From an uncultured Candidatus Saccharibacteria bacterium (GTDB lineage: Bacteria; Patescibacteriota; Minisyncoccia; Phycocordibacterales; SBAW01), in the NCBI GenBank assembly GCA_964566795.1, contig CAZMIU010000001.1, forward strand, positions 150,764 to 214,763: a stretch of DNA of 64,000 nt, in the 5' to 3' direction. Positions 1-64,000 of the stretch are shown here, in pieces. The notes below the pieces were generated by a model. The model was not told where the DNA came from, did not search any database, and was given only the letters and a program-made list of their open reading frames with translations. Positions within the stretch are counted from its first letter, which is position 1. Every line of letters starts with the position of its first letter. The translations under genes were made by a program, and so were the position numbers.

Positions 1-250
1 CATCGGATTGTTTAAAGAGTATTGCGTTCTCGAGATTGATGCCGACAGCCAAAAAGTCTTTAACCTCGTCAATAATATTTTGCCTGAGCTCCTGCGCGTC
101 TTTGAGCGAGTTCACCGCGTGATAGTCGGCGACCATCAAGAGACCCTGATGGTCGGCAAATAAATCAGCCATGGGCTTGAGCGCGCCAAAGTAGTTGCCA
201 ATATGCAGCGTGCCAGACGGCTGCAGGCCGGTAAAAATCCTCTCTGCCAT
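1..250 (-). CDS. trpS: Tryptophanyl-tRNA synthetase, N-terminal part (gene runs off the window start)
   Basis: Minus-strand translation from ATG at 248-250 gives MAERIFTGLQPSGTLHIGNYFGALKPMADL..., matching the TrpRS class I HIGH-region signature (QPSGxLHIGNYxGA). Confidence 0.8.
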   Translation of the reverse strand, partial: MAERIFTGLQPSGTLHIGNYFGALKPMADLFADHQGLLMVADYHAVNSLKDAQELRQNIIDEVKDFLAVGINLENAILFKQSD

Positions 251-303
251 ATGTGTATGAGTGTATCAGAAAAATGCTTATACAGCGCGGGTTTTATATA
301 CTA

Positions 304-332
304 TTGACCAAATAACTAAAAAAATGCATAAT
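304..332 (+). promoter_or_regulatory. sigma70-like promoter TTGACC-N17-CATAAT upstream of the 369-707 gene
   Basis: TTGACC at 304-309, 17-nt AT-rich spacer, CATAAT at 327-332. An aaggagacc Shine-Dalgarno at 356-364 precedes ATG 369. Confidence 0.45.
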
Positions 333-368
333 ACAAACAGTAAGAGACCTCTGACAAGGAGACCGCGC

Positions 369-707
369 ATGTCGTTTACCACAATTGGTGCTTGGATTGG
401 CAGGCAACACCGGCTCTGGCAGATTCCGCTCTTTATCGGATATGCCATTGCCTGGATTGTTTGGCAGGCACTTGGCGTCTTATACGCTATATGCATGCTT
501 GTACTGGGGTGCCTTTGGGGCCGGCGGCCCACAAACCACCAGCGCACAGTGTGGGCTGTAAGGACGGGGCTGGCCGTGCCGGCTCTCGTGTTTATCGGCT
601 TTGCCGCGTTGGCGGGCTACCAGATGCTTGGCCCTCTTATTTTTCCTGTGCTAGTACTGGCCATACTCTATGCGGGCGCAAAAATGCTGGTGTTGAGCTG
701 GCGGTAG
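369..707 (+). CDS. Hypothetical small integral membrane protein (3-4 TM)
   Basis: ORF 261-707. ATG at 369 is preceded by a strong SD, and the product MSFTTIGAWIGRQH... is highly hydrophobic. A promoter and terminator flank it. Confidence 0.5.
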   Translation: MSFTTIGAWIGRQHRLWQIPLFIGYAIAWIVWQALGVLYAICMLVLGCLWGRRPTNHQRTVWAVRTGLAVPALVFIGFAALAGYQMLGPLIFPVLVLAILYAGAKMLVLSWR

Positions 708-711
708 AACC

Positions 712-745
712 AAGGGCGGAAGGACGGAGTCCTCCGCCCTTTTGC
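712..745. terminator. GC-rich hairpin (gggcggaagga...tcctccgccc) plus T-run between convergent genes
   Basis: Imperfect 10-bp stem followed by tttt, immediately after the 707 stop and abutting the dnaJ stop. Confidence 0.4.
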
Positions 746-1860
746 TATATCCCTTCCTCTTTTAGTTTTTCAACGAGAGTCTTAGCTGATTTGGAGAGTT
801 TGTGGGGGAAGAGGATTTTTACTTTTACAAACATATCTCCCCTCTTGCCGCCGCGCAGCGGCACGCCGCGCCCCTTAACCTTGAGCATTTCACCGTGGGA
901 GACCCCCTGCGGGATATCTAGGTGCTCTGTGCCATCCAGGGTCTCGAGCTTGTAGGTGGTGCCCAAAAGCGCATCGGTGAGCTTGACCGAGAGCTCGGTC
1001 ACGATATTGGGGCCGTCTTTTTTGTAGCGGGGGTCCGGGGTCACGTGCACTTTTACATAGAGGTCGCCCGGCTGGCCGCCCGAGACAGCCTCGCCCAGGC
1101 CTGAGAGGCGTATCATCTCGTTGCCCTCGATACCGGCGGGCACCACAATGTCTACCTCCTCCTGCTTTTTGTATACACCCTCCCCGCGGCAGGTCTCGCA
1201 CTTTTCCTTGGGCACTTTGCCCTGCCCGCGGCAGTGGCGGCACATGCTCTGCATGGTAATTGTCCCAAAGAAGGAGTTGGTAGTCTCGTGCACCTTGCCT
1301 GCGCCGTTGCAGTGCGTGCAGGTAATCATATCCGTACCCATCCGGGCTCCCGAGCCCTGGCACGCCTCGCACGTACCCGTTTTGGCAAGCAACACCGAGC
1401 GCTTGGTGCCAAAGACAGAGTCTTTAAACGAGATCTCGAGGTCTATAGATATGTCGCGGCCGCGGCGCACGCGTGTGCCGCCGGTGGCCTGACCGGCAAA
1501 AAAGTCTGAAAAGATGTCTCCCATATCAAAGCCTCCCTGGCCTTGAGCCTGGTTAAACGCCTCGGCAAACTGCGAGAAGTCGAATCCGCCACCCTGGCCA
1601 AAGCCGCCAAAGCCAGCACCGGCGCCGCCCGCACTACCGCCACCGCCAAACACGCGGCCATAGCTGTCGTACTCTGCGCGCTTTTTGTCGTCCGAGAGCA
1701 CTGAGTAGGCTTCCGAGACCTCCTTAAACTTGTCTGCGTCGCCCTCTTTTTTGTCCGGGTGGAACTTGTGCGCAAGCTTATGGAACGCCTTTTTAATCTC
1801 CTCTTTGGACGCCTTCTTCTCGACGCCCAAGATCTCGTAATAGTCGCGCTTGTTAGACAT
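745..1860 (-). CDS. dnaJ: Molecular chaperone DnaJ
   Basis: J-domain with HPD motif (KFHPDKK), G/F-rich linker, four CxxCxGxG zinc-finger repeats, C-terminal domains. Confidence 0.95.
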
Positions 1861-1875
1861 ATGTTGTGTAATATA

Positions 1876-3780
1876 TTACTCCCGATTGTCATCCTCCGCA
1901 AGCTTTGACTGTGCTCCCGCTTCCTCTTCGCTCACGCCCTCTTCAGAATCTTCATCTGTGCCAATACTTCCTTTATTCGTTTCATCGTCAGAGCCGATGA
2001 AACCTCCGGCTTGGATGCTCCACAACTTCTGATATAACCCGCGCTCGTTAACAAGCTGCAGATGCGTGCCTTGTGCCACAATGCTGCCCTTCTCCATCAC
2101 AATAATGCGGTCCATTTTCATGATTGTTGAGAGGCGGTGGGCTATCACAATTACCGTTTTGCCCTGCATTAAAGTCTCCAGTGCGTCTTGTATATAGGCC
2201 TCGGACTCCGAGTCGAGGCTCGACGTGGCCTCGTCTAGCACAAGTATCGGCGCGTCCTTGAGTATGGCGCGTGCAATAGCCACACGCTGCCTCTCGCCCC
2301 CTGAGAGTTTGATGCCGCGCTCGCCCACGTAGGTGTTGTAGCCCTCGGGTAGGCGGGAGATAAACTCGTGGCAGTGCGCCTTTTTGGCGGCCTCTATGAC
2401 CTGCTCGTCGGTGGCATCTCTCCAGCCATAGCGGATGTTGTCCATGAGCGTGCGATGGAACAAGATTGGCTCCTGTGGCACAAAGGCCATAGCGTCGCGC
2501 AAAGAGTCCTGAGTCACGCCCGATATATCCTGGCCATCGATCTTGATCGCCCCTTCGTCAACGTCGTAGAGGCGCAGAAGGAGCTTGGTTACGGTAGACT
2601 TGCCTGCCCCGCTAGGGCCCACAAGCGCAATGCGCTCGCCCCCGTCTATCGTCATATTGAACTGATGCAAAACAGGCGTGCCCTTGTGGAAGTTAAACGA
2701 GACATCATCAAACCAAACCACACCCCTATCAATTGCCAGATGCCGTGCCCCTTTTTTGTCTTTAACGTCGTGCGGAGTCTCGAGTATATGGGTCATCTCC
2801 TGAGCATCAGCCACCGCATCAAAGAAGCGTCTTAGCTCGCGGTTGATGCCATAGAGCCTGTCAAAGGTGCCCAAGAGATACGCTTGTATAAGCACAAAGT
2901 CGCCGATCGTAAGGAGCCCTTGGCCCCACAGTATCGTGGCTCCATACAGCATGCCGATATTGATCGCTATCATAAACACGCCCATAGCAGACCAGATCCA
3001 ATCGTCGGCATACCAGACCTTTCGTGTAGCGTCCGTAAGCGCGTCAAACGCTTTTTTGACTATAGAGCGCTCCCTCTCAAAGCCGGCAAAGAGCATCACG
3101 GTAGAGTGGTTTGATATTGCGTCTGCTAAGGTGCCTGTAGCCTTAGACTCCTCCTCAGCACGCAGTGCTCTTGCGGGTTGGCGTGCGCTCGCCACCCATA
3201 CTTGAAAGACTGTAAACACAATTGACCAGACCAAGAGCATGCCTCCCAAAAGCGGATGCCTGAGCGAGAGGACGACAATAGTACCCAGCACAAAGATAAA
3301 TGTTGGGAAAAACTGCAAAAATATCGCATCAAAAAGAACCTCGTATACGCGTGCAAAGCGGTTTACTTTGTGTGTAAGCGTGCCGGCAAAGTTGGAGACA
3401 AAGAAGTTGTACGAGTGCTTTATGAGGTGTTCAAAGGCGCGTACCGTGAGGTTGCGCATAACCTGGAGCTCAAGATACATGATGCTGCGGCTCTGCAGCC
3501 TGCGGGCCAAAAAGCCCCCGACATAAATAGCGGCAATAACCCCAACAACACTCAAGAGCTCGCTCGCCAATGCTGCCGAGGGTGTATTGATTGCAAGAGA
3601 GTTAAAGAATTGGCGCAAAAACCACGGAGCTGCAAGGTCGGCTGCCTGGATACCGATGTTGCCGAGTATGAGTAAGGCAAAAGCCCACTTATACTTGCGA
3701 GTCTCGCTCCAGTAGATCTGAGCTACAGACTTTACGCTTGCGAGCTTTTTCCCTTTTTTATCTTGAATAGAGTGAGACAT
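1876..3780 (-). CDS. ABC exporter, fused permease/ATPase (MsbA-like), acidic C-terminal tail
   Basis: Six-TM N-terminal half, then Walker A GPSGAGKST, ABC signature LSGGERQ and Walker B ILVLDEAT. The first ORF codon at 3805-3807 is TTG. ATG at 3778-3780 (MSHSIQ...) is the more likely start. Confidence 0.85.
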   Translation of the reverse strand: MSHSIQDKKGKKLASVKSVAQIYWSETRKYKWAFALLILGNIGIQAADLAAPWFLRQFFNSLAINTPSAALASELLSVVGVIAAIYVGGFLARRLQSRSIMYLELQVMRNLTVRAFEHLIKHSYNFFVSNFAGTLTHKVNRFARVYEVLFDAIFLQFFPTFIFVLGTIVVLSLRHPLLGGMLLVWSIVFTVFQVWVASARQPARALRAEEESKATGTLADAISNHSTVMLFAGFERERSIVKKAFDALTDATRKVWYADDWIWSAMGVFMIAINIGMLYGATILWGQGLLTIGDFVLIQAYLLGTFDRLYGINRELRRFFDAVADAQEMTHILETPHDVKDKKGARHLAIDRGVVWFDDVSFNFHKGTPVLHQFNMTIDGGERIALVGPSGAGKSTVTKLLLRLYDVDEGAIKIDGQDISGVTQDSLRDAMAFVPQEPILFHRTLMDNIRYGWRDATDEQVIEAAKKAHCHEFISRLPEGYNTYVGERGIKLSGGERQRVAIARAILKDAPILVLDEATSSLDSESEAYIQDALETLMQGKTVIVIAHRLSTIMKMDRIIVMEKGSIVAQGTHLQLVNERGLYQKLWSIQAGGFIGSDDETNKGSIGTDEDSEEGVSEEEAGAQSKLAEDDNRE

Positions 3781-3848
3781 TAGTATCAGTTTACACTGCC
3801 CAAACAAAAAAGCCTTGGTCGGTGATTGACAAGGCTCTTTTGTAGATA

Positions 3849-5750
3849 TTATTTTGGCTCGCTGTCTGTGGGAGGTGTGTCAGTTGGCTTTTGCTCATCC
3901 TGCGGAGCTTGCTGGGCGCCTGGCTCATTGGCGGCGGCTTTTTGTATTGCTTCGTACACTTTAGACATCTCCTTAGAGAGGTCCTCGGTCACTTGCTTAA
4001 TGCCCGCGGTGTCGTCGCTCCCCTTTTTGTCCTCGACCGCCTTAATCTTTTCCGTTATAGCGGTGCCAATGTCGGCCGGGATTTTGTCTTTGTTGTCATC
4101 GAGTGCTTTCTTGGCGGCGTATACAGACTGCTCGGCCACGTTGCGGGCTTCAGACAGCTCAAGCTTGGCCTTGTCTTGGCTAGCGTTGGCCTCGGCGTCT
4201 TTGCGCATCTTCTCTATGTCAGCATCACTAAGGCCCGATGAGCCCTCGATGCGTATACTCTGCTCCTTGTTGGTAGCCTTGTCCTTGGCTTTAACGGTAA
4301 GTATGCCGTTGGCATCTACGTCAAAGGTCACCTCAATCTGCGGCAGGCCGCGCGGTGCCGGAGGTATCCCGTCGAGCACAAAGCGGCCAAGGCTCTTGTT
4401 GTCTGCTGCCATGGCGCGCTCGCCCTGGGTGATGTGTATCTCTACCGATGTTTGGTTGTCTGCGGCGGTCGAGAAGGTCTGGGAGCGCGAGGTCGGGATA
4501 GTGGTGTTGCGCTCGATAAGTTTAGTCGCAACATTGCCCATGGTCTCAATGCCCAAAGACAGCGGGATAACGTCGAGCAAGAGTACATCCTTAACCTCGC
4601 CACCCAAGATACCGCCCTGGATAGCGGCGCCGAGCGCCACCACCTCGTCGGGGTTAACCGACATGTTGGGCTTTTTGCCAAAGTAGGCCTCGACAGCAGC
4701 CTGGAGTGCCGGCATGCGGGTCTGGCCGCCCACCAAGATAACCTCATTAATATCCGCGATCTTAAACGGTGATGCCTCCATGGCGCGGCGGGTTATAGCC
4801 ATGGCACGATCTATAAACTCGGCCGTAAGCTCCTCGAGCTTTGCACGCGTCATCTTAACCAAGAGGTGCCTGGGGCCGGAGGCGTCGGAAGTGATAAACG
4901 GGATGTTAACCTCGGTCTCCATAGAGGTAGAGAGCTCGATCTTGGCCTTTTCAGCCGCCTCGTCTAGGCGCTGGCGTGCCAGAGGGTCGTTACGCACATC
5001 AATGCCCGACTCCTTCTGGAACTCGAGGCTAAGCCAGTCGATGATCTTCTGGTCGATGTCCTTGCCGCCCAGGTGTGCGTCGCCGTCTGTAGAGCGCACC
5101 TCGATGGAGCCCTCCTCGCCGCCGGCCATGACAACCTCTAGGACCGATATGTCGAAGGTGCCTCCGCCAAAGTCGAATACGACCACCTTCTCGTCCTTTT
5201 TCTTGTTAAAGCCGTATGCAAGCGCGGCCGCGGTGGGCTCGTTGATGATGCGCTTAACCTCGAGCCCGGCAATCTTGCCGGCGTCGCGGGTTGCTGCGCG
5301 TTGCGCGTCGTTGAAGTAGGCGGGCACGGTGATAACCGCCTCGGTAATTGTCTCGCCCAGGCGCTTCTCGGCGTCCGCCTTGAGCTTGGAGAGGATCATC
5401 GCAGACACTTCCTCCGGGCGCATCTTTTGCTCGCCCATGGTCACTTCTATGCCGCCGTTTGCGGACTTGTGCATCTCAAACGGCACCACCGCCTTGTCTT
5501 TTTGCACAGCCTCCTCATCAAAGGTGTGGCCGATAAAACGCTTGATCTGGTAGACGGTGTTTTTGGGGTTGGTGACGGCCTGGCGGCGCGCAATAAGCCC
5601 GACCAGCCTCTCGCCGGTCTTAGACACCGCAACCACAGACGGCGTGGTGCGTGCACCCTCGCTGTTTTCCAAAATCTGGGGCTCGCCGCCGCGCATCACC
5701 GCCATTGCCGAGTTGGTTGTGCCCAAGTCTATTCCTAGAATTTTTCCCAT
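3849..5750 (-). CDS. dnaK: Molecular chaperone DnaK (Hsp70)
   Basis: Canonical Hsp70 signatures [27 protein letters not shown]; 633 aa. Confidence 0.97.
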
Positions 5751-5783
5751 AAATTGTTTCTTTTATATTTAATCTAAATAAAT

Positions 5784-6266
5784 TTAGATTATTACCTGTG
5801 CTGGCCTAATAATTTGATTTCCTATCTTATATCCTGACCGTTCGACTGACTGGACTATGTGGTCATCTCCGTTCATTGCTAGAGCTTCATGCTCGTGCGG
5901 GTTGAATTCCTCCCCTTTTGTGCCAAACCGCTCTACTCCTACCTGCTGCAGCGAATTCAAAAACTGTTTTTCTATCATCTGTAAGTTTTTGTCGTCTGGA
6001 TGATGCTTCAGTGAAAGTTCTAGAGTGTCTAGAGCTGGAATCAGGGCCTCAATAAGTTCGGCCTTAAGACTGCCTTCTTTCCCTATAAGAAGCGAAGCTT
6101 CTTGGGCTTTATAGTTGGCAAAGTCGGCGCGTGCGCGCTGCCAGCCCTCGAGGTACTCCTGTTTTTCCTCGACTGCCTTGTTTAATTTCTCCCTAAGTTT
6201 TTTAAGAGCGGCGGGGCCGCCCTCTGCCTCCTCTTCGGAGACAAATTCTTCATCTGAAGTCTCCAT
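5784..6266 (-). CDS. grpE: Nucleotide exchange factor GrpE
   Basis: The C-terminal 160 aa of ORF 5784-6602 matches GrpE (coiled coil plus beta domain). The upstream ORF portion overlaps terminator and promoter signals and is judged non-coding. Start taken as ATG 6264-6266 (METSDEEF...). Confidence 0.8.
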   Translation of the reverse strand: METSDEEFVSEEEAEGGPAALKKLREKLNKAVEEKQEYLEGWQRARADFANYKAQEASLLIGKEGSLKAELIEALIPALDTLELSLKHHPDDKNLQMIEKQFLNSLQQVGVERFGTKGEEFNPHEHEALAMNGDDHIVQSVERSGYKIGNQIIRPAQVII

Positions 6267-6276
6267 ACGTACAAGT

Positions 6277-6319
6277 ATTCTACACAAAAAAATGCCGCCG
6301 TCAAATTTTGACGGCGGCA
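6277..6319 (-). promoter_or_regulatory. grpE promoter (TTGACG-N16-TAGAAT) overlapped by a 13-bp-arm inverted repeat (candidate heat-shock operator)
   Basis: Minus strand reads TGCCGCCGTCAAA-A-TTTGACGGCGGCA, then TTTTTTT-GTG-TAGAAT, then 10 nt to ATG. The -35 lies inside the right arm of the inverted repeat. Confidence 0.45.
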
Positions 6320-6360
6320 ACTCCACACAAAGGCTCAAGAGCTCCCTGCCTAGTATATCA

Positions 6361-6392
6361 AAAAGAAAACCCGCTCCGGCGGGTTTTCTGTT
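6361..6392 (-). terminator. Rho-independent terminator downstream of rpsI (end of ribosomal operon)
   Basis: Minus strand: aaaacccgccggagcggg hairpin followed by ttttctttt. Confidence 0.6.
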
Positions 6393-6477
6393 CTTAGCGT
6401 TTTGTCCACCTACGGCCTGCTCGCTTGCGAGCATCGGCCGTTCCCCTCTTCGGGGGATCGGAGTAAACGCTAAGCAG

Positions 6478-6903
6478 TTAGCGTTTACTCCACTGCTTGC
6501 GCTTGCGGGCCTTAACGAAGCCGGCTTTGCGGCGCTCCTTGGCGCGAGGGTCGCGCTTGAGAAAGCCCTCTGCCTTAAGCGCGCCGCGCAGGTTGATATC
6601 ATAGTCGATAAGCGCGCGCGAGATAGCGTGGCGCACGGCTGTGGCCTGGCCTGCGATGCCGCCGCCTTTAACCACTACGGTTACAGTAAACGGAGTCGAG
6701 AGCGAGAGCTTAAGGAAGGGCTCGACAGCAGTCGTGCGGAGCGTCTCGGTGTGGAAGTAGTCCTCAGCAGGCTTGCCGTTGATGACAACGCTGGTGCGGG
6801 CCGAGGGTGCGAGGCGTGCACGGGCAATAGCCGTCTTGCGGCGCCCTACTGCCTCAAAGCCCTCTATGTTTGTTGCGGTTGCCATACTGGTAATGGTATT
6901 CAC
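6478..6903 (-). CDS. rpsI: 30S ribosomal protein S9
   Basis: C-terminal ...GFLKRDPRAKERRKAGFVKARKRKQWSKR is typical of uS9. Confidence 0.9.
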   Translation of the reverse strand: MNTITSMATATNIEGFEAVGRRKTAIARARLAPSARTSVVINGKPAEDYFHTETLRTTAVEPFLKLSLSTPFTVTVVVKGGGIAGQATAVRHAISRALIDYDINLRGALKAEGFLKRDPRAKERRKAGFVKARKRKQWSKR

Positions 6904-6905
6904 TA

Positions 6906-7247
6906 TTAATTTTCTATAACGAGATTCTTGATGCGGCGCATCTGGAGCCTGTTCTTGGGGAGCATGCCGAGCACTGCGCGGCGCAATACCTCACGGTTGC
7001 CCCGGCGTGCCACGACCTGCTCGTACGTCTCAGACTTCTGACCGCCCGGGTAGCCGGAGTAGCGGATGTACTCCTTCTGCTTTGCCTTGTCGCCGGAGAT
7101 CTTGAGGCTATTAGCGTTAACGATCTTAACCTCGCCCTCTGCCACGACATTTTTAGCAAAGGCAGCGTCGTGCTTACCCAGGAGTGCCTTGGCTGCGGCA
7201 GATGCCACACGGCCGAGAGTCTTGTTGTGTGCGTCGATGGTAATCAT
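6906..7247 (-). CDS. rplM: 50S ribosomal protein L13 (short form)
   Basis: uL13-like sequence immediately upstream of rpsI, the conserved L13-S9 pair. Confidence 0.85.
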   Translation of the reverse strand: MITIDAHNKTLGRVASAAAKALLGKHDAAFAKNVVAEGEVKIVNANSLKISGDKAKQKEYIRYSGYPGGQKSETYEQVVARRGNREVLRRAVLGMLPKNRLQMRRIKNLVIEN

Positions 7248-7293
7248 GTTTTTAAATTCGCTTTTTTATTGGTGATTGATTTCGTACGCTTCG

Positions 7294-7641
7294 CTAGACG
7301 AACTCAATCACGGCCATGGGTGCGGCGTCGCCCTTGCGCGGACCCATCTTGGTAATGCGCAGGTAGCCTCCCGAGCGGCCCTCATACGCCTCGGCGATCT
7401 TGATAACCTTAGAGGCGGTTGCAGCAGCACCGAGCGATGCGATAAGCAGGCGGCGGTTGGCAAGAGTCGGATTCTTGCCCTTGGTGACCATCTTCTCGAC
7501 CATAGGCCTAATCTCCTTGGCGCGCGCCTCGGTAGTGGTCATTTTGCGGCGGATGATGAGGTTGCGCGCAAGCGACTTGAGGAACGCCTCGCGTTTTGCC
7601 TTGGTGCGACCAAACTTCCTATTTACATTACCGTGACGCAT
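7294..7641 (-). CDS. rplQ: 50S ribosomal protein L17
   Basis: MRHGNVNRKFGRTKAKREAFLKSLA... matches bL17; follows rpoA. Confidence 0.9.
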   Translation of the reverse strand: MRHGNVNRKFGRTKAKREAFLKSLARNLIIRRKMTTTEARAKEIRPMVEKMVTKGKNPTLANRRLLIASLGAAATASKVIKIAEAYEGRSGGYLRITKMGPRKGDAAPMAVIEFV

Positions 7642-7650
7642 ACAATTGTG

Positions 7651-8607
7651 TTACTTGAGGACAATACCAAAGTTTGCCAAAGCGCGCTTGATCTCCTGGA
7701 TCGACTTGGGGCCCAGGCCCTCTACCTCCATAAGGTCCTGCTCCTTCTTGCGGGCAAGGCCGCCTACGGTGCGGATGTTGGCTGCCTGGAGCGAGGAGAT
7801 GGTGCGGGATGAGAGTTCGAGGTCCTCGATGCGGGTCTTCATGGCCTCGGCTGCGTCCATAGCGGACGCGGCTGGGGCCTGGCTCATGCCGGTGCCCGCC
7901 TCAGACTCAATCTCCTCCTCCCTAAAGCCGACCACGGCCTTAAGCTGGGTGATCATGATCTCGATAGAGTGCTCGAGTGCCTGGCGCGGGGAGAGCGTTC
8001 CATCGGTCTCGATAGAGAGGCGCAGGCGGTTAAAGTCGGTGCGGTCGCCCACGCGCATATTCTCCACCTCGTAGTTAACGCGCCTGATGGGGCTAAAGAT
8101 GGCGTCTACAGATATCTCACCTATCTCCACGCGGTCCTTCTTAAGAGCCTCGCGCGGCACATAGCCCAAGCCCTGCTCGACGGTAAAGGTCATCTCGATA
8201 CCTTGCTTGCCGGTGAGCTCGCAGATGTAGGAGTTGGGGTTAAGGAGGCGCACCTGGCCCGGGAGCTTAAGGTCCTCGCCGGTTACGCGCTTGGGTCCCT
8301 TAAGAGAAAGGGTTACAGACTGCGACTCGCCCGAGAGCACCTCGAAGCGCAACTTCTTAAGGTTAAGAAGTATGGTGACCACGTCCTCGCGTACCCCGTC
8401 GAGGGTAGAAAACTCATGTTCAACACCCTCGATCTTTACCGAGGTTACAGCCGCACCCGGGAGGCTGGAGAGGATAATACGGCGCAGCGAGTTGCCCAAG
8501 GTATGACCGTACCCCGGGTACAGTCCGTCTATCTCGTATGTGCCCTCTGCTTCGTCCTCCTTAACCACGCGTGGCTTGGAGGGCAGTGTTATAGAATATT
8601 CCATCAT
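7651..8607 (-). CDS. rpoA: DNA-directed RNA polymerase subunit alpha
   Basis: N-terminal dimerisation domain and C-terminal alpha-CTD (HhH); 318 aa. Confidence 0.95.
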   Translation of the reverse strand: MMEYSITLPSKPRVVKEDEAEGTYEIDGLYPGYGHTLGNSLRRIILSSLPGAAVTSVKIEGVEHEFSTLDGVREDVVTILLNLKKLRFEVLSGESQSVTLSLKGPKRVTGEDLKLPGQVRLLNPNSYICELTGKQGIEMTFTVEQGLGYVPREALKKDRVEIGEISVDAIFSPIRRVNYEVENMRVGDRTDFNRLRLSIETDGTLSPRQALEHSIEIMITQLKAVVGFREEEIESEAGTGMSQAPAASAMDAAEAMKTRIEDLELSSRTISSLQAANIRTVGGLARKKEQDLMEVEGLGPKSIQEIKRALANFGIVLK

Positions 8608-8656
8608 AACTCAATCGTTGAATATTAATCTTAATAATGTTTGACCCTAAAATAAG

Positions 8657-9268
8657 TTAGCGGCTGTAGAACTGAATGATGGTAGCCGCGCTAAACGGTG
8701 CTTCTGTCTCGCCCACATTCGGGTTGGCCGCGATCTTAACCGCAAAGCCCTGATCTTCAAAGGCCATCCACGACGGCGCCTTGGTCTCGGCCATGACATC
8801 GGTGCGGTTGGCAAAAAGAGGGCTGGTGCGGGACTCCTGGCGGATAGAGACAACATCGCCCACCTCTGTCTTGTACGACGGTACATTGAGGCGGCGGCCG
8901 TTAACCATCACGTGGCCATGGCCCACAAGCTGGCGCGCTGCGCGGCGGGTCTTAACAAACCCTGCGCGGTAGATAACGTTGTCGAGGCGTGCCTCAAGGC
9001 GGCCCAAAAGCAGGCCTGCGGCTGCGCCGTGGCTCGACATTGCCTCGTGCACATAGCGGCTAAACTGGGACTCCGAGAGGCCGTAGGTAAAGCGCGCCTT
9101 CTGCTTCTCCAAAAGCTGTGCGCCAAAGTCGTTGCCGCCGCCGCGCTTGGGGCGACCGCCACGACGGGGAGCGCGTGCCTCGGCAAGCTGGAACTTCTGC
9201 GTTTGGCACTTCTCAAACACCGAGGCGCCGAGACGTTTGCAGATTTTGTATTTTGGTCCGATAAGCAT
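8657..9268 (-). CDS. rpsD: 30S ribosomal protein S4
   Basis: uS4 N-terminus MLIGPKYKICKRLG... and S4 RNA-binding domain. Confidence 0.9.
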   Translation of the reverse strand: MLIGPKYKICKRLGASVFEKCQTQKFQLAEARAPRRGGRPKRGGGNDFGAQLLEKQKARFTYGLSESQFSRYVHEAMSSHGAAAGLLLGRLEARLDNVIYRAGFVKTRRAARQLVGHGHVMVNGRRLNVPSYKTEVGDVVSIRQESRTSPLFANRTDVMAETKAPSWMAFEDQGFAVKIAANPNVGETEAPFSAATIIQFYSR

Positions 9269-9297
9269 AAGAGTTTGGAATTCGTTACAGGGTTTGA

Positions 9298-9726
9298 CTA
9301 TACGCGGCGGGCCTTGCGTGCGCGGGGGCCGTTGTGCGGTACCGGGGTTACATCCTTGATAGATGCGATGCCAATGCCCTTGGTGGCAAACGCGCGGATA
9401 GAGCTCTCGCGGCCGGAGCCTACGCCCTTAACCACCACACCCACCTCCTTAAGACCCATGCTAACGCCGCGCTCGCCCAAGAGCTCGCCCACTTTGGCAG
9501 CCGCAAACGGGGTGCCCTTTTTGGCACCGGCAAAGCCCAATGAACCTGCCGAGGACCACGAGACCACATTGCCCTGCGCGTCGGCCAAAGAGAGCTTGGT
9601 GTTGTTGTAGGTAGCCTCTACAAAGAGGGTGCCCACATCAAGCTTGCGCTTGGAGGTGCGCGACGAGGCACCCGAGCCAGAGCCCCCGGTGTCACCTCCC
9701 TTTTTAACTACGCGTTTCTTTCCCAT
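9298..9726 (-). CDS. rpsK: 30S ribosomal protein S11
   Basis: uS11 core ...GSLGFAGAKKGTPFAAAKVGE... Confidence 0.9.
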   Translation of the reverse strand: MGKKRVVKKGGDTGGSGSGASSRTSKRKLDVGTLFVEATYNNTKLSLADAQGNVVSWSSAGSLGFAGAKKGTPFAAAKVGELLGERGVSMGLKEVGVVVKGVGSGRESSIRAFATKGIGIASIKDVTPVPHNGPRARKARRV

Positions 9727-9742
9727 ATAAATAGATTACAGA

Positions 9743-10120
9743 TTAGGTCTTGCTCTCCTTGCGGCGGCCCGAGCCCATGGTGCGGCGGACGTTGCCACGT
9801 ACGGTGCGGGAGTTGGTCTTGGTGCGCTGGCCGCGTGCGGGCATGTTCTTTTGGTGGCGGGAGCCGCGGTATGAGCCAATATCCTTCAGCCGCTTAATGT
9901 TTGCGGACACCTCGCGCTTAAGGTCGCCCTCGAGCTTCAGCACATCGAGCTCCTTACGCAGGGCGTTCTCCTCATCGGCCGACAGCTCGTCTGCGCGCTT
10001 AAACGGGTCTACCTTGGCTGCCTTGCAGATTGCCTTGCCGCGGGAAATGCCAATGCCGTAGAGCGCCGTAAGTGCGTACGGGACGTGCTTGTTGGGGAGT
10101 GTAATGCCTGAAATACGCAT
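9743..10120 (-). CDS. rpsM: 30S ribosomal protein S13
   Basis: MRISGITLPNKHVPYALTALYGIG... matches uS13. Confidence 0.9.
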   Translation of the reverse strand: MRISGITLPNKHVPYALTALYGIGISRGKAICKAAKVDPFKRADELSADEENALRKELDVLKLEGDLKREVSANIKRLKDIGSYRGSRHQKNMPARGQRTKTNSRTVRGNVRRTMGSGRRKESKT

Positions 10121-10134
10121 GTGTGTATCGAAAT

Positions 10135-10248
10135 TTAGCCCTGGCGCTGCTTGTGGCGGGGGTTTGTGCAGATAACATAAAGGCGCCCGCTCCTCTTAAG
10201 CATTTTACAATTCGCACAGCGAGGTTTTAGGGACGCTTTAACTTTCAT
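10135..10248 (-). CDS. rpmJ: 50S ribosomal protein L36
   Basis: Not in the ORF track. Minus-strand ATG at 10246-10248 gives [37 protein letters not shown], with the zinc-ribbon Cys pattern of bL36. It sits between infA and rpsM as expected. Confidence 0.8.
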
Positions 10249-10270
10249 CTTTTTGTTTTATAGACCCGGT

Positions 10271-10480
10271 TTAGAGACGGCGCGTAATACGTGCCTTTCC
10301 CCCGTACGGATCGAGCTTGACGAGGACCTTGTCCCCTACAAGCACCTTGATGCGGTGCAACCGCATCTTGCCGGCCAGATAACACAAAACCTTCTCGCCA
10401 CCCTCTATGGTGACCCTAAACAGCGTATTAGGCAGGGCTTCGTCTACGATGCCCTGGATGTCGGGTGCGGTATCCTGCAT
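10271..10480 (-). CDS. infA: Translation initiation factor IF-1
   Basis: S1-like OB fold ...LPNTLFRVTIEGGEKVLCYLAGKMRLHRIKVLVGDKVLVKLDPY... Confidence 0.85.
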   Translation of the reverse strand: MQDTAPDIQGIVDEALPNTLFRVTIEGGEKVLCYLAGKMRLHRIKVLVGDKVLVKLDPYGGKARITRRL

Positions 10481-10529
10481 TCGGCAGTAAAGCCATACTA
10501 CAGTACCCCTTAAATTAAGTCAAAGGGGC

Positions 10530-11777
10530 CTATTCAACCTCGGTTTCTATCTCAATCTTCTCCGGTTCTGCCGGGAAATTGGTCATCCAGAAGGGGCGCA
10601 CCGTGGCGGTGGCCGACTTAATAGCCGGAGCAAACGACTCTATTATGCTCTGGAACTGGCTCTTAGATTTGCCCAGGAGTGCCTCCTTAACTTTGTTAGG
10701 GTCAAACTGCCACACCAGCGTGGTCTGCCCTACTACCCGGATGGTGATCTGGTCTGGAGCATTTTTGGTGGTGCTCGCTAGCGACACCTCCAGACTGCCC
10801 TGATCTTTAAAGTCGACAGCCTCGCCCTCGTAGCCGTCTACAAGCTTCATGGCGAGCGCAGAGGCAAAGTCGCGGATATTAACGGCCGCGCCAAACGCGG
10901 TTGCCGACTGCGAGAGCGTTGCGGTCTTTTTGTCTTGGCTGGCGGCCTGCACTATCTCGCCATACACAATGTCGAGCGTGCCCGGTATGGCCATGGACGT
11001 TTCAGGAATGCTTTGAGCGAGCTGGCGCTGTGTGCCCTGATCAAGCTGGGCTTTAAGCTCTGCCTTGGCTGCCTCGAGGTCTGCCTGTGCTACTGCCGGC
11101 TCATCGCCCACAAAGCCGCCCGTAATGGCGCCATTGGACTTGGCGTTGAACTTCTCAAACCGGGGGTCGCCCTTAAAACCCGGGAGCGTAAATGTGATAG
11201 AGCCCGAGCGGTTGTAGTCGGCACCGGGAGACTCGGCATTAATAGCCGCCGTCACCGAGCCGCCCGCCGGCAGGTCTACAGATGATGCGAGGCGGTAAAT
11301 CTTGCCGTCTGTTGCCTGCAGGCGCGTGCCCGATATAAGGCGCTGCGATGCGGTGTACGTGCTTGTGATAGTAGCGGTACCGCGGGCCTGGCGGGATACG
11401 CGCTGCGTGCCGGTGGCAGGCACCGTGGTAGTGGCAGACTGTGTGGCCGAAAGCTTGGAGTACGCAAGGATGCCAACCGGCGCCGTGGTCTGGGCCACTA
11501 TAGTGGTAGAGGCAACCACCTCCTGCGTGCGTGGGTAGACCACAATACTTGCCCCCGCATTAAGCAGGGACGCCGCAGCCACCCCTCCTGTGCAGACAAT
11601 TATTACAACAAAGGCAAGCAGCAAAAAGCGGCCGATGCGGCGCTTTCGGCGCCTCTTTTGCTGAGGAGGTTCTGGCCTGTAATACTCCGGAATTTCCTGG
11701 CGTTGTATATGGTGGTGGCCGCTGGGTATCGGGATATTGCGGATAGACCTATCCCCGGGAGGAATCATGTCGCGCAT
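10530..11777 (-). CDS. Hypothetical single-pass membrane protein with large Thr/Ala-rich extracytoplasmic domain
   Basis: R/K-rich cytoplasmic N-terminus, one TM helix (FLLLAFVVIIVCTGGVAAA), then a ~330 aa soluble region. No recognisable family. Confidence 0.5.
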   Translation of the reverse strand: MRDMIPPGDRSIRNIPIPSGHHHIQRQEIPEYYRPEPPQQKRRRKRRIGRFLLLAFVVIIVCTGGVAAASLLNAGASIVVYPRTQEVVASTTIVAQTTAPVGILAYSKLSATQSATTTVPATGTQRVSRQARGTATITSTYTASQRLISGTRLQATDGKIYRLASSVDLPAGGSVTAAINAESPGADYNRSGSITFTLPGFKGDPRFEKFNAKSNGAITGGFVGDEPAVAQADLEAAKAELKAQLDQGTQRQLAQSIPETSMAIPGTLDIVYGEIVQAASQDKKTATLSQSATAFGAAVNIRDFASALAMKLVDGYEGEAVDFKDQGSLEVSLASTTKNAPDQITIRVVGQTTLVWQFDPNKVKEALLGKSKSQFQSIIESFAPAIKSATATVRPFWMTNFPAEPEKIEIETEVE

Positions 11778-11792
11778 ATAGAGAGTATATCA

Positions 11793-12713
11793 CTAAGCAG
11801 CGTGGGCGGCGCTAGTATATAGAGCGTTTAAAGCTAGGTGTGTGTCGAGGGTACCCAGGGAGCCTACATAGGGCGCCAGGTGTCCTGCACGTATAACCCT
11901 CACACGCCCGCCCTCGGGGTAGAGGTCAGCCAGCGAGCGGTGGCTGAGCGCCCTGGCAAACCACTCGGCACCGGGCTCGTGTGCCAAGACGACCACGTCG
12001 CCCTTCCCTGCTCCGCCATACAACTCGCGCGCAACCTCCTTAAACTCGCCGGCAAAATGCTCGGCGGCCGCGTGTGTAGCCTCGGTGGGCTCGAGCCTGA
12101 GCGCCGAGCGCGCCTCATGCTCGCTTAGGCCCGCGTGTGCCTTAAGGGTACGCAAGACGGTGTTAAGGCCTGCGGGCGCCGTGGCGTGGCCCGCAACATG
12201 GCCGTTTTCTACCAGTATCAGCTCGCATACCTCGCCGTTTATCGATACCAAAAGCACTTTCCCGGCCTCCGGGTACAGCGAGCGCAGGCCGTGCACCGCG
12301 GCCGAGGCATGCGCATGGAGGCTCATCGGGATATCGCCAAAGAGCGCCCGTACCCGGGCAGTAAGTGCCTGTGTCAGGGGCTCGGCAAAGTCGGGGCGGC
12401 CTAGGGAGAGGTTGGGTACGCCCCAGGGTGCCGAGAGGAACACAACTGCCTTGGAGATATGCGGCAGGCTTGAGCGGTGGCGCATGCGCGCGGCAACCTC
12501 TGAGGCGTGCAAAATGGCATCGCTCGTGGCGTGCTCTACCGCGCGCAACAGATGTGCCGCGGAGCGCGTATCCATAAGCGGCACGGTCGTGCGCCTGCCG
12601 CCAAAAAGTTCCGGCGCCGCGCCATGGGCAAGGCGCACAAGCCCGGAGCCCACCGAGCCGTTCTCGATATCCAAAACAAGCACCGCTTTATGGGGCGACT
12701 TCGTGCCGAACAT
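11793..12713 (-). CDS. ASKHA-superfamily protein, Ppx/GppA-like phosphatase or actin-like ATPase fold (putative)
   Basis: N-terminal VLVLDIENGSVGSGLVRL and a second SINGEVCELILVENG glycine loop resemble the two phosphate-binding motifs of Ppx/GppA or acetate/sugar kinase folds. Confidence 0.4.
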   Translation of the reverse strand: MFGTKSPHKAVLVLDIENGSVGSGLVRLAHGAAPELFGGRRTTVPLMDTRSAAHLLRAVEHATSDAILHASEVAARMRHRSSLPHISKAVVFLSAPWGVPNLSLGRPDFAEPLTQALTARVRALFGDIPMSLHAHASAAVHGLRSLYPEAGKVLLVSINGEVCELILVENGHVAGHATAPAGLNTVLRTLKAHAGLSEHEARSALRLEPTEATHAAAEHFAGEFKEVARELYGGAGKGDVVVLAHEPGAEWFARALSHRSLADLYPEGGRVRVIRAGHLAPYVGSLGTLDTHLALNALYTSAAHAA

Positions 12714-12734
12714 GGCCTAAGTATAAACCCTCTT

Positions 12735-14621
12735 TTACTCCAAGACGGCTTTGATGCGGCGGATGCCCTGGGCCACTGCCTCCTCCTTTTGGATTTTAAA
12801 GACGCCCGATTGTTTAAGCTCGGCGGTGTGCTCTACGTGCGGCCCGCCGCAGAACTCTATTGAGAAGGCGGAGTCGAGCGGCCCCACGGAATATATAGAC
12901 ACGCGCTCGGGGTACTTGGCGCCAAACTCGTGCTCAGCCCCCAGCTTCTCGGCCTCTTCTTTAGCCATCTCCGTGCGCACAACCGGCAGGTCCTCCTGTA
13001 TCTTTTCGTTTACAATCCTCTCTACCTCAGCTTTTTGCTCAGGAGTCATCTTTGCGCCGTAGTTAAAGTCGATGCGCAAACGTTCTGCCGTAATGTTGGA
13101 GCCGCGCTGGTGTACCTCGGGGCCCAGCACCTGCTGGAGCGCTTTAAGCAATAAATGGTGTGCAGTATGGAGACGCACTGTTTTCTCGCTTGTGTCGGCC
13201 AAGCCCCCCTTAAACTTCTGCTCGCTACCCGCGCGGGAGAGGTCCTGGTGCGCCTTGAGCAGTTCTTTAAACCCCTCGATGTCTATCTGCTTGATACCGC
13301 GCTCCCCCGCCTCCTCCATAATGAGCTCAAGCGGGAATCCATAGGTCGTCACAAGCTGGAAGGCGTCTTGCGCAGAGACCTGCCCACCCTGTACAAAGCG
13401 CTCGAGCTCTTTTTGACCGCGTGCAAGCGTTGCCACAAACTTGGCCTCCTCGGCCGCAATCTGTGCTGCAATGTCCTGCGCGCGCTCCACAAGCTCGGGG
13501 TACTGCCCCTTATACTCCTCGATAATGCCGGGGATAACTGAGGCGAGTGTTGCGTTCGGGTTTAGGCGGTGCAAAAAGAGCACTGCGCGGCGCAAAAGGC
13601 GGCGTACAAAGTAGCCCTGGTCTTTGGTGTCGGGTACCACGCCGTCTCCAATTAAAAACACTGCAGCCTTAACGTGGTCGGCAATAATGCGGTAGGCACG
13701 CGTGTTGCCGGCATAGGTGGTGCCGGTCGAGCGCTCTATCTCTTTAATAATAGAGCGGTGCGCCACAGTAAATATGTCTGAGGAATTCTCAGACACCGCT
13801 GCAATGCGCTCCAGCCCGCCGCCAAAGTCGACGTTTTGCTTGGGCAAGAGGGAGAAGGTACCGTCTTGGTTCTTGATGTACTGCATAAACACCGAGTTGC
13901 CGATCTCGAGGAAGCGGCCGCAGTCGCAGTTGGGGTGGCACTGCGGGCCCCACTTGGGGTCGTGCTTTGCTTGCCCGTCTTCATTAAACTCGCCAAAGTC
14001 GTAAAACACTTCCGAGTCGGGGCCGCCCGGCTCGCCCGCGGGCATGTTCTCGGGGACGCCTGCGCGTGACCACCAGTTTTTCTTGGCGTCGTAGTAAAAT
14101 ATGCGGCCGCCCTGCATGCCCTTCTGGTACCCGTCGGCCTCCGAGCCAATTTCGACCACCTTTGCGTCTATCCCCTTTTCCTTAAACAATCGCTGCCAGA
14201 TCTCTGCAGACTCGGTGTCGCGGGGTACATGATTGCTTTCATCTCCGATGAAAGCCGTTACAAAGAGTCTCTCGGGAGCTAAACCTATTTCTTTGGTCAA
14301 AAACTCAAAGAAAAACGGGAGCTGCTCCTGCTTAAAGTAGTCGCCCAGGCTCCAGTTGCCGAGCATCTCAAAGAACGTTGTGTGGCGGTTGTCGCCCACC
14401 TCTTCTATATCACCGGAACGGAATGCTTTTTGGCTGTCTGCAAGCCTGGTGCCGGAAGGGTGCGGCTGGCCCAAGAGATACGGCACCAGGGGCTGCATAC
14501 CCGAGCCGGTAAACAGCGTGGTAGGGTCGTTCTCGGGCACCAGCGGAGCCGAGGGGATTATCGTGTGCCCTCGGGACTTAAAAAACTCCAGGTATTTTGA
14601 GCGGACCTCCGAGAGTGTCAT
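12735..14621 (-). CDS. alaS: Alanyl-tRNA synthetase, short form (catalytic, tRNA-binding and editing domains; no C-Ala domain)
   Basis: AlaRS motifs FTGSGMQPLVPYL, HTTFFEMLGNWSLGDYFK, editing-site HxxxH (TAHHLL) and CxxxH (CGGPHV); 628 aa. Confidence 0.9.
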   Translation of the reverse strand: MTLSEVRSKYLEFFKSRGHTIIPSAPLVPENDPTTLFTGSGMQPLVPYLLGQPHPSGTRLADSQKAFRSGDIEEVGDNRHTTFFEMLGNWSLGDYFKQEQLPFFFEFLTKEIGLAPERLFVTAFIGDESNHVPRDTESAEIWQRLFKEKGIDAKVVEIGSEADGYQKGMQGGRIFYYDAKKNWWSRAGVPENMPAGEPGGPDSEVFYDFGEFNEDGQAKHDPKWGPQCHPNCDCGRFLEIGNSVFMQYIKNQDGTFSLLPKQNVDFGGGLERIAAVSENSSDIFTVAHRSIIKEIERSTGTTYAGNTRAYRIIADHVKAAVFLIGDGVVPDTKDQGYFVRRLLRRAVLFLHRLNPNATLASVIPGIIEEYKGQYPELVERAQDIAAQIAAEEAKFVATLARGQKELERFVQGGQVSAQDAFQLVTTYGFPLELIMEEAGERGIKQIDIEGFKELLKAHQDLSRAGSEQKFKGGLADTSEKTVRLHTAHHLLLKALQQVLGPEVHQRGSNITAERLRIDFNYGAKMTPEQKAEVERIVNEKIQEDLPVVRTEMAKEEAEKLGAEHEFGAKYPERVSIYSVGPLDSAFSIEFCGGPHVEHTAELKQSGVFKIQKEEAVAQGIRRIKAVLE

Positions 14622-14647
14622 GACCTATAAAATACAACACTTTTTGC

Positions 14648-14681
14648 ACAAAAAAAAGTATCGCCGGCCCTTGGGCCGGCG
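14648..14681 (-). terminator. Rho-independent terminator after the DnaA-C gene
   Basis: Perfect 9-bp hairpin cgccggccc-tt-gggccggcg, followed on the minus strand by a T9 run. Confidence 0.6.
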
Positions 14682-14686
14682 GATTC

Positions 14687-15199
14687 TTAGTGCTCGCTGA
14701 GTGCGCAGCGGAGCTTTTTCTCTAGTCTTTCGATACGGGGCGCGAGCTCCGGATCGTCTTGCTTGTACTTATCAAGCAGGCTTATGCCGTGTATAAGGGT
14801 GGTGTGGTCCCTTTGGAGCACGTGGCCAATCTCCATAAAGTTCTTCCCCAGCACTTCGCGCATAAGATGCGCAACGACGGAGCGGATTATCACCGGAACC
14901 CTTTCCCTATTCTTCTTAAGGATGTCCTCTGGCGTAGTATCCCACTCATCAGCCACCATGCGCAGCACTTTTTTGCGCGTAATCACTCCGTGGCGCTCCG
15001 ACGGCATGACAATTTTGGGGTGCAGCTCCAGTTGTCGCTTAACCCACTCTTTTGCGGGGTCTTGGGTTTTGACTGGAGGCTCTTGAGCCTCAGGTTTTGA
15101 TGGAGCGGGCTCGGCGAGAGATGCCCCCTTCCCAAGCCGCATATGGCGCTCAAAGTGATCTTGCCTGGACAGAATCCTTACAGATAATTTTTGCTGCAT
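14687..15199 (-). CDS. Stand-alone DnaA C-terminal (domain IV) DNA-binding protein
   Basis: C-terminal 95 aa carries the DnaA domain IV signature (...VIIRSVVAHLMREVLGKNFMEIGHVLQRDHTTLIHGI...). There is no AAA+ domain. GGGAG SD lies 6 nt before ATG 15197-15199. Confidence 0.6.
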   Translation of the reverse strand: MQQKLSVRILSRQDHFERHMRLGKGASLAEPAPSKPEAQEPPVKTQDPAKEWVKRQLELHPKIVMPSERHGVITRKKVLRMVADEWDTTPEDILKKNRERVPVIIRSVVAHLMREVLGKNFMEIGHVLQRDHTTLIHGISLLDKYKQDDPELAPRIERLEKKLRCALSEH

Positions 15200-15300
15200 T
15201 TTTTACTCCCAAGTTGGCAAGGTTTCTACTTACACCCTATAGCAAAATACCTGGGGTGCGCAATACCCAAAAACGTGTGAATAAGGTATCCTGAAATGCA

Positions 15301-17256
15301 ATGAAAAAATCTGCAAAAGTAAAGACCGCCTACTGGGGCTTTGACACTAAAGCAATGGACAAGCGCGTGCGGCCTCAGGACGATTTCTACACTCACGCCA
15401 ACGGCTCGTGGCTCAAGTCGGCCACAATCCCTCCCGAGGAGTCGCGCTGGGGCTCCTTTATAACGCTTAGAGTCGACACTGAACACCAGCTTAAGAAACT
15501 GGTCGAAACAACCAAGACTCAGCAGATCAAAGACATGTATGCCTCGGCTATGGACCTCAAAACCCGCAACACGCTGGGACTCAAGCCCATTGAAGGCCTG
15601 CGCAAAGAAATCGCCGCAATAAAAACGCATGCACAACTAGAGAATACGCTCGTTAAGCTCAGCCGCCTGGGGCTCGCGGGGTTTTGGGGCGAAATGATAG
15701 AGCAGGACCTCAAGGACACCACCCGCTACGCGCTGTTTTTGTGGCAGGGCGGGCTCAACATGCCCGACCGCGACTACTATCTGCTCGATAAGCCCGAGCA
15801 GGTGCGTGTGCGCCGTGCATATATGGCCCATATCGAGAAAATCGCCAAGCTGGGCGGCGCCGGCACCAAAGAGGCCGGACGCATCAGGGATGTGGTGATG
15901 AGACTGGAGACACGTTTTGCCAAAGCATCAATGAGCAAAGAGGACATGCGCGATCCGCATAAAATTTATAACAAGTACACGCTCGGGCAGCTGCAAAAGC
16001 TCTCGCCCTCCGTATCGTGGCAGAGATACCTCGCGGGCATCGGCGCCAAAAAGCTCCCCTACGTGCTGGTGGGCCAGCCCGCCTTCTTTAAAGAGATTTC
16101 AGTAATGCTCAAAGAGGTGCCGCTTGAGGAGTGGAAGACCTTTCTCGACTACGACCTCCTAAACTCCGCCGCAGGGATGCTCTCCGAGCCGTTTATAAAA
16201 GAAACATTTGCGTTTTACTCGCAGACTTTGGCCGGTGTCAAAAAGATGAAGCCGCTGTGGCGCCGCGCACTGGGTGCCACCGGCGCAACACTGGGCGAGC
16301 TATTGGGCCGCGTGTATGTCGACACCTACTTCCCTCCCGCATCTAAAAAAGCGATGGACGAGCTGGTGTCGGACCTCTTTGAGGTATACGAGGACCGCAT
16401 CAGAGCCTTGCCCTGGATGACGCCTGCCACCAAAAAGAAAGCTGTACAGAAACTGCGCGCCATGACACGCAAAATTGCCTATCCCAAGAAATGGAAGTCG
16501 TACGCTGGGCTGACAATCAAAAAGGGCGACTACGCAGGCAACCTGCTGCGTGCGGCCGAGTTTGAGCACAAGCGCGAGTTAAAGAAGCTCAGCAGGCCCA
16601 TAGACAGACACGAGTGGTTGATGACCCCGCAGACGGTCAACGCCTACTTCAATCCGCCCATGAACGAGATAGTCTTCCCCGCGGCCATACTGCAGTGGCC
16701 GTTTTTTGACGCTAAAGCGGATGCGGCGCTCAACTACGCGGGTATAGGCAGCGTTATCGGCCATGAGATGACCCACGGCTTTGACGACGAGGGCTCCAAG
16801 TTTGACCACAAGGGCAACCTCAGGAACTGGTGGAGCGCCAAAGACCGCAAAGACTTTGAGAAGCGCGCAGATTTGATAGTGCACCAGGCCAACGCGCACG
16901 AGGTGGAGCCCGGTGTACACATGAACGGCAAACTCACCCTGGGCGAGAACATCGCCGACCTGGGAGGCCTTGTCATTGCGTGGGACGCGTACCAGAAATA
17001 TTTGGCAAAACACGGACGCAAAGAGATCGGCGGACTCTCCCCCGAGCAGCGCTTCTTCCTGGCGTACGCGCAGATGGAGCGCGAGCTATCGAGGCCCGAG
17101 ATGAAAAAGCTCGCGGCGCTTACCGACCCGCACGCCGAGGCCTCCTTCCGCATCAACAACCCATTGCGCAACTTTGCCCCCTTCCACGACGCCTTTGGCA
17201 CCCGCAAAGGCGACAAGCTCTACACCGAACCTCAAAAAAGAGCCGAAATCTGGTGA
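15301..17256 (+). CDS. pepO: M13-family zinc metalloendopeptidase (PepO/neprilysin-like)
   Basis: HEMTHGFDD zinc-binding HExxH motif, downstream E ligand, NAYY motif; 651 aa. Confidence 0.9.
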   Translation: MKKSAKVKTAYWGFDTKAMDKRVRPQDDFYTHANGSWLKSATIPPEESRWGSFITLRVDTEHQLKKLVETTKTQQIKDMYASAMDLKTRNTLGLKPIEGLRKEIAAIKTHAQLENTLVKLSRLGLAGFWGEMIEQDLKDTTRYALFLWQGGLNMPDRDYYLLDKPEQVRVRRAYMAHIEKIAKLGGAGTKEAGRIRDVVMRLETRFAKASMSKEDMRDPHKIYNKYTLGQLQKLSPSVSWQRYLAGIGAKKLPYVLVGQPAFFKEISVMLKEVPLEEWKTFLDYDLLNSAAGMLSEPFIKETFAFYSQTLAGVKKMKPLWRRALGATGATLGELLGRVYVDTYFPPASKKAMDELVSDLFEVYEDRIRALPWMTPATKKKAVQKLRAMTRKIAYPKKWKSYAGLTIKKGDYAGNLLRAAEFEHKRELKKLSRPIDRHEWLMTPQTVNAYFNPPMNEIVFPAAILQWPFFDAKADAALNYAGIGSVIGHEMTHGFDDEGSKFDHKGNLRNWWSAKDRKDFEKRADLIVHQANAHEVEPGVHMNGKLTLGENIADLGGLVIAWDAYQKYLAKHGRKEIGGLSPEQRFFLAYAQMERELSRPEMKKLAALTDPHAEASFRINNPLRNFAPFHDAFGTRKGDKLYTEPQKRAEIW

Positions 17257-17281
17257 TGCAGAAGGGCACCTTCTGCAAGTG

Positions 17282-17962
17282 TTAGAGCCAGTCGATGGGG
17301 GTTTTGTCGTGCTCTTGCAGGTACTCGTTGGTTTTTGAGAACGGCCTGGAGCCGAAGAAGCCTGTGTGGGCTGCAAAGGGAGATGGGTGCGGAGATTCTA
17401 TAACACAATGCTTGCTGCGGTCTATGTGTGCGCCTTTTTGCTTGGCATAGTTGCCCCAGAGGATAAACACCAGGTGCTCGCGCTGGTCGTTGAGAGCTTT
17501 GATAACCGCATCTGTAAACTGCTCCCAGCCGCGGTGTTGGTGGCTGCCTGGAGACTGCGCCCGCACCGTAAGCGTGGCGTTGAGCATCAAAACCCCTTGG
17601 GTGGCCCAGCGCCCCAGGTCTCCGGAGTTCCGCAAGGTCGAACCTTGCGGAACAGGGCCAAGGTCATGTTCCAACTCTTTGTATATATTTTGGAGCGACG
17701 GGGGCAGGCGCACACCCTCTGGTACCGCAAATGACAGGCCGTTGGCCTGCCCTGCCCCGTGGTATGGGTCCTGGCCCAGTATCACGACTTTTACATTGTC
17801 AAAAGGTGTTAATTCAAATGCCCTAAAGATAAACTTGGGAGGCGGATACATCACTCCGGCTTTGTACTCCGCCTTAACAAACTGAACCAGTGACTTAAAA
17901 TATGGTTTGCCAAACTCCTCCTCCAGAACTTTCTTCCAGCTTGGCTCCAGCTTTACATCCAT
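17282..17962 (-). CDS. ung: Uracil-DNA glycosylase (family 1)
   Basis: GQDPYHGAGQANGLSF water-activating loop and HPSPF-like C-terminal motif. Confidence 0.9.
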   Translation of the reverse strand: MDVKLEPSWKKVLEEEFGKPYFKSLVQFVKAEYKAGVMYPPPKFIFRAFELTPFDNVKVVILGQDPYHGAGQANGLSFAVPEGVRLPPSLQNIYKELEHDLGPVPQGSTLRNSGDLGRWATQGVLMLNATLTVRAQSPGSHQHRGWEQFTDAVIKALNDQREHLVFILWGNYAKQKGAHIDRSKHCVIESPHPSPFAAHTGFFGSRPFSKTNEYLQEHDKTPIDWL

Positions 17963-17964
17963 AG

Positions 17965-18282
17965 CTACCTCAAAAATCCCTCTTCGCGCAATAACTTGGT
18001 CTTACGCGCCTGCCCGCCGCGGTTGTAGTCGCCTATGCGGCCATCACTGCGCACCACGCGGTGGCACGGGATGCCGGGCCGGTAGTTGTGCGACATAATA
18101 GTGCCCACGGCGCGCGCGGCACCCGGTTTGCCTGCGCGGCGCGCCACCTCGCCATAGGTCATGGTTGTGCCTTTGGGGATATTCGCAACTATCGCGTACA
18201 CCTTGGTAGCAAAAGGCGTCTCAAATACTTTTTCGGCCTTCTGCGGCTTTGTGTTAGAAGAGTGTGCCGGTGCTTTCCTCAT
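17965..18282 (-). CDS. ogt: Methylated-DNA-protein-cysteine methyltransferase, short form with DNA-binding/active-site domain only
   Basis: Active-site PCHRVV motif and surrounding helix-turn-helix. 105 aa, so the N-terminal domain is absent. Confidence 0.75.
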   Translation of the reverse strand: MRKAPAHSSNTKPQKAEKVFETPFATKVYAIVANIPKGTTMTYGEVARRAGKPGAARAVGTIMSHNYRPGIPCHRVVRSDGRIGDYNRGGQARKTKLLREEGFLR

Positions 18283-19102
18283 ACGCTATTTTCTTATTTT
18301 TAACAGGAGCAGATTCAGGGATGTCTACTTTGCGCTGTGATGATTGCTTGCGCTCACGTAGCGCCTTCCCCGCAGCTTCGCGGTAGCGGCAGTAGTCGCA
18401 GTCCGCGCCTGCGGCGGGGATCTCTTGGCTGTCGGCGCACTCTTTAAGGGCCAGCAGGGTCGGCTCCACCCAGGAGGTGTCGCCCTTGTGGGCGATGAGC
18501 GTCATTTCAAACTCGAGTTTGGCGTCAAACGCAGCCGGCTCCTTGCTTGCGTTTGCATACACCCAGTAGCCTGTGTCGGATACCTTAAAGCCGTTCTGGC
18601 GCAGGAGCCACTGATAGGTCTCCATTTGTCGCTTATAGCCGTCGTGCCACTCCTCGTCGAGGCTGTCTATTTTCTTGTCCTTGCTGGTGGATTTGTAGTC
18701 GACGACTATCAACTCCCCTGCCGGGTTTACCCATATATCGTCCACCGCGCCCGCTACCGTAAATCCTGTTGCCGGATGCTTGTACTCCACACCCTTGAAG
18801 TTCTCGCGCCACACATCAAGCTGCGGGTGGCTAAACGGCACCGCGTCTACGCCGTACTCGTCGCACAATGCATGCGCCCTGCCCTCTGCGCGCAAAGCAT
18901 CAAACTCTTTCTTAAGCAAAGCGTCTACCGCCGAGTTGAGGTTAAACGGGAAGCCCGGCGGGCGGGCCACACCCAATACATTGTCTACATAAAAGCAGCG
19001 CGGGCACTCCATAAAGAGCGCGATTTTGCTGCGCGAGAGGCGCCATTTGGGCCCGCCATAGTTCCAGTCGGGTTTGCGGTTTGGTTTATAGAAAAGGCTC
19101 AC
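18254..19102 (-). CDS. PD-(D/E)XK nuclease, Cas4/RecB-nuclease-like with four Cys (putative Fe-S)
   Basis: VVDYKSTSK plus downstream E/K-type PD-(D/E)XK core, with an N-terminal CPRC and a C-terminal CDYC. The start overlaps the ogt-like gene by 29 nt. Confidence 0.55.
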   Translation of the reverse strand: MSLFYKPNRKPDWNYGGPKWRLSRSKIALFMECPRCFYVDNVLGVARPPGFPFNLNSAVDALLKKEFDALRAEGRAHALCDEYGVDAVPFSHPQLDVWRENFKGVEYKHPATGFTVAGAVDDIWVNPAGELIVVDYKSTSKDKKIDSLDEEWHDGYKRQMETYQWLLRQNGFKVSDTGYWVYANASKEPAAFDAKLEFEMTLIAHKGDTSWVEPTLLALKECADSQEIPAAGADCDYCRYREAAGKALRERKQSSQRKVDIPESAPVKNKKIAYEESTGTLF

Positions 19103-19134
19103 CGCACTATTCTATCTTAAAAGGGCCTCCGGGC

Positions 19135-19596
19135 CTATTCTGCCTTGCCATAGCGGCGCCGCAGGCGGTTCTCGAGCTTGGAGAGTATCGTAAAGACAAG
19201 GAGGCCCAGCACTGTAGAGGCCAGCGCCACCGCATAGTAGCCAAACCCTGCCGCCATGCCCACGGCCGCAACAAGCCAGATGCCAGACGCAGTGGTTATC
19301 TCAGCCGCATGCTCGGTGCGCAGGGCAAGGCCGGAACCTATAAAGCCTATACCGATGACTATCGAGGCGGCAATCTGGAGCGGGTTAACGCCAGTAAATG
19401 AGGTCAGCTGGTAGCTGGCCACAAGGCCTGCGACGGTAAAAAGAGCCGATCCTAGCGAGACCAGTGCATACGTGCGCATGCCGGCATGCTTTCCTGCAAG
19501 CGAGCGCTCAAGGCCCATGCACGCACCAAGAATAACGGCAACAACCAGACGGGTAATGATCTCGACCTCTATACTCGACAGTGTAAGTCCTAGCAT
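19135..19596 (-). CDS. mgtC: MgtC/SapB family membrane protein
   Basis: LVVAVILGACMGLERSLAGKHAGMRTYALVSLGSALF is the MgtC family signature. Confidence 0.8.
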   Translation of the reverse strand: MLGLTLSSIEVEIITRLVVAVILGACMGLERSLAGKHAGMRTYALVSLGSALFTVAGLVASYQLTSFTGVNPLQIAASIVIGIGFIGSGLALRTEHAAEITTASGIWLVAAVGMAAGFGYYAVALASTVLGLLVFTILSKLENRLRRRYGKAE

Positions 19597-19616
19597 TGGG
19601 TTATTGTAGCCTATGT

Positions 19617-20240
19617 TTACAGCGCCCTAAATGTTGCCCACAGCGGCCCGCCGTCGGCGTCTGCCATCGGTTTGTCTGCGTTAAGCGAGAAAATGCGGTC
19701 ACCGTTGTCTACCGATAGCCCAACAATATAGGACTGATTGGGCTGCATATTGCGCAAAAGACCCACGCTCCCCTTTGTGTTGCCTGAGAAGTAGAGCCTG
19801 GCGCCGAGCGCGTTCCCCGGCTTGCCCTCACGCGACACATACACAACAACCCACGTGGGTTTTGAGAGGTAGAGGCTTTGTATGACAACGCTGTGCCCGG
19901 CCTTTTGGTCTAGAACGACGAGAGCCTGGGGCGTGTCCGAGGCTGCCTTGGCTTGTGTTGTCGTACTTACTGTGTCCGCAGCCGCTGCGAGGGCATGTGC
20001 AGACGCGCGGCTTTGATGTGTCTTGGCCCAGGCAGTGGCCAAAAGTGCCCCAATGATAATGCCCGCAACAAGGACAGCGGCGTACGCGGGCGCCTGTGTT
20101 GCATACGCCTTCTTGCTGCTTGGAAAGGTTGAGGCAACCTCTGCGTGTGCGTGCGGGGGGCTGTTTTGCGCCGGCAAAGAATCCGCCCGTGGTGGGGCGG
20201 GCGGCAAAGACCACGGCAATCGGGGTTTGTCGTCCGGCAT
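19617..20240 (-). CDS. Hypothetical secreted or membrane-anchored protein
   Basis: ORF 19617-20369. The likely start MPDDKPRLPW at 20238-20240 avoids overlap with the next gene. There is one TM or signal anchor. Confidence 0.4.
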   Translation of the reverse strand: MPDDKPRLPWSLPPAPPRADSLPAQNSPPHAHAEVASTFPSSKKAYATQAPAYAAVLVAGIIIGALLATAWAKTHQSRASAHALAAAADTVSTTTQAKAASDTPQALVVLDQKAGHSVVIQSLYLSKPTWVVVYVSREGKPGNALGARLYFSGNTKGSVGLLRNMQPNQSYIVGLSVDNGDRIFSLNADKPMADADGGPLWATFRAL

Positions 20241-20280
20241 AGGTACGGTAGTGATGAATATAGGAGGAAGAGCTCTGCCC

Positions 20281-21129
20281 CTATTGTACCGTGCCCCTGC
20301 CGTCAGACAATACTCCCGCCTCCTCGAGCACAGAAGCGACCTTTTGCGATGACACGCCCACATCAGCAAGCACCCGGGGGTTGGCCGCTATCTCGCTGCA
20401 CAGGACAATGCGCTTCTCAAGCAATGCCAGCTTTTCCCTCCGACTAAGCGTTGTAAGCGCGGTTATGGGGTAGAGCCCCGCCGCCGCTATGCGGTCATGC
20501 AGGGTGTGGCCGTCGGGCTCATCCCAGCTTAAGAGGTCGAGCCCGGCACATGCAGCATAATGGGTCGCGTGCGTTGTAAACTTGGTGTTAGTTACAAGCA
20601 GCCCGAGCACCACTGTCTTGTCACCGCCCCTTTTTGCGGCATGTGCGGCGCGGATGTCATCCATGCGCGCTTTGACATATAAAGCGGTCTTAAGATCGGT
20701 TTTAAAGCCGGGGCTGTTATGGAACTTGGCCTCCACATATAAAAGCTCATTGCCCTTTTTGGCGACAACATCTACCTCATGCTCGACACACCCGCCCCGT
20801 ATTACCTTGTCTGTCGAGGCCTCCCATCCCTCTGCCCTCAGCAGCGCCGCAATGTATGTCTCAAACGGAAAGCCGGATGGTCCAAAGTCCCACACGGCGC
20901 GTTTGAGCGAATAGCGGGCAGCAATGCCGTGGCGGTGCGCGCGCAGCCTGGCAAAGGCACGACGGTAAATTTCCTGCGTGGTAATGCCGTCAAAAAGCTC
21001 GAGCTCCACCTCTCCCGCAATTTCCTGCGCAGTGGTACGGTCAGCACCCGCGCGGGCGAGCGACCCCAAGAGCTTGCGGTCATCAAAAGTCTCGCGCGTG
21101 CCGTCGGCCTTGGTTATAAGCAGAGCCAT
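20281..21129 (-). CDS. ATP-cone domain fused to Mrr/restriction-endonuclease-like (PD-(D/E)XK) domain
   Basis: N-terminal ITKADGTRETFDDRKL... is ATP-cone-like. The central VEHEVDVVAKKGNELLYVEAKF is an Mrr_cat-like nuclease core. Confidence 0.55.
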   Translation of the reverse strand: MALLITKADGTRETFDDRKLLGSLARAGADRTTAQEIAGEVELELFDGITTQEIYRRAFARLRAHRHGIAARYSLKRAVWDFGPSGFPFETYIAALLRAEGWEASTDKVIRGGCVEHEVDVVAKKGNELLYVEAKFHNSPGFKTDLKTALYVKARMDDIRAAHAAKRGGDKTVVLGLLVTNTKFTTHATHYAACAGLDLLSWDEPDGHTLHDRIAAAGLYPITALTTLSRREKLALLEKRIVLCSEIAANPRVLADVGVSSQKVASVLEEAGVLSDGRGTVQ

Positions 21130-21134
21130 TGCTC

Positions 21135-22188
21135 TTAGTATACGATTGATTCTTTTATTACTCCCCCGCCAATACAGCGGCCATGTTTATAAAGCACCAG
21201 TGACTGGCCCGCGGGCACCCAATGCGGCTTGTGCAGCGTGACCGTGTTTGCCTCTGCATCAAGCTGTGCCTCGATAAGCTCCTGACGGTAGCGGTAGCGT
21301 GCCATGTATGTGCCGCTGTAAACCTCGCCTATCCAGTTTGTATCGGTTATCTCAACTTTTGTCAGCGTTGCGCCTTGAGGGAACTTGCTTGGCGATACGG
21401 TTATTGTGTTTGCCTCGATATCTTTGGCGATTACGTAGTTGGGCACAGCGTCGGGTGCCTGTGTAGCCAACTCAAAGCCGTGGCGCTGCCCCATGGTGTA
21501 GAGCGCAGCGCCCCGGTGCACTCCCACAACCTCGCCCGCCTCGTTTAACACGCTGCCCGGCATGGGAGTAAGCTCGCGCTCGAGCATATCTGTTATTGAT
21601 ATTGGTCCCAAAAAGCACAGGCCCTGGCTGTCTTTGCGCCCTGCATTAGGGAGACCGAACTTCTGCGCCAGCGTGCGGACTTGCGGCTTGGTGAGGTGTC
21701 CTATCGGGAACAGTACGTGCGCAAGTACATCCTGAGGCACCGCCCACAAAAAGTAGGTCTGGTCTTTGTCTATATCTTTGGACACATACATAAGGCCGTC
21801 TTTAACTTGCGCGTAATGGCCAGTGGCCACAAACTCGGCGCCTTGCGCGCGGGCCCAGTCATAAAAAAGCCCGAACTTAATCTCTTTGTTGCACAGCGTG
21901 TCGGGGTTGGGAGTATGGCCCTGTGCAAACTCCTTTATAGATGCATCAAACACCTTTTGCTGATACTCTCGCGAGAGGTCCACCTCCACAAACGGGATTT
22001 TAAGATGCGCTGCCACGCGCATGGCGTCTATGCGGTCTGCCCCGGCAGTGCACGGGTACCCCTCGACCGTTATTTTTATAAAAGCGCCCACCACCGCATA
22101 GCCCTGTTGTTGCAACAAAGCGGCCGAGGTGGCGGAGTCTACCCCGCCGGAGAGTCCCACGTATACTGTGCCTTTAGGAGTGGTTATC
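21135..22188 (-). CDS. mnmA: tRNA-specific 2-thiouridylase MnmA
   Basis: PP-loop VGLSGGVDSATSAALL and conserved catalytic Cys region. The ORF track extends to 22337, but the N-terminal 50 aa are low-complexity and overlap a terminator. Start set at GTG about 22186-22188, which is uncertain. Confidence 0.85.
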
Positions 22189-22211
22189 ACACGTCTGTTA
22201 TAGCGCGGATG

Positions 22212-22245
22212 CGCAAAAAGAAAAACCCCGGCGTAAGCCGGAGTC
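22212..22245 (-). terminator. Hairpin plus T-run downstream of mltG
   Basis: Minus strand: ccggcttacgccgg hairpin followed by ggtttttcttttt. Confidence 0.5.
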
Positions 22246-22254
22246 TTTTGAGGA

Positions 22255-23310
22255 TTAATCGAAGTAGGGGTCCAGGTACTTCTTTTTGTTGGCCAGGTGC
22301 TGCTCGTATGTGGTCGCATAGTGGAAGTTGCCGTCAAGGTCCGAGAGGAAAAATATGTAGTTGCTCTTAATCGGGTTAAGCGCTGCTGTTATAGAGTCGA
22401 GCCCGGGGTTATTTATGGGGCCGGGCGGCAGACCCTTGTACTTGTAGGTGTTGTACGGCGAGTCAATCTTTAGGTCCTCAAGCGTTACCTCAAAGGTGTT
22501 CTTGCTGATGATGTAGGGGAACACCGCGTCTACCTGCAGCGGCATACCAATAGATATGCGGTGCCACAAGACGCCTGCAATTTTTTGGCGGTCTGCGCTC
22601 TTGTTGGCCTCCTTCTCGAGTATCGAGGCCATGGTAAGAATCTCCTCTTCCGTATGGCCCGATGCGTCTATCTGCTTGGCGAGCTTCGTAAGTTTGGTAT
22701 GGAATGCGTTGGTAAATACAGAGAGCACGGCCTCGGTGGTATCCGCCGGCATAAAGAAGTACGTGTCAGGGAACAGGTACCCTTCCTTGCCTTCGGTTGC
22801 CGCGAGGAAGGCCTTCTGGTTAAAGTCTGGGATTTTGTCATACAGGATGCGCGCAATGTCCTTAACCGTGCTGCCCTCGGGGATCATGACCCTGACGGGC
22901 GTTGTCTCAAAGTCGCCGGAGACGACCCGCGCCGCCACCTGTATCATGTTTTGCTTGCGGCCAAAATAGTACACGCCGGACGGCACAGACCGGTCGTCGC
23001 CTACAATGCGCGCAATCTGCCTAAAGGTCCACCCGTTGCGCACAACCCCGCGCTCCTCAAGTATCTCCCCCACTTCCTTGAGCGACGAGCCCTTGGGGAT
23101 AGTAACGTATGAGCCCGACGGGAAGTACGACAAAGGCGCCAGTGTCAGCGAGTATGCTATCCAGCCGAGTACCAGTATGCCGCCAATGGTAACCACGGCA
23201 TGCTCAACGACCCTAAGGCCCGTGTACCAGCTCCACCCGCGGTGGCCCCAGTGTATAAATGTCGGGAAGTGGATATGGAACTTTTCTATATGGTGGGGCT
23301 TTAAAAGCAT
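22255..23310 (-). CDS. mltG: Endolytic murein transglycosylase MltG (YceG-like)
   Basis: N-terminal TM, YceG domain with conserved IPEG and catalytic E region. Confidence 0.8.
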   Translation of the reverse strand: MLLKPHHIEKFHIHFPTFIHWGHRGWSWYTGLRVVEHAVVTIGGILVLGWIAYSLTLAPLSYFPSGSYVTIPKGSSLKEVGEILEERGVVRNGWTFRQIARIVGDDRSVPSGVYYFGRKQNMIQVAARVVSGDFETTPVRVMIPEGSTVKDIARILYDKIPDFNQKAFLAATEGKEGYLFPDTYFFMPADTTEAVLSVFTNAFHTKLTKLAKQIDASGHTEEEILTMASILEKEANKSADRQKIAGVLWHRISIGMPLQVDAVFPYIISKNTFEVTLEDLKIDSPYNTYKYKGLPPGPINNPGLDSITAALNPIKSNYIFFLSDLDGNFHYATTYEQHLANKKKYLDPYFD

Positions 23311-23315
23311 ATGGA

Positions 23316-24737
23316 TTATGTGGGTAGGTTAATGGGAGCATCCGAGCGCCTCGACGGCACACGGTCAAGCGCCGGCGTCACTACAACCGATGATGGGAAG
23401 TGCCATAGGGTGGCAAGCTCCTCGGTTGTAAGGTAGGTGGGCACCTGGTCGTACGGGACATAGAAGTAGGCGCGGTATTTGTACCTAAAGAACAGGTTGC
23501 GCTTGACCCGGTTCTCGCGTATGCCGCCCCAGTCCTGCCATGGGAAGTCAAAGTCGGTGAGACCGCGCGCCGCGCCAATGGAGTTAAAGTCCGGGTAGCG
23601 GTACGCGTCAAAAAAGCGCACCACCTGGCCGTTTGTGATGCCCACGGTTGCCTCCTTTTTGCTTACGTACAATACGCGTATCCCGCACTCAAATACGTTT
23701 TTGGTGAGTGCGCGTTCGATAGCCTCCACCCTGAGCTTTTCTCCACCGGAGAGGAGTGTGGAGCCGCGCTGGCCCACCTTCTTCTTCTCGGCCTCGTCCT
23801 CTACAAAACTCTTTGCACGCTCAATAGCACCTTTTGTAATCTTTTTTATCTCTTCCTGGGCCTCAACTTTGTAGTGCTGGTCACCCGATTTATAAAAGCC
23901 GTACCACTCGTCTTTTTTTGGGGCTTTCATGATGATCTGCAGCCACAGATGCTCCCCCGGCCCCACATGGCCCAACAGCTCAAGGAGGTTTGTTATAGGG
24001 TCCACCTGTATCTCGGGGGTATCCGGGTTTTTGTCCAGCCCGTAGTCCACATAGGTCTTGATGGGCATAATCTGCGGCGCGCCTTTTTGGTACTCAATGC
24101 CAAAGAGGTTGTAGTCGTCGGTATTAAAGGGCACCCTGGCGGCATAATCCTCCACCACTGTCACGCGCGCCTCGGGGAACTGGCCATACAGCCTAGCCTC
24201 GATGATATTTTTAAACCCTTTGCGCAGGTGGATGTAGTACTTGATCTGGCCCTCGTTGCTCGCTATCTCGAGTGAAAATACGGCGCGAAACTGCCCCTTC
24301 CAGATACGGGCAATAAACGTGCTCTCGCCGCCCGAGTTCCACATCGCGGTTAAAAAAAGCTCCATCGCCAGGGGCGACTTCTGCACTTCCGGCGGCAACT
24401 GCACCTCCAAGAGCACATACTCCTGGTTGAACCAGAACATGTAGCGCAGGTAGTGTATCCACGTAATCCAAAACCCCACCGCAAGACCGATGGGCAGCCA
24501 TATGGGAGAGAGCGCGACGGTCATGGCGAGTGTTGCTGAGAGTGCCTCGCGGTCCACAGCGGCAACCACAAGCACGAGGATAAAAAATGCGATGGGTATA
24601 ACGACGAGCGGCTCGAACGACCACGCATAAATCACCTTTTCTGATATGTATTTGGCGCCGTCGTGCGTCCAGAGAAGAAAAATCTTCTTATACCAAGGTT
24701 TCTTATCAAAAGGCTCGCCGCCCCCACCTGATGCCAT
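23316..24737 (-). CDS. Hypothetical 2-TM membrane protein with large conserved C-terminal domain
   Basis: ORF 23316-24839. Start likely ATG 24735-24737 (MASGGGGEPF), directly preceded by ggtataat on the minus strand. No recognisable family. Confidence 0.5.
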   Translation of the reverse strand: MASGGGGEPFDKKPWYKKIFLLWTHDGAKYISEKVIYAWSFEPLVVIPIAFFILVLVVAAVDREALSATLAMTVALSPIWLPIGLAVGFWITWIHYLRYMFWFNQEYVLLEVQLPPEVQKSPLAMELFLTAMWNSGGESTFIARIWKGQFRAVFSLEIASNEGQIKYYIHLRKGFKNIIEARLYGQFPEARVTVVEDYAARVPFNTDDYNLFGIEYQKGAPQIMPIKTYVDYGLDKNPDTPEIQVDPITNLLELLGHVGPGEHLWLQIIMKAPKKDEWYGFYKSGDQHYKVEAQEEIKKITKGAIERAKSFVEDEAEKKKVGQRGSTLLSGGEKLRVEAIERALTKNVFECGIRVLYVSKKEATVGITNGQVVRFFDAYRYPDFNSIGAARGLTDFDFPWQDWGGIRENRVKRNLFFRYKYRAYFYVPYDQVPTYLTTEELATLWHFPSSVVVTPALDRVPSRRSDAPINLPT

Positions 24738-24792
24738 GCTAGTATTATACCCCAGGAGGAGCACCCGCCTCCCACTGTAGAGAACAGCACCT

Positions 24793-25134
24793 ATGCAGCC
24801 AAACGAGCTGAATAACTTTGATACGCTTGAGCGCAACATAGACGCATTTAATGCCGCTGTCGGTCAGGGGTTTTGGGATATTGTGTTTGCCCACCCCATG
24901 ACCTACCTCGGGTACGCGTTTGCGCTTGTGGCGGCGATAGGCTTCATCATATTTTTGGCTGGCCTGGGCGCCGGGCTCCCCAAAGTGTTTACCATGGACT
25001 GGCACGACGAGCACCAGGAGCATCACCGCGTGCGCGTGACCTGGGGCTTTTTTATACTCTTGTATGTGTTTATCGTCTGGGAGATAGTGCGCTGGATCCT
25101 GGGCGGTGTGCTCGGATTGTTTGGTGCACAATAA
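24793..25134 (+). CDS. Hypothetical small membrane protein
   Basis: Two hydrophobic helices, divergent from the 23316-24737 gene, followed by the structured element. Confidence 0.45.
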   Translation: MQPNELNNFDTLERNIDAFNAAVGQGFWDIVFAHPMTYLGYAFALVAAIGFIIFLAGLGAGLPKVFTMDWHDEHQEHHRVRVTWGFFILLYVFIVWEIVRWILGGVLGLFGAQ

Positions 25135-25214
25135 AAACCCTTAGGAAAATAGCCTGGCCTGATAGGGCTTCGAGCCCGATACAGGAGATCCGAGGACTTT
25201 TTCCTAAGGGTTTT
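25134..25214. repeat. Structured intergenic element, copy 1: 16-bp perfect closing stem around a conserved ~50-nt core; terminator-like
   Basis: AAAACCCTTAGGAAAA...TTTTCCTAAGGGTTTT encloses a core that is ~80 percent identical to 41968-42028 with compensatory changes in its inner stems. Confidence 0.6.
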
Positions 25215-25222
25215 TATGGAGA

Positions 25223-26278
25223 CTATTTCACAAGCGTGAATGCTCCGTCTTTGCCGCGTTTGAAATATTTCTGGTTCTGGAGGTTGACCACAATCGTGCC
25301 CGGCTTAACATGGCGCTCTTTGAGCACCTCCTTAACTATCTCGTCGCGGGTCATGGGGCCGCTCTTGCGCAGTATGTCGCGGATAACGTCGCGCACGACG
25401 CCAGTGGTGTAGCCCCACTCCTTAAGCGCGTACATGCCGCGGCCCACCAGGACAAAGCGGTCATCCTTAATAAGCTCGTTGTGGGTAGTGGCCACGTGTG
25501 CGGCGCGGTTAAACATCTTCTCAATCAGGCCCGACACCTCGCGGAAGTGGAGCGGAGAGCCGTGCTTTTTAACTGCCAGGTAGGCGTAGTCGCGGATACC
25601 CTTGGTCTTAACGTTTTGGGAATGTGCCTGGCCCCACTCGCCCAGGGGGTTTTTACCTATACCCTTTGAGATTGCAAGCCAGCGGCGCAATACCTCCTCG
25701 TTGCGGTGCTTGTCGTTAAGCGTCTGGAGCTCCTTGAGAAAGCGGTCTATCATCTCGCCCTCCGGGATAAGGTCCTCGTCAGAGAGGCCGGAGTAGAGCG
25801 ACTTGAGCGCTCCCTCCACCTTCTGGGCCAAGTCGGGGTCTACATACCAGCAGCGGTTAACCTCATCATCCTCCTTGCGGAATTTAAACGGGTCTCCCAA
25901 AACAAGCAAAAAATAGATGTGGTTCTGCATCGACTTGTCCTTGGTCATAAAATTGAGCAGGTCGTCCTCGCAGACAATGCCGCCCAGACCGTCGATGATG
26001 CGCTCGAGCTCCTCAAATGCGTCCTGTGCCCCGCCAAACGCCGGCGACTTCTTAAGGGCGCCAAGTGCATGGTTCTCAATCTGGCGAACACGCTCGCGGG
26101 TTATGCCGTAGCGCTTGCCGATGGCCTCCAGCGTTACGCGCTCGGGAGAGTCACCCAGCCCAAAGCGGGCCTCAAGCACGGTGCGGGAGCGCTCTGGGAG
26201 CGAGGCAAGAAGCTTTTTGACAATTGCCTTAGGCTTAAAACCTGTCTTGTCCGCCGTGGAAGTTGATGAGGGTGCCAT
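25223..26278 (-). CDS. Hypothetical DNA-binding protein: N-terminal sigma-70 region-4-like HTH plus C-terminal winged-helix-like domain
   Basis: Residues about 30-80 (TVLEARFGLGDSPERVTLEAIGKRYGITRERVRQIENHALGALKK) are a textbook sigma70_r4 motif, but at the N-terminus. There are no region 2 or 3 motifs. Confidence 0.55.
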   Translation of the reverse strand: MAPSSTSTADKTGFKPKAIVKKLLASLPERSRTVLEARFGLGDSPERVTLEAIGKRYGITRERVRQIENHALGALKKSPAFGGAQDAFEELERIIDGLGGIVCEDDLLNFMTKDKSMQNHIYFLLVLGDPFKFRKEDDEVNRCWYVDPDLAQKVEGALKSLYSGLSDEDLIPEGEMIDRFLKELQTLNDKHRNEEVLRRWLAISKGIGKNPLGEWGQAHSQNVKTKGIRDYAYLAVKKHGSPLHFREVSGLIEKMFNRAAHVATTHNELIKDDRFVLVGRGMYALKEWGYTTGVVRDVIRDILRKSGPMTRDEIVKEVLKERHVKPGTIVVNLQNQKYFKRGKDGAFTLVK

Positions 26279-26340
26279 GTAAATAATGCTTAATTTGTGT
26301 GGTCTAATATATCACAGCCTACACAATAGGTCAAAGGGGG

Positions 26341-29151
26341 TCAAGCAACCACAAGCGTCACTATTTTGCCCTTAACATAGAGAGCTTTTTGCTCCTGTTT
26401 GCCCTCAAGCCACTTGCCCGCTGCAGTGCGGGCCTGGGCCAAAATCGCCTCCTCCGTATCGCTCAGATTGACAGAAATAGTGGCACGCACCTTGCCGTTA
26501 ACCTGCACAGCAATGGTTGCAGTATCTGCCAGCAGCCTCGACTCATCGTACGCAGGCCACGAGGCACAAGAGACTCCATAGAACTCTGCAAGCTCCGAGG
26601 CCATGTGCGGCGCAAGCGGATGCAAAAGCTGTATAAATGTGGCATACGAGCCCTTTGGTACCCCCGCCTCATCAAGCTCCTTAAGCGCGATCATGAGCGC
26701 CGATATGGCGGTGTTAAACTTGAGAGCCTCGAGGTCCTCTGTCACCTTTTTGATCACAGGGTCCATGACAATGTCCAAGGCGTCTGTTGGCTCGAGCCTC
26801 CAGACTTTGTCTAAAAAGCGGCGGATGCCAAGAATATTTTTGGTGCTCCACGGCTTCATGGTCTCAATCGGGCCCATAAACATCTCATACATACGCAGTG
26901 TGTCTGCGCCGTACTCTTTAACCACATCATCTGGGTTAATAACGTTGCCCTTGGACTTGCTCATCTTGCTGCTATCCTCGGCCAAAATGATGCCCTGGTG
27001 CCTGAGCTTTTTAAACGGCTCGCCAAAGCTTATTACCCCATGCTTTTGGAGTGCTTTAGTAAAGAAGCGCGCGTACAAAAGGTGGAGCACCGTGTGCTCG
27101 GCGCCGCCCATGTAGAGGTCCACAGGCAGCCAGTTTTTGACCGCCTCTTTGCCCGCAAATTCCTTGTCGTTGCGCGGGTCGGCAAAGCGGTAGTAGTACC
27201 ACGAGGAACAGACAAACGTGTCCATGGTATCAATCTCCGGCCGCCAGCCTTTGCCAAAGATGCGCTCGGTGCGCTCCAAGAGCTCCTTGGACTGCCCCAA
27301 GGGCGAGGTCCCCGTGGGCTTAAACTCTACATCGGTGGGCAGCATCCAGGGCAAATGCTCCTCCGGCACCGGGTGTGCGGTACCCTCCGGGTCGTAGACC
27401 ACCGGTATAGGCGCGCCCCAGTAGCGCTGGCGCGAGATAAGCCAGTCGCGAAGGCGGTAGGTTTTGACCATCTTCCCTCCTACTGCCTCGGTAATCTTTT
27501 TCTTGGCCTCCTCGCTCGGCATGCCGCTAAACTCTCCTGAGTTTATTAGCACACCCGGTCCGGTATAAACATCCCTGCCGGTTTGGACTCTCTCCCATAG
27601 CATCCAAAATTCCGCATGCTGCATGTGCACAGACTCTATCTCTTTGGGCGAAAGCCACTCAACATCGTATTGATCACTCTCCTCTACTGTTACGGGCACT
27701 CGAGTGTCATCTACGAGCTCAAATAAAAAGTGCTCTCCGTGTGTTTGCCGGTTTACATCTTTATGCGCCGCGAAGAAAAAGGCTTCTGTCTCCAACAGGC
27801 TGCGGACAAGACGGATATTCGTGTATCCTGTTTCTTCTGCAATCTCGCGCTTGGCGGCCTCAAGCTTGTCCTCGCCTTCCTCTACCCCGCCCGTAACAAA
27901 CGTGCGCCACCCTGTCTTCTTCCACTTGAGCGTCAGATACTTGTCTGCTTTCGGGTCATAGACTATCGCCAGGATCATGTTGCGCCTGGTATTTTCTTTT
28001 CCCCCGCGCGGCGGGTTGGTCTCATCTACAAGACTCGGCATTACAACTCGCACTATCGGAATATTAAATTTTTGGGCAAACTCGTAGTCGCGCTCGTCGT
28101 GCGCGGGTACGGCCATAATGGCGCCGGTGCCGTACGTCGAGAGCACGTAGTCAGCTATGAAAACTGGAATCTCTTCACGGGTTGCAGGGTTAATGGCCTT
28201 GATGCCCTTAAGCTCGACGCCTGTCTTTTCGCGGCCCTCGGCAGAGCGGTCTATGTCTGACTTATCTTTGGCCTCTTTGGCGTATGCCTCCACTTCATCC
28301 CAGTTGGTGATAGAGGTTTTTAGCTCCGTGACCAAACCATGCTCGGGAGCTACCACCATGTAGGTTGCCCCATAGAGCGTGTCGGGGCGGGTGGTAAATA
28401 CGGTAATTTTTTTGTCGCTGTTTGATATATCAAACACTATTTCAGCCCCTTCACTGCGGCCTATCCAGTTGCGCTGGTTAATTTTGGTAGACTCGGGCCA
28501 GTCTATCTGGTCCAGGTCATCATGGAGCGCGTCGGCAAACTCGGTAATCTTAAAAAACCACTGCTCGAGGTCTTTTTGTATAACCTTGGTGCCGCAGCGA
28601 ACGCACACGCCCTTCTCCCCGCTCTCGGACACTGTCTGCTCGTTGGCGAGCACGGTCTGGTCTTTGGGGCACCAGTTGACCTTTGCAAGCCGCTTGTATG
28701 CGAGCCCGTTGTTGTACAAAAAGAGGAAGAACCACTGCGTCCACTTGTAGTACTCGGGGGTGTGCGCGCCTATCTCGCGATCCCAGTCGTAGGACAGCCC
28801 GAGGCTCTTTATCTGGCGGCGAAAGTTGCCGATGGCGCGGCCGGTGGTCTCCTGCGGTGGCACACCGGTCTTTATCGCGTAGTTCTCGGCGGGCAGGCCA
28901 AACGCGTCCCAGCCCATGGGGTGCATAACGCTTAAGCCCTGCATGCGCTTAAACCGGCTATAGATGTCGGTGGCTGTGTAGCCCTCCACGTGGCCCACAT
29001 GCAGGCCATCTCCTGAGGGATATGGAAACATGTCGAGCACGTAGAGCTTTTTTGAAGTATCTCCTGAGTCGGGTGCGGCAAATGCTTTGGTCTGGTCCCA
29101 ATGGTCCTGCCACTTTTTCTCAATCGAGGAGTGGTCGTATTTGCCTTTCAT
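26341..29151 (-). CDS. leuS: Leucyl-tRNA synthetase with an inserted Nudix hydrolase domain
   Basis: HIGH (HVGHVEGY), editing-domain TTRPDTLYGATY and KMSKS motifs. Residues about 385-500 contain the Nudix box GGVEEGEDKLEAAKREIAEETGY (GX5EX7REUXEEXGU). Confidence 0.95.
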   Translation of the reverse strand: MKGKYDHSSIEKKWQDHWDQTKAFAAPDSGDTSKKLYVLDMFPYPSGDGLHVGHVEGYTATDIYSRFKRMQGLSVMHPMGWDAFGLPAENYAIKTGVPPQETTGRAIGNFRRQIKSLGLSYDWDREIGAHTPEYYKWTQWFFLFLYNNGLAYKRLAKVNWCPKDQTVLANEQTVSESGEKGVCVRCGTKVIQKDLEQWFFKITEFADALHDDLDQIDWPESTKINQRNWIGRSEGAEIVFDISNSDKKITVFTTRPDTLYGATYMVVAPEHGLVTELKTSITNWDEVEAYAKEAKDKSDIDRSAEGREKTGVELKGIKAINPATREEIPVFIADYVLSTYGTGAIMAVPAHDERDYEFAQKFNIPIVRVVMPSLVDETNPPRGGKENTRRNMILAIVYDPKADKYLTLKWKKTGWRTFVTGGVEEGEDKLEAAKREIAEETGYTNIRLVRSLLETEAFFFAAHKDVNRQTHGEHFLFELVDDTRVPVTVEESDQYDVEWLSPKEIESVHMQHAEFWMLWERVQTGRDVYTGPGVLINSGEFSGMPSEEAKKKITEAVGGKMVKTYRLRDWLISRQRYWGAPIPVVYDPEGTAHPVPEEHLPWMLPTDVEFKPTGTSPLGQSKELLERTERIFGKGWRPEIDTMDTFVCSSWYYYRFADPRNDKEFAGKEAVKNWLPVDLYMGGAEHTVLHLLYARFFTKALQKHGVISFGEPFKKLRHQGIILAEDSSKMSKSKGNVINPDDVVKEYGADTLRMYEMFMGPIETMKPWSTKNILGIRRFLDKVWRLEPTDALDIVMDPVIKKVTEDLEALKFNTAISALMIALKELDEAGVPKGSYATFIQLLHPLAPHMASELAEFYGVSCASWPAYDESRLLADTATIAVQVNGKVRATISVNLSDTEEAILAQARTAAGKWLEGKQEQKALYVKGKIVTLVVA

Positions 29152-29182
29152 CGTTACTCAAAATACCACACTTTTTTAATAA

Positions 29183-29215
29183 GAAAACCCGGCCAGCTCA
29201 GCTGGCCGGGTTTTC
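29183..29215. terminator. Perfect 10-bp GC hairpin flanked by A4 and T4 (bidirectional terminator)
   Basis: aaaa-cccggccagc-tca-gctggccggg-tttt between the 29225-30154 gene and the leuS start. Confidence 0.6.
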
Positions 29216-29224
29216 TGATGCGTG

Positions 29225-30154
29225 CTAATTCCTCAAGACCGGATACAGGTCCTTGTCTACCGCGCGGTTAAAGCAGGTGTGGCCCGCGGGATGGTCCCAG
29301 TTTTCATTGCCATAATACGGCTTGGCATACGAAGCCTGCTGCGTGCGGCTCTCTGTGGCAAAAGTGGCACACAACTCAAACGACGGGGCGCTTGCGCTGG
29401 TGTTCTCGTATTCATAGTCTGCACCGCTCACTGGGTCCTTAGGCAAGGTGAAGTACGACAGCGGGTCGCTGAGCGCCTGGAGGTTAGGAGGGAGCTCGCC
29501 CTTCTTCTGCCAGTAGTTTATTACCTCCGACTGGATCATCTGGAGGTCTGAGACGCGCTGGTCGTCAAGGCGCTGCTGGCGTGCCTCCTGCGGAGTGCCG
29601 ATGATAAAGAACCCGGAGACAATAGTGAGCACAATAAGTGCCGCCACGGCCCAGGTAACCGAGCGCGCGAGCCCCGGGTTTTTTGTCCAGTAGCCCCAGA
29701 GGTCGGCCATAAAGTGGAGAAACCCGGCACCCGCCACAAGGAGTACTACAAGCACCTTGAGAAGGAATGCGGCTGTAAGCTCCTCGCCATTGAGGAAGGT
29801 GGTGATAAGCACAATAAGGTCTATAGCAACTGTGGCACCCGCTATAAAGAGCGTGAGGTATAGCGCCCAGCGGCGCACCCAGACGTTGGCCCTTGATGCA
29901 TCATGTGCAATGCTGCGCCTGATTACGCGCATAAGGATAAGGCACAAAGGTGCAAGCACAATGAGCGACGCCATCTCATACGCAACACTCCCCTGGTAGG
30001 GGTTGCCGTAGTAATAGTAGTCGAGCACGTTGGGGAGCGCGTAGTTTATGTAGTCAAACAGAAGCCCTATAAACGCGATGACCGCGCCATACAACGAGAG
30101 CATGGCACCCGCCCACAAAAAGAAGTCCTTCGGCGTCGCTTTAGCTGTATCCAT
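29225..30154 (-). CDS. Hypothetical polytopic membrane protein (about 6 TM) with C-terminal soluble domain
   Basis: Hydropathy pattern only; no family recognised. Confidence 0.5.
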   Translation of the reverse strand: MDTAKATPKDFFLWAGAMLSLYGAVIAFIGLLFDYINYALPNVLDYYYYGNPYQGSVAYEMASLIVLAPLCLILMRVIRRSIAHDASRANVWVRRWALYLTLFIAGATVAIDLIVLITTFLNGEELTAAFLLKVLVVLLVAGAGFLHFMADLWGYWTKNPGLARSVTWAVAALIVLTIVSGFFIIGTPQEARQQRLDDQRVSDLQMIQSEVINYWQKKGELPPNLQALSDPLSYFTLPKDPVSGADYEYENTSASAPSFELCATFATESRTQQASYAKPYYGNENWDHPAGHTCFNRAVDKDLYPVLRN

Positions 30155-30241
30155 ATATAAAGACTAAGACGGTTGGTTATTGTTACGCTTACAGTGTACC
30201 ACCCCTCAAAGCAGAAGGCCCGCGGTACGGCGGGCCTCTTT

Positions 30242-31180
30242 CTATCCGTGCAAAAACTCTATCACGTCGCCTTCTTGGACGATGTACTCTTTGCCCTCGG
30301 TGCGAATCCAGCCCTTATCGCGGGCACCTGCGCGCGAGCCAGCCTCAATGAGCTTTTGCCAGTTGATAACCTCGGCGCGGATAAACTTGGTCTCAAAGTC
30401 GCTGTGTATTGCCGCTCCGGCGCGCGGGGCCGTGCTCCCCCGCTTTACCGTCCAGGCGCGCGTCTCATCCTCGCCGGTGGTAAAGAAGCTCATAAGCCCC
30501 AGGAGCTCGTAGCCCTTTTTAATCAGGTCGTTTACGCCATCCTCAAACACGCCGTACTCCTGCCTAAACTGCTGCTTGTCGTCGCCGCCCAAGTCCTTAA
30601 GCTCGTGCTCGACATTGGCATCGACAATAACCCACGCCTTGTCGGCCAAATACTCCATAAGCCGCCTCCAGCGCTCGTCACCCTGCATCTCGTCGAGGTT
30701 ATGGCCGCCCGACTCTTTGTTGAGCACGTAGAGCACCGGCTTTTTGCTTATCAAATTCTCTTTTTTACCCATGTCGGCCAGCTCGAGCTCGGTGTTAATA
30801 AGCTCTATAGAGGCCAAAGGATCGATGTGCGCCTCGGTCGAGGCCACGTTGGGGTTGTCAAAGATGCGCACCACGTGGGCAATGGCGTCTACCTCGCGGA
30901 TATGCTGCAAAAATTGGTTGCCCAGGCCCTCGCCCTCCGATGCTCCTTTAACCAACCCCGCAATGTCGACAAACTCCACAGCCGCCGGGACCACCTTTTT
31001 AGATTTTGAAAACTCGGCGAGCTTCCCTACGCGCTCATCCGGCACAGCAACCACACCTACCGACGGGTCGATGGTGGCAAACGGGTAGTTTGCAATGAGC
31101 ACGCTCTTTTTAGTAAGAGCATTAAAAAGCGTCGACTTGCCGACGTTTGGGAGCCCAACAATACCAATACTTAAAGCCAT
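30242..31180 (-). CDS. ychF: Ribosome-binding ATPase YchF (Obg-family GTPase, short form)
   Basis: MALSIGIVGLPNVGKSTLFNALTK G1 motif, FATIDP, C-terminal TGS domain. Confidence 0.85.
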   Translation of the reverse strand: MALSIGIVGLPNVGKSTLFNALTKKSVLIANYPFATIDPSVGVVAVPDERVGKLAEFSKSKKVVPAAVEFVDIAGLVKGASEGEGLGNQFLQHIREVDAIAHVVRIFDNPNVASTEAHIDPLASIELINTELELADMGKKENLISKKPVLYVLNKESGGHNLDEMQGDERWRRLMEYLADKAWVIVDANVEHELKDLGGDDKQQFRQEYGVFEDGVNDLIKKGYELLGLMSFFTTGEDETRAWTVKRGSTAPRAGAAIHSDFETKFIRAEVINWQKLIEAGSRAGARDKGWIRTEGKEYIVQEGDVIEFLHG

Positions 31181-31228
31181 ATCGGCCTTACTCTACAATA
31201 CTTTTTAGCTTTTAGCGACCTTATTCTT

Positions 31229-31831
31229 TTAGGAGTTGCGTAGGACTGTTTCTACAGAAATGAGCGTATTAGCATCTACACCAAACACACGCAAGAGAGT
31301 AAGGAGTGATTGTATTTGACCTTCAGTAAACGAGCCGGTCTTGAGCGTCTCTGCACCCAACACAAGGCCAGTGCGAGTGCGGTCGCTCCTGCCTCTGCCT
31401 CCGCCACCGCGGCTTCTATTTGAGCGGGGTTTATCCTCAGGAACTGGAGTCGGTGCTGTAACGGTTACAAAAGCAAGGTTTTTTTGAACAGTCTCGCCGC
31501 TTACAAATTCGCTCTGAGTAACAGGAGTTATGCCCTGCACCTCGCTTTCGCTTGGCTTCTGGACACTAAACGTTATCAAACCGTCGCCCTCTCCCACGAG
31601 CAGCTTTTGCTTAATAGGCTCTGTATAGCCATACACTCCCGCTTCCTGGGTAGTCACGCTGCCTGCCAATTCGGCGCCGTAGTATGCCCGTACAACCGTA
31701 CCTGTGGGTGCTGGAGCACCGTCTATGGTTACATTTCCCCAAAACGACATCGGGAACGCCGGCATAGCTGCCGATGCCATAGCTGGAGCCACAAACAGTA
31801 CAAAAGCAATAAGAAGTTTTTTCATAATCAT
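31229..31831 (-). CDS. Hypothetical secreted protein (signal peptide, Gly/Arg-rich linker)
   Basis: MIMKKLLIAFVLFVAPAMASAA signal peptide; no family. Confidence 0.45.
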   Translation of the reverse strand: MIMKKLLIAFVLFVAPAMASAAMPAFPMSFWGNVTIDGAPAPTGTVVRAYYGAELAGSVTTQEAGVYGYTEPIKQKLLVGEGDGLITFSVQKPSESEVQGITPVTQSEFVSGETVQKNLAFVTVTAPTPVPEDKPRSNRSRGGGGRGRSDRTRTGLVLGAETLKTGSFTEGQIQSLLTLLRVFGVDANTLISVETVLRNS

Positions 31832-31834
31832 GTA

Positions 31835-33016
31835 TTAGCGGATGAAGAGTCCCGTCACAGTATCGGTGCTCATGTCTGAGATGTTGGTAGTGTAGAGGTT
31901 TGCATGACTATCGCCGTAATCGACATCCCACTTAAGGCTTGTTATGCGCACACCAACCGCACCATTATCTACTCCGGTGGGAATAACTACTGTGAAAGTA
32001 AAATTCCTTGTTGTTCCAGGTTCTATCACGTAGCTCCTGTCTCCAGGTATCACCAAGTCATCATCACTAACACCGTCATCAGCGGTAATTATTGCAACAT
32101 ATGTTGAAGTGCCTGTGGTGGAGTCAGTGGTAGTTGCCCATGTCGTACCGTCGTTTATACCTGTTGGAGTTGCCACGGCCCCAACCGTGTCTCCATCAAG
32201 ATGGATGTCCATATCACCCAACGCTGTTACTTTAAATTTGATCTTGAACTCAACAGAATCAGCGTCGCCTGCGATAGCGCCGTTGGTGCGCACCTCAGAG
32301 CTGCTCACAAATTCTGTAGTAATGCCCGGCTCCTCTATGACAGGTACTAGTTCATCTTGGAAGCCGTTATAGTTTGCGCCAGCGTTCTTAATGTATATCG
32401 CATATCCTTTTGTCTCCCTAAAGTCGTGTAGGCTATTTACATCTGCAGGAACAACGACCTTCCACGGGTCGGTAACTGCAACACTATCCCTATTGGTAGG
32501 AAACAAACTGTCAGTAAAATCTACAACCAAGTCGTATGCACCGGTAAGCAGACCGAGTATCTGGCTCGGGTTGTTGGTATCAACCGCATTTGAGCCGACA
32601 GTTTTTGCATACTCAGCATTTGCAACACCAATAGAGTACCAACCCGTGGAGCCAAATGTGCGCTCAAACAATTTTTCATTTGGTGCCAAACCAGACTTGT
32701 AGTTAAAAGTTAGAGTTTTAGAGCTACTTGTTTTGTTATTTATAAAGTAGCCATATAGAGGCTGAAACTCAGTCTGACCAAGATCAGCCATGGTCACCCA
32801 CCCAGAAGGCGCAGAGGCGTCCAGAGCGTATATGTCGAAATTTTCAGAAGTCTCAGCTGCAGAAAAAGAGTGAGAGTCAAGCATCTTTGGGGTCGAAACA
32901 CTATTCCAACCAGGGGCAAGAGTAATATCCTCGCTATACAACACCGCTGCAGAAGAAGATACAGGAACACAAAGTATTAAAATTGCAAACAGACCCACCG
33001 AGTATGCGCGATTCAT
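31835..33016 (-). CDS. Hypothetical secreted Thr/Asp-rich protein (putative surface/adhesin-like)
   Basis: ORF 31835-33073. Start likely MNRAYSVGLFAILILCVPVSSSA (signal peptide) at 33016. Confidence 0.45.
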   Translation of the reverse strand: MNRAYSVGLFAILILCVPVSSSAAVLYSEDITLAPGWNSVSTPKMLDSHSFSAAETSENFDIYALDASAPSGWVTMADLGQTEFQPLYGYFINNKTSSSKTLTFNYKSGLAPNEKLFERTFGSTGWYSIGVANAEYAKTVGSNAVDTNNPSQILGLLTGAYDLVVDFTDSLFPTNRDSVAVTDPWKVVVPADVNSLHDFRETKGYAIYIKNAGANYNGFQDELVPVIEEPGITTEFVSSSEVRTNGAIAGDADSVEFKIKFKVTALGDMDIHLDGDTVGAVATPTGINDGTTWATTTDSTTGTSTYVAIITADDGVSDDDLVIPGDRSYVIEPGTTRNFTFTVVIPTGVDNGAVGVRITSLKWDVDYGDSHANLYTTNISDMSTDTVTGLFIR

Positions 33017-33062
33017 ATGCCGCAATCTAAACATAGATGCACAATAATGCAAAGAGGATACT

Positions 33063-33677
33063 CTACTCGCCATTTTTGCCTAACCAGGCGGCTTGGCGGC
33101 GCCACTCGTTCTTCTTCCACTCCGGGGCCTGGTCGGTGGGGCCAAAGCGCGACAGCTTTACCTTAAACCCGGCAAACCACAAAATCCCCTTCTTTATCTC
33201 GTTGGTATAGTCGCCAAACACAAGCCAGATAAGGTACGGGTGCGTGCCCGACAGCACCACAACGCGCGCACTCTTGCCCTTAAGACGCTTGTACCAGCCG
33301 GTGGCCGGTGTCCCCTGAGCGGTTTTCCTCATGTTAAATGCAAACCCGGGCAGCCACACGCGGTCAAACAACCCCTTAAGGAGGGCGGGCATGGTGCACC
33401 ACCAGTTGGGATATATCACTACAAAATGGTCGCACCAGCGCACGTTGTCTTGGAACTTAAGTAAGTCGGGCTCCAGCGCCTGTATCTCCTTGTAGCCTTT
33501 GTGCAGTATCGGGTCAAACTTCATCTCGCCGAGGTTCATCCGACGCACCTCGTGCCCAGAAGCCTTGGCCGCTGTCTCGTATAAAAGCGCCATCTCGCCC
33601 GAGAGCGTATGCGTGGCATCAGGGTGGCCAAGCAGTATAAATATCTTTTTGTGGCTGTGGTCCTTGAAAAACGACAT
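33063..33677 (-). CDS. Flavodoxin-like-fold NAD(P)H dehydrogenase (quinone), MdaB/KefF/YwrO-like
   Basis: KIFILLGHPDATHTLSGEMALLYE... is the Flavodoxin_2 N-terminal signature. Confidence 0.65.
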   Translation of the reverse strand: MSFFKDHSHKKIFILLGHPDATHTLSGEMALLYETAAKASGHEVRRMNLGEMKFDPILHKGYKEIQALEPDLLKFQDNVRWCDHFVVIYPNWWCTMPALLKGLFDRVWLPGFAFNMRKTAQGTPATGWYKRLKGKSARVVVLSGTHPYLIWLVFGDYTNEIKKGILWFAGFKVKLSRFGPTDQAPEWKKNEWRRQAAWLGKNGE

Positions 33678-33682
33678 GTATA

Positions 33683-34699
33683 TTACTCCTCTCCCATCTT
33701 AACAACCGGTCCGCGCTTTGATCCTCCTATGTCCTCCGGGCGCCTGGGCATAACGTGCAGTGCAGGCAGACCAGTCTCATCAAGCCCGGGCATGGGCACC
33801 GACGGCACTGACGACTCGGGCACCACCTCGACAATTGCCTGCGGCTTGTACGGTGGGGGTGGCGGCGCGGGTACGGGTTTGGGAGCGGGCGGTGGCACAG
33901 GTGCGGGCTTTGGTGCCGGTGCAGGTACTACCGCACGAGGATGAGACGCCTCGACCCTGCTCGGTGCAGGCAGGTCGAGCTCGGCAACCATGGGCAGCAG
34001 GGTGTGGTTTGGATGCACCTCAATCTTTGGGGTTGGAGCGGGCTTGGACGCCGCAGATGCGACTGCTGGTTTGGGTGCAGGAGGTACCCGGTGTTGTGCA
34101 ACAGGAGGCGGGACGGGCTTGGGCTCGGGTTGGAGCTTTGCTTGTTGTGCCGGTGCAGGTTTGGCCGCCACAACAGGCGGACGTTTAAGCGTGCTTTGCC
34201 CGCGCATAATCCACACAAAGACAGCCCACAAAACGCCAAACGTTACAATCCATCCGGCATAAAGCGTGAGTAAAAACGTCCAGCTTACGTCGGGAGCGAG
34301 CGTGTGCACTATAAACAGCGCATACCAGTTGGCACCTTCAAACCCCTCCACAGCATCCTGTGCTACGCCAGTAACACGCCACTCGGTAAAGTGGAGCACA
34401 GCAAGGAGGATTATAACCATCCACTTAAACAAAAACGCCGGCATCACAAGTACGCCAGCGGTGCCGCCCACAAGGTGCAGGGCCACTGCCGCAGCTCCTG
34501 AGACAACAATGACAAAGAGTGCAAACGCGCGCAGGTGGTGCGCCGCGCGCACATAGCCGCGCGTTGTCTCGTTGTGTTTTGCATGCAGCGACAGCAGATG
34601 ACCAATGAGCGTGAGCGTAACTGCACCCACACCCGCCACAATGCCTATCTCTTGTGCCAGAGATATTATCAGCGATACAAGTTCGCCTCCCAAGCTCAT
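33683..34699 (-). CDS. Hypothetical membrane protein with Pro-rich (PAPKP repeat) C-terminal region
   Basis: Four N-terminal TM helices, then PAPAPKPAPVPPPAPKPVPAPPPPPYKP low-complexity region. Confidence 0.45.
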   Translation of the reverse strand: MSLGGELVSLIISLAQEIGIVAGVGAVTLTLIGHLLSLHAKHNETTRGYVRAAHHLRAFALFVIVVSGAAAVALHLVGGTAGVLVMPAFLFKWMVIILLAVLHFTEWRVTGVAQDAVEGFEGANWYALFIVHTLAPDVSWTFLLTLYAGWIVTFGVLWAVFVWIMRGQSTLKRPPVVAAKPAPAQQAKLQPEPKPVPPPVAQHRVPPAPKPAVASAASKPAPTPKIEVHPNHTLLPMVAELDLPAPSRVEASHPRAVVPAPAPKPAPVPPPAPKPVPAPPPPPYKPQAIVEVVPESSVPSVPMPGLDETGLPALHVMPRRPEDIGGSKRGPVVKMGEE

Positions 34700-34799
34700 G
34701 GCCTTATCATAGCGCGGAAAAAATTGATCCCGTCTAGTTTGTGCCTACAAGTTCATTTTCGTCGTCACGAAAATGTCTCGCAGGCCCGCCTCGCAGTCC

Positions 34800-34966
34800 T
34801 GCCAGTGCAGGATATCACTCCGGCCTCCACCTCGTGGTCAGGCGTTCAAAATCGCCGTCGCGATTTTGCCGCACGACCCTGCCTCGCGGTTTTGCCAGTG
34901 CAAAACATCGCTCCGGCTTCCACAAAAGCAGAAAACCACCCGCAGGGGTGGCTTTTCTGTCTTTTG
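34800..34966 (-). repeat. Conserved tRNA-Ala 3'-flank, copy A (terminator hairpin plus ~90 nt shared with 49341-49450, with an internal ~35-nt tandem duplication)
   Basis: About 87 nt are identical to the sequence downstream of the tRNA-Ala(TGC) at 49268, in inverted orientation. It contains the hairpin gccacccctgcgggtgg followed by ttttctgcttttgtgg. Confidence 0.7.
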
Positions 34967-35039
34967 TGGACCCTACCGGGATCGAACCGGTCACCTCTTC
35001 CATGCCATGGAAGCGCTCTACCAAATGAGCTAAGGGCCC
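34967..35039 (-). tRNA. tRNA-Ala (anticodon GGC)
   Basis: Cloverleaf folded by hand: acceptor GGGCCCT/AGGGTCC with G3:U70, anticodon loop AUGGCAU, T-loop TTCGATC, 73 nt, no encoded CCA. Confidence 0.8.
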
Positions 35040-35084
35040 TTATATACCGAGGCATTCTATCACAGCGCAATATTTTTAAACAAG

Positions 35085-35110
35085 AAAGGGCCGCGCGTGC
35101 GCGGCCCTTT
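35085..35110 (-). terminator. 9-bp GC hairpin (gggccgcgc-gt-gcgcggccc) with flanking A/T runs
   Basis: Directly downstream of the minus-strand gene 35114-35413. Confidence 0.5.
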
Positions 35111-35113
35111 ATG

Positions 35114-35413
35114 TTACTGCAGACGCACCCGGAAATGCGCTGCGTTTACCGTACGCAAGAGCCCAAGCCCTTTTGCAAACTGCTGTCTTTGCGGCACAGT
35201 CAGCTTGCCCGGCTTGAGTTGCGACTCAAGCGTATTGGCAACCTCAGCCGGTGACATATGCTCCGGGAGCATAAGATATGTCGGGCCAAAAGCTTTGGCG
35301 ACCAGCTCATAAAACTGGCACAATGCCTCGGTCTCACTCCCCCAGTCGTCGCGGGAGCCGTGCATACCGCAGATAAGACCCTGGGCCAGCTCCCCGGCGC
35401 TCACACTCTTCAT
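35114..35413 (-). CDS. Hypothetical protein (99 aa)
   Basis: ORF with balanced composition and a downstream terminator; no family. Confidence 0.35.
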   Translation of the reverse strand: MKSVSAGELAQGLICGMHGSRDDWGSETEALCQFYELVAKAFGPTYLMLPEHMSPAEVANTLESQLKPGKLTVPQRQQFAKGLGLLRTVNAAHFRVRLQ

Positions 35414-35438
35414 TGGTATCCTCCTTGTGCTGCCTGCT

Positions 35439-36182
35439 TTATAAACCCTGCCCTTTGGCCAAAAGTTGCGCCTGAGCCAGATCCTCCGGGGTATTGATAC
35501 CGTATCCCTCTTCCGGTGACAACCTCACGGTCACAACGGGCTTGTTGTCGGCCAGGGCAATCTCCACCAGGTCGGTTATATGATACTCACCTGTACCCTC
35601 ATTGCGCTTGATCCTCTGCACAGCCGCCTTGAGCCATGCCGCATCACCGCAAAACACATTGGGGTTTACCTCCCGTATCAGCTTCTCATCCTCGGAGGCG
35701 TTTTTATACTCGACAATGCGTGCAAGTGTGCCGTCTGCGTTGCGGACAATCCTGCCAAAGCGCTCAAACGCCGCGCACCAGCCCTCAAACGACTCTACCT
35801 CCACAATACCCATAACAAGAGGCTTGCCCGGCGTGGTATGAGCTTTTTCTAAATTGGCGATAGTCTCTGTGTGCAAAAAGGGGTGGTCGCCGTTGACCAC
35901 AACCACCGTTGCGTCACCTTCGAGTATATCCAGGCCCTGCCTGAGCGCGTCTGCCGTGCCCTCTATTGTTGCTACCTCCACATAGCGGTTGTCGCCCAGC
36001 GCCTGCATAACCTCCTGCGCCTTGTGCCCCACAATCACTATAGGTGTAAGACTCCCCGACTTGGCAAAGGAATGTATGATGCGCTGCGCTATGGGCACGC
36101 CTGCAACCTTGTGCAGGCACTTGGGGAGCTCTGAGAGCATGCGTGTGCCTTTACCCGCAGCAAGGATTATCGGCTGGACCAT
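35439..36182 (-). CDS. Sugar-phosphate nucleotidyltransferase (GlmU N-terminal-domain-like)
   Basis: ILAAGKGTRM nucleotide-binding loop and NTP_transferase fold; 247 aa, no acetyltransferase LbH domain. Confidence 0.7.
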   Translation of the reverse strand: MVQPIILAAGKGTRMLSELPKCLHKVAGVPIAQRIIHSFAKSGSLTPIVIVGHKAQEVMQALGDNRYVEVATIEGTADALRQGLDILEGDATVVVVNGDHPFLHTETIANLEKAHTTPGKPLVMGIVEVESFEGWCAAFERFGRIVRNADGTLARIVEYKNASEDEKLIREVNPNVFCGDAAWLKAAVQRIKRNEGTGEYHITDLVEIALADNKPVVTVRLSPEEGYGINTPEDLAQAQLLAKGQGL

Positions 36183-36193
36183 AGCAATTCAAA

Positions 36194-36430
36194 TTACAGG
36201 ATTACTGTTGCGCCCGCGGCGTTCACCTCGAGTACTCCTCCGTCTATGGCAAACAGCTTGGGCTCGTCCCCTGCCGCCAGATGCACGCGCAGGTCGCCCT
36301 TTTTGAGCGTAGTGATAAGCGGCTCGTGCTGCCCCAATACAGTCATCTCGCCCGCGGCCCCGGGAGCGTTGAGGCTGTACGCCTCGCCCTCAAAGAGAGT
36401 TTCGTTTACTTTGGCTATAACCAGATGCAT
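36194..36430 (-). CDS. atpC: F1 ATP synthase epsilon subunit, truncated (beta-sandwich only)
   Basis: 78 aa matching the epsilon N-terminal domain, at the end of the atp operon. C-terminal helices are absent. Confidence 0.7.
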   Translation of the reverse strand: MHLVIAKVNETLFEGEAYSLNAPGAAGEMTVLGQHEPLITTLKKGDLRVHLAAGDEPKLFAIDGGVLEVNAAGATVIL

Positions 36431-36519
36431 GTAGGGATACTAGCACAGCACCCAATGTAATAAAAGAAAAAACCCCGGGGTATGAAGCCCCGGGGCTGTT
36501 GTACTTCTCCTGCCGGAGG

Positions 36520-37341
36520 TCACACCAGCAAGATATCGTTGTGTACGCTCGCTTCGACGTGCGGGATGCCGACGAGGTCCACAGTAGTAACGTCGAACTC
36601 GAGCAGGCCGGGCTGGAAGGCATAGGGTTGGACCCCGGCCGTATTGGGATCCATGTCCATAATTGCCGTGTAGAAGGCCAGGTTCTGGTCGTTCTGCGTG
36701 ACAAACGCCGTGCCCGCGTCGTCCATGATAGGCCGGTTGCCTTGCGCGTCTTCCCAGACAATGTGGGAACCGTTGGGGTTGGCAACCGGGTCGTACTCGG
36801 CATGCAAGGTGTAGTCGAGCACCTCGCGACCGCTCGTGTCGGTAAACTGCAGGCGGATAAAGATATCGTGATCCTGCAGGTACGACTGGAGCGACTCGCC
36901 CTGGCCGTCGGTGTTGGTGCTGATAGACCAGCCAAAACTGGTTGCAGCACGCCCCGCATGTGCGACCGGCACATTGTGTGCCGGGTCGATTACTTGCGGG
37001 CCGTCGGGTGCCACGAACTTGAAGGTGTCTTGCGCGAAGGTCGTCGGCAAGATGCCGTCGCCCTGGCGGTAGTGCACTTCAGTGCCGATCTGCAGATGCT
37101 CCCGGGCGTTGTTCTCGATCTGCCAGCCGTTTGGATCGTTGCCGGCGCCGCGCCATATATTGCCCGTTGCCGGGTTGATCGCGGAGTCGTCGAGGGTCGC
37201 ATTCTGGAATGTCTGCGACCGCAGCGTCCATGGGGTCAGATCGAGGAGGAACGGCACGAACGCATCATCGATGTGCCCATCGTGGTTCCGGTCGAGAAGG
37301 CGCGAAAGGAATCGGGACAAGGGATGTCTCCTTGATTGCAC
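36520..37341 (-). CDS. Hypothetical Asp/Asn/Thr-rich protein with EF-hand-like DRNHDGHIDD motif, inserted between atpD and atpC
   Basis: Minus-strand ORF. A likely TTG start sits 6 nt after an AGGAGA SD. Strong GC3 bias (TTC/ATC/CCG/ACG/GCG) differs from neighbouring atp genes. The overlapping plus-strand ORF is R/V/L-rich antisense. Confidence 0.4.
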   Translation of the reverse strand: MQSRRHPLSRFLSRLLDRNHDGHIDDAFVPFLLDLTPWTLRSQTFQNATLDDSAINPATGNIWRGAGNDPNGWQIENNAREHLQIGTEVHYRQGDGILPTTFAQDTFKFVAPDGPQVIDPAHNVPVAHAGRAATSFGWSISTNTDGQGESLQSYLQDHDIFIRLQFTDTSGREVLDYTLHAEYDPVANPNGSHIVWEDAQGNRPIMDDAGTAFVTQNDQNLAFYTAIMDMDPNTAGVQPYAFQPGLLEFDVTTVDLVGIPHVEASVHNDILLV

Positions 37342-37378
37342 CAGCCCACCATGGGCCGGCTCCGCTAGCGAAAGTAAC

Positions 37379-37395
37379 CCATTTTTTAAAAATGG
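37379..37395. promoter_or_regulatory. AT-rich perfect palindrome CCATTTTT-T-AAAAATGG between atpD stop and the inserted ORF
   Basis: Seen directly in the sequence; candidate operator or processing hairpin. Confidence 0.3.
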
Positions 37396-37419
37396 TCAAT
37401 ACTGCCTATGAAGGGAGCA

Positions 37420-39702
<2,283 letters not shown>

Positions 39703-39716
<14 letters not shown>

Positions 39717-41256
39717 GTAGCGATATAAACTTCTCCAACTGCGTCTTGATCTCAGCTTCAGTCTGGTTCACCATGTCACGCGCCTTGGCAATACTTGAGA
39801 GCACCTCCGGGCGCTCGGCATCAAGGTGCGCCAAAAACTTAGCCTCAAACTCGGGCACTTTCTCGACCGGTACTTTCGCCAAGTAGCCGTTGACCGCCGC
39901 ATATATGACCACCGCCTGGCGCTCAAACGGCAGGGGCTCGCCGTTTTTCTGGCGGAGTGTCGCCATCATGCGCTGGCCGCCATCGATGCGACGCTTGGTG
40001 TCCTCGTCGAGATCAGAGGCAAACTGCATAAACGCCTCGAGCTCCCTAAACTGTGCAAGTTCGAGCTTGATGCGGCCGGAGACCTTCTTCATCGCCTTAG
40101 TCTGTGCGGCAGAGCCCACGCGCGACACCGAGTTGCCGGCGTTAATAGCGGGGCGCACACCCTTGTTAAAGAGGTCGGTCTCAAGAAATATCTGGCCATC
40201 GGTAATCGAGATCACGTTGGTGGGCACGTAGGCAGAGATGTCGTTCTCCTGGGTCTCGATAATGGGGAGCGCGGTTAAGGAGCCTCCGCCCAATTCCTTT
40301 GAGAGCTTGGCTGCGCGCTCGAGCAGACGAGAGTGGAGGTAAAAGATGTCGCCCGGGTATGCCTCGCGGCCCGGCGGGCGGCGCAAGAGCAAAGAGAGCT
40401 GGCGGTAGGCCACCGCGTGCTTGGAGAGGTCGTCGTAGATAACGAGCGCATCCTGTCCCTTTTGCATAAAGTACTCGCCTATCGCTGCACCCGCAAACGG
40501 TGCCAGGTACTGCATGGCAGCCGGTGCCGAGGCGCCTGCGTCTACAACTATAGAGTACTCAAGTGCGCCCCGCTCGCGCAGTTTTTGCACCAGGCGCGCG
40601 GTCTTAGACTCCTTCTGGCCGATGGAGACATAGATGCACACGGGGCGCGACTCCGCGGCTTCAGACTTTTGGTTGAGGATGGTGTCTATCGCAATGGTGG
40701 TCTTGCCCGTACCGCGATCGCCGATGATAAGCTCGCGCTGGCCGCGGCCGATCGGGATCATCGAGTCTATAGCCTTGATACCCGTATGCAGAGGCGTGTT
40801 GACCGACTGGCGCTCAATAACGCCGTAGGCCTCGCGCTCAATAGGGTTGCGTGCCTTGGTTTTTATCGCACCCTGGCCATCGAGCGCCTCGCCTAGTGGC
40901 GAGACAACACGGCCCAAGAGCTCCTCGCCCACCGGCAACGAAAGTACCTCGCCCGTAGAAAACACACTCATACCCTCCGACACCAGGCTGGTGTCGCCCA
41001 ATATAATGACGCGCACCGACTCCTCCTCGAGGTTTAACACCACACCGTACACTTCGGCCTTGGTCTCGATGGCGTCTTTAAGCGCCTTGCCATGCGCGAT
41101 ATCAAAGCGAACCATCTCAGACATCTTTGCACCCGCGAGGCCCTCGATCTGTGCTACACCGTCGCCCACACGCACCACAACACCCGCGTCTTTGGGGCGC
41201 GAAGACGGCTCAAAGCCTTGTATCTCTTTTTTAAATTGCTCAATAAAGTTGTTCAT
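39703..41256 (-). CDS. atpA: F1 ATP synthase alpha subunit
   Basis: Walker A GDRGTGKT, 517 aa. Confidence 0.97.
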
Positions 41257-41260
41257 ATGT

Positions 41261-41497
41261 TCATGCGGTGAGTTTCCTATAGAGCTCTAACAAAATGCGG
41301 GTTTGTGCCTGGTCTGGTGTTTCTTCTTTCTGCTTTTGCAGTCTCGCGTCGTGCTCAACCAGTTTTTCGTATTCTGCGAGTATCTGCGGGAGGAGATTTT
41401 CGTGGCCGCGGCGCTCGAGAACTTTTTTAAGCCCGGCCAGATGTTCTTTTTTGGCCCCAAGCTGGTATATCCCCTGTGCGTAATCTTTGGCCAACAT
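41261..41497 (-). CDS. atpH: ATP synthase delta (OSCP) subunit, truncated to the N-terminal domain (78 aa)
   Basis: AKDYAQGIYQLGAKKEHLAG... aligns with the delta N-terminus. The ORF is squeezed between atpF (5-nt gap) and atpA (4-nt gap). Confidence 0.55.
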   Translation of the reverse strand: MLAKDYAQGIYQLGAKKEHLAGLKKVLERRGHENLLPQILAEYEKLVEHDARLQKQKEETPDQAQTRILLELYRKLTA

Positions 41498-41502
41498 AGG
41501 TA

Positions 41503-41943
41503 TTACTTCTTTAATGCCTTCTCCATTCCCAAAACAATAAGCTTGGCTACCTCTTCTTTAGACTCAGCGATAGCTTTTGATTTTTCCTCTTTAGCCTGGG
41601 CCTGCGCCTGGGCAACTATAGACTCGGCGCGCTTGCCTGCCTCATCCACTATCTCGCGCTCGCGCGCACTTGCCGCAGCGCGTGCGCGTGCAAGCGCCTC
41701 GTCGGCCTCCTGTGCCGCCTTCTGAAGTACACCGGAGCGCTCGTTCTCAATCTCTTGCCTGGCCTGGCTCGCCGCCTCGGCATCCTCCACGCCCTTGAGC
41801 ACCTTTTGGCGGCGCTCCTCGAGCATTTTCATAACCGGCCCGTACAGGAAGTACCACAACCCGAGCATGAGCAGGCCGAAGTTGATCATGTTGATGAGCA
41901 ACAAGCGCCAGTCTATGCCAAATGTGTGGAGAATTGAGTCCAT
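41503..41943 (-). CDS. atpF: Fo ATP synthase subunit b
   Basis: N-terminal TM helix plus long charged coiled coil. Confidence 0.8.
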   Translation of the reverse strand: MDSILHTFGIDWRLLLINMINFGLLMLGLWYFLYGPVMKMLEERRQKVLKGVEDAEAASQARQEIENERSGVLQKAAQEADEALARARAAASAREREIVDEAGKRAESIVAQAQAQAKEEKSKAIAESKEEVAKLIVLGMEKALKK

Positions 41944-41954
41944 GTGCAGGCGGT

Positions 41955-42040
41955 GGGAAATTTGTTCGGAAAAATAGTCTGGCCCGCAAGGCTCATAGCC
42001 GAGACGGGAGACCCGAGGACTTTTTTCTGGGCAAATTTCC
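41955..42040. repeat. Structured intergenic element, copy 2 (between atpE and atpF): 9-bp closing stem GGAAATTTG/CAAATTTCC around the conserved core
   Basis: Core 41968-42028 is homologous to 25150-25198 with compensatory base changes (CCTG/CAGG to CCCG/CGGG; gggct-tcg-agccc to ggct-cat-agcc). Confidence 0.6.
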
Positions 42041-42047
42041 TAGAGCT

Positions 42048-42284
<237 letters not shown>

Positions 42285-42301
42285 TTACTTAATAACTATG
42301 T

Positions 42302-43075
42302 CTAATGCGCCCCATGCGGCTCGTCGATGGCAATCTTGATGAACGCCATCGTGAGTATCGCAAACACCGCCGCCTGCAGGAGCCCGATGAACATCTCGAA
42401 CGCCATAAGCGGCACGGGGAGGATGAGGGGCACGAAGGTGCCCACAACCAACAGGAGTACGTGTCCAGCAAAAATGGCCCCAAAGAGCCTGAAGCTAAAC
42501 GAGATCAGGCGCGCCAAGTTGCCGATAAGCTCCAACAGCCCCACAGCAAAGCCCATTGCACCTCCGCTAAAGTTAACAAACTTCGAGCCGTATCTCAATA
42601 CGCCCAGTGTCATGATGCCGGAGACCTCGATGACAAAAAACGAGATGATGGCGAGTGCGAGCGTGGTGTTTAAATCAGCATTAACTGCATGAAAGAGGCT
42701 CGTAAGCCCGTGATGCTCCCCCTCCCCCACAAGCCCGACCGTGCCATAGATAGGCAAAAAGTCGAACATGTTGGCCACAAAGATAAAAATAAAAATGGTC
42801 GCGATGAGGGGGAAGTAGCGCAGCGCAAGAGCGCGGCTGCCTAAGGTGGCCTCTATAAGCCCCAGGAGGTACTCAAAAAACATCTCAATGCCGGCCTGTA
42901 TGCGGCCCGGCACCATACGCAGGCTGCGGCGCAGGAGCCAGGCACTGACAAGGAGCGCGGCCATCACCAGCCATGTTGTTAACAACGAGCTTGTAACCGG
43001 CAGCACGCCAAACAAACTAAACAGGCGCTCTGACGCGAGCGATATATGCAGGCCCTCCTCCATACTTGCTGGCAT
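42302..43075 (-). CDS. atpB: Fo ATP synthase subunit a
   Basis: Five-TM protein with conserved Arg in the penultimate helix (LRLFGNI-like region). Confidence 0.9.
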   Translation of the reverse strand: MPASMEEGLHISLASERLFSLFGVLPVTSSLLTTWLVMAALLVSAWLLRRSLRMVPGRIQAGIEMFFEYLLGLIEATLGSRALALRYFPLIATIFIFIFVANMFDFLPIYGTVGLVGEGEHHGLTSLFHAVNADLNTTLALAIISFFVIEVSGIMTLGVLRYGSKFVNFSGGAMGFAVGLLELIGNLARLISFSFRLFGAIFAGHVLLLVVGTFVPLILPVPLMAFEMFIGLLQAAVFAILTMAFIKIAIDEPHGAH

Positions 43076-43216
43076 TCTAGCACAGAGCGCCTCCTGAGGC
43101 GACCCTTATGCATGGCGTACGTGCTAGTATTGTGTGGTAAGCGTGACCACAGTTGGGCGTCTACATGTGTGGCAGTACCTTGTGCGCATTAGCAGTCAAA
43201 TATACAACACAACATT

Positions 43217-43759
43217 ATGTCATTTATTTCAATAGCAATCGCAGCACTGCTCGCAGTGGGCGGCGGCGCATCTGTCGCGGCTCAGGGCAGCGTCCCCGGC
43301 GACGCGCTCTATGGGCTTAAAATCGGCGTTAACGAGAAGGTGGAGGCAGCACTCGCCTTCTCAGACGAGGCTAAGGCAGACGAGCACCTTGAGGCCATTG
43401 CAGAGCGCCACGAGGAGGCAAAGAAGCTTGAGGCCAAGGGCAAGCTCGATGTGCAGACCAAAGCCAGCCTCAATGCCAACATAGACGCCCACGCCAAGGC
43501 ATTTGCGACCGCACTTGCAAACGTCAAGGCGCATGGCAGTGCAGAGGCTGTAGCACAGCTTGAGACAAAGCTTGAGGCCGCACTTGATGCCGCGGCTGGC
43601 GCAGACACGTCTGCCTCGGCAAAGGCCAACGCCAACCTAAACGCAAATGTTAATTCCAACGCACAGGGCTCTGCAACTGGCACCATGAACTCGGCCAGTA
43701 CCTCGGGCCAGGGTGCTGTAAAAGTTGAGACCAACAACGGTGTGCGTGTCGAGCTGTAA
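43217..43759 (+). CDS. Hypothetical secreted Ala/Lys/Glu-rich helical protein
   Basis: Signal peptide MSFISIAIAALLAVGGGASVAAQ; low-complexity coiled-coil-like body. Confidence 0.45.
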   Translation: MSFISIAIAALLAVGGGASVAAQGSVPGDALYGLKIGVNEKVEAALAFSDEAKADEHLEAIAERHEEAKKLEAKGKLDVQTKASLNANIDAHAKAFATALANVKAHGSAEAVAQLETKLEAALDAAAGADTSASAKANANLNANVNSNAQGSATGTMNSASTSGQGAVKVETNNGVRVEL

Positions 43760-43780
43760 AATTAATACTCTATCGAGGAC

Positions 43781-43806
43781 AAAACCGCCCACCCGGGCGG
43801 TTTTGT
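43781..43806 (+). terminator. Hairpin ccgccc-accc-gggcgg plus TTTT
   Basis: Immediately after the 43759 stop. Confidence 0.5.
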
Positions 43807-43852
43807 TTACTGCCTGTACCAGGGCCACAATTCCTGATATATTTCCAAGCGT

Positions 43853-43890
43853 AGTCAAACGGGATGTGGTAATTGGTATCGTACGCCCGG
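43853..43890 (+). pseudogene. tRNA-Pro 5'-half-like fragment
   Basis: cgggatgtggtaattggtatcgtacgc matches the first ~30 nt of the downstream tRNA-Pro, then diverges. No foldable 3' half. Confidence 0.3.
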
Positions 43891-43903
43891 TCGGAAACTT
43901 AGT

Positions 43904-43974
43904 CGGGATGTGGTATAATGGTATTACGTACGCTTCGGGTGCGTATAATCCGAGTTCGATTCTCGGCATCCCGA
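43904..43974 (+). tRNA. tRNA-Pro (anticodon CGG)
   Basis: C1:G72, discriminator A73, anticodon loop UUCGGGU, T-loop TTCGATT; 71 nt. Confidence 0.75.
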
Positions 43975-44010
43975 CTAAGTTTCCGACAAAATAAAAGAGG
44001 GTGTGTAGCC

Positions 44011-44037
44011 GGACGTGAGTTCGGTTCTCGGCATCCC
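44011..44037 (+). pseudogene. tRNA-Pro 3'-half duplicate (T-arm plus acceptor)
   Basis: gagttcggttctcggcatcccgact differs from the intact tRNA 3' end at one position. It lies 36 nt downstream of the intact gene. Confidence 0.4.
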
Positions 44038-44057
44038 GACTAGTTTAAGATCCGTTT

Positions 44058-44131
44058 GGGCCCTTAAGCAAAGCTTACTGGCCCGGCGTTCGGTCCAAAT
44101 ACAAGCAAGCTTGTTTTTGGAAACCTCACTT
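44058..44131 (+). pseudogene. Decayed tRNA-Ala-like copy
   Basis: Starts with GGGCCCTTA (identical to the tRNA-Ala 5' end) and spans one tRNA length to the next ttGGGCCCTTA, but cannot be folded into a cloverleaf. Confidence 0.25.
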
Positions 44132-44202
44132 GGGCCCTTAGTTAAGTGGTACAACGGTGCATTCGCATTGCACAGGCGCGAGTTCGATTCTCGCAGGGTC
44201 CA
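44132..44202 (+). tRNA. tRNA-Ala (anticodon CGC)
   Basis: Acceptor GGGCCCT with G3:U70, anticodon loop UUCGCAU, T-loop TTCGATT, discriminator A; 71 nt. Confidence 0.75.
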
Positions 44203-44227
44203 CTAAACATCTGCTACCATAAGGCGC

Positions 44228-44761
44228 ATGGATACAGCGTCCGGGCTTCCCTCATCAATGGTTATAACTATCGCGCTGCTTGCGCTGTTTTTGTCGTTCT
44301 TAGTCGTGCTCAAGTACACCATTACCGACCGGTTTAGGAGCACGCGCTTTGCCATGACCTCGTTCTTCTTCTTTATCGTGGCAACGCTCAGCCTCTCGTT
44401 TTGGCAGTACACCCTGCACACGCTCCCCTATGCCGTGCCTGCGTTTGTGGTCGGCGTACTTCTGGGGTACGCGGTTGGTGTGCGCGGGGCGCAGGAGCGC
44501 CGCCGCCGCGAGGGAGAGGAGCACTACCGGGAGCATTTTGCGCACATACACATACGCGGCTCACAAAACATCACGTGGTGGACCTTTATAAACTTCTACA
44601 CCATCATGGGGGCGCTCGCGCTCATTAACCTTGTGGGCTTTAGCGTTGTCATTATGCAGAGCGAACCGTTTGCCATCATAACAAGCGCTGTGGGTGCGCT
44701 CCTTTTAGGGAGCATTGTCCCCTACCTGGCACACATCTGGAGTATCAAAGCACCGCGCTAA
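44228..44761 (+). CDS. Hypothetical integral membrane protein (about 5 TM)
   Basis: Hydrophobic ORF downstream of the tRNA cluster, convergent with cyoE. Confidence 0.45.
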   Translation: MDTASGLPSSMVITIALLALFLSFLVVLKYTITDRFRSTRFAMTSFFFFIVATLSLSFWQYTLHTLPYAVPAFVVGVLLGYAVGVRGAQERRRREGEEHYREHFAHIHIRGSQNITWWTFINFYTIMGALALINLVGFSVVIMQSEPFAIITSAVGALLLGSIVPYLAHIWSIKAPR

Positions 44762-45459
44762 GCCAGCGCCACAAGCGCCGCACAGCCCATGAGGAGCACC
44801 ACAAGCGAGAGCCTAAACACCAGCTGTGCCTGGCGTTTTTGTTTCTGACTAAAGGGCCCGCGGACATACATAGGCACCCCGGCCGCCTTATACTCCTCTG
44901 CTCTATATATAGATATCGCCACAAAGTGCGGCAGCTGCCAGACAAACAAAAGCACAAACAGTACAAGCGCTGTGGTATCGAACGTGCCGGCCACGGCGGT
45001 ATAGCCCACCACCGGAGGCGTAGCTCCCGCAATGGCACCGACAAAAAGCGCGTGTGCAGAGCGATGCTTGATGGGCGTGTACAAAAGCACATACGAGACC
45101 CAGCCCAGGACCGCCGCCATAAGCGCCTCAAATGTGGTGAGTGCAAGCAATGATAAGCCCGCCGCCAAAAGCACGCTACCCCACACAAGGGCATGGTTGG
45201 TGGGCACATGGCCCATGGGGAGCGCGCGGCAGCGCGTTCTCTCCATAGCGGCATCAATGCCGCGGTCCCAGTAGTTATTAAACACGCACCCGGAGGCGAT
45301 AACACACCCCAACCCCGCAAGTGTGAGCAGGGGTGCAGATATATTGAACACGCCGTGGCTCGCAAAGTAAAAAGCTGCAGCGGCCACCACCACGTTGGCG
45401 TATACCATGCGGGGTTTGGCAAGCTCGTAGTAGGCGCCAAGCGCAAGCGTGTTAGTCAT
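44758..45459 (-). CDS. cyoE: Protoheme IX farnesyltransferase (heme O synthase), UbiA family
   Basis: UbiA-family Asp-rich motifs (NxxxDxxxD-like: NNYWDRGIDAAMERT), 7-8 TM, last gene of the oxidase operon. Confidence 0.85.
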   Translation of the reverse strand: MTNTLALGAYYELAKPRMVYANVVVAAAAFYFASHGVFNISAPLLTLAGLGCVIASGCVFNNYWDRGIDAAMERTRCRALPMGHVPTNHALVWGSVLLAAGLSLLALTTFEALMAAVLGWVSYVLLYTPIKHRSAHALFVGAIAGATPPVVGYTAVAGTFDTTALVLFVLLFVWQLPHFVAISIYRAEEYKAAGVPMYVRGPFSQKQKRQAQLVFRLSLVVLLMGCAALVALA

Positions 45460-45823
45460 TGGAGTTTTGCGGAGTTACTACACCCTCAATAAACGGCGTG
45501 TGGCTAGTGTGTGTCTCATGGCCACGGGCGTTGAGCTCCTGCATAATCCACAGCGTCCCACCCACCAGAATCACCACCACTACACAGGCAAAGCACAATG
45601 CTAAGAAGTTATAGCGGGGCGAGCGCTCTTCCCCCATATGCATAAAGAAGTACAACTGCACCAACAACTGCAGCACAGCCGCGGCGACAAATGCAGCAAT
45701 CATCACGCCGTGGCCCGGGTACGCATGGTCTGCGGCCTCATGCATCCACAGCACATACACCGGTGCCAACGTTAAGAGCAGCGAGAGTGCATAGCCTGTG
45801 ATGTATGCCTTGAGATGGTTCAT
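45452..45823 (-). CDS. cyoD: Cytochrome bo3 quinol oxidase subunit IV
   Basis: Small 3-TM protein between subunit III and cyoE. Confidence 0.65.
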   Translation of the reverse strand: MNHLKAYITGYALSLLLTLAPVYVLWMHEAADHAYPGHGVMIAAFVAAAVLQLLVQLYFFMHMGEERSPRYNFLALCFACVVVVILVGGTLWIMQELNARGHETHTSHTPFIEGVVTPQNSND

Positions 45824-46398
45824 GAAATGCCAAGTGCGCCAAACAGGTACACAAACGTAAATATGAATATCCAGATGATATCAAGGAAGTGCCAAAACAG
45901 CGCGAGGCACGCAAGCTTGGTCTGTATCCCCTCGCCAAACCCCCTAAACCACACATGGGCTATAACGACACACATCCATATGCTCGCCGCGAGTACATGC
46001 AGCCCGTGCGTACCCAGGAGCGTAAAGAATGCGGAAAGGAATGCGCTTGTATCGGGCCCGTGTCCCTCGCCTACAAGCTTGGCAAACTCATAGACCTCCA
46101 TCCCAAGGAATGCGAGTCCAAGAAATAATGTGAGCTTGAGCAATGCAACAGTCAGCACGCGCCTACGTGCCTGTGCGGCCAGGGTGGCAAGCCCCATGGT
46201 AAAGCTCGAGGTAAGGAGTACAAGCGTTTCTGCGAGCACAAAGGGCATGCTTACCAGGCTCTCTATTGCGGGCCCGCCAAATGTCTCGGGCACAAGCACC
46301 ACATAGGTGGCAAACAGCCCGGCAAACAACACGCAGTCGCTCATGATGTATATCCAGAAGCCGGATGTCACCAGGTCTTTTGTAGTGCGCGTGCTCAT
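45820..46398 (-). CDS. cyoC: Heme-copper oxidase subunit III
   Basis: Five-TM subunit III fold. Confidence 0.8.
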
Positions 46399-48314
46399 AT
46401 GCGTATTGAAATTTCCCTTACTTCTTCAGATACAAACGAGCGCACGACAAAGCATCCAATGCATCCTACAAGGGCAAGCGCTGATAGCCACCAGATATGC
46501 CAGACAATGGCAAACCCGAGGACAACCGCGGCGCCGCCCACAACAAGGCCAAGTGCGCTGGGGGCGGGCATGCGTATCGTGCCCTCCTTCTGTGACATGA
46601 CAAGCGGGGTCCCGTGCTTATGCTCCCAGTATGCGTCGCGCCCGTGCACGTGCGGTATCGAGGCAAAGTTGTAGGCAGGCGGCGGGCTAGAAGTAAGCCA
46701 CTCGAGCGTGCGGCCGTCGCCCCACGGGTCGTTTCCTGCTGGGTTCTTTTTGCGGTCGCGGACAGACACGTACATCTGTATAGCCTGCATGAGTACGCCC
46801 ACCCCTATCACACACAACCCCACTGCGGCGACAATAAACAGCGGCTGCCACTCGGGTGTCACCACCACTAGGCGGCGCGTGGCTCCCATAAGCCCCAGAG
46901 CGTACAGCGGCACAAACGCCAGCAGGAAGCCCACAAGCCAGCACCAAAACGCGCGCTTGCCCCACACTTCGCTCAGCGTAAATCCAAAGAGTTTGGGGAA
47001 CCAGTACGCAAACCCGGCAAAAAACCCAAACAGTACGCCCCCAATAATCATGTTGTGGAAGTGCGCCACCAAAAACAGCGAGTTATGGAACTGGAAGTCC
47101 ACCCCGGGTATCGACATGAGAACGCCTGTCATGCCGCCCAAGATAAATGTGGAGAGAAAGCCCATGTACCAGAGCATGGGTGTCGCAAAGGTGATGCGCC
47201 CCCTAAACATGGTAAAGAGCCAGTTAAACACCTTGACCCCGGTGGGTATGGCGATCACCATGGTCATAATCCCAAAGAACGCGTTTACATTTGCCCCTGC
47301 ACCCATGGTAAAGAAGTGGTGCACCCACACCACAAACGACAACAGCGCTATGGCCATGGTCGCCAACACCATCGAGGCGTAGCCGAACAGACGCTTTTTT
47401 GAAAACACGGGGACAAGCTCCGAGAATATGCCAAAAGACGGGAGTATTAAGATGTAGACCTCCGGGTGGCCCCACGCCCATATGAGGTTTATATAGAGCA
47501 TCGCGTTGCCGCCCAGGTCGGTGGTAAAAAAGTGCATCCCCAGAACCCTGTCGAGCGAGAGGAGCGCGAGTGTGACCGTGAGTATCGGGAACGCAAATAC
47601 CACGAGTATCATGGAGGCAAGCGTGGTCCAGGCAAACACCGGCATCTTCATAAGAGTCATGCCCGGTGCACGCTCTTTTAAGATCGTTACAATAAAGTTA
47701 ATACCGGCGAGCAATGTGCCCACGCCGGCGATCTGGAGCGCCCATATGTAATAGTCTACCCCTACCCCCGGACTGTACTGGAGCTCGGAGAGCGGCGGGT
47801 ATGCAAGCCACCCTGTAGCGGCAAACTCGCCCGCAACAAGCGATATGTTAAGGAGTATCGCTCCTGCTGCCGTGAGCCAAAATGAGACCGAGTTGAGCAG
47901 CGGGTACGCCACATCGCGCGCACCAATAAGGAGCGGAAGGGCGAGGTTGATGAGCGCAAACATAAACGGCATCGCCACAAAAAAGATCATGATCACGCCA
48001 TGGGCGGTAAATATCTGCGCGTAATGGTCCGGCGACAAGTATCCCTCGCTGCCGGGCAAGCTAATAGCCTGCTGGGCGCGCATCATGGCGGCATCCACCA
48101 TGCCGCGCACAAGCATCACACCGGCAAGCACAAAGTACAGTACGGCAATCTTTTTGTGGTCGAGGCTACAGAGGTATTCGCGGTACAGCCAGCCCCACTT
48201 TTTAGTAATGGTCATTAAGACCACAAACAGGGCGCCACCCAGCACAACCATAAGTTGCGGGACTGTCTCAATGGGCCCGTGTATGAACGCGGCTGGGGTG
48301 AGCAGTCCCAGCAT
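46395..48314 (-). CDS. cyoB: Heme-copper oxidase subunit I (quinol oxidase type)
   Basis: 12+ TM, conserved His ligands (WAHHFF, HHxxxGG region), 639 aa. Confidence 0.95.
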
Positions 48315-48315
48315 A

Positions 48316-49170
48316 TTAATGGGTGTCTTTAAGCGGCGAGCGGGTGTCCATATACTTCCCCACTATGGTCTCAAAGAGATTTGGCTCAACACTGGCGTAA
48401 TACATGGGGCCCGCGGGGACGCCGGGCTCCAAGAGACCCTTATATGCGTCGTGGCTCAGAGACACCCCGCCCTGTTTAATACTCTCTACCCACGCGTTGT
48501 ATCCTGCAGTGTCGGTGGCCGAGACGCTAAACTTCATCTTAGAAAAGCCCAGCCCGCTGTAGTTGGCCGAGGCGCCGGCATACACGCCAGGCTCTGTTGC
48601 CACGAGGTTTAGCCTCGTGGTCATGCCGGTCATGGCATATATCTGCCCGCCCAGCTGCGGAACCCAAAACGAGTTCATAGGCGCGTCTGCCGTTACCCTA
48701 AACTCCACAGGCCTGCCCACGGGCACCACGGCGTAGTTAACGGTGGCTATCCCCTCTTCTTTATATATAAAGAGCCACTTCCACTGGAGCGCCACGGCCT
48801 CTATGACAACCGGCGGGCCGCCCGCAAGCGCCTTAGCCGGGTCAAGCTGGTGTGTGCTGCCCCAGGTGAGCGCCCCGAGCACCAGGACAATCTCAAGCGG
48901 CACTACCCACCAGACAAACTCCTCGAGCTTGCCGTGCTCGGCGTTGGGCGCGTGCTTGGCTTTGTGGTTGGAGGCGCGGTATTTGTACGCAAAGAAAAAC
49001 AGAAGGAAGTACACCGGGATAGCCACGATGAGCATAAACTCTACCGCGTGGAGCATGAGCGTGCGCTCTGCCAAAGCGATAACACCCTTGGGGTTTAAGA
49101 CCGCAAACGCATCAAACATGCCTATATCATACCCCGCCTTTTTATCACTAGAACACAAACATCGATACAC
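48316..49170 (-). CDS. cyoA: Quinol oxidase subunit II (no CuA site)
   Basis: Cupredoxin domain ...[45 protein letters not shown] aligns with CyoA. It lacks the CxExCGxxH CuA motif of cytochrome c oxidases. Confidence 0.85.
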
Positions 49171-49267
49171 AAGTGGTGCTAAGCACCCATATTTTTAAAA
49201 AAGTGTGGTGTAGTACTTGATATTGAAAAACAGATATTTATGAGCTATTGTATGAGGGTCCGTGCAA

Positions 49268-49340
49268 GGGCCCTTAGCTCATCTGGTAGAGCGCCTCATT
49301 TGCAATGAGGAGGTGACCGGTTCGATCCCGGTAGGGTCCA
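49268..49340 (+). tRNA. tRNA-Ala (anticodon TGC)
   Basis: Acceptor GGGCCCT/AGGGTCC with G3:U70, anticodon loop UUUGCAA, T-loop TTCGATC, 73 nt, no encoded CCA. Confidence 0.8.
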
Positions 49341-49450
49341 CAAAAGACAGAAAAGCCACCCCTGCGGGTGGTTTTCTGCTTTTGTGGAAGCCGGAGCGAT
49401 GTTTTGCACTGGCAAAACCGCGAGGTGGAGGCCGGACCGGTATTTCCCCT
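49341..49450 (+). repeat. Conserved tRNA-Ala 3'-flank, copy B (terminator hairpin plus ~90 nt shared with 34800-34966)
   Basis: cacaaaagacagaaaagccacccctgcgggtggttttctgcttttgtggaagccggagcgatgttttgcactggcaaaaccgcgagg is identical to the reverse complement of the copy-A flank. Confidence 0.7.
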
Positions 49451-49642
49451 TCATTGACCCTTTAGGCGGCCGGTGTAGGATATGCCCTTAGTACCGGCAG
49501 GCACCTCGGGAGGGACCATGACGCGCATACGACACGTCTTGTCGCTGACGGCCATACTAGTATCCTTCGGGATAATTGCCGCAGTGACGGTCGGGGCATT
49601 CAACTAAGATGAGACAAAACGGGCGCAGCAATGCGGCCGTTT

Positions 49643-49978
49643 TTATTTGCCCAGTTGGTCTATCTTTGCCGCAACTATAAAATCGTTCTCCGATAGCCCG
49701 CCTATGGAGTGTGTCATAAGCTCTACCCCCAAGCTCCCGTAGCTTATCGTGAGGTCCGGGTGGTGGCCCTCGCTTTCTGCTATCTGTGCAATGTTGTTGG
49801 CCAAAGTCATGGGCCCCATAAAGTCACTAAAGTGGAAGGTGCGCGCCAGTATGCGCCCACCGTCTATAAGCATCCACTCATCATTAAGTTCCCTCAGTAG
49901 CTCCTGCGCTTTCTCGGGGATAAGCGGCGGGCCGCCCTCCTCGCAGGGTATGCACTTTTTCTTAGCGAGATCTGCCAT
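49643..49978 (-). CDS. Pterin-4-alpha-carbinolamine dehydratase (PCD/DCoH)
   Basis: EGHHPD active-site motif; about 110 aa. Confidence 0.8.
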   Translation of the reverse strand: MADLAKKKCIPCEEGGPPLIPEKAQELLRELNDEWMLIDGGRILARTFHFSDFMGPMTLANNIAQIAESEGHHPDLTISYGSLGVELMTHSIGGLSENDFIVAAKIDQLGK

Positions 49979-50975
49979 GGGCTAAGGCTACTACATGATG
50001 TATAAAGTCCGACAACTTCGTACCTACAGCCGCAAGACCATGTACAAACTCGGTATCATCGGCAAGATCCACACTTGTCTCAGTCTCCAAAAAGTAAATG
50101 CCGCGCTTAGAGACAATAAAGTCTGAGCGCGAGTAGTGGCTCAGCCCCAACCCTTTGTGTATAGCTTTTGCCAAGTTCTGCAGGTCTGTTTTGGTCTGCT
50201 CATCAAAACGACTGGGAGTAATAAACTGGGCCAAACTGCCCTGTTTTGTATCTGCATCATAAAACTGCGCGCCCTGGGGCATGAGTATTTCCGTTGGCAT
50301 GAGCGCGTATACATCCTCGCCGCGGTAGTTGTCTACCACACCCACGGTTGCCTCGCGCCCCGGGATAAACTCCTCGATCAATATCCTGGGTGAGTATCTC
50401 GTAGCCTCGCGCAGTGCATGTTCAAGTCCGTGATAGGTGTCGGCCTTAAACACACCATGCGACGAGCCGGCAGCCACCGGCTTAATAATCGCCGGATGCG
50501 GGAAACTCCTAAACAACCTCTGGGCCAGGGCCTCTATCTCCCCCTCTGCGGGCTCGAGCACCAGGCCGTGTGCAACCTTAACGCCGAGCTTTTTGGCGGC
50601 CTCTTTGGTGTGCTGTTTGTTAAACGCTATGGCAGACGCGAGCGCGTCCGAGCCGCTGTAGGGCACACCGAGCTGCTCGAGCACGCGCTGGACCTGGCCG
50701 TCTTCGCCATACTCGCCGTGCATCGCGTTAAAGACAACATCAACACCCTTAAGCGCCCTCTCAGGGTTTTGGGCCACACCATGCACATGCCACTGCCCTG
50801 CGCGGTCTATAAAGATATCGCGCGGCTCATATGCGTCGCGGTTAAGTGCCGCAAGGACCGATGCACCCGTCTTTAAGGACACGTCATACTCGCGTGATGG
50901 CCCTCCACGCAACACTCCCACGACCTTTCTCATGCTGGAATTATACCTGATTTCTGTTATGTTGGTTTCAGACAA
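49962..50975 (-). CDS. ddl: D-alanine--D-alanine ligase
   Basis: N-terminal VLRGGPSREYDVSL, ATP-grasp domain; 337 aa. Confidence 0.9.
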   Translation of the reverse strand: MSETNITEIRYNSSMRKVVGVLRGGPSREYDVSLKTGASVLAALNRDAYEPRDIFIDRAGQWHVHGVAQNPERALKGVDVVFNAMHGEYGEDGQVQRVLEQLGVPYSGSDALASAIAFNKQHTKEAAKKLGVKVAHGLVLEPAEGEIEALAQRLFRSFPHPAIIKPVAAGSSHGVFKADTYHGLEHALREATRYSPRILIEEFIPGREATVGVVDNYRGEDVYALMPTEILMPQGAQFYDADTKQGSLAQFITPSRFDEQTKTDLQNLAKAIHKGLGLSHYSRSDFIVSKRGIYFLETETSVDLADDTEFVHGLAAVGTKLSDFIHHVVALAHGRSR

Positions 50976-50986
50976 AGGAGCCCTAC

Positions 50987-51322
50987 ATGTCTAAAGACAA
51001 AAAGGTAGTACATCTCAAGCCGGTTGCATCAAGAGAGCCCTCAAACGAGGAACTGAAGAGGAAGTTCTATAAGGCAGCCTCTGAGTCGGCCGGTTTCCCC
51101 ATCAACCTCGACCTAAGATACGACCAATTTGTGTTCTCCGGGAGCGGCAGCGGGTCTGCTGGCATGTCCGAACAAGACAACGTCTCGATCACTATCCACG
51201 GCAGGGTCAGGCAATATTCCTACCCACTGGCGGCGGTCCGGTTTAACCGAGAGAACTGGGAAAAGTTTAAGCAGCAGACCGACATGTTTTTTGAGAGCCT
51301 CTCGAAAACCAAGGACAAATAA
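50987..51322 (+). CDS. Hypothetical protein (111 aa)
   Basis: aaaggag SD 7 nt before the ATG, balanced composition, followed by a terminator hairpin. Confidence 0.5.
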   Translation: MSKDKKVVHLKPVASREPSNEELKRKFYKAASESAGFPINLDLRYDQFVFSGSGSGSAGMSEQDNVSITIHGRVRQYSYPLAAVRFNRENWEKFKQQTDMFFESLSKTKDK

Positions 51323-51328
51323 CAAACA

Positions 51329-51351
51329 GGGCCGCCCTTGGGCGGCCCTTT
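51329..51351. terminator. 9-bp GC hairpin gggccgccc-tt-gggcggccc between convergent genes
   Basis: Seen directly after the 51322 stop and before the uvrC stop. Confidence 0.5.
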
Positions 51352-51355
51352 ACCT

Positions 51356-52687
51356 TTACACGAGAAAGTTTTTGCGCATTTTTTTGCGGTTAAAGGTGAT
51401 TGCGAAGCGGTGGGCCTCGGCATTGGCCAGCAAGATGTCGCGCTCCTTGTCTTTAATAACGTTACGGTCCCCTGCTATAGAGCGCGGGCGGTGCTTTTCG
51501 TCCTTAACCACTCCCACAACAGGGATCTGCATGCCACACTCTCTAAGTATTTTTGTGGCGGCGTTTATCTGTGCCTTGTGGCCATCTACCACAATGACCT
51601 TAGGGTACGGCCACTCAGGGTGGCCCAAGCGGCGCGACAACACCTCTTTAAGCGAGCCCGGGTCGTCTCCGCCCTTGGCGTCTTTGATATTGAACTTGCG
51701 ATACTCCATCTTGTTGGGCAGGCCGCCCTCTACAACGGTCATAACACCCACATGCCCCGCACCTGCCAGGTGCGCAATGTCGTACGCCTCGATGCGGCTG
51801 CCCTGCGCGGCATTGGGGCCGCGGTACTCGTCCTTTATAAGAGAGACATCCTGTATGTGGGTAAGGCCAAAGAGTTGTTCTTTGAGCCTGCCCGCCTCCT
51901 CAAAGCGCTCTTCTCTGGCGGCCGCCTTCATCTGCTTTTCTATCGAGCTTACGAGTTGCTTCTTGCGGCCCTGGAACAGCAGCACAATGTGGCGGATTGT
52001 CTTTCTGTACTCAGTTTTACCCACCGCGCCCGAGCACACCCCCGGGCACAGGCCAATAGAGGCATCAAAGCAGGGCTTACCCGAGTTGGGCACGCACGTG
52101 GTGCGGTACGGGAAAATCTTTCTAATGAGCTTCATCGCCAACTGCAATTGCAACCCATGCGGGAATGGACCAAAAATGTGGGCATATTCTGGCGCAGCAA
52201 AGTTCTGCAAAAGGGAGTTGGGGTCGTGTTCATCTCTCCCTTTTGCGGAAGCTTTTTGCGCCAGATCTCTGCCGCGTATTACCAAGACCCGCGGGTAGTC
52301 CTCTTTGGGTATGACTACGTGGTTAAAGCTCTTGTCGTCTTTAAGGTCGGTGTTGTAGTCGGGCCTGTGGGTGCGTATCAATGAGGCCTCCAAAAGCAGG
52401 GCCTCCAACACCGAGTCGGTCTGGCGAAAGTCTATCGTGTGGGCCTTATCGAGCATCTCAACCAAGAGAGGCCCGCGGGTATCCATAAGGTCTTTGGCAA
52501 AGTAGCTGCGCACCCTGTCGCGCAGGCTGGTGGCCTTGCCGATGTAGAGCAGCTTTTTATTTTTACCCAAAAAGAAGTACACCCCGGGTGCATCCGGCAG
52601 CCCCGACGCTTTGGTCGGGATCCCGTCCTCGCCTTGCGAGCGTCGGGACTTCTTCAAGTACCGTTTGTTGAACTGCTCAAGATTCAT
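51356..52687 (-). CDS. uvrC: Excinuclease ABC subunit C, short form (GIY-YIG plus UvrBC-interaction plus RNase-H-like domain; no C-terminal HhH)
   Basis: GIY-YIG motif GVYFFLGKNKKLLYIGKA...RVRSY; 443 aa. Confidence 0.85.
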   Translation of the reverse strand: MNLEQFNKRYLKKSRRSQGEDGIPTKASGLPDAPGVYFFLGKNKKLLYIGKATSLRDRVRSYFAKDLMDTRGPLLVEMLDKAHTIDFRQTDSVLEALLLEASLIRTHRPDYNTDLKDDKSFNHVVIPKEDYPRVLVIRGRDLAQKASAKGRDEHDPNSLLQNFAAPEYAHIFGPFPHGLQLQLAMKLIRKIFPYRTTCVPNSGKPCFDASIGLCPGVCSGAVGKTEYRKTIRHIVLLFQGRKKQLVSSIEKQMKAAAREERFEEAGRLKEQLFGLTHIQDVSLIKDEYRGPNAAQGSRIEAYDIAHLAGAGHVGVMTVVEGGLPNKMEYRKFNIKDAKGGDDPGSLKEVLSRRLGHPEWPYPKVIVVDGHKAQINAATKILRECGMQIPVVGVVKDEKHRPRSIAGDRNVIKDKERDILLANAEAHRFAITFNRKKMRKNFLV

Positions 52688-52696
52688 ATAGGTAGT

Positions 52697-55276
52697 TTAG
52701 CGCCCCTTAAGTACCTTCTTAAGATACCTGCCCGTATGCGAGTTTTTGTTGTTTGCAACCTCCTCCGGTGTGCCCTTGGCCACCAGGGTGCCGCCGCCCA
52801 CACCGCCCTCCGGGCCAAAGTCCAAAAGATAGTCAGACGACTTGATGATATCCATGCTGTGCTCGATAAGCACCACCGAGTTGCCTGCCTGTACCAGCTT
52901 GCCCAGTATGTCCAAGAGCTTGCGCACGTCCTCGTAGTGGAGCCCCACCGTGGGCTCGTCCAACAGGTATATGGTCTTTTGCAGGTGCGGGCGGTACAAC
53001 TCCGAGGAGATTTTGACGCGCTGTGCCTCGCCACCGCTAAGCGTAGTGGCAGACTGCCCCAGCTTTAAGTACCCGAGCCCCACCTCGTCCAGCGTTTTAA
53101 GCCTGTCATATATAGCCGGGATGTCGTTAAAGAACTCAAGCGCCTCCTCAATAGTCATCTCCAAGACGTCGTAGATATTCTTTTTCTTATACTTAACCTC
53201 CAGGGTCTCTTTGGTAAAGCGCTTGCCATTACATACATCGCAGGTCACATACACCGTGGGCAAAAAGTGCATCTCCACCGCAATAGTGCCGTTGCCCTCG
53301 CAGGTCTCGCAGCGCCCGCCGCCCCTCTCCTGCTTAACATTAAAGGAGAAGCGGGACGCCTTCCATCCGCGTGCGCGGGCCTCTCCTGTTTCGGCAAACA
53401 ACTCGCGGATAAACGCAAAGGAACCCGTGTAGGTGGCGGGGTTACTTCTAGGCGTGCGGCCTATGGCCGACTGGTCTATAAGTATCGCGCGAGAGAGATG
53501 CTCGCTGCCCTCAAACGAGGCGGCGTTAAAGACCTTATTGGAGCGGTAGCGCTTATCAAAGCGCGCCTTCAGGTTTTCGTACAGGATCTCGTAGAGGAAG
53601 GTCGACTTACCCGAGCCCGACACGCCGGTCACGGTAACAAGACGCCCCAGAGGGATATCTACGGAGAGGTTTTTGATATTAAAGGCTTTGCCGCCCTTAA
53701 TCGATATCTTGCCCTTGTCCTTCTGCCGGCGCTCCTCGGGCACCTCTATGGATGTCTCGCCGCGCAGGTAGCTTAAGGTGAGTGAGCCGCTGTCGTTTTT
53801 CTTGGCGGTCAGCAGCTTGTCGAGCCAGTCGGCCACCACCACCTCGCCTCCGTGCACCCCGGCACCGGGTCCTATGTCTACCAGGTAGTCGCCGGAGTAG
53901 ATCGTATCTTCGTCGTGCTCCACCACAATGATGGTATTGCCCAGGTCGCGCAGGTTAAGGAGCGTCTTGATAAGGCGCTCGTTGTCGCGCTGATGCAGGC
54001 CAATGGTCGGCTCATCAAGCACATACAAAGCGCCCACAAGCCCCGAGCCCAGCTGGGAGGCCAGGCGGATGCGCTGTGCCTCGCCGCCGCTAAGCGTGTT
54101 GGCACGGCGCTCAAGCGTAAGATAGTCGAGCCCCACATCGAGCATAAATTTAAGCCGCGAGGTAATCTCCTTGATAACCACCTTGGATATCTCCTCCTCT
54201 TTTTTGGTCAGGTCCAGGAGCTCAAAAAAGTCGTATGCCTCCTGTATAGACTTCTTGGTGACATCTACAATGTTTGTTTTATCGCCAAGCCACACGTTGA
54301 GCGCCTCCGGGCGCAAGCGCGCACCATGGCACACCGGGCAGGGCTCATCCGAAAAGAGGTGCTTGGTACCCAGGCCGTTGCAGGCCTGGCACGCGCCGTA
54401 CGGCGAGTTAAAGCTAAAGAGGCGCGGCTCCACCTCAGGGAACGAGAATCCGTCATACGCGCACATAAACTTGGCCGAGACAAGGCGCTCCTGCCCGTGC
54501 TCCTCGATGCGCACCAGGCCCTCCGACTCGCTTAGGGCGCGCTCCACAGCCTCGCTCAGGCGCTCGATGGCAGCCTTTTTGTCCGACTTAAACTCCGAGA
54601 CTAGTATCTCGTCGACAAGTGCATCAATATCGTGCTTTTTATGGCGGGCCAGGTCTATCCTCTCGCGCAGGCTGATTATCTTGCCATCTACACGCGCACG
54701 CTCGTATCCCTTACCCAAGAGATCGTATAAAAGTTGGTAGTACTCGCCCTTGCGGCCCACCACGACCGGCGCATAAATGCGCACCACGTCGTCTTGTATA
54801 TCGACACCCATAACCTTACGCGTCTTTTTAGGTGCCGCTTTGGTGACCGTCTCTATAATGCTCTCGATAATCTCCTGGTTGGAGTGCTTTTTTATCTCGC
54901 GGCTGCACACCAGGCAGTGCGGGTGGCCCACACGCGCATACAAAATACGCAGGTAGTCATATATCTCTGTGATGGTCGCCACGGTGGAGCGCGGGTTGTT
55001 GGAGCGTGACTTCTGATCAATTGAGATTGCCGGCGAGAGACCCGTTATCTCCTCCACATCGGGCTTTTGCATCTGGCGCAAAAACTGGCGCGCATAAGCG
55101 CTTAGCGACTCAATATAGCGGCGCTGGCCCTCGGCAAAGATTGTGTCAAACGCCAACGACGATTTGCCGGAGCCTGAGAGCCCGGTAAAGACGACCATCT
55201 TGTCCCGCGGGATTTTGAGGTCGACGTTTTTGAGGTTGTGGGTTTTGGCACCCTTTATATGGATATGGTCTTCCAT
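52697..55276 (-). CDS. uvrA: Excinuclease ABC subunit A
   Basis: Two ABC ATPase modules ([22 protein letters not shown]) and zinc-finger Cys clusters. Start taken at [17 protein letters not shown] (ATG 55274-55276); the ORF track extends to 55333. Confidence 0.95.
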
Positions 55277-55443
55277 GTTTTTGTTAGTGTGCATCTCTTG
55301 TAAGAAACGCGGTACACAAATGTCTGTGGACAACGATACAGCCCCGCCGATATTCCGGGGGGTGGTCTATGTGCACACGCAGAGTATATCACGAGATGGG
55401 GATATCATAAAACACCAGCAAAAGCGGGACTATACTTACACTA

Positions 55444-55634
55444 TGAATAAACAAATGTTCATCAAGGTCGCAACGGTCGTGTTTAGTATTGTTGCAGCTG
55501 TGCACTTGTACCGCGCGTTTAATGACCTGCCGGTACTCTTTAACACCTGGGTAGTACCGGCGTCCCTGTCGTGGTTTGTGGGCCTGTTTGCGGGTCTCCT
55601 GGCCTATAGCGGGTACCGCTTCTGGAATAAGTAA
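55444..55634 (+). CDS. Hypothetical small membrane protein (63 aa; alternative start at 55320)
   Basis: [22 protein letters not shown]... has two hydrophobic helices and is followed by a long imperfect hairpin at 55655-55700. Weak SD. Confidence 0.3.
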
Positions 55635-55850
55635 GGCAAAGTAAAAGGCCCCCGCTCACCAGCCCTTGAGAGGTATCTGGTATTGAGCGAGGGCCTTTAT
55701 CGTGCAGATCGCGACTACGGCGCGCAGCACAGATTGTATAAAAGAGCGGTGGACGCCGGATACAGGACTAATGACATGCCTTACCAGTCGGGGCTGCGGC
55801 TGGTTCCGACGTCCATAGCTACTATAACACCCTATGGTATATGATGTCAA

Positions 55851-57125
55851 CTAGTGGCCGTGACCTGCCTCTATTGCACCATCGAATACTGTCTTGTCTG
55901 CGTCGCCTGAGACATGCAAGACACCCCATGCGCCCCGGTCAATGCGCGCCAGTGCGTGGTCCACAAGGATATAGTTGCCCGGGTAATCGAGCGCAATGTC
56001 CACAGCCGCGGCGCCGCCGGCCGGCACCAGGGTGGTCTGCACGCTCCGGGCAGGAGCACTCACGAGGTCACCCTCACGAAAGACGCGGTCAAATATCTCG
56101 CCTATCACATGGAAGCTCGACACGAGGTTTACTCCCCCGTTGCCGACATAGAGCCGCGCTGTTTCCCCCACCCGTGCGCGCATCACGTTGCTGCTGGTCG
56201 AGGTGAGTGCGCCGGTGCGGCCGTTAAACACGATGTATTGGGGCCTTGAGTCCATCATCGCCTTTGTGTCCATAAGCTGGAGACCCTCGCGGCCCAGGGC
56301 GCCCGCGGTATAAAACTCACCCTGCATCACGTAGTACTCATGATCGACTTTGGGCAGGCCTTCCTTGGGCTCGACAAGTATCATCCCGTACATGCCGTGG
56401 GCCATGTGGTTGGCAACATTGGGATGCGCGCAGTGATAGACAAAGAGCCCCGCGTGCATAGCCTTAAATGAAATCGTCTTACTCTCGCCCGGCGCCACTA
56501 TAGTAGCCGCGGCGCCGCCTCCTGGACCTGTAACCGCATGGAGGTCAATCGAGTGGTGATGAAGGCTGGTCGGGTCATTGTGCAGTGTTAGTACGACAGT
56601 ATCGCCCTCGCGGACCCTGAGCATCGGCCCCGGTACTGTACCGTCAAATGTCCAGTAATTAACAGTGACGCCCGGTGCCATTTCAGCCACCACCTCTTTG
56701 GCCGTCATCTCTATATGGACAGTAGAGGGTGTTGTGCGCACAATGGGCGGCGGCACGTCGCCCGGGTCGCGCGCTATGTCTGCGACCCGCTCAAACTGCC
56801 CAAAGTTAGAAAAGAATCCGAACACGTTTTTAAAAGGGAGTATCGGGCCCTCGGAAGGGCCATATGTCTTGAGGAAAAACGGATACTCAAACGCATGCGG
56901 CAGTCCATTGGGGACATAGAAAAACACCGACACCCCTAAAAACACCGCAAGCAGGGCCAGTGCCATGGCGCGGGAGGTATGATGCCGCACCGCCAGATAT
57001 ATAAAGAGTGCCGCAAACACAAACGCCACCAAAAGGCCTATAGTCTGCACCCCATACGCCCATATATATGAAATGAGGGTGAACATATACACATTGTACG
57101 CCATGTTTTGTAACGACAAATCCAC
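55851..57125 (-). CDS. nirK: Copper-containing nitrite reductase (NirK-type two-domain multicopper oxidase) with N-terminal 2-TM anchor
   Basis: Type-1 and type-2 Cu ligand motifs HNDPTSLHHHSIDLH and CAHPNVANHMAHGMYGM, with two cupredoxin domains. Confidence 0.8.
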   Translation of the reverse strand: MDLSLQNMAYNVYMFTLISYIWAYGVQTIGLLVAFVFAALFIYLAVRHHTSRAMALALLAVFLGVSVFFYVPNGLPHAFEYPFFLKTYGPSEGPILPFKNVFGFFSNFGQFERVADIARDPGDVPPPIVRTTPSTVHIEMTAKEVVAEMAPGVTVNYWTFDGTVPGPMLRVREGDTVVLTLHNDPTSLHHHSIDLHAVTGPGGGAAATIVAPGESKTISFKAMHAGLFVYHCAHPNVANHMAHGMYGMILVEPKEGLPKVDHEYYVMQGEFYTAGALGREGLQLMDTKAMMDSRPQYIVFNGRTGALTSTSSNVMRARVGETARLYVGNGGVNLVSSFHVIGEIFDRVFREGDLVSAPARSVQTTLVPAGGAAAVDIALDYPGNYILVDHALARIDRGAWGVLHVSGDADKTVFDGAIEAGHGH

Positions 57126-57187
57126 AGGACAGGAGCCTAAAGCAGGAGTATGGTAGGTGCAGGAACCCTGGTCTTTGGAGACGCCAC

Positions 57188-57613
57188 ATGCCAGAAGTTA
57201 TCGCTAAAGTGCCCCTCTCGCCGCAAGGCAGGGCCATACTCGAGTTTGAGGACGACGACTTTACACAGCAGGTTGTAGAGCAAGGCCTCTCGGTCCTGCG
57301 GGCCTACGACCACCTCCACGAGATGAAGCTCTTTATCCTCCTGTGCGCTTCGCGCCCGGGAGAGCCTGTGCCCGTACCACCCGAGATAGACAGCAAGGTG
57401 CTCCACCCCTTTCTTGAGTGGGAGAAGTTCGATGGGTTCTGCGCGCAGCGGCTCAAGGGCACGCTCAAGCATATCCCCCACGACACGCCCATGACAGGCA
57501 GGGAGCGTCTGCACATGCTCGAGCAGGCGCGGGCGCAGTACGGCAAGCACTTTGATGAGGCGCTGTGGGAGCGCGGGCTCCCGGTATGCACGCTCACGTT
57601 TGTCGCGCACTAA
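57188..57613 (+). CDS. Hypothetical protein (141 aa)
   Basis: Balanced composition, GGAG 8 nt upstream, followed by a strong plus-strand terminator. The overlapping minus ORF 57137-57664 is R/L-rich antisense-like. Confidence 0.45.
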   Translation: MPEVIAKVPLSPQGRAILEFEDDDFTQQVVEQGLSVLRAYDHLHEMKLFILLCASRPGEPVPVPPEIDSKVLHPFLEWEKFDGFCAQRLKGTLKHIPHDTPMTGRERLHMLEQARAQYGKHFDEALWERGLPVCTLTFVAH

Positions 57614-57620
57614 CAAAAGA

Positions 57621-57650
57621 AGAGGCGGGGTATCCCGCCTCTTTTTCTTT
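57621..57650 (+). terminator. Rho-independent terminator agaggcggg-gtat-cccgcctct plus TTTTT
   Basis: Perfect 9-bp stem followed by a T5 run on the plus strand. Confidence 0.6.
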
Positions 57651-57732
57651 GCCTCAGCATACAAACTGATCTGTCTATCGGTTTAAGAGCAACGCATAAC
57701 AGTGGGTTACGCTACGCGCGACTATAGCACGC

Positions 57733-61533
<3,801 letters not shown>

Positions 61534-61551
61534 ACCTTAAGTATATACCAC

Positions 61552-62544
61552 CTATTGGCCAACAATGACCCTCTGTACGGCCGCTCCCTCGCCGATGTCG
61601 CCCGGGGCTGCCAGTGTGGCACTGGCGCTAAGGGTAGCGCCGGGCAGGAACTTGGTGTTGGCCCCAAGCAGGGTAATCGCGACAAGCATCACCGCAGCGG
61701 CAGGGACAAGCAGGTCGGTGGGCTGTACCTGGATGCGGATAAAGAACGTGAGCGCAATAACAACCGCAAGGAGCGCCGCTGTGCCCGCAAGCGCCCAATA
61801 CGCACCCGTGCCTGCATTGGCAAAAATGTTTTTAACAAAGCGCAGCGACTGCTGGATGTAGGTCTGCGGAGCCGATGCCTGCGCGCCGGCAACCACCGCG
61901 CTCTGCGGCACCTGCGGTATGCCCGCCGCCGCGGCAGCAGAAACGGTGTCGTTGGTTGGGACTGCCGCGCTGGCGCCCACAGGCGCACCAAAATACTGCA
62001 CGACAAACGTGGCGCGCGAACCCTTGTACTCGCCATCGGCAATACCGACGCCAATCTCCTGGTATATCGGCTTAACAATATTTGCGTGATGCGTGGGCGA
62101 GGCCATCCACGCGTCTACAACATCCTTGGAGTCATTGAAGCGTACAGCCAGGTTCTCTCCCGCCGCGACATATTCATAGCCTGCGCGCTCTAGCCAGACC
62201 CACGGCTGCTCGCCGTCTGGCCCCACGTGGCTAAAGTAGCCGCGCGCTGCCATGTCCTCGGCCTTGGCCTGGGCCGCTGCGTTTAGCGTCTCGCTCTCGA
62301 TAAGTGCCTGGCCGCCCTCGCTGGCGCGCGCCTCAGACGTAAACGACACTATCGCACTGCGCACCACCGCAGCCAGAAACACCTCCGGACCCTCTCTCAT
62401 CATCACCTGCCCCACAATAAGCCCCTCGCTTATAAGCGTGACCGCAAGAAGCCCCAGAAGCCAGCCGCGCTTGAGCATATGCGGGCGGTGCGCATTGTAC
62501 CGTGACGGAAACACGTGGTTAAGCAGCCGGCGCCATGGCGACAT
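61552..62544 (-). CDS. Secreted CAP/SCP/PR-1-like domain protein (YkwD-like) with Ala/Pro-rich C-terminal region
   Basis: ...YFSHVGPDGEQPWVWLERAGYEYVAAGENLAVRFNDSKDVVDAWMASPTHHANIV... matches the CAP domain. Confidence 0.65.
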   Translation of the reverse strand: MSPWRRLLNHVFPSRYNAHRPHMLKRGWLLGLLAVTLISEGLIVGQVMMREGPEVFLAAVVRSAIVSFTSEARASEGGQALIESETLNAAAQAKAEDMAARGYFSHVGPDGEQPWVWLERAGYEYVAAGENLAVRFNDSKDVVDAWMASPTHHANIVKPIYQEIGVGIADGEYKGSRATFVVQYFGAPVGASAAVPTNDTVSAAAAAGIPQVPQSAVVAGAQASAPQTYIQQSLRFVKNIFANAGTGAYWALAGTAALLAVVIALTFFIRIQVQPTDLLVPAAAVMLVAITLLGANTKFLPGATLSASATLAAPGDIGEGAAVQRVIVGQ

Positions 62545-62613
62545 ATGCGCCCATCATATCATGACAAAAACCGCCCGATTGGGCGGTTTTTGCACAAAGT
62601 TTGTACTTTCAGG

Positions 62614-63069
62614 TTACTGCGTGCGGGTTCTGGCCAGCAAGAGTCCACCTCCCGCAAGCGTCAGGAGAGACGCTATCAGGGTAGATAGGGTGAGTGTGTC
62701 CGCACCGCCCGCGCCGGTGTTAGGGACGCCTGGGAAGTCGCCTCCCCCGCCGACACCACTAGGTATCTCGGTCGAGCTTCCCAATACGTCGCCATCATCG
62801 TCACTGTTGCTGTTGCGGCGCGAGCCCCCTCCGCCTCCGCCTCCGCCTCCGCCACCGCCGTTGTCAGGCTCGATAACAGTGCCGGTAAGCGTGTTGCCGG
62901 AGCCTCCGCTCACAGTGCCCGTTGCGGTACTGCCCGTTGCAGCGCCCGAGGTGAGTGTCCCGGTTACTTCCGACTGCGCCTGCGCCGGCGGCGCCCCGAC
63001 AATAAGGAACAGCACGAAGCAGAGCATGAGTGTCGCTGCCAAAGAACGTAGAGTAAGTGAGGTTGTCAT
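62614..63069 (-). CDS. Small surface protein with poly-Gly tract and C-terminal LPXTG-like (VPNTG) sorting signal
   Basis: Signal peptide, then G13 tract, then VPNTG motif, a hydrophobic segment and an RTRTQ tail. Confidence 0.5.
   Translation of the reverse strand: MTTSLTLRSLAATLMLCFVLFLIVGAPPAQAQSEVTGTLTSGAATGSTATGTVSGGSGNTLTGTVIEPDNGGGGGGGGGGGGSRRNSNSDDDGDVLGSSTEIPSGVGGGGDFPGVPNTGAGGADTLTLSTLIASLLTLAGGGLLLARTRTQ
62825..62860. repeat. Simple sequence repeat (CCGCCT)n encoding the poly-Gly tract
   Basis: ccgcct repeated 3 times plus ccgcca ccgccg inside the 62614-63069 gene. Confidence 0.6.
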
Positions 63070-63090
63070 AGGTGTAAGTGTGCTTAGCGG

Positions 63091-64000
63091 CTAGGGCAGC
63101 GTGCGTACGCCATACGTGGTCGTGTAAGACTCATTGGCCGTACCGCTTGGGATCTTGAGCTCTACCAGGACCTCTACCTGCCTGCCCGGCATGAGCGGGT
63201 CAAGATCGGTGGTCATGATCATGGGAGGTGTCGAGTAGGCATTGGCTGCGGTAAGCGTGACGGCTGCGGTGCTTGAGGCCTGTGCCGAGGACACGCGCAT
63301 GTTGTTTGCCACGCTAATTGTGGTGGTTGTGGAGTTTGCCGATACCCAGTCGCTAAAGCGCATAGACAGGTTCTCCTCGTCGTTTGGCGCCGTAATGTGG
63401 AAGAGGTAGCGCCAGCCGTCCTCGTAGGTATCGTTTGCTATGCCGCTGGTCTTTTGCGCGTCTATGGAGTCCACGTGGAGCGCTGCGTCTGTTGTGGTGC
63501 CGGTAGAGGTTGCCGTGTTGATGAATGTGCAGATAATCTGGTCATCATCTGCGGCCACAAACGACTGCATACCGCTGCCGGTTGTGCTGCCCACACTCTG
63601 CGTACCCCTCATGCAAGAGATGCCCGTGGTGTTCCAACCGGAGAGTGCGCCCTCCGACACAGTGGTAGTGCCCGCGTCAATAGTCATCGCCGAGGAGGTT
63701 GCCCAGCCGTTGGTGGTAGTGAGGCTCGATGATGCGCCGCCGTTAACCGAGAAGGCAAACGTACCGTTGCCACCCACCGAGTTTTTGACAATCCAGAGCG
63801 TGGCCTCATCGTCGCCGGGGTTGGTGGTGGTGCCAGTGCTGGTGCCCATCGTGCCGGACTCGGTATTGTCAGACGATGAGTCGCAGTCTGGGTCGGCCAG
63901 GTCGGTTACGCCGTCGCTGTCGTTGTCTATGGTGTCGGCACACTGCATAGGGGGCGTGGTGGTGCCTGTGGAGGTGCCCATGCTGCCCGACTCTGTGTTG
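63091..64000 (-). CDS. Secreted Thr/Ser/Gly-rich repeat protein with calcium-binding-like DxDxDGxxD motif; N-terminus lies beyond the window end
   Basis: A ~44-aa unit (...ESGTMGTSTGTTT...) is seen twice at the protein N-terminus (DNA 63830-64000). The motif DTIDNDSDGVTDLADPDCDS is present and the reading frame continues past 64000. Confidence 0.5.
   Translation of the reverse strand, partial: NTESGSMGTSTGTTTPPMQCADTIDNDSDGVTDLADPDCDSSSDNTESGTMGTSTGTTTNPGDDEATLWIVKNSVGGNGTFAFSVNGGASSSLTTTNGWATSSAMTIDAGTTTVSEGALSGWNTTGISCMRGTQSVGSTTGSGMQSFVAADDDQIICTFINTATSTGTTTDAALHVDSIDAQKTSGIANDTYEDGWRYLFHITAPNDEENLSMRFSDWVSANSTTTTISVANNMRVSSAQASSTAAVTLTAANAYSTPPMIMTTDLDPLMPGRQVEVLVELKIPSGTANESYTTTYGVRTLP

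Follow-up and report, generated by a model that had tools for sequence, protein, structure and literature searches.

The locus described here raises the question of whether three closely spaced minus-strand genes, encoding a Cas4-like nuclease, a short MGMT-domain protein and a uracil-DNA glycosylase (ung), work together as a dedicated module for unconventional repair or against foreign DNA, as had been predicted. On balance, the trio is probably a set of ordinary, independently acting genome-maintenance genes that end an inherited run of Paceibacteria genes, and the block to which they belong is best read as lineage-specific and vertically inherited within Paceibacteria (Adlerbacteria/Kaiserbacteria-like Patescibacteria). 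In what follows, the window is the whole 64-kb stretch of DNA that was analyzed. The genes concerned are:

21135..22337, minus strand: MnmA gene (Pfam), part of the upstream block
20281..21129, minus strand: ATP-cone+Mrr_cat gene (Pfam), part of the upstream block
19617..20369, minus strand: DUF7282 gene (Pfam), part of the upstream block
19135..19596, minus strand: MgtC gene (Pfam), part of the upstream block
18254..19102, minus strand: nuclease gene, 282 aa, GTG start
18254..18282, minus strand: 29-nt overlap of the nuclease and MGMT genes, from ORFs and sequence
17965..18282, minus strand: MGMT-domain gene, 105 aa, with PCHR encoded at 18069..18058
17282..17962, minus strand: ung, 226 aa, final gene of the minus-strand run

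All three genes lie on the minus strand and are transcribed in the order nuclease, MGMT, ung. The tight packing and the 29-nt overlap of the original prediction were both confirmed: the MGMT ATG (18282) precedes the nuclease stop codon (TAA, 18256..18254) by 26 nt, and 29 nt are common to the two ORFs. Position 17282 is indeed the ung stop, but the order given with it, in which MGMT follows ung, had to be reversed, as the MGMT stop codon (TAG, 17967..17965) precedes the ung start (ATG, 17962) by 2 nt. No alternative in-frame MGMT start was found upstream of the conserved domain, and the overlap is therefore real; the next candidate start within the ORF is a GTG at Val28, and a protein begun there would lack F24 and A25, which are invariant. 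The N-terminus of the nuclease (MSxYYKPNRKPDW) agrees with those of aligned homologues. The trio belongs to an unbroken series of minus-strand genes that begins at about 35.4 kb and ends at 17.3 kb, where ung is convergent with an M13 peptidase gene. Such packing is normal for the window, where the median gap of the 47 same-strand gene pairs is 17 nt, with gaps of 10 nt or less in 19 and overlaps in 11 (all from crude longest-ORF calls). Consensus scans for a promoter or terminator specific to the trio did not rise above shuffle expectation, and a 9-bp hairpin at 17277..17257, just past the ung stop, lacks significance (z -0.95). Co-transcription of the three genes is plausible.

Comparison of gene neighborhoods around the nuclease in 80 species genomes revealed a conserved order of MnmA, ATP-cone/Mrr, (DUF7282), MgtC, nuclease, MGMT and (ung), with the trio at the 3' end. 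MGMT lay next to the nuclease in 58 of the 80 loci, a frequency not above that of MgtC (62) or ATP-cone/Mrr (66); the corresponding counts were 63 for MnmA, 39 for DUF7282 and 39 for ung. All nine loci of this sample without the upstream synteny also lacked MGMT. In a broader metagenome sample, where the nuclease is 48-75% identical to that of the window and loci were counted if both flanks were readable, Mrr and MGMT occurred together in 12 loci, Mrr without MGMT in 6 and neither in 26, while MGMT without Mrr was not seen (0 loci). In both samples, then, MGMT adjoins the nuclease only inside the larger syntenic block, and block and nuclease are kept without MGMT in at least 13 species of the first sample and 6 loci of the second. 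Because adjacency of MGMT is nested within block synteny and does not exceed that of MgtC or Mrr, there is no sign of a dedicated module: co-conservation of the three predicted members is not above background, and it does not extend outside the block. On the refuting condition set with the original prediction, the proposal of a dedicated module for the three genes does not stand. In many species the nuclease gene keeps a stable chromosomal place between the housekeeping genes MnmA and AlaS, and three related contexts annotated with Pfam showed no mobile-element genes within the block. The most persistent neighbor of the nuclease is the ATP-cone/Mrr-fold protein.

Beyond the block, no neighbor recurs among 52 non-syntenic nuclease loci (the largest neighbor cluster comprises 3 loci), and MGMT and ung are absent from eight more remote nuclease contexts: Bacteroidota-like (assigned from a Por_Secre_tail neighbor gene), Chloroflexi, two phage-like contigs and four IMG/VR contigs. 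A viral origin was considered and rejected: in IMG/VR, relatives turned up on these four contigs only, where they are 55-57% identical and neither MGMT nor ung is present. Among long relatives and family representatives, no fusion of the nuclease to an MGMT or UDG domain was found; the domains attached to long relatives are NUDIX, HD_4, TIR+GYF and DUF2779.

The junction between nuclease and MGMT is itself tight in relatives and persists to an unusual degree. Among 55 evaluable species the genes overlap in 42, recurrently by 17-50 nt or by 4 nt, and are separated by 20 nt or less in another 8; the pair also survives loss of MgtC and DUF7282 (e.g., loci L061, L062, L068, L108 and L125). A junction maintained in this way makes co-transcription, and possibly the translational coupling that had been proposed, plausible. 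The overlap and close spacing would arise from genome compaction and polycistronic expression, and any coupling of translation between nuclease and MGMT may be one of expression and not of mechanism. The locus illustrates how the overlap of compact CPR genes can mimic functional coupling; as a module it has little importance, being a lineage-specific synteny of known types of repair gene.

The identities originally given to the three genes were borne out by Pfam and NCBIfam profile scores. When classed by HMM, the nuclease matches PF12705 (E 3.6e-16, 60.3 bits, cut-off 22) and falls below the threshold of the curated cas4 model TIGR00372 (28.1 bits, cut-off 65); PF01930 (DUF83) gave no match at E<=0.01, and the Cas4 models of PADLOC match it weakly (best E 1.9e-8, 32.8 bits). 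Searches of PDB sequences with the nuclease alone or with a family profile returned chance matches only; the fold search alone was informative. An AF2 model (pLDDT 81.6) was compared with the PDB by Foldseek and matched Cas4, RecE, MGME1, the AdnAB nuclease, Exo5 and lambda exonuclease; for matches with E<=0.001, TM scores were 0.32-0.47 (E 4e-6 to 1e-3), and those for Cas4 were only 0.34-0.42. The conserved motifs were examined in an alignment of nuclease homologues (A1) and a divergent alignment of the nuclease family (A3):

18995..19006, minus strand: C33-P-R-C36, first half of a four-Cys metal site, both Cys invariant in A1 and A3
18692..18742, minus strand: catalytic core D121-D122 ... 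D135-Y-K137 (RecB motifs II/III), invariant or nearly so in A1 and A3
18614..18628, minus strand: Q159-x3-Y163 (RecB QhXXY motif, as defined in PMC4176176), Q159 and Y163 conserved in A1 and A3
18389..18400, minus strand: C235-D-Y-C238, second half of the four-Cys site, invariant in A1 and A3

Four Cys had been attributed to the nuclease; there are six in all, and the four that are invariant across the family are C33, C36, C235 and C238. In representatives clustered at 50% identity the two CxxC pairs are about 200 aa apart. The Cas4 pattern is 1+3, with one N-terminal and three C-terminal Cys (C…CxxCx5C; PMC4176176), and where Cas4 bears the last of these, five residues after CxxC, the nuclease has Ala (residue 244). 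Relative to CRISPR Cas4, one C-terminal Cys ligand has thus been swapped for a second N-terminal one, and total length is greater by about 80 aa. The CxxC…CxxC arrangement is a putative metal site that could hold an Fe-S cluster or equally Zn. At least 8000 database proteins are related to the nuclease at E<=1e-5, and identity is 60-84% among the best 200 relatives listed; the protein has been inherited vertically and is strongly conserved. It is a Cas4-like PF12705 enzyme with a RecB fold of the PD-(D/E)XK type, and not a bona fide Cas4. By analogy with the CRISPR-associated (DUF83) enzymes SSO0001 and Pcal_0546 (PMC4176176), it would be expected to act as a 5'-to-3' ssDNA exonuclease.

In CPR genomes, solo Cas4-like genes are known to be enriched and to descend vertically. 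Like the solo-Cas4/PF12705 nucleases of Hudaiberdiev et al. (2017; PMC5704561), the nuclease is stand-alone, vertically inherited and located outside CRISPR loci, and it shares with them the RecB-fold PD-(D/E)XK core, QhXXY, four conserved Cys and a function that is uncharacterized. It differs from them in its CxxC…CxxC arrangement, in a disordered tail ending in LF or LG[LI] in Paceibacteria, and in its location in a block with ATP-cone/Mrr and often with the MGMT gene. Two features mark this very large and strongly conserved subfamily of solo Cas4-like proteins: a Cys site re-wired to 2+2, and an LF/LG[LI] peptide conserved at the C-terminus. The tail comprises the following features:

18257..18367, minus strand: disordered Lys/Ala/Pro-rich tail, about residues 246-282, with pLDDT <50 for residues 265-282
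18271..18257, minus strand: tail end T-G-T-L-F, a candidate beta-clamp-binding peptide, compared with the tails of relatives

The linker is not conserved and varies in length, the whole tail after the second CxxC measuring 17 to 60 aa. Among 191 unique relatives, 115 end in [T/Q/N]-x-[Q/T/S]-L-F, 33 in x-x-L-G-[L/I/F] and 10 in LF plus one residue, making 158 in total. The first position of the LF tails is polar (Thr 64%, Gln 16%, Asn 13%), and the second is small (Gly, Ala or Ser) and not aliphatic. The 'QxxLL' endings of three loci (L039, L040 and L057) may also be variants of the motif. Bacterial beta-clamp motifs have been described as QL[SD]LF, QφxLF and QφxLxL, an example being QLVLGL of Pol IV (PMC9690074; bioRxiv 10.64898/2026.05.27.728225). 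The nuclease tail resembles these in its placement at the extreme C-terminus after a flexible linker and in its Leu-Phe or Leu-Gly-Leu/Ile ending (compare Pol IV), but the match to the published penta- and hexapeptides is partial: it covers positions 4-5, whereas the Gln at position 1 and the aliphatic residue at position 2 are replaced mostly by Thr and by Gly/Ala/Ser. Judging from the tail sequence, the flexible tail ending …(T/Q)xxLF probably tethers the nuclease to the beta sliding clamp, and such tethering would serve replication-associated processing of ends or flaps. If the peptide binds DnaN, it would give the solo Cas4-like genes of small-genome bacteria, which have long lacked an explanation, a first definite clue to their function.

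Presence of the tail motif goes along with adjacency of MGMT, which was seen in 51 of 58 loci with the motif and 4 of 16 without it (Fisher p 2.7e-6, uncorrected for phylogeny). In tree order, the losses are grouped in a small number of clades, and the motif occurs without MGMT in at least 8 lineages. The idea that the tail is a docking peptide for the MGMT protein was rejected, since the correlation reduces to few independent events on the tree, and it is treated here as phylogenetic inertia.

The MGMT-domain protein was predicted to be a 105-aa protein with only the C-terminal PCHR domain, and this is the case: PF01035 is its sole domain (E 1.8e-29), starting at residue 22, and there is no N-terminal domain. 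It scores 82 bits against TIGR00589 (cut-off 46) and far under the cut-offs of the equivalog models for full-length AGT (NF007626 and others). Its relatives are 82-116 aa long and likewise carry PF01035 only, preceded by a variable extension of 0-25 aa. Residues Y43, R57, N66, P72-C73-H74-R75, Y86 and E101 are invariant in the protein and 20 relatives, and correspond to Y114, R128, N137, PCHR145, Y158 and E172 of hAGT; PCHR is present in 52 of 52 evaluable MGMT ORFs next to the nuclease. According to an AF2 model (pLDDT 82), the protein would fold as a complete AGT C-domain, with TM scores of 0.64-0.73 against the C-domains of MtOGT and hAGT and against S. pombe Atl1, the last of which is the top Foldseek match (3gva, E 1.6e-5, 44% identity). 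Like Ogt, Ada-C and hAGT/MGMT, it has the PCHR motif, Arg finger, pocket Tyr and Asn, and Glu-His-Cys relay; it is about 40% identical to solved AGT C-domains, but those AGTs have two domains and it has one. In its single domain and size it resembles the ATLs (S. pombe Atl1, E. coli YbaZ/eAtl and V. parahaemolyticus Atl), and profile score (60 bits) and fold similarity do not separate it from them. However, ATLs are lesion flags for NER in which the active-site Cys is replaced by Trp or Ala, whereas in this protein the Cys, like the rest of the catalytic relay, is invariant; an assignment to the ATLs was rejected on this ground. The protein is a predicted one-domain O6-alkylguanine-DNA alkyltransferase (mini-AGT), and its complete suicide-alkyltransferase set does not fit the mere lesion binder originally envisaged. 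The human AGT C-domain alone is reportedly inactive without its N-domain. In this clade AGTs normally occur as stand-alone C-domains that retain the full catalytic set, which bears on whether activity requires the N-domain.

A functional partnership of nuclease and mini-AGT is the likeliest of the alternatives, although we consider it improbable. It would make the pair a counterpart of the archaeal AGT-EndoV/ATL-EndoV fusions or of the ATL-to-NER hand-off: the one-domain AGT would find and flip O6-alkylguanine, or be alkylated by it, and the nuclease, possibly tethered to the clamp, would incise or resect lesions not cleared or remove the DNA-bound alkylated protein, with ung as a loosely associated third repair gene. 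Such a partnership would fit the overlap or close abutment of the two genes in 50 of 55 species, the retention of the pair where MgtC and DUF7282 are gone and the (phylogenetically uncorrected) association of the tail motif with MGMT, and a second protein could supply the role of the AGT N-domain, given that the human C-domain is reportedly inactive by itself. There is precedent in AGTendoV/ATL-EndoV, which are covalent fusions of an AGT C-domain and EndoV (Kanugula et al. 2005, reviewed in PMC10779285), and for a dispensable N-domain (PMC10779285). The locus is like AGTendoV in that an AGT C-domain without N-domain is linked to a nuclease, but the link is one of gene adjacency and overlap, and the nuclease is an unrelated one of RecB fold. 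Against partnership stand the lack of any locus with MGMT and without Mrr, an adjacency no commoner than that of MgtC or Mrr, the species and loci that keep block and nuclease without MGMT, the lack of nuclease-MGMT fusions among family representatives, the wide occurrence of the nuclease family without MGMT (phage-like contigs included), and the few independent events behind the tail correlation. The full AGT catalytic set is also kept, so that the suicide transferase needs no partner nuclease. A narrower form, in which a clamp-tethered nuclease and a translationally coupled mini-AGT constitute a two-protein system for alkylation damage and a non-fused bacterial analogue of AGT-EndoV, is more doubtful still; the mini-AGT would recognize or cross-link at O6-alkylguanine and the clamp-bound nuclease would process the surrounding DNA. 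The organisms that this last proposal concerns have minimal repair repertoires.

Further from the evidence is a defense island, in which the nuclease and ATP-cone/Mrr would degrade invading DNA while ung and MGMT act on phage DNA that is modified or contains uracil, and we regard this as quite improbable. The weak PADLOC Cas4 matches, the persistence of the Mrr_cat neighbor, relatives in phage-like contigs and PHROGs, one relative fused to a TIR domain, and the published speculation that solo Cas4 of small genomes may serve defense or repair could all be cited in its favor. Defense islands are patchy and mobile, however, whereas the nuclease shows high identity among the best 200 relatives listed and a stable position between MnmA and AlaS, in a block without mobile-element genes in the three related contexts; PADLOC is blank for MGMT and ung and marginal for Mrr (ZorD/Mrr, E 0.003), and curated models call ung and MGMT canonical repair enzymes. 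It is scarcely credible that the nuclease is a genuine Cas4 of CRISPR adaptation, with cas1/cas2 and an array elsewhere in the genome, even though some homologues are annotated as 'CRISPR/Cas system-associated exonuclease Cas4 (RecB family)' and the best PDB folds include Cas4 from Cas4-Cas1-Cas2 complexes. The score of 28 bits against a curated 65, the failure of PF01930, the 2+2 Cys, the low TM scores and the 52 non-syntenic loci without a recurrent neighbor all argue against it. As originally described, the gene is also stand-alone: the 64-kb window holds no CRISPR-like repeat, there is no cas1/cas2 nearby, and no cas genes were found in the three Pfam-annotated related contexts.

Under the preferred reading of independently acting genes, each protein would perform a familiar task. 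The solo Cas4-like nuclease would act as a metal-dependent exonuclease, its fold stapled by the four-Cys site (Fe-S or Zn), and the minimal AGT would flip the lesion and pass the alkyl group irreversibly to Cys73 without an N-terminal domain. The family-1 UNG would start base-excision repair of uracil. It passes the equivalog HMMs (NF003589, NCBIfam, 320 bits, cut-off 223) and has the water-activating loop GQDPYH and an HPSP loop, but in the co-directional ung lineage of the clade, as here, the intercalating Leu of HPSPLS is replaced by Phe (HPSPFA). The gene is loosely attached to the nuclease/MGMT block, lying within 6 kb of the nuclease in 39 of the 80 loci and abutting MGMT in about 12, and the neighboring ung genes of these loci fall into two lineages in two orientations. 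That two distinct ung lineages adjoin MGMT hints at selection for the clustering of repair genes.

The three genes are transcribed in the order nuclease, MGMT-domain protein, uracil-DNA glycosylase (ung), as read from their ORFs and sequence:

17282..17962, minus strand: ung, 226 aa
17965..18282, minus strand: MGMT-domain protein, 105 aa
18254..19102, minus strand: nuclease, 282 aa

The nuclease stop codon (18256..18254) falls within the MGMT ORF, which confirms the predicted overlap of 29 nt, and the ATG at 18282 is the sole usable MGMT start, since starting at the next possible in-frame codon would delete invariant domain residues. The original prediction also described a tight junction at the ung stop; the spacing is indeed tight but the orientation was wrong, the real junction being the MGMT stop, 2 nt and then the ung ATG. 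Same-strand neighbours, identified by Pfam, are the genes for MgtC, a DUF7282 protein, a protein with ATP-cone and Mrr_cat domains, and MnmA, while a convergent M13 peptidase gene comes after ung. The longest ORF for the DUF7282 protein (19617-20369, minus strand) begins with TTG and shares 89 nt with the ATP-cone/Mrr gene; the real start is probably downstream, around MPDDKPRLPW. The N-terminal region of this protein is rich in proline, and a transmembrane stretch is predicted.

By crude ORF calls, nearly the whole window is coded on one strand. Genes in the 47 same-strand pairs are separated by a median of 17 nt; 19 of these pairs have gaps of ≤10 nt and 11 overlap. The trio closes an unbroken minus-strand run from 17282 to about 35400 (~18 kb, gaps ≤91 nt). 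Given this median and the 11 of 47 overlaps, tight packing is a genome-wide property and not specific to the trio. Scans for consensus promoters and terminators revealed nothing specific to these genes, and a hairpin 3' of ung was not significant.

Homologues of the nuclease come from Candidatus Adlerbacteria, Kaiserbacteria and Paceibacterota, all Patescibacteria, and the family is large: a threshold of E≤1e-5 admits at least 8000 proteins, and there are 281 clusters (50% identity) at E<1e-30. Its description as Cas4-like could be made more exact with HMMs: it matches PF12705 (PDDEXK_1) at 60 bits, has no Pfam match to PF01930, reaches just 28 bits with the curated Cas4 model TIGR00372 (cut-off 65), and has weak matches to PADLOC Cas4 models and PHROG exonuclease families. 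No solved structure was detectable by sequence search; the AF2 model (pLDDT 81.6) matches the folds of Cas4, RecE, MGME1, the AdnAB nuclease, Exo5 and lambda exonuclease; the TM scores are modest (0.32–0.47 among matches at E≤0.001). Cas4 proteins have one N-terminal and three C-terminal Cys, such as C64, C200, C203 and C209 of Pcal_0546 (PMC4176176), whereas the relatives of the window nuclease conserve Cys at 33, 36, 235 and 238; there is an extra Cys beside that of the N-terminal 'CPR', and Ala (residue 244) occupies the last ligand position. This 2+2 variant (CxxC…CxxC) could hold an Fe-S cluster or Zn.

A helix follows the second CxxC, and beyond it lies a low-confidence, Lys/Ala/Pro-rich linker whose length varies from 17 to 60 aa. 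Among 191 unique relatives, the tail ends in [T/Q/N]-x-[Q/T/S]-L-F in 115, x-x-L-G-[L/I/F] in 33, and LF plus one more residue in 10. Such an arrangement, a few invariant residues at the very end of a linker that is not itself conserved, is typical of docking motifs, and the tail is a putative one. Bacterial clamp-binding motifs are the pentapeptide QφxLF and the hexapeptide QφxLxL (e.g., QLVLGL of Pol IV), in which positions 1, 4 and 5 are most important (PMC9690074; bioRxiv 10.64898/2026.05.27.728225). Two of the tail variants parallel these forms, but the fit is imperfect at positions 1 and 2, and tethering of the nuclease to the clamp is a candidate role about as likely to prove right as wrong.

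The MGMT protein has a clean PF01035/TIGR00589 domain; lacking the N-terminal domain, it does not pass any of the full-length Ogt and Ada equivalogs. Residues Y43, R57, N66, P72-C73-H74-R75, Y86 and E101 are kept in 20 relatives, and we take their counterparts in hAGT to be Y114, R128, N137, PCHR (C145), Y158 and E172. AGT C-domains and Atl1 of S. pombe fit the AF2 model (pLDDT 82) equally well. The conserved catalytic residues and the fold match point to a protein with ATL architecture and predicted AGT chemistry. In the parts of a review that we consulted, the AGT N-domain is described as not strictly needed and C-domains fused to EndoV are reported, with no mention there of free-standing, Cys-containing C-domains (PMC10779285). 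The third gene passes the family-1 equivalogs for ung (320 bits, cut-off 223).

Gene neighborhoods were compared in a first sample of 80 loci, one genome per species, with nucleases 60–83% identical to that of the window.

Genes found with the nuclease in the first sample
ATP-cone/Mrr: 66/80 loci
MnmA: 63/80 loci
MgtC: 62/80 loci
MGMT: 58/80 loci
AlaS: 44/80 loci
ung: 39/80 loci
DUF7282: 39/80 loci

MGMT is absent from all nine loci that lack the upstream synteny, and from another 13 that keep the upstream block, in two of which ung directly follows the nuclease. The genes downstream in MGMT-less loci are mutually unrelated (M16 peptidases, P-type ATPase, FGAM synthase, HD protein). In the wider sample, 80 metagenome loci picked around a distant family member (nucleases 48–75% identical to the window's, median 57%), the downstream flank could be read in 62 loci, 17 of which have MGMT, and the upstream flank in 52, 21 of which have Mrr. 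Where both could be read, 12 loci have Mrr and MGMT, six Mrr only, 26 neither, and none MGMT only; no recurrent neighbour occurs among 52 loci outside the block. MGMT and ung are both missing from eight further remote contexts: a Bacteroidota-like contig (labelled from a Por_Secre_tail neighbour gene), a Chloroflexi contig, two phage-like contigs and four IMG/VR contigs. The 120 closest MGMT homologues listed are 87–124 aa long (all but one ≤119 aa), each with PF01035 as its single domain, and three of three looked up (60–64% identical) lie in the same block. By these counts, the nuclease and MGMT are linked through inheritance of a single syntenic block; an unrelated membrane protein is tied to the nuclease at least as strongly, and the pairing is never re-formed elsewhere. 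Ung is only loosely attached, being next to MGMT in about 12 loci, separated by 0.3–2.5 kb of other sequence in about 17, and convergent in seven.

Most likely, the three genes encode independent enzymes that would be made from one long transcript, with the overlap at most coupling translation of the nuclease and MGMT protein. The main rival, a partnership of nuclease and mini-AGT resembling the AGT-EndoV fusions, we consider improbable, at perhaps one chance in five. In its favour, the two genes keep a persistent junction that in most cases overlaps (among 55 evaluable pairs, the overlap exceeds 4 nt in 33, typically 29–35 nt, and equals 4 nt in nine; eight have gaps of ≤20 nt). Against it, they are neighbours only within the syntenic block, no fusion proteins were found, many loci keep the nuclease but not MGMT, and the MGMT protein appears catalytically complete. 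The original prediction of an unconventional repair or anti-foreign-DNA module fails as a three-gene unit by the test it had itself set, co-conservation in relatives, MGMT adjacency being confined to the inherited block; a defence reading is unlikely. So is a CRISPR reading: as had been predicted, the window lacks an array, no CRISPR-like repeat being found in its 64 kb.

The gene types are already known, as are solo Cas4-like genes in CPR genomes, where they are over-represented and evolve vertically (PMC5704561). As far as we found, the literature holds no description of the specific block, the 2+2 Cys variant or the conserved C-terminal peptide, which are refinements on known gene types.

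The nuclease's most persistent neighbour is the ATP-cone+Mrr_cat+AF1548-like_C protein (20281-21129, minus strand; 66/80 and 21/52 loci), a nucleotide-sensing domain joined to a restriction-fold nuclease amid housekeeping genes; it directly adjoins the nuclease where MgtC and DUF7282 are missing (e.g., loci L102, L108, L125 and L143). In the phage-like contigs L093 (4001-4768) and L094 (4001-4774), nuclease relatives of 46–52% identity neighbour HNH/NUMOD4 homing endonuclease, Gp3-like, RtcB and Macro-domain genes, and the related proteins P0123, P0150, P0171 and P0188 are fused to NUDIX, HD_4, TIR+GYF or DUF2779 domains. Two ung lineages occur beside MGMT (window gene 17282-17962, minus strand; loci L012, L034, L035, L037, L041, L062, L068). 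In 30 of 32 loci of the co-directional one, to which the window gene (HPSPFA) belongs, the intercalation loop reads HPSPF[SA], Phe standing where Leu is canonical. The convergent one is only ~50% identical to it and has the canonical HPSPLS in 7/7. This pattern suggests displacement of ung in situ, along with an unusual Leu-to-Phe change of the wedge residue.

The window's sole short-range direct repeat (43952-44042, plus strand) comprises two 26-nt copies 65 nt apart, GAGTTCGATTCTCGGCATCCCGACTA; these resemble the T-arm and acceptor ends of tandem tRNA genes and not CRISPR. A 170-aa protein at 14687-15199 (minus strand) consists solely of the DnaA C-terminal helix-turn-helix domain (PF08299) and has a conserved location in relatives (L087). 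ORFs at 51356-59847 (minus strand) resemble uvrC (443 aa, short), uvrA (878 aa) and uvrB (704 aa), based on N-terminal sequence only; if these calls are correct, nucleotide-excision repair is present, which bears on any idea of an ATL-like hand-off.

What the first reader, a model, noticed from the sequence alone, without database searches (positions are those of the whole stretch)
20281..21129. ATP-cone domain fused to an Mrr-like PD-(D/E)XK nuclease
ATP-cone domains are allosteric ATP/dATP sensors best known from ribonucleotide reductases and NrdR. Here one is fused to a restriction-endonuclease-like catalytic core (EVDVVAKKGNELLYVEAKF). A nuclease gated by the nucleotide pool would be a plausible phage-defence or stress-triggered DNA-cleavage device. 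It sits in a small cluster of DNA-maintenance genes (ung, ogt-like, Cas4-like nuclease).
Basis: partly seen in the sequence, partly recalled or inferred. Interest (0 to 1): 0.6.

Follow-up and report, generated by a model that had tools for sequence, protein, structure and literature searches.

The report
ATP-cone-gated nuclease, core CPR gene
This gene really does fuse an ATP/dATP-sensing "ATP-cone" to an intact restriction-type nuclease, but it behaves as a conserved chromosomal housekeeping or stress gene rather than a phage-defence gene, and nobody has yet tested what it does.

Summary

Across 143 diverse relatives the catalytic residues E90, E118, D120, E133 and K135 are invariant. The cone's K7, K19 and K/R76 are 94-99% conserved, and the cone-nuclease linker is the most conserved segment.

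The defence reading is not supported:
- No meaningful PADLOC match.
- No hit in phage records or viral contigs, and only 2 of 72,556 plasmids.
- Fixed synteny (MnmA-this-DUF7282-MgtC-Cas4-like-Ogt-UDG) in about 130 CPR loci, diverging as slowly as MnmA.

In Bacteroidota and Chlamydiota the homologue heads a cassette: nuclease, beta-CASP hydrolase, AMP-phosphorylase-like enzyme, PRPP synthetase. Usp, a P-type ATPase and fermentation genes flank it. The three partner genes are microoxia-induced in Bradyrhizobium.

Best reading: an adenine-nucleotide-gated endonuclease for nucleic-acid turnover or repair. No paper describing it was found.

The parts
20281..21129 (-). Whole gene: 282-aa three-domain protein (ATP-cone + PD-(D/E)XK nuclease + AF1548-like C-terminal domain)
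   Evidence: ORF; domains; a 100% identical protein, P0001, is on public contigs up to 590 kb. The N-terminus MALLITKADG aligns with the homologues' N-termini, so the start codon is right.
20896..21117 (-). ATP-cone sensor domain, aa 5-78 (NrdR-like; conserved K7, G10, F15, K19, T51, Y73, K76)
20857..20895 (-). Cone-to-nuclease hinge, aa 79-91 (VWDFGPSGFPFET). G83, G86, F89 and E90 are invariant. Together with the last cone helix it forms the most conserved segment of the family.
   Evidence: Segment aa 67-91 has 56% mean identity to the window protein, against 38% for the cone and 43% for the nuclease. Invariant residues. Residues 81-90 are the lowest-confidence interior block of the model (pLDDT 75).
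20527..20874 (-). Mrr_cat / AF1548-type PD-(D/E)XK nuclease domain, aa 86-201
20725..20772 (-). Catalytic core D120...E133-x-K135 (DVVAKKGNELLYVEAK). The codon for helix residue E90 is at 20860-20862.
   Evidence: Translation. E90, E118, D120, E133 and K135 are 143/143 invariant. They correspond to AF1548 D38/E51/K53, predicted catalytic in PMC1821046.
20317..20472 (-). AF1548-like C-terminal helical domain, aa 220-271 (possibly helix-hairpin-helix-like, DNA-binding)
21135..22190 (-). mnmA (tRNA 2-thiouridylase), 5 bp upstream on the same strand; the most persistent neighbour in the CPR lineage
   Evidence: Pfam. Gene limits come from the gene calls in L001. MnmA lies upstream on the same strand within the 5-gene window in 75 of 82 close loci and 43 of 78 distant loci.
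17282..20240 (-). Downstream same-strand block kept with the gene in CPR relatives: DUF7282 (19617-20177 or 19617-20240), MgtC (19135-19596), Cas4-like PDDEXK_1 (18254-19102), Ogt-type domain (17965-18282), UDG (17282-17962)
   Evidence: Pfam and PADLOC; synteny.
22221..22248 (-). Terminator-like hairpin (12-bp stem plus T-run) in the 64-bp gap between yceG and mnmA; possible start of an mnmA-nuclease transcription unit
   Evidence: Consensus scan only; terminator-like sites in the region are not significantly enriched (17 found vs 11.3 +/- 3.4 expected).

Best explanation
The gene encodes a cytoplasmic endonuclease whose activity is switched by adenine nucleotides. An NrdR-like ATP-cone (aa 5-78) is the sensor. 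A highly conserved hinge joins it directly to the helix carrying catalytic E90 of an AF1548/Mrr-type PD-(D/E)XK nuclease. A small helical C-terminal domain probably holds the nucleic acid.

Shown:
- The three domains and their folds.
- An intact, invariant active site.
- Conserved cone lysines at the positions that align with K9 and K21 of E. coli NrdA.
- Cone conservation equal to that of the nuclease.
- Vertical, core-genome inheritance in Paceibacteria-type CPR bacteria.
- Absence from the phage and viral collections searched, and only 2 hits among 72,556 plasmids.

Inferred, by analogy with every studied ATP-cone, is the switching mechanism. Binding of ATP versus dATP (or ATP versus ADP/AMP) changes the oligomeric state or the hinge geometry, and this turns cleavage on or off. 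The enzyme would then cut nucleic acid only in a particular nucleotide-pool or energy state.

The most likely physiological role is regulated nucleic-acid turnover that feeds nucleotide salvage or catabolism. In the sister lineage (Bacteroidota, Chlamydiota) the gene heads a cassette with a beta-CASP hydrolase, an AMP-phosphorylase-like enzyme and a PRPP synthetase, inside low-oxygen or energy-stress gene clusters. In the CPR organism of this window the cassette is absent from the neighbourhood. There the enzyme sits beside DNA-repair genes, so a repair-linked use of the same gated nuclease is the main variant.
For: - Sensor competence: K7 98%, G10 98%, K19 94%, Y73 97% and K/R76 99% conserved. 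hhalign maps K7/E13/K19/T51 to NrdA K9/E15/K21/T55, and A8 to NrdR S54. NrdR cones bind ATP, dATP, ADP and AMP and act through oligomer changes (bioRxiv 10.1101/2025.03.28.645925).
- Active nuclease: E90, E118, D120, E133 and K135 invariant in 143 of 143.
- Coupling: the linker is the most conserved segment.
- Not defence or mobile. Core synteny and a MnmA-like divergence rate.
- Salvage or stress role: cassette and flanks. A cassette partner is found in 12 of 20 non-CPR loci of at least 6 kb. The TP-like partner passes the archaeal phosphorylase models and scores 494 bits vs the 535 cut-off for AMP phosphorylase. bll3115-3117 are induced in 0.5% O2 at protein and transcript level (PMC6515984). 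Nucleoside/AMP catabolism is documented in CPR lineages (PMC5113843).
Against: - There is no biochemical evidence for this family. Nucleotide binding, the identity of the ligand, the direction of the switch and the substrate are all inferred.
- The canonical Arg of the K-R-D-G cone motif is Ala or Ser here (R in 5 of 143), and E13 is only 68% conserved.
- The cassette context belongs to a separate clade at 40-46% identity. None of its partners occurs in 129 CPR-type loci apart from one P-type ATPase, so transferring the physiological role to this window is weak.
- In the CPR the stable neighbours are a tRNA-modification gene and DNA-repair genes, which fit a repair or RNA role at least as well.
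- A monomer model cannot show oligomerisation.
- Operon boundaries are uncertain. The hairpin at 20183-20204 may lie inside the next gene if that gene starts at the ATG at 20240.
Confidence: 0.5

Rival explanations
1. DNA-repair or recombination nuclease. A NucS/Hjc-like structure- or lesion-specific endonuclease works with the neighbouring Cas4-like nuclease, Ogt and UDG. The cone licenses incision only when dNTPs or ATP are available for resynthesis.
Against: The NucS N-terminal mismatch-binding domain is absent. The repair genes are absent from all cassette-type contexts. Linkage within one CPR lineage with strong general synteny counts as a single phylogenetic observation.
Confidence: 0.2
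2. Anti-phage or abortive-infection nuclease that fires when infection perturbs the ATP/dNTP pool.
For: The sensor-plus-PD-(D/E)XK architecture mirrors the defence effectors Can2, Card1, Cdn1 and NucC, which appear among the fold matches. A weak PADLOC hit matches the Mrr part of ZorD (E 0.0029), and the Mucilaginibacter homologue gives a CARF_PDDEXK hit at 1.8e-06. An AbiE toxin-antitoxin pair lies about 8 kb away on the Criblamydia plasmid.
Against: There is no full-length PADLOC family. The position in the core genome is fixed across about 130 CPR loci, and divergence is as slow as MnmA's. No phage records or viral contigs carry it, and only 2 of 72,556 plasmids do. The neighbours are housekeeping, repair or metabolic genes, not defence genes.
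Confidence: 0.08
3. RNA-directed nuclease (tRNA, rRNA or mRNA turnover) functionally tied to MnmA in the CPR and to the beta-CASP ribonuclease-like partner elsewhere.
For: mnmA is the most persistent neighbour: 5-bp gap here, overlapping in some relatives, directly upstream in most loci. The beta-CASP partner resembles the aCPSF1 ribonuclease. RNA is the largest nucleotide reserve for a salvage pathway.
Against: Most close structural relatives are DNA nucleases. The C-terminal domain hints at HhH-type DNA binding. There is no MnmA linkage outside the CPR.
Confidence: 0.12
4. The cone is a degenerate, purely structural or oligomerisation module that no longer senses nucleotides, so the protein is a constitutive nuclease or only a DNA-binding protein.
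For: The canonical Arg of K-R-D-G is missing and E13 is variable. RNRs with non-functional cones that still match the Pfam profile are known (PMC4390871).
Against: K7, K19 and K/R76 are 94-99% conserved, and the cone is as constrained as the nuclease. E. coli NrdR also has Ser at the Arg position and still binds nucleotides. The active site is invariant, so the protein is not merely a binder.
Confidence: 0.1

Closest known systems
AF1548 of Archaeoglobus fulgidus (PDB 1Y88), Pfam Mrr_cat + AF1548-like_C
   Different: AF1548 is 199 aa and has no ATP-cone. It is a structural-genomics entry with no tested function (PMC1821046 only predicts a restriction-type nuclease).
ATP-cones of NrdR and ribonucleotide reductases (PF03477)
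   Same: Same fold and profile. Lysines are conserved at the positions that align with NrdA K9 and K21. Ser/Ala replaces the canonical Arg, as in E. coli NrdR.
   Different: The output domain is a nuclease, not an RNR catalytic subunit or a zinc-ribbon repressor. No ATP-cone-controlled nuclease was found in the literature searched.
Mrr, type IV modification-dependent restriction endonuclease
   Same: It shares the Mrr_cat catalytic domain, including the T-N-T-K-F motif region after the catalytic strands.
   Different: It has no Mrr_N winged-helix DNA-recognition domain. It is not in a defence or mobile context.
CARF/SAVED-nuclease effectors Can2, Card1, Cdn1 and NucC
   Different: The sensor is an ATP-cone, not CARF or SAVED. 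The presumed ligands are ordinary ATP, dATP or ADP rather than cyclic oligoadenylates. There is no CRISPR or CBASS association.
NucS/EndoMS mismatch endonuclease
   Different: It lacks the NucS N-terminal dimerisation and mismatch-binding domain, and it has a cone and an AF1548-type tail instead.

Membership tests
ATP-cone domain (PF03477) | Profile match above the curated threshold | tested here: met
   34.8 bits vs 25.8 for the window protein; 34.0 bits for the Mucilaginibacter homologue.
ATP-cone domain (PF03477) | Fold: helical bundle capped by a small beta-sheet lid | tested here: met
ATP-cone domain (PF03477) | Conserved basic and acidic residues at the nucleotide site (E. coli NrdA K9, R10, E15, K21, K91; residue roles from my own knowledge of the RNR literature) | tested here: inconclusive
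   K7, E13 and K19 align to K9, E15 and K21 and are 98%, 68% and 94% conserved; K/R76 is 99% conserved. The R10 position is Ala or Ser, as in E. coli NrdR S54. The equivalence of K76 to K91 was not aligned directly.
ATP-cone domain (PF03477) | Binds ATP/dATP and changes quaternary structure | not testable with these tools
   Needs ITC or DSF and SEC-MALS on purified protein.
Mrr_cat / PD-(D/E)XK nuclease superfamily | Profile match above threshold and the restriction-endonuclease-like fold | tested here: met
Mrr_cat / PD-(D/E)XK nuclease superfamily | Catalytic motif D...(D/E)-x-K plus a helix glutamate | tested here: met
   E90, D120, E133 and K135 (plus E118) are invariant in 143 of 143 representatives.
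Mrr_cat / PD-(D/E)XK nuclease superfamily | Metal-dependent phosphodiester cleavage | not testable with these tools
   No biochemical data exist for this family or for AF1548.
AF1548 family (Mrr_cat + AF1548-like_C) | C-terminal AF1548-like helical domain after the nuclease | tested here: met
Type IV restriction enzyme Mrr | N-terminal Mrr_N winged-helix domain recognising modified DNA | tested here: not met
   No Mrr_N match; the N-terminus is an ATP-cone.
Known anti-phage defence systems (PADLOC-DB v2) | Full-length match to a defence-system protein model and a defence-island or mobile context | tested here: not met
   Only partial weak hits (ZorD nuclease part, E 0.0029; CARF_PDDEXK, E 0.043). 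The gene sits in core synteny. It is absent from phages and viral contigs and is found on 2 of 72,556 plasmids.
CARF-nuclease effectors (Can2/Card1) | CARF sensor domain binding cyclic oligoadenylate, and association with type III CRISPR | tested here: not met
   No CARF domain. The similarity is confined to the nuclease domain. No cas genes lie nearby apart from a stand-alone Cas4-like nuclease.
NucS/EndoMS | N-terminal NucS dimerisation and mismatch-binding domain | tested here: not met

The most novel reading that the evidence does not exclude
The ATP-cone nuclease is the gated entry step of a previously undescribed pathway that burns the cell's own nucleic acids. When the adenylate or dATP signal changes under oxygen or energy limitation, the pathway would run as follows:
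1. The nuclease opens DNA or RNA.
2. A beta-CASP enzyme trims it to mononucleotides.
3. An AMP-phosphorylase-like enzyme and a PRPP-synthetase-like enzyme release and re-route the ribose phosphate.
4. Phosphoketolase with acetate kinase, or glycolysis, turns it into ATP.

Paceibacteria-type CPR bacteria cannot make nucleotides. They would keep the gated nuclease alone as a core gene that meters nucleic-acid breakdown to their nucleotide pool. This would be the first ATP-cone found to control an enzyme outside ribonucleotide reduction.
Probability: 0.25. Interest if true: 0.8.

Novelty: new variant of a known kind. Interest (0 to 1): 0.55.

Why it matters
ATP-cones are the classic ATP/dATP switch of ribonucleotide reductases and their repressor NrdR. 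The literature searched here describes them only in that setting.

A large family pairs the cone with an intact nuclease. It has at least 432 clusters at 50% identity and spans the CPR, Bacteroidota and Chlamydiota. This implies that cells also couple nucleic-acid cleavage to the nucleotide pool.

For CPR bacteria, which depend on salvaged nucleotides, a core gene of this kind could be a control point of their metabolism.

For other bacteria, the four-gene cassette in low-oxygen and fermentation clusters suggests a testable route from nucleic acid to energy.

The hypothesis can be tested directly. Cultured carriers exist (Mucilaginibacter aquariorum, Pontibacter actiniarum, Criblamydia sequanensis), the protein is small, and a homologous crystal structure is available.

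Tried and rejected
- Defence-system assignment: PADLOC gave only weak partial hits, so I rejected it.
- Mobile or phage origin: no hit in the IMG/VR pattern scan or the phage tblastn, and 2 plasmid hits only. Rejected.
- A Mg2+/cation-transport link (MgtC in the window, P-type ATPase in Mucilaginibacter): the ATPase recurs in 9 of 20 non-CPR loci, but NCBIfam scores it closest to Ca2+-type IIA models, below their cut-offs. MgtC is simply part of the CPR syntenic block. I kept it only as context.
- A bicistronic mnmA-nuclease operon bounded by two terminators: the downstream hairpin (20183-20204) may lie inside the DUF7282 coding region if the ATG at 20240 is used, and terminator-like sites are not enriched. 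Not claimed.
- Single-sequence phmmer of the cone against the PDB found nothing; only the profile reached cones. The top profile hits to designed helical-repeat proteins are low-complexity artefacts.
- Literature: seven of the nine literature searches looked for an ATP-cone-nuclease fusion or for AF1548. They found no functional study.
- The eLife P. copri NrdD paper did not yield a searchable list of cone contact residues.
- The listing of cluster members gave almost no taxonomy for distant representatives.

Full report
**1. The observation**

An ATG-to-TAG ORF of 282 aa occupies window 20281-21129 on the minus strand. Pfam finds:
- ATP-cone at aa 5-78 (34.8 bits, cut-off 25.8);
- Mrr_cat at aa 86-201 (33.2 bits, cut-off 21);

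The quoted peptide is aa 118-136. The nuclease plus tail align to the crystal structure of AF1548 (PDB 1Y88) with E 3.1e-27.

**2. Anatomy and fold**

An AlphaFold2 model built on 59 homologues has mean pLDDT 90 and pTM 0.84.
- Foldseek agrees, and superposes the N-terminal domain on NrdR cones at 1.7-1.9 A.
- A profile of the N-terminal domain alone hits only genuine cones among natural proteins: P. copri NrdD, four NrdR entries and E. coli NrdA. The hits to designed helical repeats are artefacts.
- The residue mapping is K7=K9(NrdA)=K53(NrdR), E13=E15=E59, K19=K21=K65 and T51=T55(NrdA). Position 8, the Arg of the canonical K-R-D-G motif, is Ala here and Ser in NrdR.

**3. Conservation**

The family is large. 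There are more than 4,600 word-index hits. The exhaustive search finds 1,182 representatives at E<=1e-3 and 432 at E<=1e-30. Almost all of the best 150 are 262-300 aa and align over nearly the whole query.

In 143 of these representatives:
- E90, E118, D120, E133 and K135 are invariant;
- K7 (98%), G10 (98%), F15 (90%), K19 (94%), T51 (92%), Y73 (97%) and K/R76 (99%) are kept in the cone.

D120, E133 and K135 are the residues predicted to be catalytic in AF1548 (D38/E51/K53 in PMC1821046).

The cone is as constrained as the other domains. Mean identity to the window protein is 38% for the cone, 43% for the nuclease and 34% for the tail. The last cone helix plus linker (aa 67-91...AARYSLKRAVWDFGPSGFPFE) is the most conserved segment at 56%. 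This suggests that sensor and active-site helix are mechanically coupled. The coupling is an inference.

**4. Context in the window and its lineage**

The window is ordinary core genome of a CPR (Patescibacteria) bacterium. It carries DnaK/DnaJ/GrpE, RpoA, AlaRS, LeuRS, YchF, F1 ATP synthase, UvrABC and TGT. The closest homologues are named Candidatus Adlerbacteria or Paceibacterota.

The gene lies 5 bp after mnmA. It is followed by DUF7282, MgtC, a Cas4-like PDDEXK_1 nuclease, an Ogt-type domain and UDG.

This block, from LeuRS to AlaRS, is retained in relatives down to about 44% identity. Clustering of neighbours in 160 non-identical loci shows:
- MnmA upstream on the same strand in 75 of 82 close and 43 of 78 distant loci;
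- the Cas4-like gene downstream in 67 and 28 loci respectively.

The protein diverges at about the rate of MnmA. This is how a vertically inherited core gene behaves, not a defence-island gene.

**5. Tests of the defence reading**

- PADLOC gives only a weak partial hit to the nuclease part of ZorD (E 0.0029).
- There is no hit in IMG/VR viral contigs or in 50,697 phage records.
- Only 2 of 72,556 plasmids carry a homologue.

The defence reading is therefore not supported.

**6. The sister lineage and its cassette**

Homologues at 40-46% identity occur in Bacteroidota and Chlamydiota. In an NJ tree, all 12 cassette-context proteins and 17 others form one clade that contains no CPR-context members.

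Their contexts differ from the CPR context but repeat among themselves:
- Mucilaginibacter aquariorum: RND efflux, this gene, P-type ATPase (4-bp overlap), DUF1003, TP-like, PRPP synthetase.
- Metagenomic Bacteroidota: Usp, this gene, TP-like, PRPPS, P-type ATPase; or PFK, 2-hydroxyacid dehydrogenase, this gene, P-type ATPase, beta-CASP, TP-like, PRPPS.
- Criblamydia sequanensis plasmid: CusA, P-type ATPase, phosphoketolase, GlgP, ATP-cone protein, MBL, thymidine-phosphorylase family, PRPP synthetase, acetate kinase.
- Pontibacter actiniarum: 2-hydroxyacid dehydrogenase, ATP-cone protein, MBL, TP family, PRPPS.

By tblastn, 12 of 20 non-CPR loci of at least 6 kb carry at least one of these partners. 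Among the 129 CPR-type loci there is only a single P-type ATPase hit.

NCBIfam places the TP-like protein in the archaeal-type phosphorylase models (663 bits vs cut-off 434). It scores just below the AMP-phosphorylase cut-off (494 vs 535). The PRPPS passes NF005537. The ATPase is closest to Ca2+-type IIA models but below their cut-offs.

In Bradyrhizobium diazoefficiens the adjacent trio bll3115 (MBL), bll3116 (PRPPS) and bll3117 (TP family) is induced in 0.5% O2 at protein level (log2FC 2.9, 4.4, 2.1) and transcript level (15.4x, 7.7x, 5.1x) (PMC6515984). I could not check whether an ATP-cone gene lies next to that trio.

**7. Mechanism**

Shown: a cone with its conserved lysines, an invariant active site, a conserved hinge, and a non-mobile genomic status.

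Established knowledge: ATP-cones in RNRs and NrdR bind ATP or dATP, and in NrdR also ADP and AMP. They act by changing quaternary structure (bioRxiv 10.1101/2025.03.28.645925; PMC4390871).

Inferred:
- The cone here reads the adenine-nucleotide pool.
- It switches the nuclease through oligomerisation or hinge movement.
- The biological purpose is regulated nucleic-acid breakdown for salvage or catabolism. The cassette context supports this, and nucleoside/AMP catabolism is documented in CPR lineages (PMC5113843), though I did not test it for this genome.
- The main alternative purpose is nucleotide-licensed DNA repair, which fits the CPR context.

The ligand, the direction of the switch and the substrate are unknown.

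**8. Comparison with known families**

The protein is a member of the AF1548 family and carries true ATP-cone and Mrr_cat domains. It is not:
- an Mrr type IV restriction enzyme (no Mrr_N domain);
- a CARF effector (no CARF domain);
- NucS (no NucS N-terminal domain);
- a PADLOC-listed defence protein.

It works like the CARF-nuclease effectors in outline, as a sensor fused to a PD-(D/E)XK nuclease, but it has a different sensor and presumably ordinary nucleotides as ligands.

Databases already name such proteins 'ATP cone domain-containing protein' or 'restriction endonuclease'. No paper on them was found.

**9. Verdict**

The finding is a new variant of known kinds: an ATP-cone with a new output, or equivalently a sensor-nuclease with a new sensor. 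Interest is moderate to good, because the family is large, conserved, uncharacterised and directly testable in cultured organisms.

Noticed in passing
window 26341-29151 (-), NUDIX part about 27616-27975: The leucyl-tRNA synthetase (936 aa) carries a NUDIX hydrolase domain (PF00293, 52.9 bits vs cut-off 21.1, aa 393-512). It is inserted right after, or within, the editing domain, whose Pfam match is split into two stretches. The Nudix-box-like sequence GGVEEGEDKLEAAKREIAEETGY is present. LeuRS products called in relatives are 762-806 aa, so the insert may be lineage-specific.
   Followed up: partly
L176 8995-13602 (Criblamydia plasmid), L177 1972-6597 (Pontibacter plasmid), L089 7001-14241, L094 6171-12376, L083 6980-13559: A conserved same-strand cassette, often with overlapping stop and start codons: ATP-cone nuclease, beta-CASP MBL hydrolase, archaeal-type thymidine/AMP-phosphorylase-like enzyme, PRPP synthetase. 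It is flanked by Usp, a P-type ATPase, an RND efflux system and fermentation genes (phosphoketolase, acetate kinase, GlgP, PFK, 2-hydroxyacid dehydrogenase). The three partner genes are microoxia-induced in Bradyrhizobium (PMC6515984).
   Followed up: yes
window 25223-26278 (-): A 351-aa protein with Sigma70_r4 plus a weak HARE-HTH match is by far the most conserved gene of the block. It is 77-90% identical in close relatives (54-61% in the most distant ones), where LeuRS, YceG and the nuclease are only 45-65% identical. It also gives a partial PADLOC hit to MzaA (E 9.8e-09, region 4 only).
   Followed up: no
window 46395-48314 (-) and 37420-41256 (-): The window encodes a heme-copper oxidase subunit I (COX1, E 1e-144) and the F1 ATP synthase alpha, gamma and beta subunits. 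This is notable for a small-genome CPR bacterium usually regarded as fermentative.
   Followed up: no
window 23316-24839 (-) and 24793-25134 (+): A 507-aa protein with no Pfam match here (faint DUF8128 in relatives) is conserved throughout the CPR block. A 113-aa opposite-strand ORF between it and the sigma-like gene was called as a gene in L001, L004, L005 and L007. A cluster of about 116-aa opposite-strand ORFs at this position recurs in 27 loci. Both genes are of unknown function.
   Followed up: no
window 20281-21129 (-), residues C114, H117, H137, C194, C244: The family conserves three cysteines and two histidines (95%, 96%, 90%, 95%, 77%) that are not part of the PD-(D/E)XK motif. They may form a metal or redox site. 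The geometry could not be checked.
   Followed up: partly
window 17965-19102 (-): The Ogt-like gene encodes only the 105-aa C-terminal DNA_binding_1 domain, with the PCHR active-site motif. It overlaps the 3' end of the Cas4-like PDDEXK_1 gene by 29 bp. This pair and UDG travel with the ATP-cone nuclease across the CPR lineage.
   Followed up: partly
window 34966-35039, 43904-44203, 49268-49341: Three tRNA-Ala genes with anticodons GGC, CGC and UGC, plus tRNA-Pro(CGG), lie within 15 kb.
   Followed up: no
L164, L130, L173, L142 (metagenomic loci): A third recurrent context for the family: a HAD-family hydrolase directly upstream and a lipoate-protein ligase on the opposite strand downstream, sometimes with a 2-hydroxyacid dehydrogenase. 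The taxon is unknown.
   Followed up: partly

Follow-up and report, generated by a model that had tools for sequence, protein, structure and literature searches.

A dispersed hairpin repeat with a conserved asymmetric core in Patescibacteria, found between genes and in open frames within them

The window analysed here, by which we mean the whole stretch of 64,000 nt from an uncultured Candidatus Saccharibacteria bacterium (GCA_964566795.1 CAZMIU010000001.1:150764-214763), contains two copies of a long hairpin element, both given here as they read on the + strand. Copy 1 (25131..25217, +, 87 nt) overlaps the stop codon of a + strand gene for a protein of 113 aa with no Pfam match (24793..25134, +), and on its other side lies 5 nt from the stop of the gene for a sigma70 region-4 domain protein (sigma70_r4; 25223..26278, −); it thus lies between convergent genes, of which an earlier note on this DNA had named only the second. 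Copy 2 (41956..42040, +, 85 nt) occupies the spacer between atpE and atpF within the minus-strand atp operon; the stop of atpE, encoding ATP synthase subunit c (42048..42275, −), is 7 nt away, and the start of atpF, encoding subunit b (41503..41943, −), is 12 nt beyond it on the other side. The structured strand of copy 2 is antisense to this operon. Both hairpin feet thus adjoin minus-strand stop codons, as the note had said.

From its 5' end, copy 1 consists of the outer-stem arm including an A-tract (ATAAAAACCCTTAGGAAAA, 25131..25149, +), which overlaps the TAA of the 113-aa gene; a 5' core box (GCCTGGCC, 25152..25159, +), for which the family consensus is GTCTGGCC; a variable apical domain of the form TG-ATA-GGGCT-TCG-AGCCC-GATA-CA (25160..25183, +), whose pairs covary in the subfamily; a 3' core box (GGAGATCCGAGGAC, 25184..25197, +), paired with the 5' box while its AGAT and GA are bulged; and a T-run with the second outer-stem arm (25198..25217, +). 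The corresponding parts of copy 2 are the 5' core box GTCTGGCC (41977..41984, +), the apical domain CG-CAA-GGCT-CAT-AGCC-GAGA-CG (41985..42006, +) and the 3' core box GGAGACCCGAGGAC (42007..42020, +), followed by a T-run at 42021-42026. The outer stems, previously put at 16 bp and 9 bp, are longer: in both copies the arms are of 19 nt, with 100% complementarity in copy 1 (25131-25149 / 25199-25217) and 84% in copy 2 (41956-41974 / 42022-42040).

Across about 110 nt the regions of the two copies share 77% column identity, with long invariant blocks, so that two homologous structured elements are indeed present at the places where the note had reported them. Even when up to three mismatches are permitted, a search of the 64-kb window for one 19-nt block, GGAGAYCCGAGGACTTTTT, gives exactly two matches, as compared to 0.01 in shuffled sequence. 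The compensatory changes that had been claimed (CCTG/CAGG versus CCCG/CGGG, and in the apical stem) are real, and the same pairs show double changes within the subfamily; the outer stems, described as unrelated, do differ between the two window copies but are conserved within subfamilies. Both copies fold far more stably than shuffled sequences on both strands (z from −3.2 to −7.6), with energies between −30 and −45 kcal/mol: the + strand of copy 1 reaches a minimum free energy of −44.6 kcal/mol (z −6.9), and copy 2 reaches −40.1 kcal/mol on the + strand versus −30.2 on the − strand. Folding of both strands, which the note had proposed as a check, thus confirms strong structure but places the better fold on the + strand, antisense to sigma70_r4 and atpE. 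A covariance model, R1, scores copy 1 at 53.6 bits (copy 1 itself being in the training set) and copy 2 at 55.7 bits, and with its filters off finds no third copy in the 64-kb window.

Since copies occur in both orientations relative to genes, we refer to the strand that reads as the window's + strand, that is the GTCTGGCC strand, as strand B, and to its complement as strand A. On strand B the general plan of the family is: outer arm, AAWR, GTCTGGCC, apical hairpin, GGAGAHCCGAGGAC, YTT, second outer arm. The apical hairpin is variable (10-50 nt), the outer stem comprises about 25 bp, and the whole element about 75-110 nt. All copies, coding or not, have some 24-27 paired positions outside the core; the unit is thus the whole hairpin. 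The core is asymmetric, with 8 + 14 nt (22 nt in all), GTCTGGCC pairing with GG-AGAH-CC-GA-GGAC through GUCU/GGAC, GG/CC and CC/GG, with one U·G pair, and with AGAH and GA bulged on the 3' side. The pair just outside the core covaries (A-U in 27 copies, G-C in 16), as do the first apical pairs; about 40% of copies have tandem G·A/A·G at the first two apical positions. Many apical loops are mini-hairpins of the GCGNAGC type, which are very stable in single-stranded DNA. An RNAalifold prediction for 10 members of the subfamily to which the window copies belong has 20 pairs, among which 7 show compensatory double changes, so that covariation extends beyond the two window copies both in the subfamily and in family-wide alignments. 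Outer stems are common to the members of a subfamily, an example being CCAGACAAGCTTATAAAAAT / core / TTTTTAGAAGATTGTCTGG, which recurs on a 194-kb contig, at several of its loci, and also in related genomes; what is conserved family-wide is the central part. Its perfect invariance is partly a matter of ascertainment, because copies were retrieved by exact pattern: bystander copies recovered with the covariance model vary, with AGGU in the bulge, GTCTGACC in the 5' box, or, in one subfamily, no apical hairpin at all. Two known RNA motifs were considered for this architecture and rejected. Copy 1 can be read as hammerhead-like (CUGAUAG...GAUAC), but copy 2 and other members, inspected by eye, lack the CUGANGA and GAAA cores; and the bulges do not adjoin tandem G·A pairs as in a K-turn, nor does the unbulged strand carry GA.

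Combined pattern scans of genomes and metagenomes yield at least 145 distinct copies, so that the absence of further copies, by which the note had proposed to judge its own claim, does not apply. All convincing copies come from Patescibacteria/CPR genomes or from CPR-rich metagenomes. The scan of species-representative genomes used a pattern with only 14 specified bases, whose matches are mostly due to chance; it nevertheless returned about 20 complete elements, all in Patescibacteria (Saccharibacteria, Parcubacteria/Paceibacterota, Kaiser-, Adler-, Ryan- and Liptonbacteria, and Minisyncoccia). A stricter bipartite pattern of 21 bases matched at least 120 loci in metagenomes. One predicted viral contig was also matched; the ORFs there are all unannotatable. 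At Rfam gathering thresholds the window gives tRNAs only, with no match for either copy, and permissive scans of the two copies give generic long-hairpin (miRNA-precursor) matches of 9-22 bits, as against thresholds of 45-114. Full-text literature searches gave no earlier account of an element of this kind from CPR/Patescibacteria. The family is thus large and apparently confined to Patescibacteria and undescribed so far.

Copies occur both between genes and within them. About 28% (a quarter to a third) lie inside long ORFs; among 46 copies in open frames, 37 have at least 100 codons on either side. Strand A is the sense strand in 29 coding copies and strand B in 17, and all three frames are used. 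The host genes encode conserved enzymes, such as LigA, PolA, UvrA/B/C, RecG, PheT, TGT, Dus, TsaD, KsgA and class I aminoacyl-tRNA synthetases. Judging from the open frames, in-frame copies would be translated with the host protein, giving predicted read-through peptides such as VLGSP..., GPRISS...GQT and NGLA...GDPRT; LigA homologs with an insert often lose the match to their zinc-finger domain. Where an intergenic copy has an adjacent gene end, stop codon and core are separated by a median of 32 nt, which places the stop codon at the foot of the hairpin. The neighbours of intergenic copies include SerRS/FtsQ-like, RecA/EF-P, ABC ATPase/permease, RNase H/ComEC, RecO, UvrD/KsgA, two RNR subunits, RecR and DnaB. 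Inspection of 15 intergenic cases showed a different gene on each side every time; intron-like removal was thus rejected, with split genes in 0 of 15 cases and the frame kept open by every intragenic copy, and nothing points to removal at the RNA level. Genes for DNA repair make up about 16 of 42 hosts (~38%) versus about 12 of 90 size-matched controls (~13%), but we do not rely on this enrichment, since orthologous sites were sampled repeatedly and the figure is inflated.

Comparison of orthologous sites points to gain, loss, turnover and inversion of copies. Many other assemblies encode an AtpE identical at every residue to that of the window; in these, the atpE-atpF spacer may have no insert and measure 34-38 nt next to an identical AtpE (L005, L007, L009), may contain this element with apical and outer stems different from those of the window copy (L003, L006), or may contain a quite different hairpin (L001/L008, L002, L004, L010). 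Copy 2 is thus dispensable, as relatives lack any insert in this spacer. Downstream of recR a copy is present in L156, at a site where L225 lacks about 88 nt within flanks of 88-96% identity; this copy is 89% identical over 72 nt to one at an unrelated locus of L225. In the zinc-finger loop of LigA, the 120 closest homologs comprise 30 empty sites, with loops of 10-24 aa, and about 87 with an insert, with loops of 29-61 aa. Of these inserts, 20 are intact in the A orientation, 5 intact in the B orientation and 10 partial, while the remaining 52 are degenerate, variant, or from other hairpin families; the inserted peptide follows the orientation and frame of the element. In LigA, PheT, TGT, UvrC and Dus, the elements of orthologous sites share one alignment column, yet their orientation is in some cases reversed. 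Two LigA elements are 82% identical, arms included, when one of them is reverse-complemented, versus 67% in direct alignment; whole elements have thus been flipped in place or re-inserted. Copies are retained at orthologous sites although the flanks have diverged to 70-77% identity, a persistence for which in situ selection on a host function could be responsible. Boundaries of the element are imprecise, and flanking direct repeats average 1.79 nt, as compared to 1.43 ± 0.11 nt for shuffled pairings, so that no target-site duplication was found; no target motif is evident at the boundaries either. Nor do the outer stems represent inverted target duplications or hairpins that existed before the insertion, because both arms are extra relative to empty sites (in LigA and at recR) and are common within subfamilies.

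The two strands of the element are not equivalent. In 22 of 23 copies the fold of strand B is more stable than that of strand A, and outer-stem G·T pairs number 145 on strand B versus 53 on strand A (p = 4e-11). The direction of this asymmetry is the same in intergenic copies (103:40), in coding copies with strand A as sense (35:11) and in those with strand B as sense (7:2). A mutation bias was considered as its cause and rejected: with strand B mostly on the C-rich strand, as described below, the sign would be reversed if the G-rich strand were subject to a C-to-T bias. The orientation of copies relative to genes is near random, both for intergenic copies and their neighbouring gene (29:21, p = 0.32) and for coding copies (29:17). 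Each of the four lineages with an element at the atp site has strand B antisense to the operon. Since both the strand preference and the G·T asymmetry ignore host transcription, the structure under selection is not that of the host mRNA; this fits a single-stranded DNA intermediate or, less likely, an RNA of the element itself. Strand B lies on the C-rich strand at 72 of 103 loci (p = 7e-5), and neighbouring copies share their orientation in 9 pairs and oppose it in 3. This orientation bias hints at a link with the direction of replication, which is not fully separable from the base composition of gene strands; its sign is the opposite of that predicted by the lagging-strand-template model of IS200/IS605.

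Part of the family has the anatomy of an intrinsic terminator. Intergenic copies with a T-run directly after the core, and a matching A-tract on the other side, number 66 of 94, whereas among coding copies there are only 9 in 37 (odds ratio 0.14, p = 3e-6), as expected if such variants terminate transcription and are either selected against within genes or selected for at their ends. Both window copies belong to the T-run class and have an A-tract on the opposite side, so that they present this anatomy on both strands, with GAGGAC-TTTTT(T) on the + strand and CCAGRC-TATTTT on the − strand. A simple promoter/terminator scanner calls neither copy as a terminator, since its stem and loop limits are unsuited to a bulged hairpin of 85 nt. 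From their anatomy, members with a T-run probably act as bidirectional terminators or attenuators, and a terminator-like role is plausible for the two window copies: copy 1 would probably terminate transcription in both directions, that of the 113-aa gene and that of the convergent sigma70_r4 gene, and copy 2 would probably be an attenuator or partial terminator, or else a 3'-end stabiliser, after atpE. A role of this kind for copy 2 would suit an ATP synthase that needs subunit c in larger numbers than its other subunits.

Several known systems resemble this element. The Rickettsia palindromic elements (RPEs) are palindromes of about 100-150 bp found between genes and often in frame in housekeeping genes, where they add a peptide segment, in hosts with small, reduced genomes (PMC10969869). 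The likeness is close, as our element is also a long-hairpin palindrome of reduced genomes that occurs both between genes and in frame in unrelated housekeeping genes; the 37 copies embedded deeply in diverse genes correspond to the in-frame placement that characterises RPEs, although their translation is deduced from the frame. However, its hosts belong to another phylum, Patescibacteria rather than Rickettsia, which makes it an analogue by description and not a member, and it differs in its central asymmetric 8 + 14-nt core, its subfamily-specific stems, its class-level span and its inversions at single sites. REPs and REPINs, mobilised by RAYTs (Y1 HUH transposases), are long-lived, bulged palindromes with two half-sites and hairpins of about 70-110 nt; REPs occur at the 3' ends of genes, where roles as terminators or mRNA stabilisers have been proposed (PMC3116915, PMC3733652). 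Our element shares with them the imperfect bulged palindrome, the hairpin size, the long persistence and the location at gene 3' ends, but lacks the GTAG/CGTC end tag, its core being flanked by AAWR (5') and YTT (3'), and, with 28% of copies intragenic, it is not confined to extragenic sites as REPs are. The pneumococcal SPRITE, a dispersed small repeat co-transcribed with neighbouring genes (PMC10969869), is similar in being dispersed and in having terminator anatomy. With classical MITEs the element has in common its many dispersed copies and their presence or absence between relatives; however, neither the conserved terminal inverted repeats nor the direct target-site duplications of MITEs were found here: its arms are inverted repeats but are common only within subfamilies, and its boundaries are imprecise. 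Integron attC sites are comparable as imperfect palindromes that are recognised in folded single-stranded form, one strand bearing extrahelical bases and the terminal structure being variable; unlike these, our element has no R/L boxes (GTTRRRY), its conserved part is not at recombination ends, and no integrase or cassette array is known near it. A DNA uptake sequence (DUS/USS), which occurs about once per kb, was rejected given only 2 copies in 64 kb. Ordinary bidirectional intrinsic terminators, finally, resemble the window copies in being G+C-rich, flanked by A-tract and T-run, and placed after stop codons, in copy 1 between convergent genes, but the element is bulged and about 85 nt long, its core is common to hundreds of loci, and some copies lie in operons or ORFs. 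It is a member of none of RPE, REPIN or SPRITE. What distinguishes it is a conserved asymmetric core at its centre, a spread through the whole phylum, pairing that is specific to one strand whatever the direction of transcription, and inversions in place.

In our judgement the element is probably, though by no means certainly, a proliferating selfish or semi-domesticated hairpin DNA repeat, similar to RPEs, REPINs and SPRITEs, rather than a dedicated regulatory RNA. By analogy with these repeats, the family would have spread to many unrelated sites as a non-autonomous selfish element; the single strand reading GTCTGGCC...GAGGAC would be the probable structured intermediate in this putative mobility; and copies would survive where they do little harm, after stop codons or in frame in permissive protein loops and linkers. 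Several observations go against this interpretation: no target-site duplication or target motif was found, the conserved part is central, unlike the terminal ends of classical MITEs, a core of 22 nt kept across class-level lineages is unusual for selfish repeats, copies persist at orthologous sites with diverged flanks, and strand B tends to lie on the C-rich strand, contrary to the IS200/IS605 model.

The main rival, which we consider unlikely, is that the hairpin is a DNA-level signal of benefit to the host, bound strand-specifically by a putative CPR-wide protein, with copies kept by selection. The retention of the core across deep lineages and of copies at orthologous sites in diverged genomes speak for it, as do the independence of the G·T asymmetry from host transcription, an orientation that tracks GC skew (72:31) more than gene direction (29:21), the tendency of neighbouring copies to be co-oriented, and the many apical loops of a type stable in single-stranded DNA. 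Examples of the roles such a protein might have are replication, recombination or repair, chromosome organisation, and DNA uptake or processing. However, close relatives lack the element at the same sites with no visible replacement, many copies at the LigA site are degenerate, the density is low (2 copies per 64 kb in the window), and no partner protein is known; the abundance of repair enzymes among the hosts, which would also agree with such a signal, is the figure inflated by repeated sampling.

Slightly less probable again is the view of the earlier note, that the element is a dedicated cis-acting RNA (a terminator, attenuator or 3'-end stabiliser) selected in the adjacent transcripts. 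Copies directly after stop codons, A-tract and T-run flanks on stable structures, covarying stems and the enrichment of the T-run class between genes would all be expected of such an RNA, and the atpE-atpF spacer of relatives repeatedly holds some hairpin, fitting a differential expression of subunit c. What stands of that view is the conserved core, the covarying helices and the variable closing helix, which set the element apart from a chance terminator; what does not stand is a dedicated 3' RNA of the minus-strand genes, given that the fold is antisense to them, at the atp operon in every lineage with the element, that orientation relative to the upstream gene is near random, that 28% of copies lie in coding sequence and in both orientations, that the G·T asymmetry is not tied to the transcribed strand, that filled and empty sites in close relatives show the element to be dispensable, and that stems are shared within subfamilies. 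It is very improbable that the element is an independent gene for a small RNA that corresponds to the window's + strand and is terminated by its own closing stem and U-run: the + strand does fold more stably and end in a U-run, and the purine-rich bulges and tandem G·A pairs recall protein-binding RNA motifs, but there is no conserved promoter, the region upstream of the core being variable stem and copy 2 having no promoter-like site nearby, many copies lie within ORFs, and Rfam has no match. Two ordinary intrinsic terminators made alike by chance or local gene conversion, as the hairpin and following T-run at a gene end in each case might suggest, are refuted by the census, with more than 140 further copies of the same core elsewhere and a chance expectation of 0.01 for the 19-mer.

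The core of the element may have a more specific meaning, which we put forward tentatively: GTCTGGCC/GGAGAHCCGAGGAC with its purine bulges could be the recognition site of a putative Patescibacteria-wide enzyme or binding protein specific for single-stranded hairpins, the two forming a vertically inherited pair like REPIN and RAYT, but one that also acts within genes. Copies would then be maintained in situ and flipped by that protein, possibly with a host function linked to replication or termination. The genomes of CPR/Patescibacteria are tiny and streamlined and are generally not thought to be rich in repeats, so that a hairpin repeat spread through the phylum would matter. For annotation, it would account for many lineage-specific insertions, each of about 30 residues, seen in CPR proteins, together with occasional failures of domain models, and would also mark likely ends of transcription units. 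For the hunting of motifs it is a caution, as a conserved core, covarying stems and a position after stop codons here mimic a cis-regulatory RNA in what is a dispersed DNA repeat. Its hundreds of natural variants, finally, would by comparison offer a route to the enzyme that moves palindromic repeats, a question which is still open for the Rickettsia elements.

In the window, the spacer between atpE and atpF holds one copy of the hairpin repeat (41956-42040); in relatives whose AtpE is identical, this spacer is instead occupied by other long hairpins (at 3229-3356 in L001 and L008, 3229-3357 in L002, 3248-3354 in L004 and 2026-2113 in L010), some of which likewise begin AAAAGTCC and finish GGACTTTT. 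The spacer is thus a site where hairpins recurrently land or are retained. In the same operon, atpF and atpA are separated by a gene of just 78 residues with no Pfam match (41261-41497, minus strand), at the position expected for atpH, the delta-subunit gene; this holds for the window and for the same gene in L001-L010.

One of these spacer inserts, that of L010, has a counterpart within the window's uvrC gene (51359-52696, minus strand). Here, a hairpin element unrelated to the hairpin repeat (52188-52265; arms of 30 nt with 83% complementarity around a centre of 18 nt) lies in frame and adds about 26 residues to the encoded UvrC, as the peptide DLAQKASAKGRDEHDPNSLLQNFAAPE flanked by YPRVLVIRGR on one side and YAHIFGPFPH on the other. 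It is 100% identical to the L010 insert across 26 nt, comprising the centre and adjoining arm bases; the genome thus has at least two families of hairpin repeat.

Two further inverted repeats occur in the window. A tRNA gene (43904-43974) sits within a perfect 21-nt inverted repeat, GTCGGAAACTTAGTCGGGATG / CATCCCGACTAAGTTTCCGAC (43890-43987), which adds about 14 bp to the acceptor stem on either side. The 41 nt directly upstream of the leucyl-tRNA synthetase start (29179-29219) form a near-perfect palindrome, AAAACCCGGCCAGCT A AGCTGGCCGGGTTTT, which includes A- and T-tracts and has the look of an ordinary bidirectional terminator; it contains CTGGCC/GGCCAG, as does the core of the hairpin repeat. 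In the synthetase itself (26341-29151, minus strand), the editing domain is followed directly by an inserted NUDIX hydrolase domain (residues 393-512, E = 5e-14).

At 72 of 103 loci across the family, the better-folding strand of the hairpin repeat lies on the C-rich strand. Most neighbouring copies also share their orientation, and together these observations suggest an orientation bias tied to replication; the known bias of IS200/IS605 elements has the opposite sign. One copy (L256, 4197-4234) is found on the predicted viral contig IMGVR_UViG_3300035183_000564 of IMG/VR, which may belong to a CPR phage or may have been misclassified; the ORFs around this copy have no family match, save for one weak RusA-like match.

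Copies that lie in frame within genes (for example L145 662-698, L070 1090-1146, L161 1092-1127, L069 5275-5308 and L144 1788-1820) have DNA repair or replication enzymes as hosts in about 16 of 42 proteins, including LigA, PolA, UvrA/B/C, RecG and SMC/RecN-like proteins, against about 12 of 90 size-matched ORFs that served as controls at those loci, a comparison inflated by the repeated sampling of orthologous sites. Among the 120 closest LigA homologs (P0001-P0120), the precomputed Pfam match to the ligase zinc-binding domain, PF03119, is often gone where the zinc-finger loop bears an insert, whereas it is kept in insert-free homologs of 664-672 residues. The hairpin repeat can therefore hide a protein domain from annotation.

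Follow-up and report, generated by a model that had tools for sequence, protein, structure and literature searches.

The window, that is, the whole 64-kb stretch of DNA analysed here, carries on its minus strand a complete gene for a leucyl-tRNA synthetase (LeuRS) with a Nudix domain built into it. The features of the gene are the following:

26341..29151, minus strand: complete LeuRS-Nudix open reading frame, 936 residues (TIGR00396, 944.5 bits; identical to database protein P0008)
28474..29151, minus strand: class I catalytic core, N-terminal half, residues 1-226 (Pfam, T. thermophilus alignment)
28990-29001, minus strand: HIGH motif, here HVGH, residues 51-54 (75-sequence alignment)
28054..28473, minus strand: CP1 editing domain, first part, residues 227-366 (PF13603 profile 1-144; T. 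thermophilus alignment)
27556..28053, minus strand: inserted segment, residues 367-532, between the anchors ...KFNIPI and GVLINSGEF
27571-28041, minus strand: Nudix module proper, residues ~371-527
27823-27891, minus strand: Nudix box GGVEEGEDKLEAAKREIAEETGY, residues 421-443 (motif match, subfamily conservation)
27748..27780, minus strand: X-loop and subfamily signature FFFAAHKDVNR, residues 458-468 (subfamily conservation)
27454..27555, minus strand: remainder of the CP1 editing domain, residues 533-566, GVLINSGEF...YRLRDW (Pfam, T. thermophilus alignment)
26887..27453, minus strand: catalytic core, second half, residues 567-755 (Pfam, alignments)
26953-26967, minus strand: KMSKS, residues 729-733 (75-sequence alignment)
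26446..26757, minus strand: anticodon-binding domain, residues 799-902 (PF08264, 45.2 bits)
27112..28371, minus strand: recombination tract as compared with the syntenic allele without insert in L004, nucleotides ~781-2040 of the gene (DNA identity, dS)

The protein is the housekeeping LeuRS of a Paceibacteria-type bacterium of the candidate phyla radiation (CPR). Its score with TIGR00396 (leuS_bact) compares with an equivalog cutoff of 548.4, the match coming in two stretches with the insert between them, and P0008, which is encoded on a contig of 590,566 bp, is a 100% match. Over the alignment of 75 sequences, the HIGH and KMSKS motifs are invariant or nearly so (H51, G53 and H54 are invariant), and the editing aspartate D352 is invariant together with D355. 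The first part of CP1 contains the T-rich region TTRPDT (253-258), GTG (341-343) and AHDERD (350-355), and PF13603 finds the editing domain with 218.3 bits. Outside the insert, the body has a dN/dS of 0.06-0.12 when compared with a close relative, and the gene lies in a conserved, syntenic locus. This constraint and the conserved locus provide indirect support for the presumption that the enzyme leucylates tRNA-Leu and clears mischarged tRNA.

Compared with the canonical LeuRS (T. thermophilus, 1H3N and 2BYT; E. coli, 4AQ7 and 4ARC), the family and the domain order are the same (716.7 bits to 1H3N), with a Rossmann core bearing HIGH and KMSKS, a CP1 domain with its T-rich region and conserved Asp residues, and an anticodon-binding domain. 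The T. thermophilus segment ~594-632, the leucine-specific domain, is absent from the window protein, and a 13-residue loop of the T. thermophilus enzyme gives way to the Nudix domain of ~156 residues. Window residues 4-370 align to residues 3-362 of 1H3N and residues 528-738 to 376-593, and the Nudix module therefore stands in place of loop 363-375. An earlier note on this DNA had located the insert after CP1, ahead of the return to the catalytic core; this alignment puts it inside CP1, as does the PF13603 profile, which is broken at position 144 of 185 and followed by the insert, CP1 resuming at GVLINSGEF. In P0011, the closest allele lacking the insert and 92% identical in its body, the editing domain is unbroken (PF13603 1-184 of 185). 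P0011 has 784 residues against 936, so that the added length is 152 residues and not the about 120 estimated earlier.

The assignment of the insert to the Nudix family is borne out by the domain scan, in which PF00293 (NUDIX) covers residues 393-512 with 52.9 bits (E 4.9e-14), well over the gathering score of 21.1; on the excised insert alone, the score is 57.4 bits. The sequence GGVEEGEDKLEAAKREIAEETGY fits GX5EX7REUXEEXGU exactly, as had been read from the letters at the outset, and is the sole such box in the six frames of the window. Its catalytic and metal-binding residues are E427, R435, E436, E439 and E440. The insert has the alpha/beta/alpha Nudix fold, and its linkers are modelled with a pLDDT of ~92. 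With a canonical, conserved box in one open reading frame, the covalent synthetase-Nudix fusion suggested in the earlier note is real.

Among 163 copies of the Nudix subfamily to which the insert belongs, the metal-binding glutamates are conserved at 99% (E16), 96% (E19) and 100% (E20), corresponding to E436, E439 and E440, and they are kept at 96-100% even in variant types. K464, N467 and R468 of the X-loop signature are 89-99% conserved across the subfamily. The module has a dN/dS of 0.03-0.05 and is thus under purifying selection. Taken together, the conservation and the selection suggest that the module is apparently catalytically active. About a quarter of the subfamily copies have E7 replaced by Q or D and R15 by A, K or M within the box, and some types may therefore have altered chemistry.

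The LeuRS-Nudix architecture is widespread in ultra-small bacteria and is not a one-off. The insert is present in ~75 of the 120 closest LeuRS. In GTDB, 78 of the 80 best species loci have it. The Nudix subfamily has 592 hits with E<=1e-10, and of its 150 best representatives, 114 reside in a LeuRS. A single LeuRS may contain one to three Nudix copies, at a minimum of three sites, and some LeuRS also carry Ham1 (ITPase), HAD or alpha/beta-hydrolase inserts at the same CP1 sites; a histidine-phosphatase insert is likewise found in the same positions of synthetases. Inserts of the same Nudix subfamily occur in the ProRS of DPANN archaea, at a site that has no geometric relation to CP1. Free-standing single-domain relatives also exist, and they adjoin genes for LeuRS, ArgRS/IleRS, MutM and NDK. 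The insert represents a distinct Nudix subfamily, mainly embedded in or encoded beside aminoacyl-tRNA synthetases (aaRS). The statement that this architecture is not standard for LeuRS has to be divided. It stands for the 17 LeuRS sequences of the PDB, none of which has an insert at the Nudix site, so that the LeuRS of model organisms lack it, but among the closest Patescibacteria LeuRS the fused form is the majority state.

Proteins of this kind are already in the public databases as plain leucine--tRNA ligase (e.g. UniRef A0A1F4Y1K9), and the NCBIfam scan of the window protein returned no curated LeuRS-Nudix model. There are also misnamed entries: a 160-residue Nudix protein is called "leucyl-tRNA synthetase", and one LeuRS is called "alpha/beta fold hydrolase". 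The architecture accounts for such misannotations of both kinds. Targeted full-text literature searches yielded no description of it, and the 2017 survey of the Nudix clan makes no mention of tRNA or synthetases (PMC5389931).

We now consider how the module is inherited. A syntenic allele whose body is 92% identical carries no insert. Relative to the insert-less L004 allele, the DNA identity is 0.70-0.79 within the tract listed above vs 0.90-0.98 elsewhere, and dS is 1.5-2.1 vs 0.40. The tract comprises the Nudix module and ~100-150 flanking codons on each side. More generally, LeuRS bodies that are 85-92% identical coexist with no insert or with inserts that are only 34-43% identical, and the insert types are spread near-randomly over the LeuRS tree. 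The module is thus gained, lost and swapped between related strains via homologous recombination of the flanking CP1 sequence, and exchange of this segment explains why insert-less alleles and different ancient Nudix types share near-identical LeuRS backbones. Since near-identical strains differ in the presence of the insert, LeuRS can function without the module, and a coupling of the two activities is not required. No free-standing copy that could compensate was found in the 13 kb examined near an insert-less allele.

Other genetic scenarios were also considered. For the pair P0008/P0049, in which the insert is more similar than the body, an explanation by lateral transfer alone is inconclusive, with dS saturated throughout, and within one type the insert is more constrained than the body. 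The case for exchange consequently rests on the opposite pattern and on the dS and identity tracts. Recent intragenic duplication as the origin of the multi-copy proteins was rejected, since the copies of one protein share 20-46% identity and each is closer to copies elsewhere; in the free-standing tandem P0147 alone, the identity between copies reaches 74%. At 28% identity, the HAD gene beside the free-standing P0003 and the HAD insert of P0086 resemble each other too little to support a common origin.

We regard it as probable that the LeuRS carries a tethered, predicted-active Nudix pyrophosphohydrolase that acts on nucleoside polyphosphates. A self-contained Nudix domain of ~156 residues has been inserted in a surface loop of the CP1 editing domain. 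The aminoacylation and editing sites are untouched, and the LeuRS would accordingly still charge and proofread tRNA-Leu. The tethered domain would work as a "house-cleaning" enzyme, cleaving free nucleoside 5'-polyphosphates at their pyrophosphate bonds in a Mg2+-dependent manner, with dinucleoside polyphosphates such as Ap4A and/or aberrant NTPs as candidate substrates. Adenylate-forming synthetases make Ap4A-type dinucleoside polyphosphates as by-products; to our knowledge, LeuRS is not counted among the leading Ap4A producers. That the substrate class comprises ApnA and/or NTP-type nucleoside polyphosphates seems to us quite probable, with the weight divided roughly evenly between the two types, each of which by itself would be a tentative assignment. 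Any kinetic coupling to the synthetase would likewise be conjectural.

The module was compared with characterised Nudix families. ApnA hydrolases have a conserved X-loop Tyr some 17 positions past the box (Dunn et al. 1999, summarised in PMC5389931, from which the X-loop concept is also taken). At +15 to +17 after the box, the window protein has Phe-Phe-Phe. The subfamily consensus at the aromatic position is F-Y and some members carry Tyr; as the window protein retains an aromatic residue, it may still have an ApnA function. In the NCBIfam scan, no curated Ap4A-hydrolase model, no MutT equivalog and no other Nudix-specificity equivalog reaches its cutoff, the best being NudB-like (34 bits vs 103), while the RppH equivalog gives 29.7 bits vs 118. 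Members of the CoA Nudix subfamily have an upstream LLTxR...FPGG NuCoA motif. This motif is absent from the insert, as are the Pro of ADPRase (~16 residues after the box) and the NADH motif SQPWPFPxS, both as defined in PMC5389931.

The closest structure is 2AZW, a free-standing MutT/Nudix protein of Enterococcus faecalis with 18% identity; it is a structural-genomics entry whose function is listed as undetermined (PMC5389931), and it therefore gives no clue to the substrate. T. thermophilus Ndx1 (an Ap6A hydrolase), M. tuberculosis Rv2985/MutT1, NudI, human NUDT2 and E. coli MutT are 16-25% identical to the module. Relative to these ApnA and NTP pyrophosphohydrolases, the module has Phe-Phe-Phe and K-x-x-N-R in the X-loop instead of the ApnA Tyr, and it is embedded in an aaRS. 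Synthetases with an extra enzyme domain are already catalogued, as the NCBIfam model NF040702 (isoleucine--tRNA ligase, N-acetyltransferase domain-containing) demonstrates for another bacterial class Ia synthetase; there, the host is IleRS and the added domain is GNAT, not Nudix, and with 73 bits vs a cutoff of 1999 the window protein is not a member. HINT/HIT proteins resemble the present proposal in concept, as small nucleotide hydrolases that act on aaRS products (Hint hydrolyses lysyl-AMP), but they have the HIT fold and phosphoramidase/acyl-AMP hydrolase chemistry and are not fused.

A narrower form of the proposal is that the Nudix domain destroys, in cis, the Ap4A/Ap3A made by the same LeuRS from Leu-AMP and ATP. 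The subfamily is specifically tied to aaRS genes of both classes, and ApnA hydrolases are among the nearest characterised folds, both of which speak for it. However, the models and the signature Tyr just discussed do not, and one free copy neighbours the gene for ArgRS; this synthetase is not known to form adenylate without tRNA. The co-inserted Ham1, HAD and alpha/beta-hydrolase domains are unrelated to Ap4A, and so are the MutM, NDK and dUTPase gene contexts; these contexts and the Ham1 and HAD inserts fit nucleotide-pool sanitation at least as well. With near-identical strains having insert-less alleles in addition, we consider this strict coupling possible but rather unlikely.

Another option, to which we give the same modest weight, is pure hitch-hiking. 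The module would then be a MutT-like sanitiser of the nucleotide pool (e.g. of 8-oxo-(d)GTP) with no functional tie to aminoacylation, residing in LeuRS for the reason that two CP1 loops tolerate insertions and that an essential, constitutive gene secures expression in a minimal genome. In three assemblies, MutM/Fpg is followed 4 nt downstream by the free relative P0006, and others adjoin NDK or lie near dUTPase/Tmk. The Ham1 (ITPase), HAD and alpha/beta-hydrolase domains in the same CP1 sites, the variable presence and swapping of the insert, and the small genomes of the host lineages (CPR, DPANN and also MAGs with the label Bacilli) are all in line with this. It would, however, predict many kinds of host, and aaRS (LeuRS, ProRS) were the sole non-Nudix hosts found when the 150 best representatives were examined. 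Free copies also adjoin aaRS genes, and the MutT equivalogs stay below cutoff.

An action on adenylates or on tRNA itself is improbable. Here, the module would hydrolyse non-cognate aminoacyl-adenylates (pre-transfer editing) or process and repair RNA ends, for example by RppH-like removal of 5'-pyrophosphate, by decapping, or by taking a toxin-added 3'-pyrophosphate off the tRNA CCA end. The tRNA 3' end is indeed bound by the very domain that contains the insert, the insert weakly resembles RppH and Nudix effectors with decapping activity, and the rapid swapping of types resembles that of genes under conflict. Nudix enzymes, however, normally cleave a diphosphate, which aminoacyl-adenylates do not have. 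The RppH score is far under its cutoff, the ProRS site is geometrically unrelated to CP1, and PADLOC gives no significant defence match, its sole hit, PDC-S07 at 20.3 bits (E 8e-5), reflecting a generic resemblance among Nudix proteins. A known defence system or a phage origin was rejected, PADLOC and PHROGs both giving such generic similarity only.

Somewhat less probable still is a broader reading, in which the aaRS-embedded Nudix, Ham1, HAD, histidine-phosphatase and alpha/beta-hydrolase inserts would form a diversifying, recombination-shuffled cassette system within the editing domains of the synthetases of CPR and DPANN, which are ultra-small symbionts. The cassettes would be aimed at synthetase-specific targets in conflict-driven translational quality control or repair, and not at general house-cleaning; such targets could be aminoacyl-adenylate-mimicking toxins, toxin-modified tRNA 3' ends (e.g. 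pyrophosphorylated CCA) or mis-activated adenylates.

We give slightly less credence again to a non-catalytic module, that is, a structural, ligand-sensing or protein-binding Nudix fold that modulates LeuRS in the manner of NrtR-type regulators. Non-enzymatic Nudix proteins are known (PMC5389931), and the copies, roughly a quarter, that have GX5Q/D and in which a residue other than Arg precedes the first catalytic Glu could be of this kind. Against this, the box of the window protein is fully canonical, the metal-binding glutamates persist in the variants, dN/dS is low, and single-domain relatives exist on their own.

Finally, an artefact or a selfish element can be dismissed as most improbable, since, even if an insert that is present or absent at one exact position of an essential gene looks superficially like an intein, an assembly chimera is rejected by the recurrence of the same in-frame architecture in >100 independent assemblies and 78 GTDB species, and an intein, intron or mobile element removed before maturation by the well-modelled linkers, by exchange through homologous recombination of flanking CP1 instead of precise homing, by the lack of Hint, LAGLIDADG or HNH domains and of Cys/Ser/Thr or a terminal Asn at the junctions (...IPIVRVV / ...DVYTGP), and by the lack of any Rfam intron in the window.

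The aaRS belong to the most thoroughly studied enzymes. A second, unrelated and predicted catalytic domain lies inside the CP1 editing domain of LeuRS in many uncultivated species, an arrangement that is undescribed as far as the searchable literature shows. The near-random spread of insert types over the LeuRS tree is a clear case of domain-level recombination within an essential gene. If the hydrolysis is of the Ap4A type, the fusion would join covalently, in nature, the making and the breakdown of an alarmone that has long been debated, and naturally matched alleles that have or lack the hydrolase, on 92% identical backbones, would be at hand for direct tests. If the module is instead a pool sanitiser, the two CP1 loops may be usable as engineering sites for domain insertion, and the minimal-genome symbionts of the CPR and DPANN would be packing house-cleaning enzymes into their essential genes.

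The open reading frame at 26341-29151 is, judged from its profile matches, a bacterial-type leucyl-tRNA synthetase (LeuRS). It scores 944.5 bits against TIGR00396 (cutoff 548.4), with the match falling in two stretches, and the Pfam scan also detects the LeuRS editing domain PF13603 (218 bits), the class I core and the anticodon-binding domain. In addition, residues 393-512 match the NUDIX family with 52.9 bits (E 4.9e-14, gathering score 21.1), and the excised insert by itself reaches 57.4 bits. The relevant features are the following, residues being those of the window LeuRS:

26341-29151, minus strand: LeuRS open reading frame, 936 codons (TIGR00396 and Pfam)
27823-27891, minus strand: Nudix box GGVEEGEDKLEAAKREIAEETGY, residues 421-443, exact fit to GX5EX7REUXEEXGU
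residues 51-54: HIGH motif (HVGH)
residues 253-258: T-rich editing region TTRPDT
residues 341-343: GTG
D352 and D355: editing aspartates
residues 729-733: KMSKS
25223-26278, minus strand: neighbouring 351-aa protein with Sigma-70 region 4 and a weak HARE-HTH match
29225-30154, minus strand: neighbouring DUF5671 protein
34966-35039, minus strand: tRNA gene
43904-43975, plus strand: tRNA gene
44132-44203, plus strand: tRNA gene
49268-49341, plus strand: tRNA gene

The earlier note had claimed, from the sequence alone, a LeuRS with an embedded Nudix domain and a canonical Nudix box. Both claims are borne out by the domain scan and by the box, which is the sole occurrence of the consensus in a six-frame translation of the whole window. 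The embedded domain is real, far beyond chance. Its placement between the end of CP1 and the catalytic core has to be revised, as the insert lies inside CP1 and breaks the PF13603 profile at position 144 of 185. In the alignment with the T. thermophilus (Tt) enzyme (1H3N), window residues 4-370 pair with Tt 3-362 and 528-738 with Tt 376-593, which means that the module stands where the Tt enzyme has a 13-residue loop (Tt 363-375). The extra length amounts to 152 residues (936 aa vs 784 aa in P0011, the closest insert-less allele) and not the roughly 120 estimated previously. The Tt segment between the core and KMSKS (leucine-specific domain region) is also missing from the window LeuRS; the HMMER alignment passes from Tt 593 to Tt 633 across a few window residues (ca 724-729), skipping Tt residues ca 594-632. 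Several open reading frames of 81-180 aa run antisense to the gene (26389-28935, plus strand), but most likely they are no genes and only a side effect of the 56% G+C coding sequence.

The AlphaFold2 model of the full-length protein has a mean pLDDT of 90.2 and a pTM of 0.80, with 92-96 per ten-residue block over the insert, both linkers included. Modelled alone, the insert adopts the Nudix strand-helix-strand topology (pLDDT 94.8, pTM 0.89), and Foldseek returns 531 PDB matches at E<=0.001, the listed top 50 being of the Nudix family only and the best being 2azw (TM 0.73/0.82). In a comparison of 163 subfamily copies the three metal-binding glutamates are conserved at 99, 96 and 100%, and R390, K464, N467, R468 and W499 (window numbering) are further conserved signature residues. 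Two comparisons gave a dN/dS of 0.032 and 0.046 for the insert, below that of the LeuRS body (0.06-0.12 vs a close relative); the protein sequence of the domain is under strong purifying selection. An intact LeuRS thus bears at its surface a Nudix domain that is canonical, conserved and well folded, and we infer that this domain is catalytically active.

The host gene itself is, by its motifs and context, a housekeeping LeuRS and no decayed paralogue. HVGH, KMSKS, TTRPDT, GTG, D352 and D355 are invariant or nearly so in a set of 75 relatives, fused and unfused. The gene order is YchF, DUF5671, LeuRS and the Sigma70_r4/HARE-HTH protein, with YceG and MnmA farther off, and this neighbourhood is common to relatives with and without the insert; the Sigma-70 region 4/LeuRS/DUF5671 trio, with YchF beyond, is kept irrespective of insert state. 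The four tRNA genes of the window are three tRNA-Ala isoacceptors (GGC, CGC, TGC) and a tRNA-Pro (CGG), with no tRNA-Leu among them near the LeuRS gene.

We now turn to the distribution of the fusion, which is common in its lineage. The earlier suggestion that the architecture is non-standard holds against textbook LeuRS. It is nevertheless a widespread lineage feature and no singular oddity: of the 120 LeuRS clusters closest to the query, ca 75 contain PF00293 (those named are Paceibacterota, Adlerbacteria or Kaiserbacteria). Among GTDB species representatives the scan yielded at least 139 confirmed relatives, and among the best 80 loci the module sits inside a LeuRS frame in 78; these come from many Patescibacteria lineages, several MAGs labelled Bacilli/Bacillota and one labelled Woesearchaeota. 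When 1.84 billion representatives were searched exhaustively with the profile, 173 clusters reached E<=1e-30 and 592 reached E<=1e-10. The hosts of the best 150 representatives are LeuRS (114), free-standing proteins of 154-207 aa (23) and others (13, at least four of them LeuRS fragments). The same CP1 site is occupied in the loci L030, L031, L040, L041 and L044, from MAGs labelled 'uncultured Bacilli', and in L033, L051, L055 and L064, the labels across the group being Bacilli, Bacillota or Clostridium; the LeuRS insert of MAGs so labelled has a distinct box, GTIKDKETPLECAKREIAEETG.

The LeuRS-hosted copies and the other CP1 inserts are placed as follows (P handles are database proteins):

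late CP1 loop (site of the window LeuRS): 99 Nudix copies; a HAD domain there instead in some, such as HAD_2 at residues 387-542 of P0086
early CP1 site: 20 Nudix copies; Ham1/ITPase or alpha/beta (Ser) hydrolase in some Patescibacteria LeuRS (P0036 and P0074, residues ca 245-394; P0108, P0121 and P0124, ca 240-450)
positions after CP1: 5 Nudix copies

Two or three Nudix copies occur in 12 LeuRS; they are different ancient types, with 20-46% mutual identity and each nearer to copies in other proteins. Time and again a copy of the canonical-box type is accompanied by one of a 'GX5Q / non-Arg' type. The tandem copies of P0141-P0144 repeatedly have the canonical box (GX5E...RE) first and the variant (GX5Q/D...A/K/Q-E) second, an order which suggests that two modules of different function form a fixed pair. 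The 160-aa free-standing Nudix protein P0003 (L001:2951-3433, L023) carries the NCBI name 'leucyl-tRNA synthetase', and the insert-bearing LeuRS P0121 (1127 aa) goes under 'alpha/beta fold hydrolase'; both are probable annotation-transfer errors.

The subfamily is also found in a class II synthetase. The prolyl-tRNA synthetase (ProRS) P0270 has the module between its anticodon-binding and C-terminal domains, an architecture shared by five clusters (P0270, P0288-P0291; 641-674 aa, 61-74% identity to the query). These fall within a ProRS clade in which all members with a name are Nanoarchaeota or Woesearchaeota; the other 115 close ProRS have no such insert. The box of the ProRS module is atypical (GGQD-NLD...KEIIEETGY). 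Among the free-standing copies, one is found 2 nt upstream of a LeuRS with a Nudix domain of its own; at another locus, 37 nt separate an upstream Nudix gene from a LeuRS with both Ham1 and Nudix. Copies were also found 4 nt after MutM/Fpg (three assemblies), adjoining NDK, and within a run of small phosphohydrolases (HAD, LMW phosphatase, CYTH). In the locus L093, the free copy has ArgRS on one side and, on the other, an IleRS-like class I synthetase with an inserted His_Phos_1 (histidine-phosphatase) domain (5094-8498, plus strand, more than 1184 aa, incomplete at the locus end); thymidylate kinase, a zeta-toxin-like kinase, dUTPase and a further Nudix gene belong to the same cluster.

Body and insert identities are uncorrelated among the 75 fused LeuRS (Spearman -0.01, 2,775 pairs). 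Inserts only 26-35% identical sit on bodies 88-92% identical (P0029/P0036, P0044/P0088, P0021/P0023), and between the window protein (P0008) and P0011, with bodies in the same range, the insert is missing altogether from the latter. On a body tree built by neighbour-joining only, with 120 tips picked by similarity to the query, insert state requires 57 parsimony changes (shuffled mean 71, minimum 64). Against the syntenic insert-less allele of L004, the flanks and most of the gene have 90-98% DNA identity (dS ca 0.40), vs 70-79% (dS 1.5-2.1) in the ca 100-150 codons on either side of the insertion site; L063 and L081, which differ in insert type, have the same pattern of tracts around the insert. 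Most simply read, homologous recombination via the highly conserved LeuRS flanks swaps CP1 segments that carry different Nudix cassettes or none. Pairs in which the insert is more similar than the body can be explained by stronger within-type constraint, since dS is saturated. Unlike this shuffling in Patescibacteria, insert and body co-diverge in the clade labelled Bacilli, which indicates vertical inheritance there.

None of the solved LeuRS has an insert at the CP1 site where the window LeuRS carries its module. Targeted full-text literature searches returned nothing relevant on LeuRS-Nudix, and a comprehensive 2017 survey of the Nudix clan nowhere mentions tRNA or synthetases (PMC5389931). 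Public databases already contain the sequences under the plain label of LeuRS, so the architecture has been deposited, yet apparently neither described nor studied. The nearest catalogued precedent found, an NCBIfam model of IleRS with a GNAT domain, is likewise a synthetase with an embedded accessory enzyme domain. The novelty lies in the combination and its behaviour, the component families being already known.

The module would hydrolyse nucleoside 5'-polyphosphate compounds, a class that we consider a fairly good guess, with about even weight on ApnA-type compounds and aberrant (d)NTPs. A role on Ap4A-type by-products of the adenylate-forming synthetases, or on adenylate, is hypothesised; the former is supported by the specific tie of the subfamily to synthetases of both classes and by the nearest characterised folds, which include ApnA hydrolases. 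Aberrant (d)NTPs are supported by the MutM, NDK and dUTPase contexts of the free copies and by the co-insertion of Ham1 (ITPase family) and HAD in LeuRS. Specificity motifs do not settle the question. The X-loop Tyr of ApnA hydrolases, ca 17 residues past the Nudix box (PMC5389931), is Phe-Phe-Phe at +15 to +17 in the window insert, while many relatives have Tyr. The insert also lacks the X-loop Pro of ADP-ribose pyrophosphatases and the SQPWPFPQS signature of NADH diphosphatases (PMC5389931), and no NCBIfam equivalog for any Nudix specificity reaches its cutoff. That the inserts form a conflict-driven system of cassettes, serving repair or quality control on tRNA ends or on mimics of adenylate, seems very improbable. 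Nearly identical strains do without the insert, so it is dispensable for LeuRS catalysis; any coupling between Nudix and LeuRS would likely be one of proximity or co-expression, and non-obligatory.
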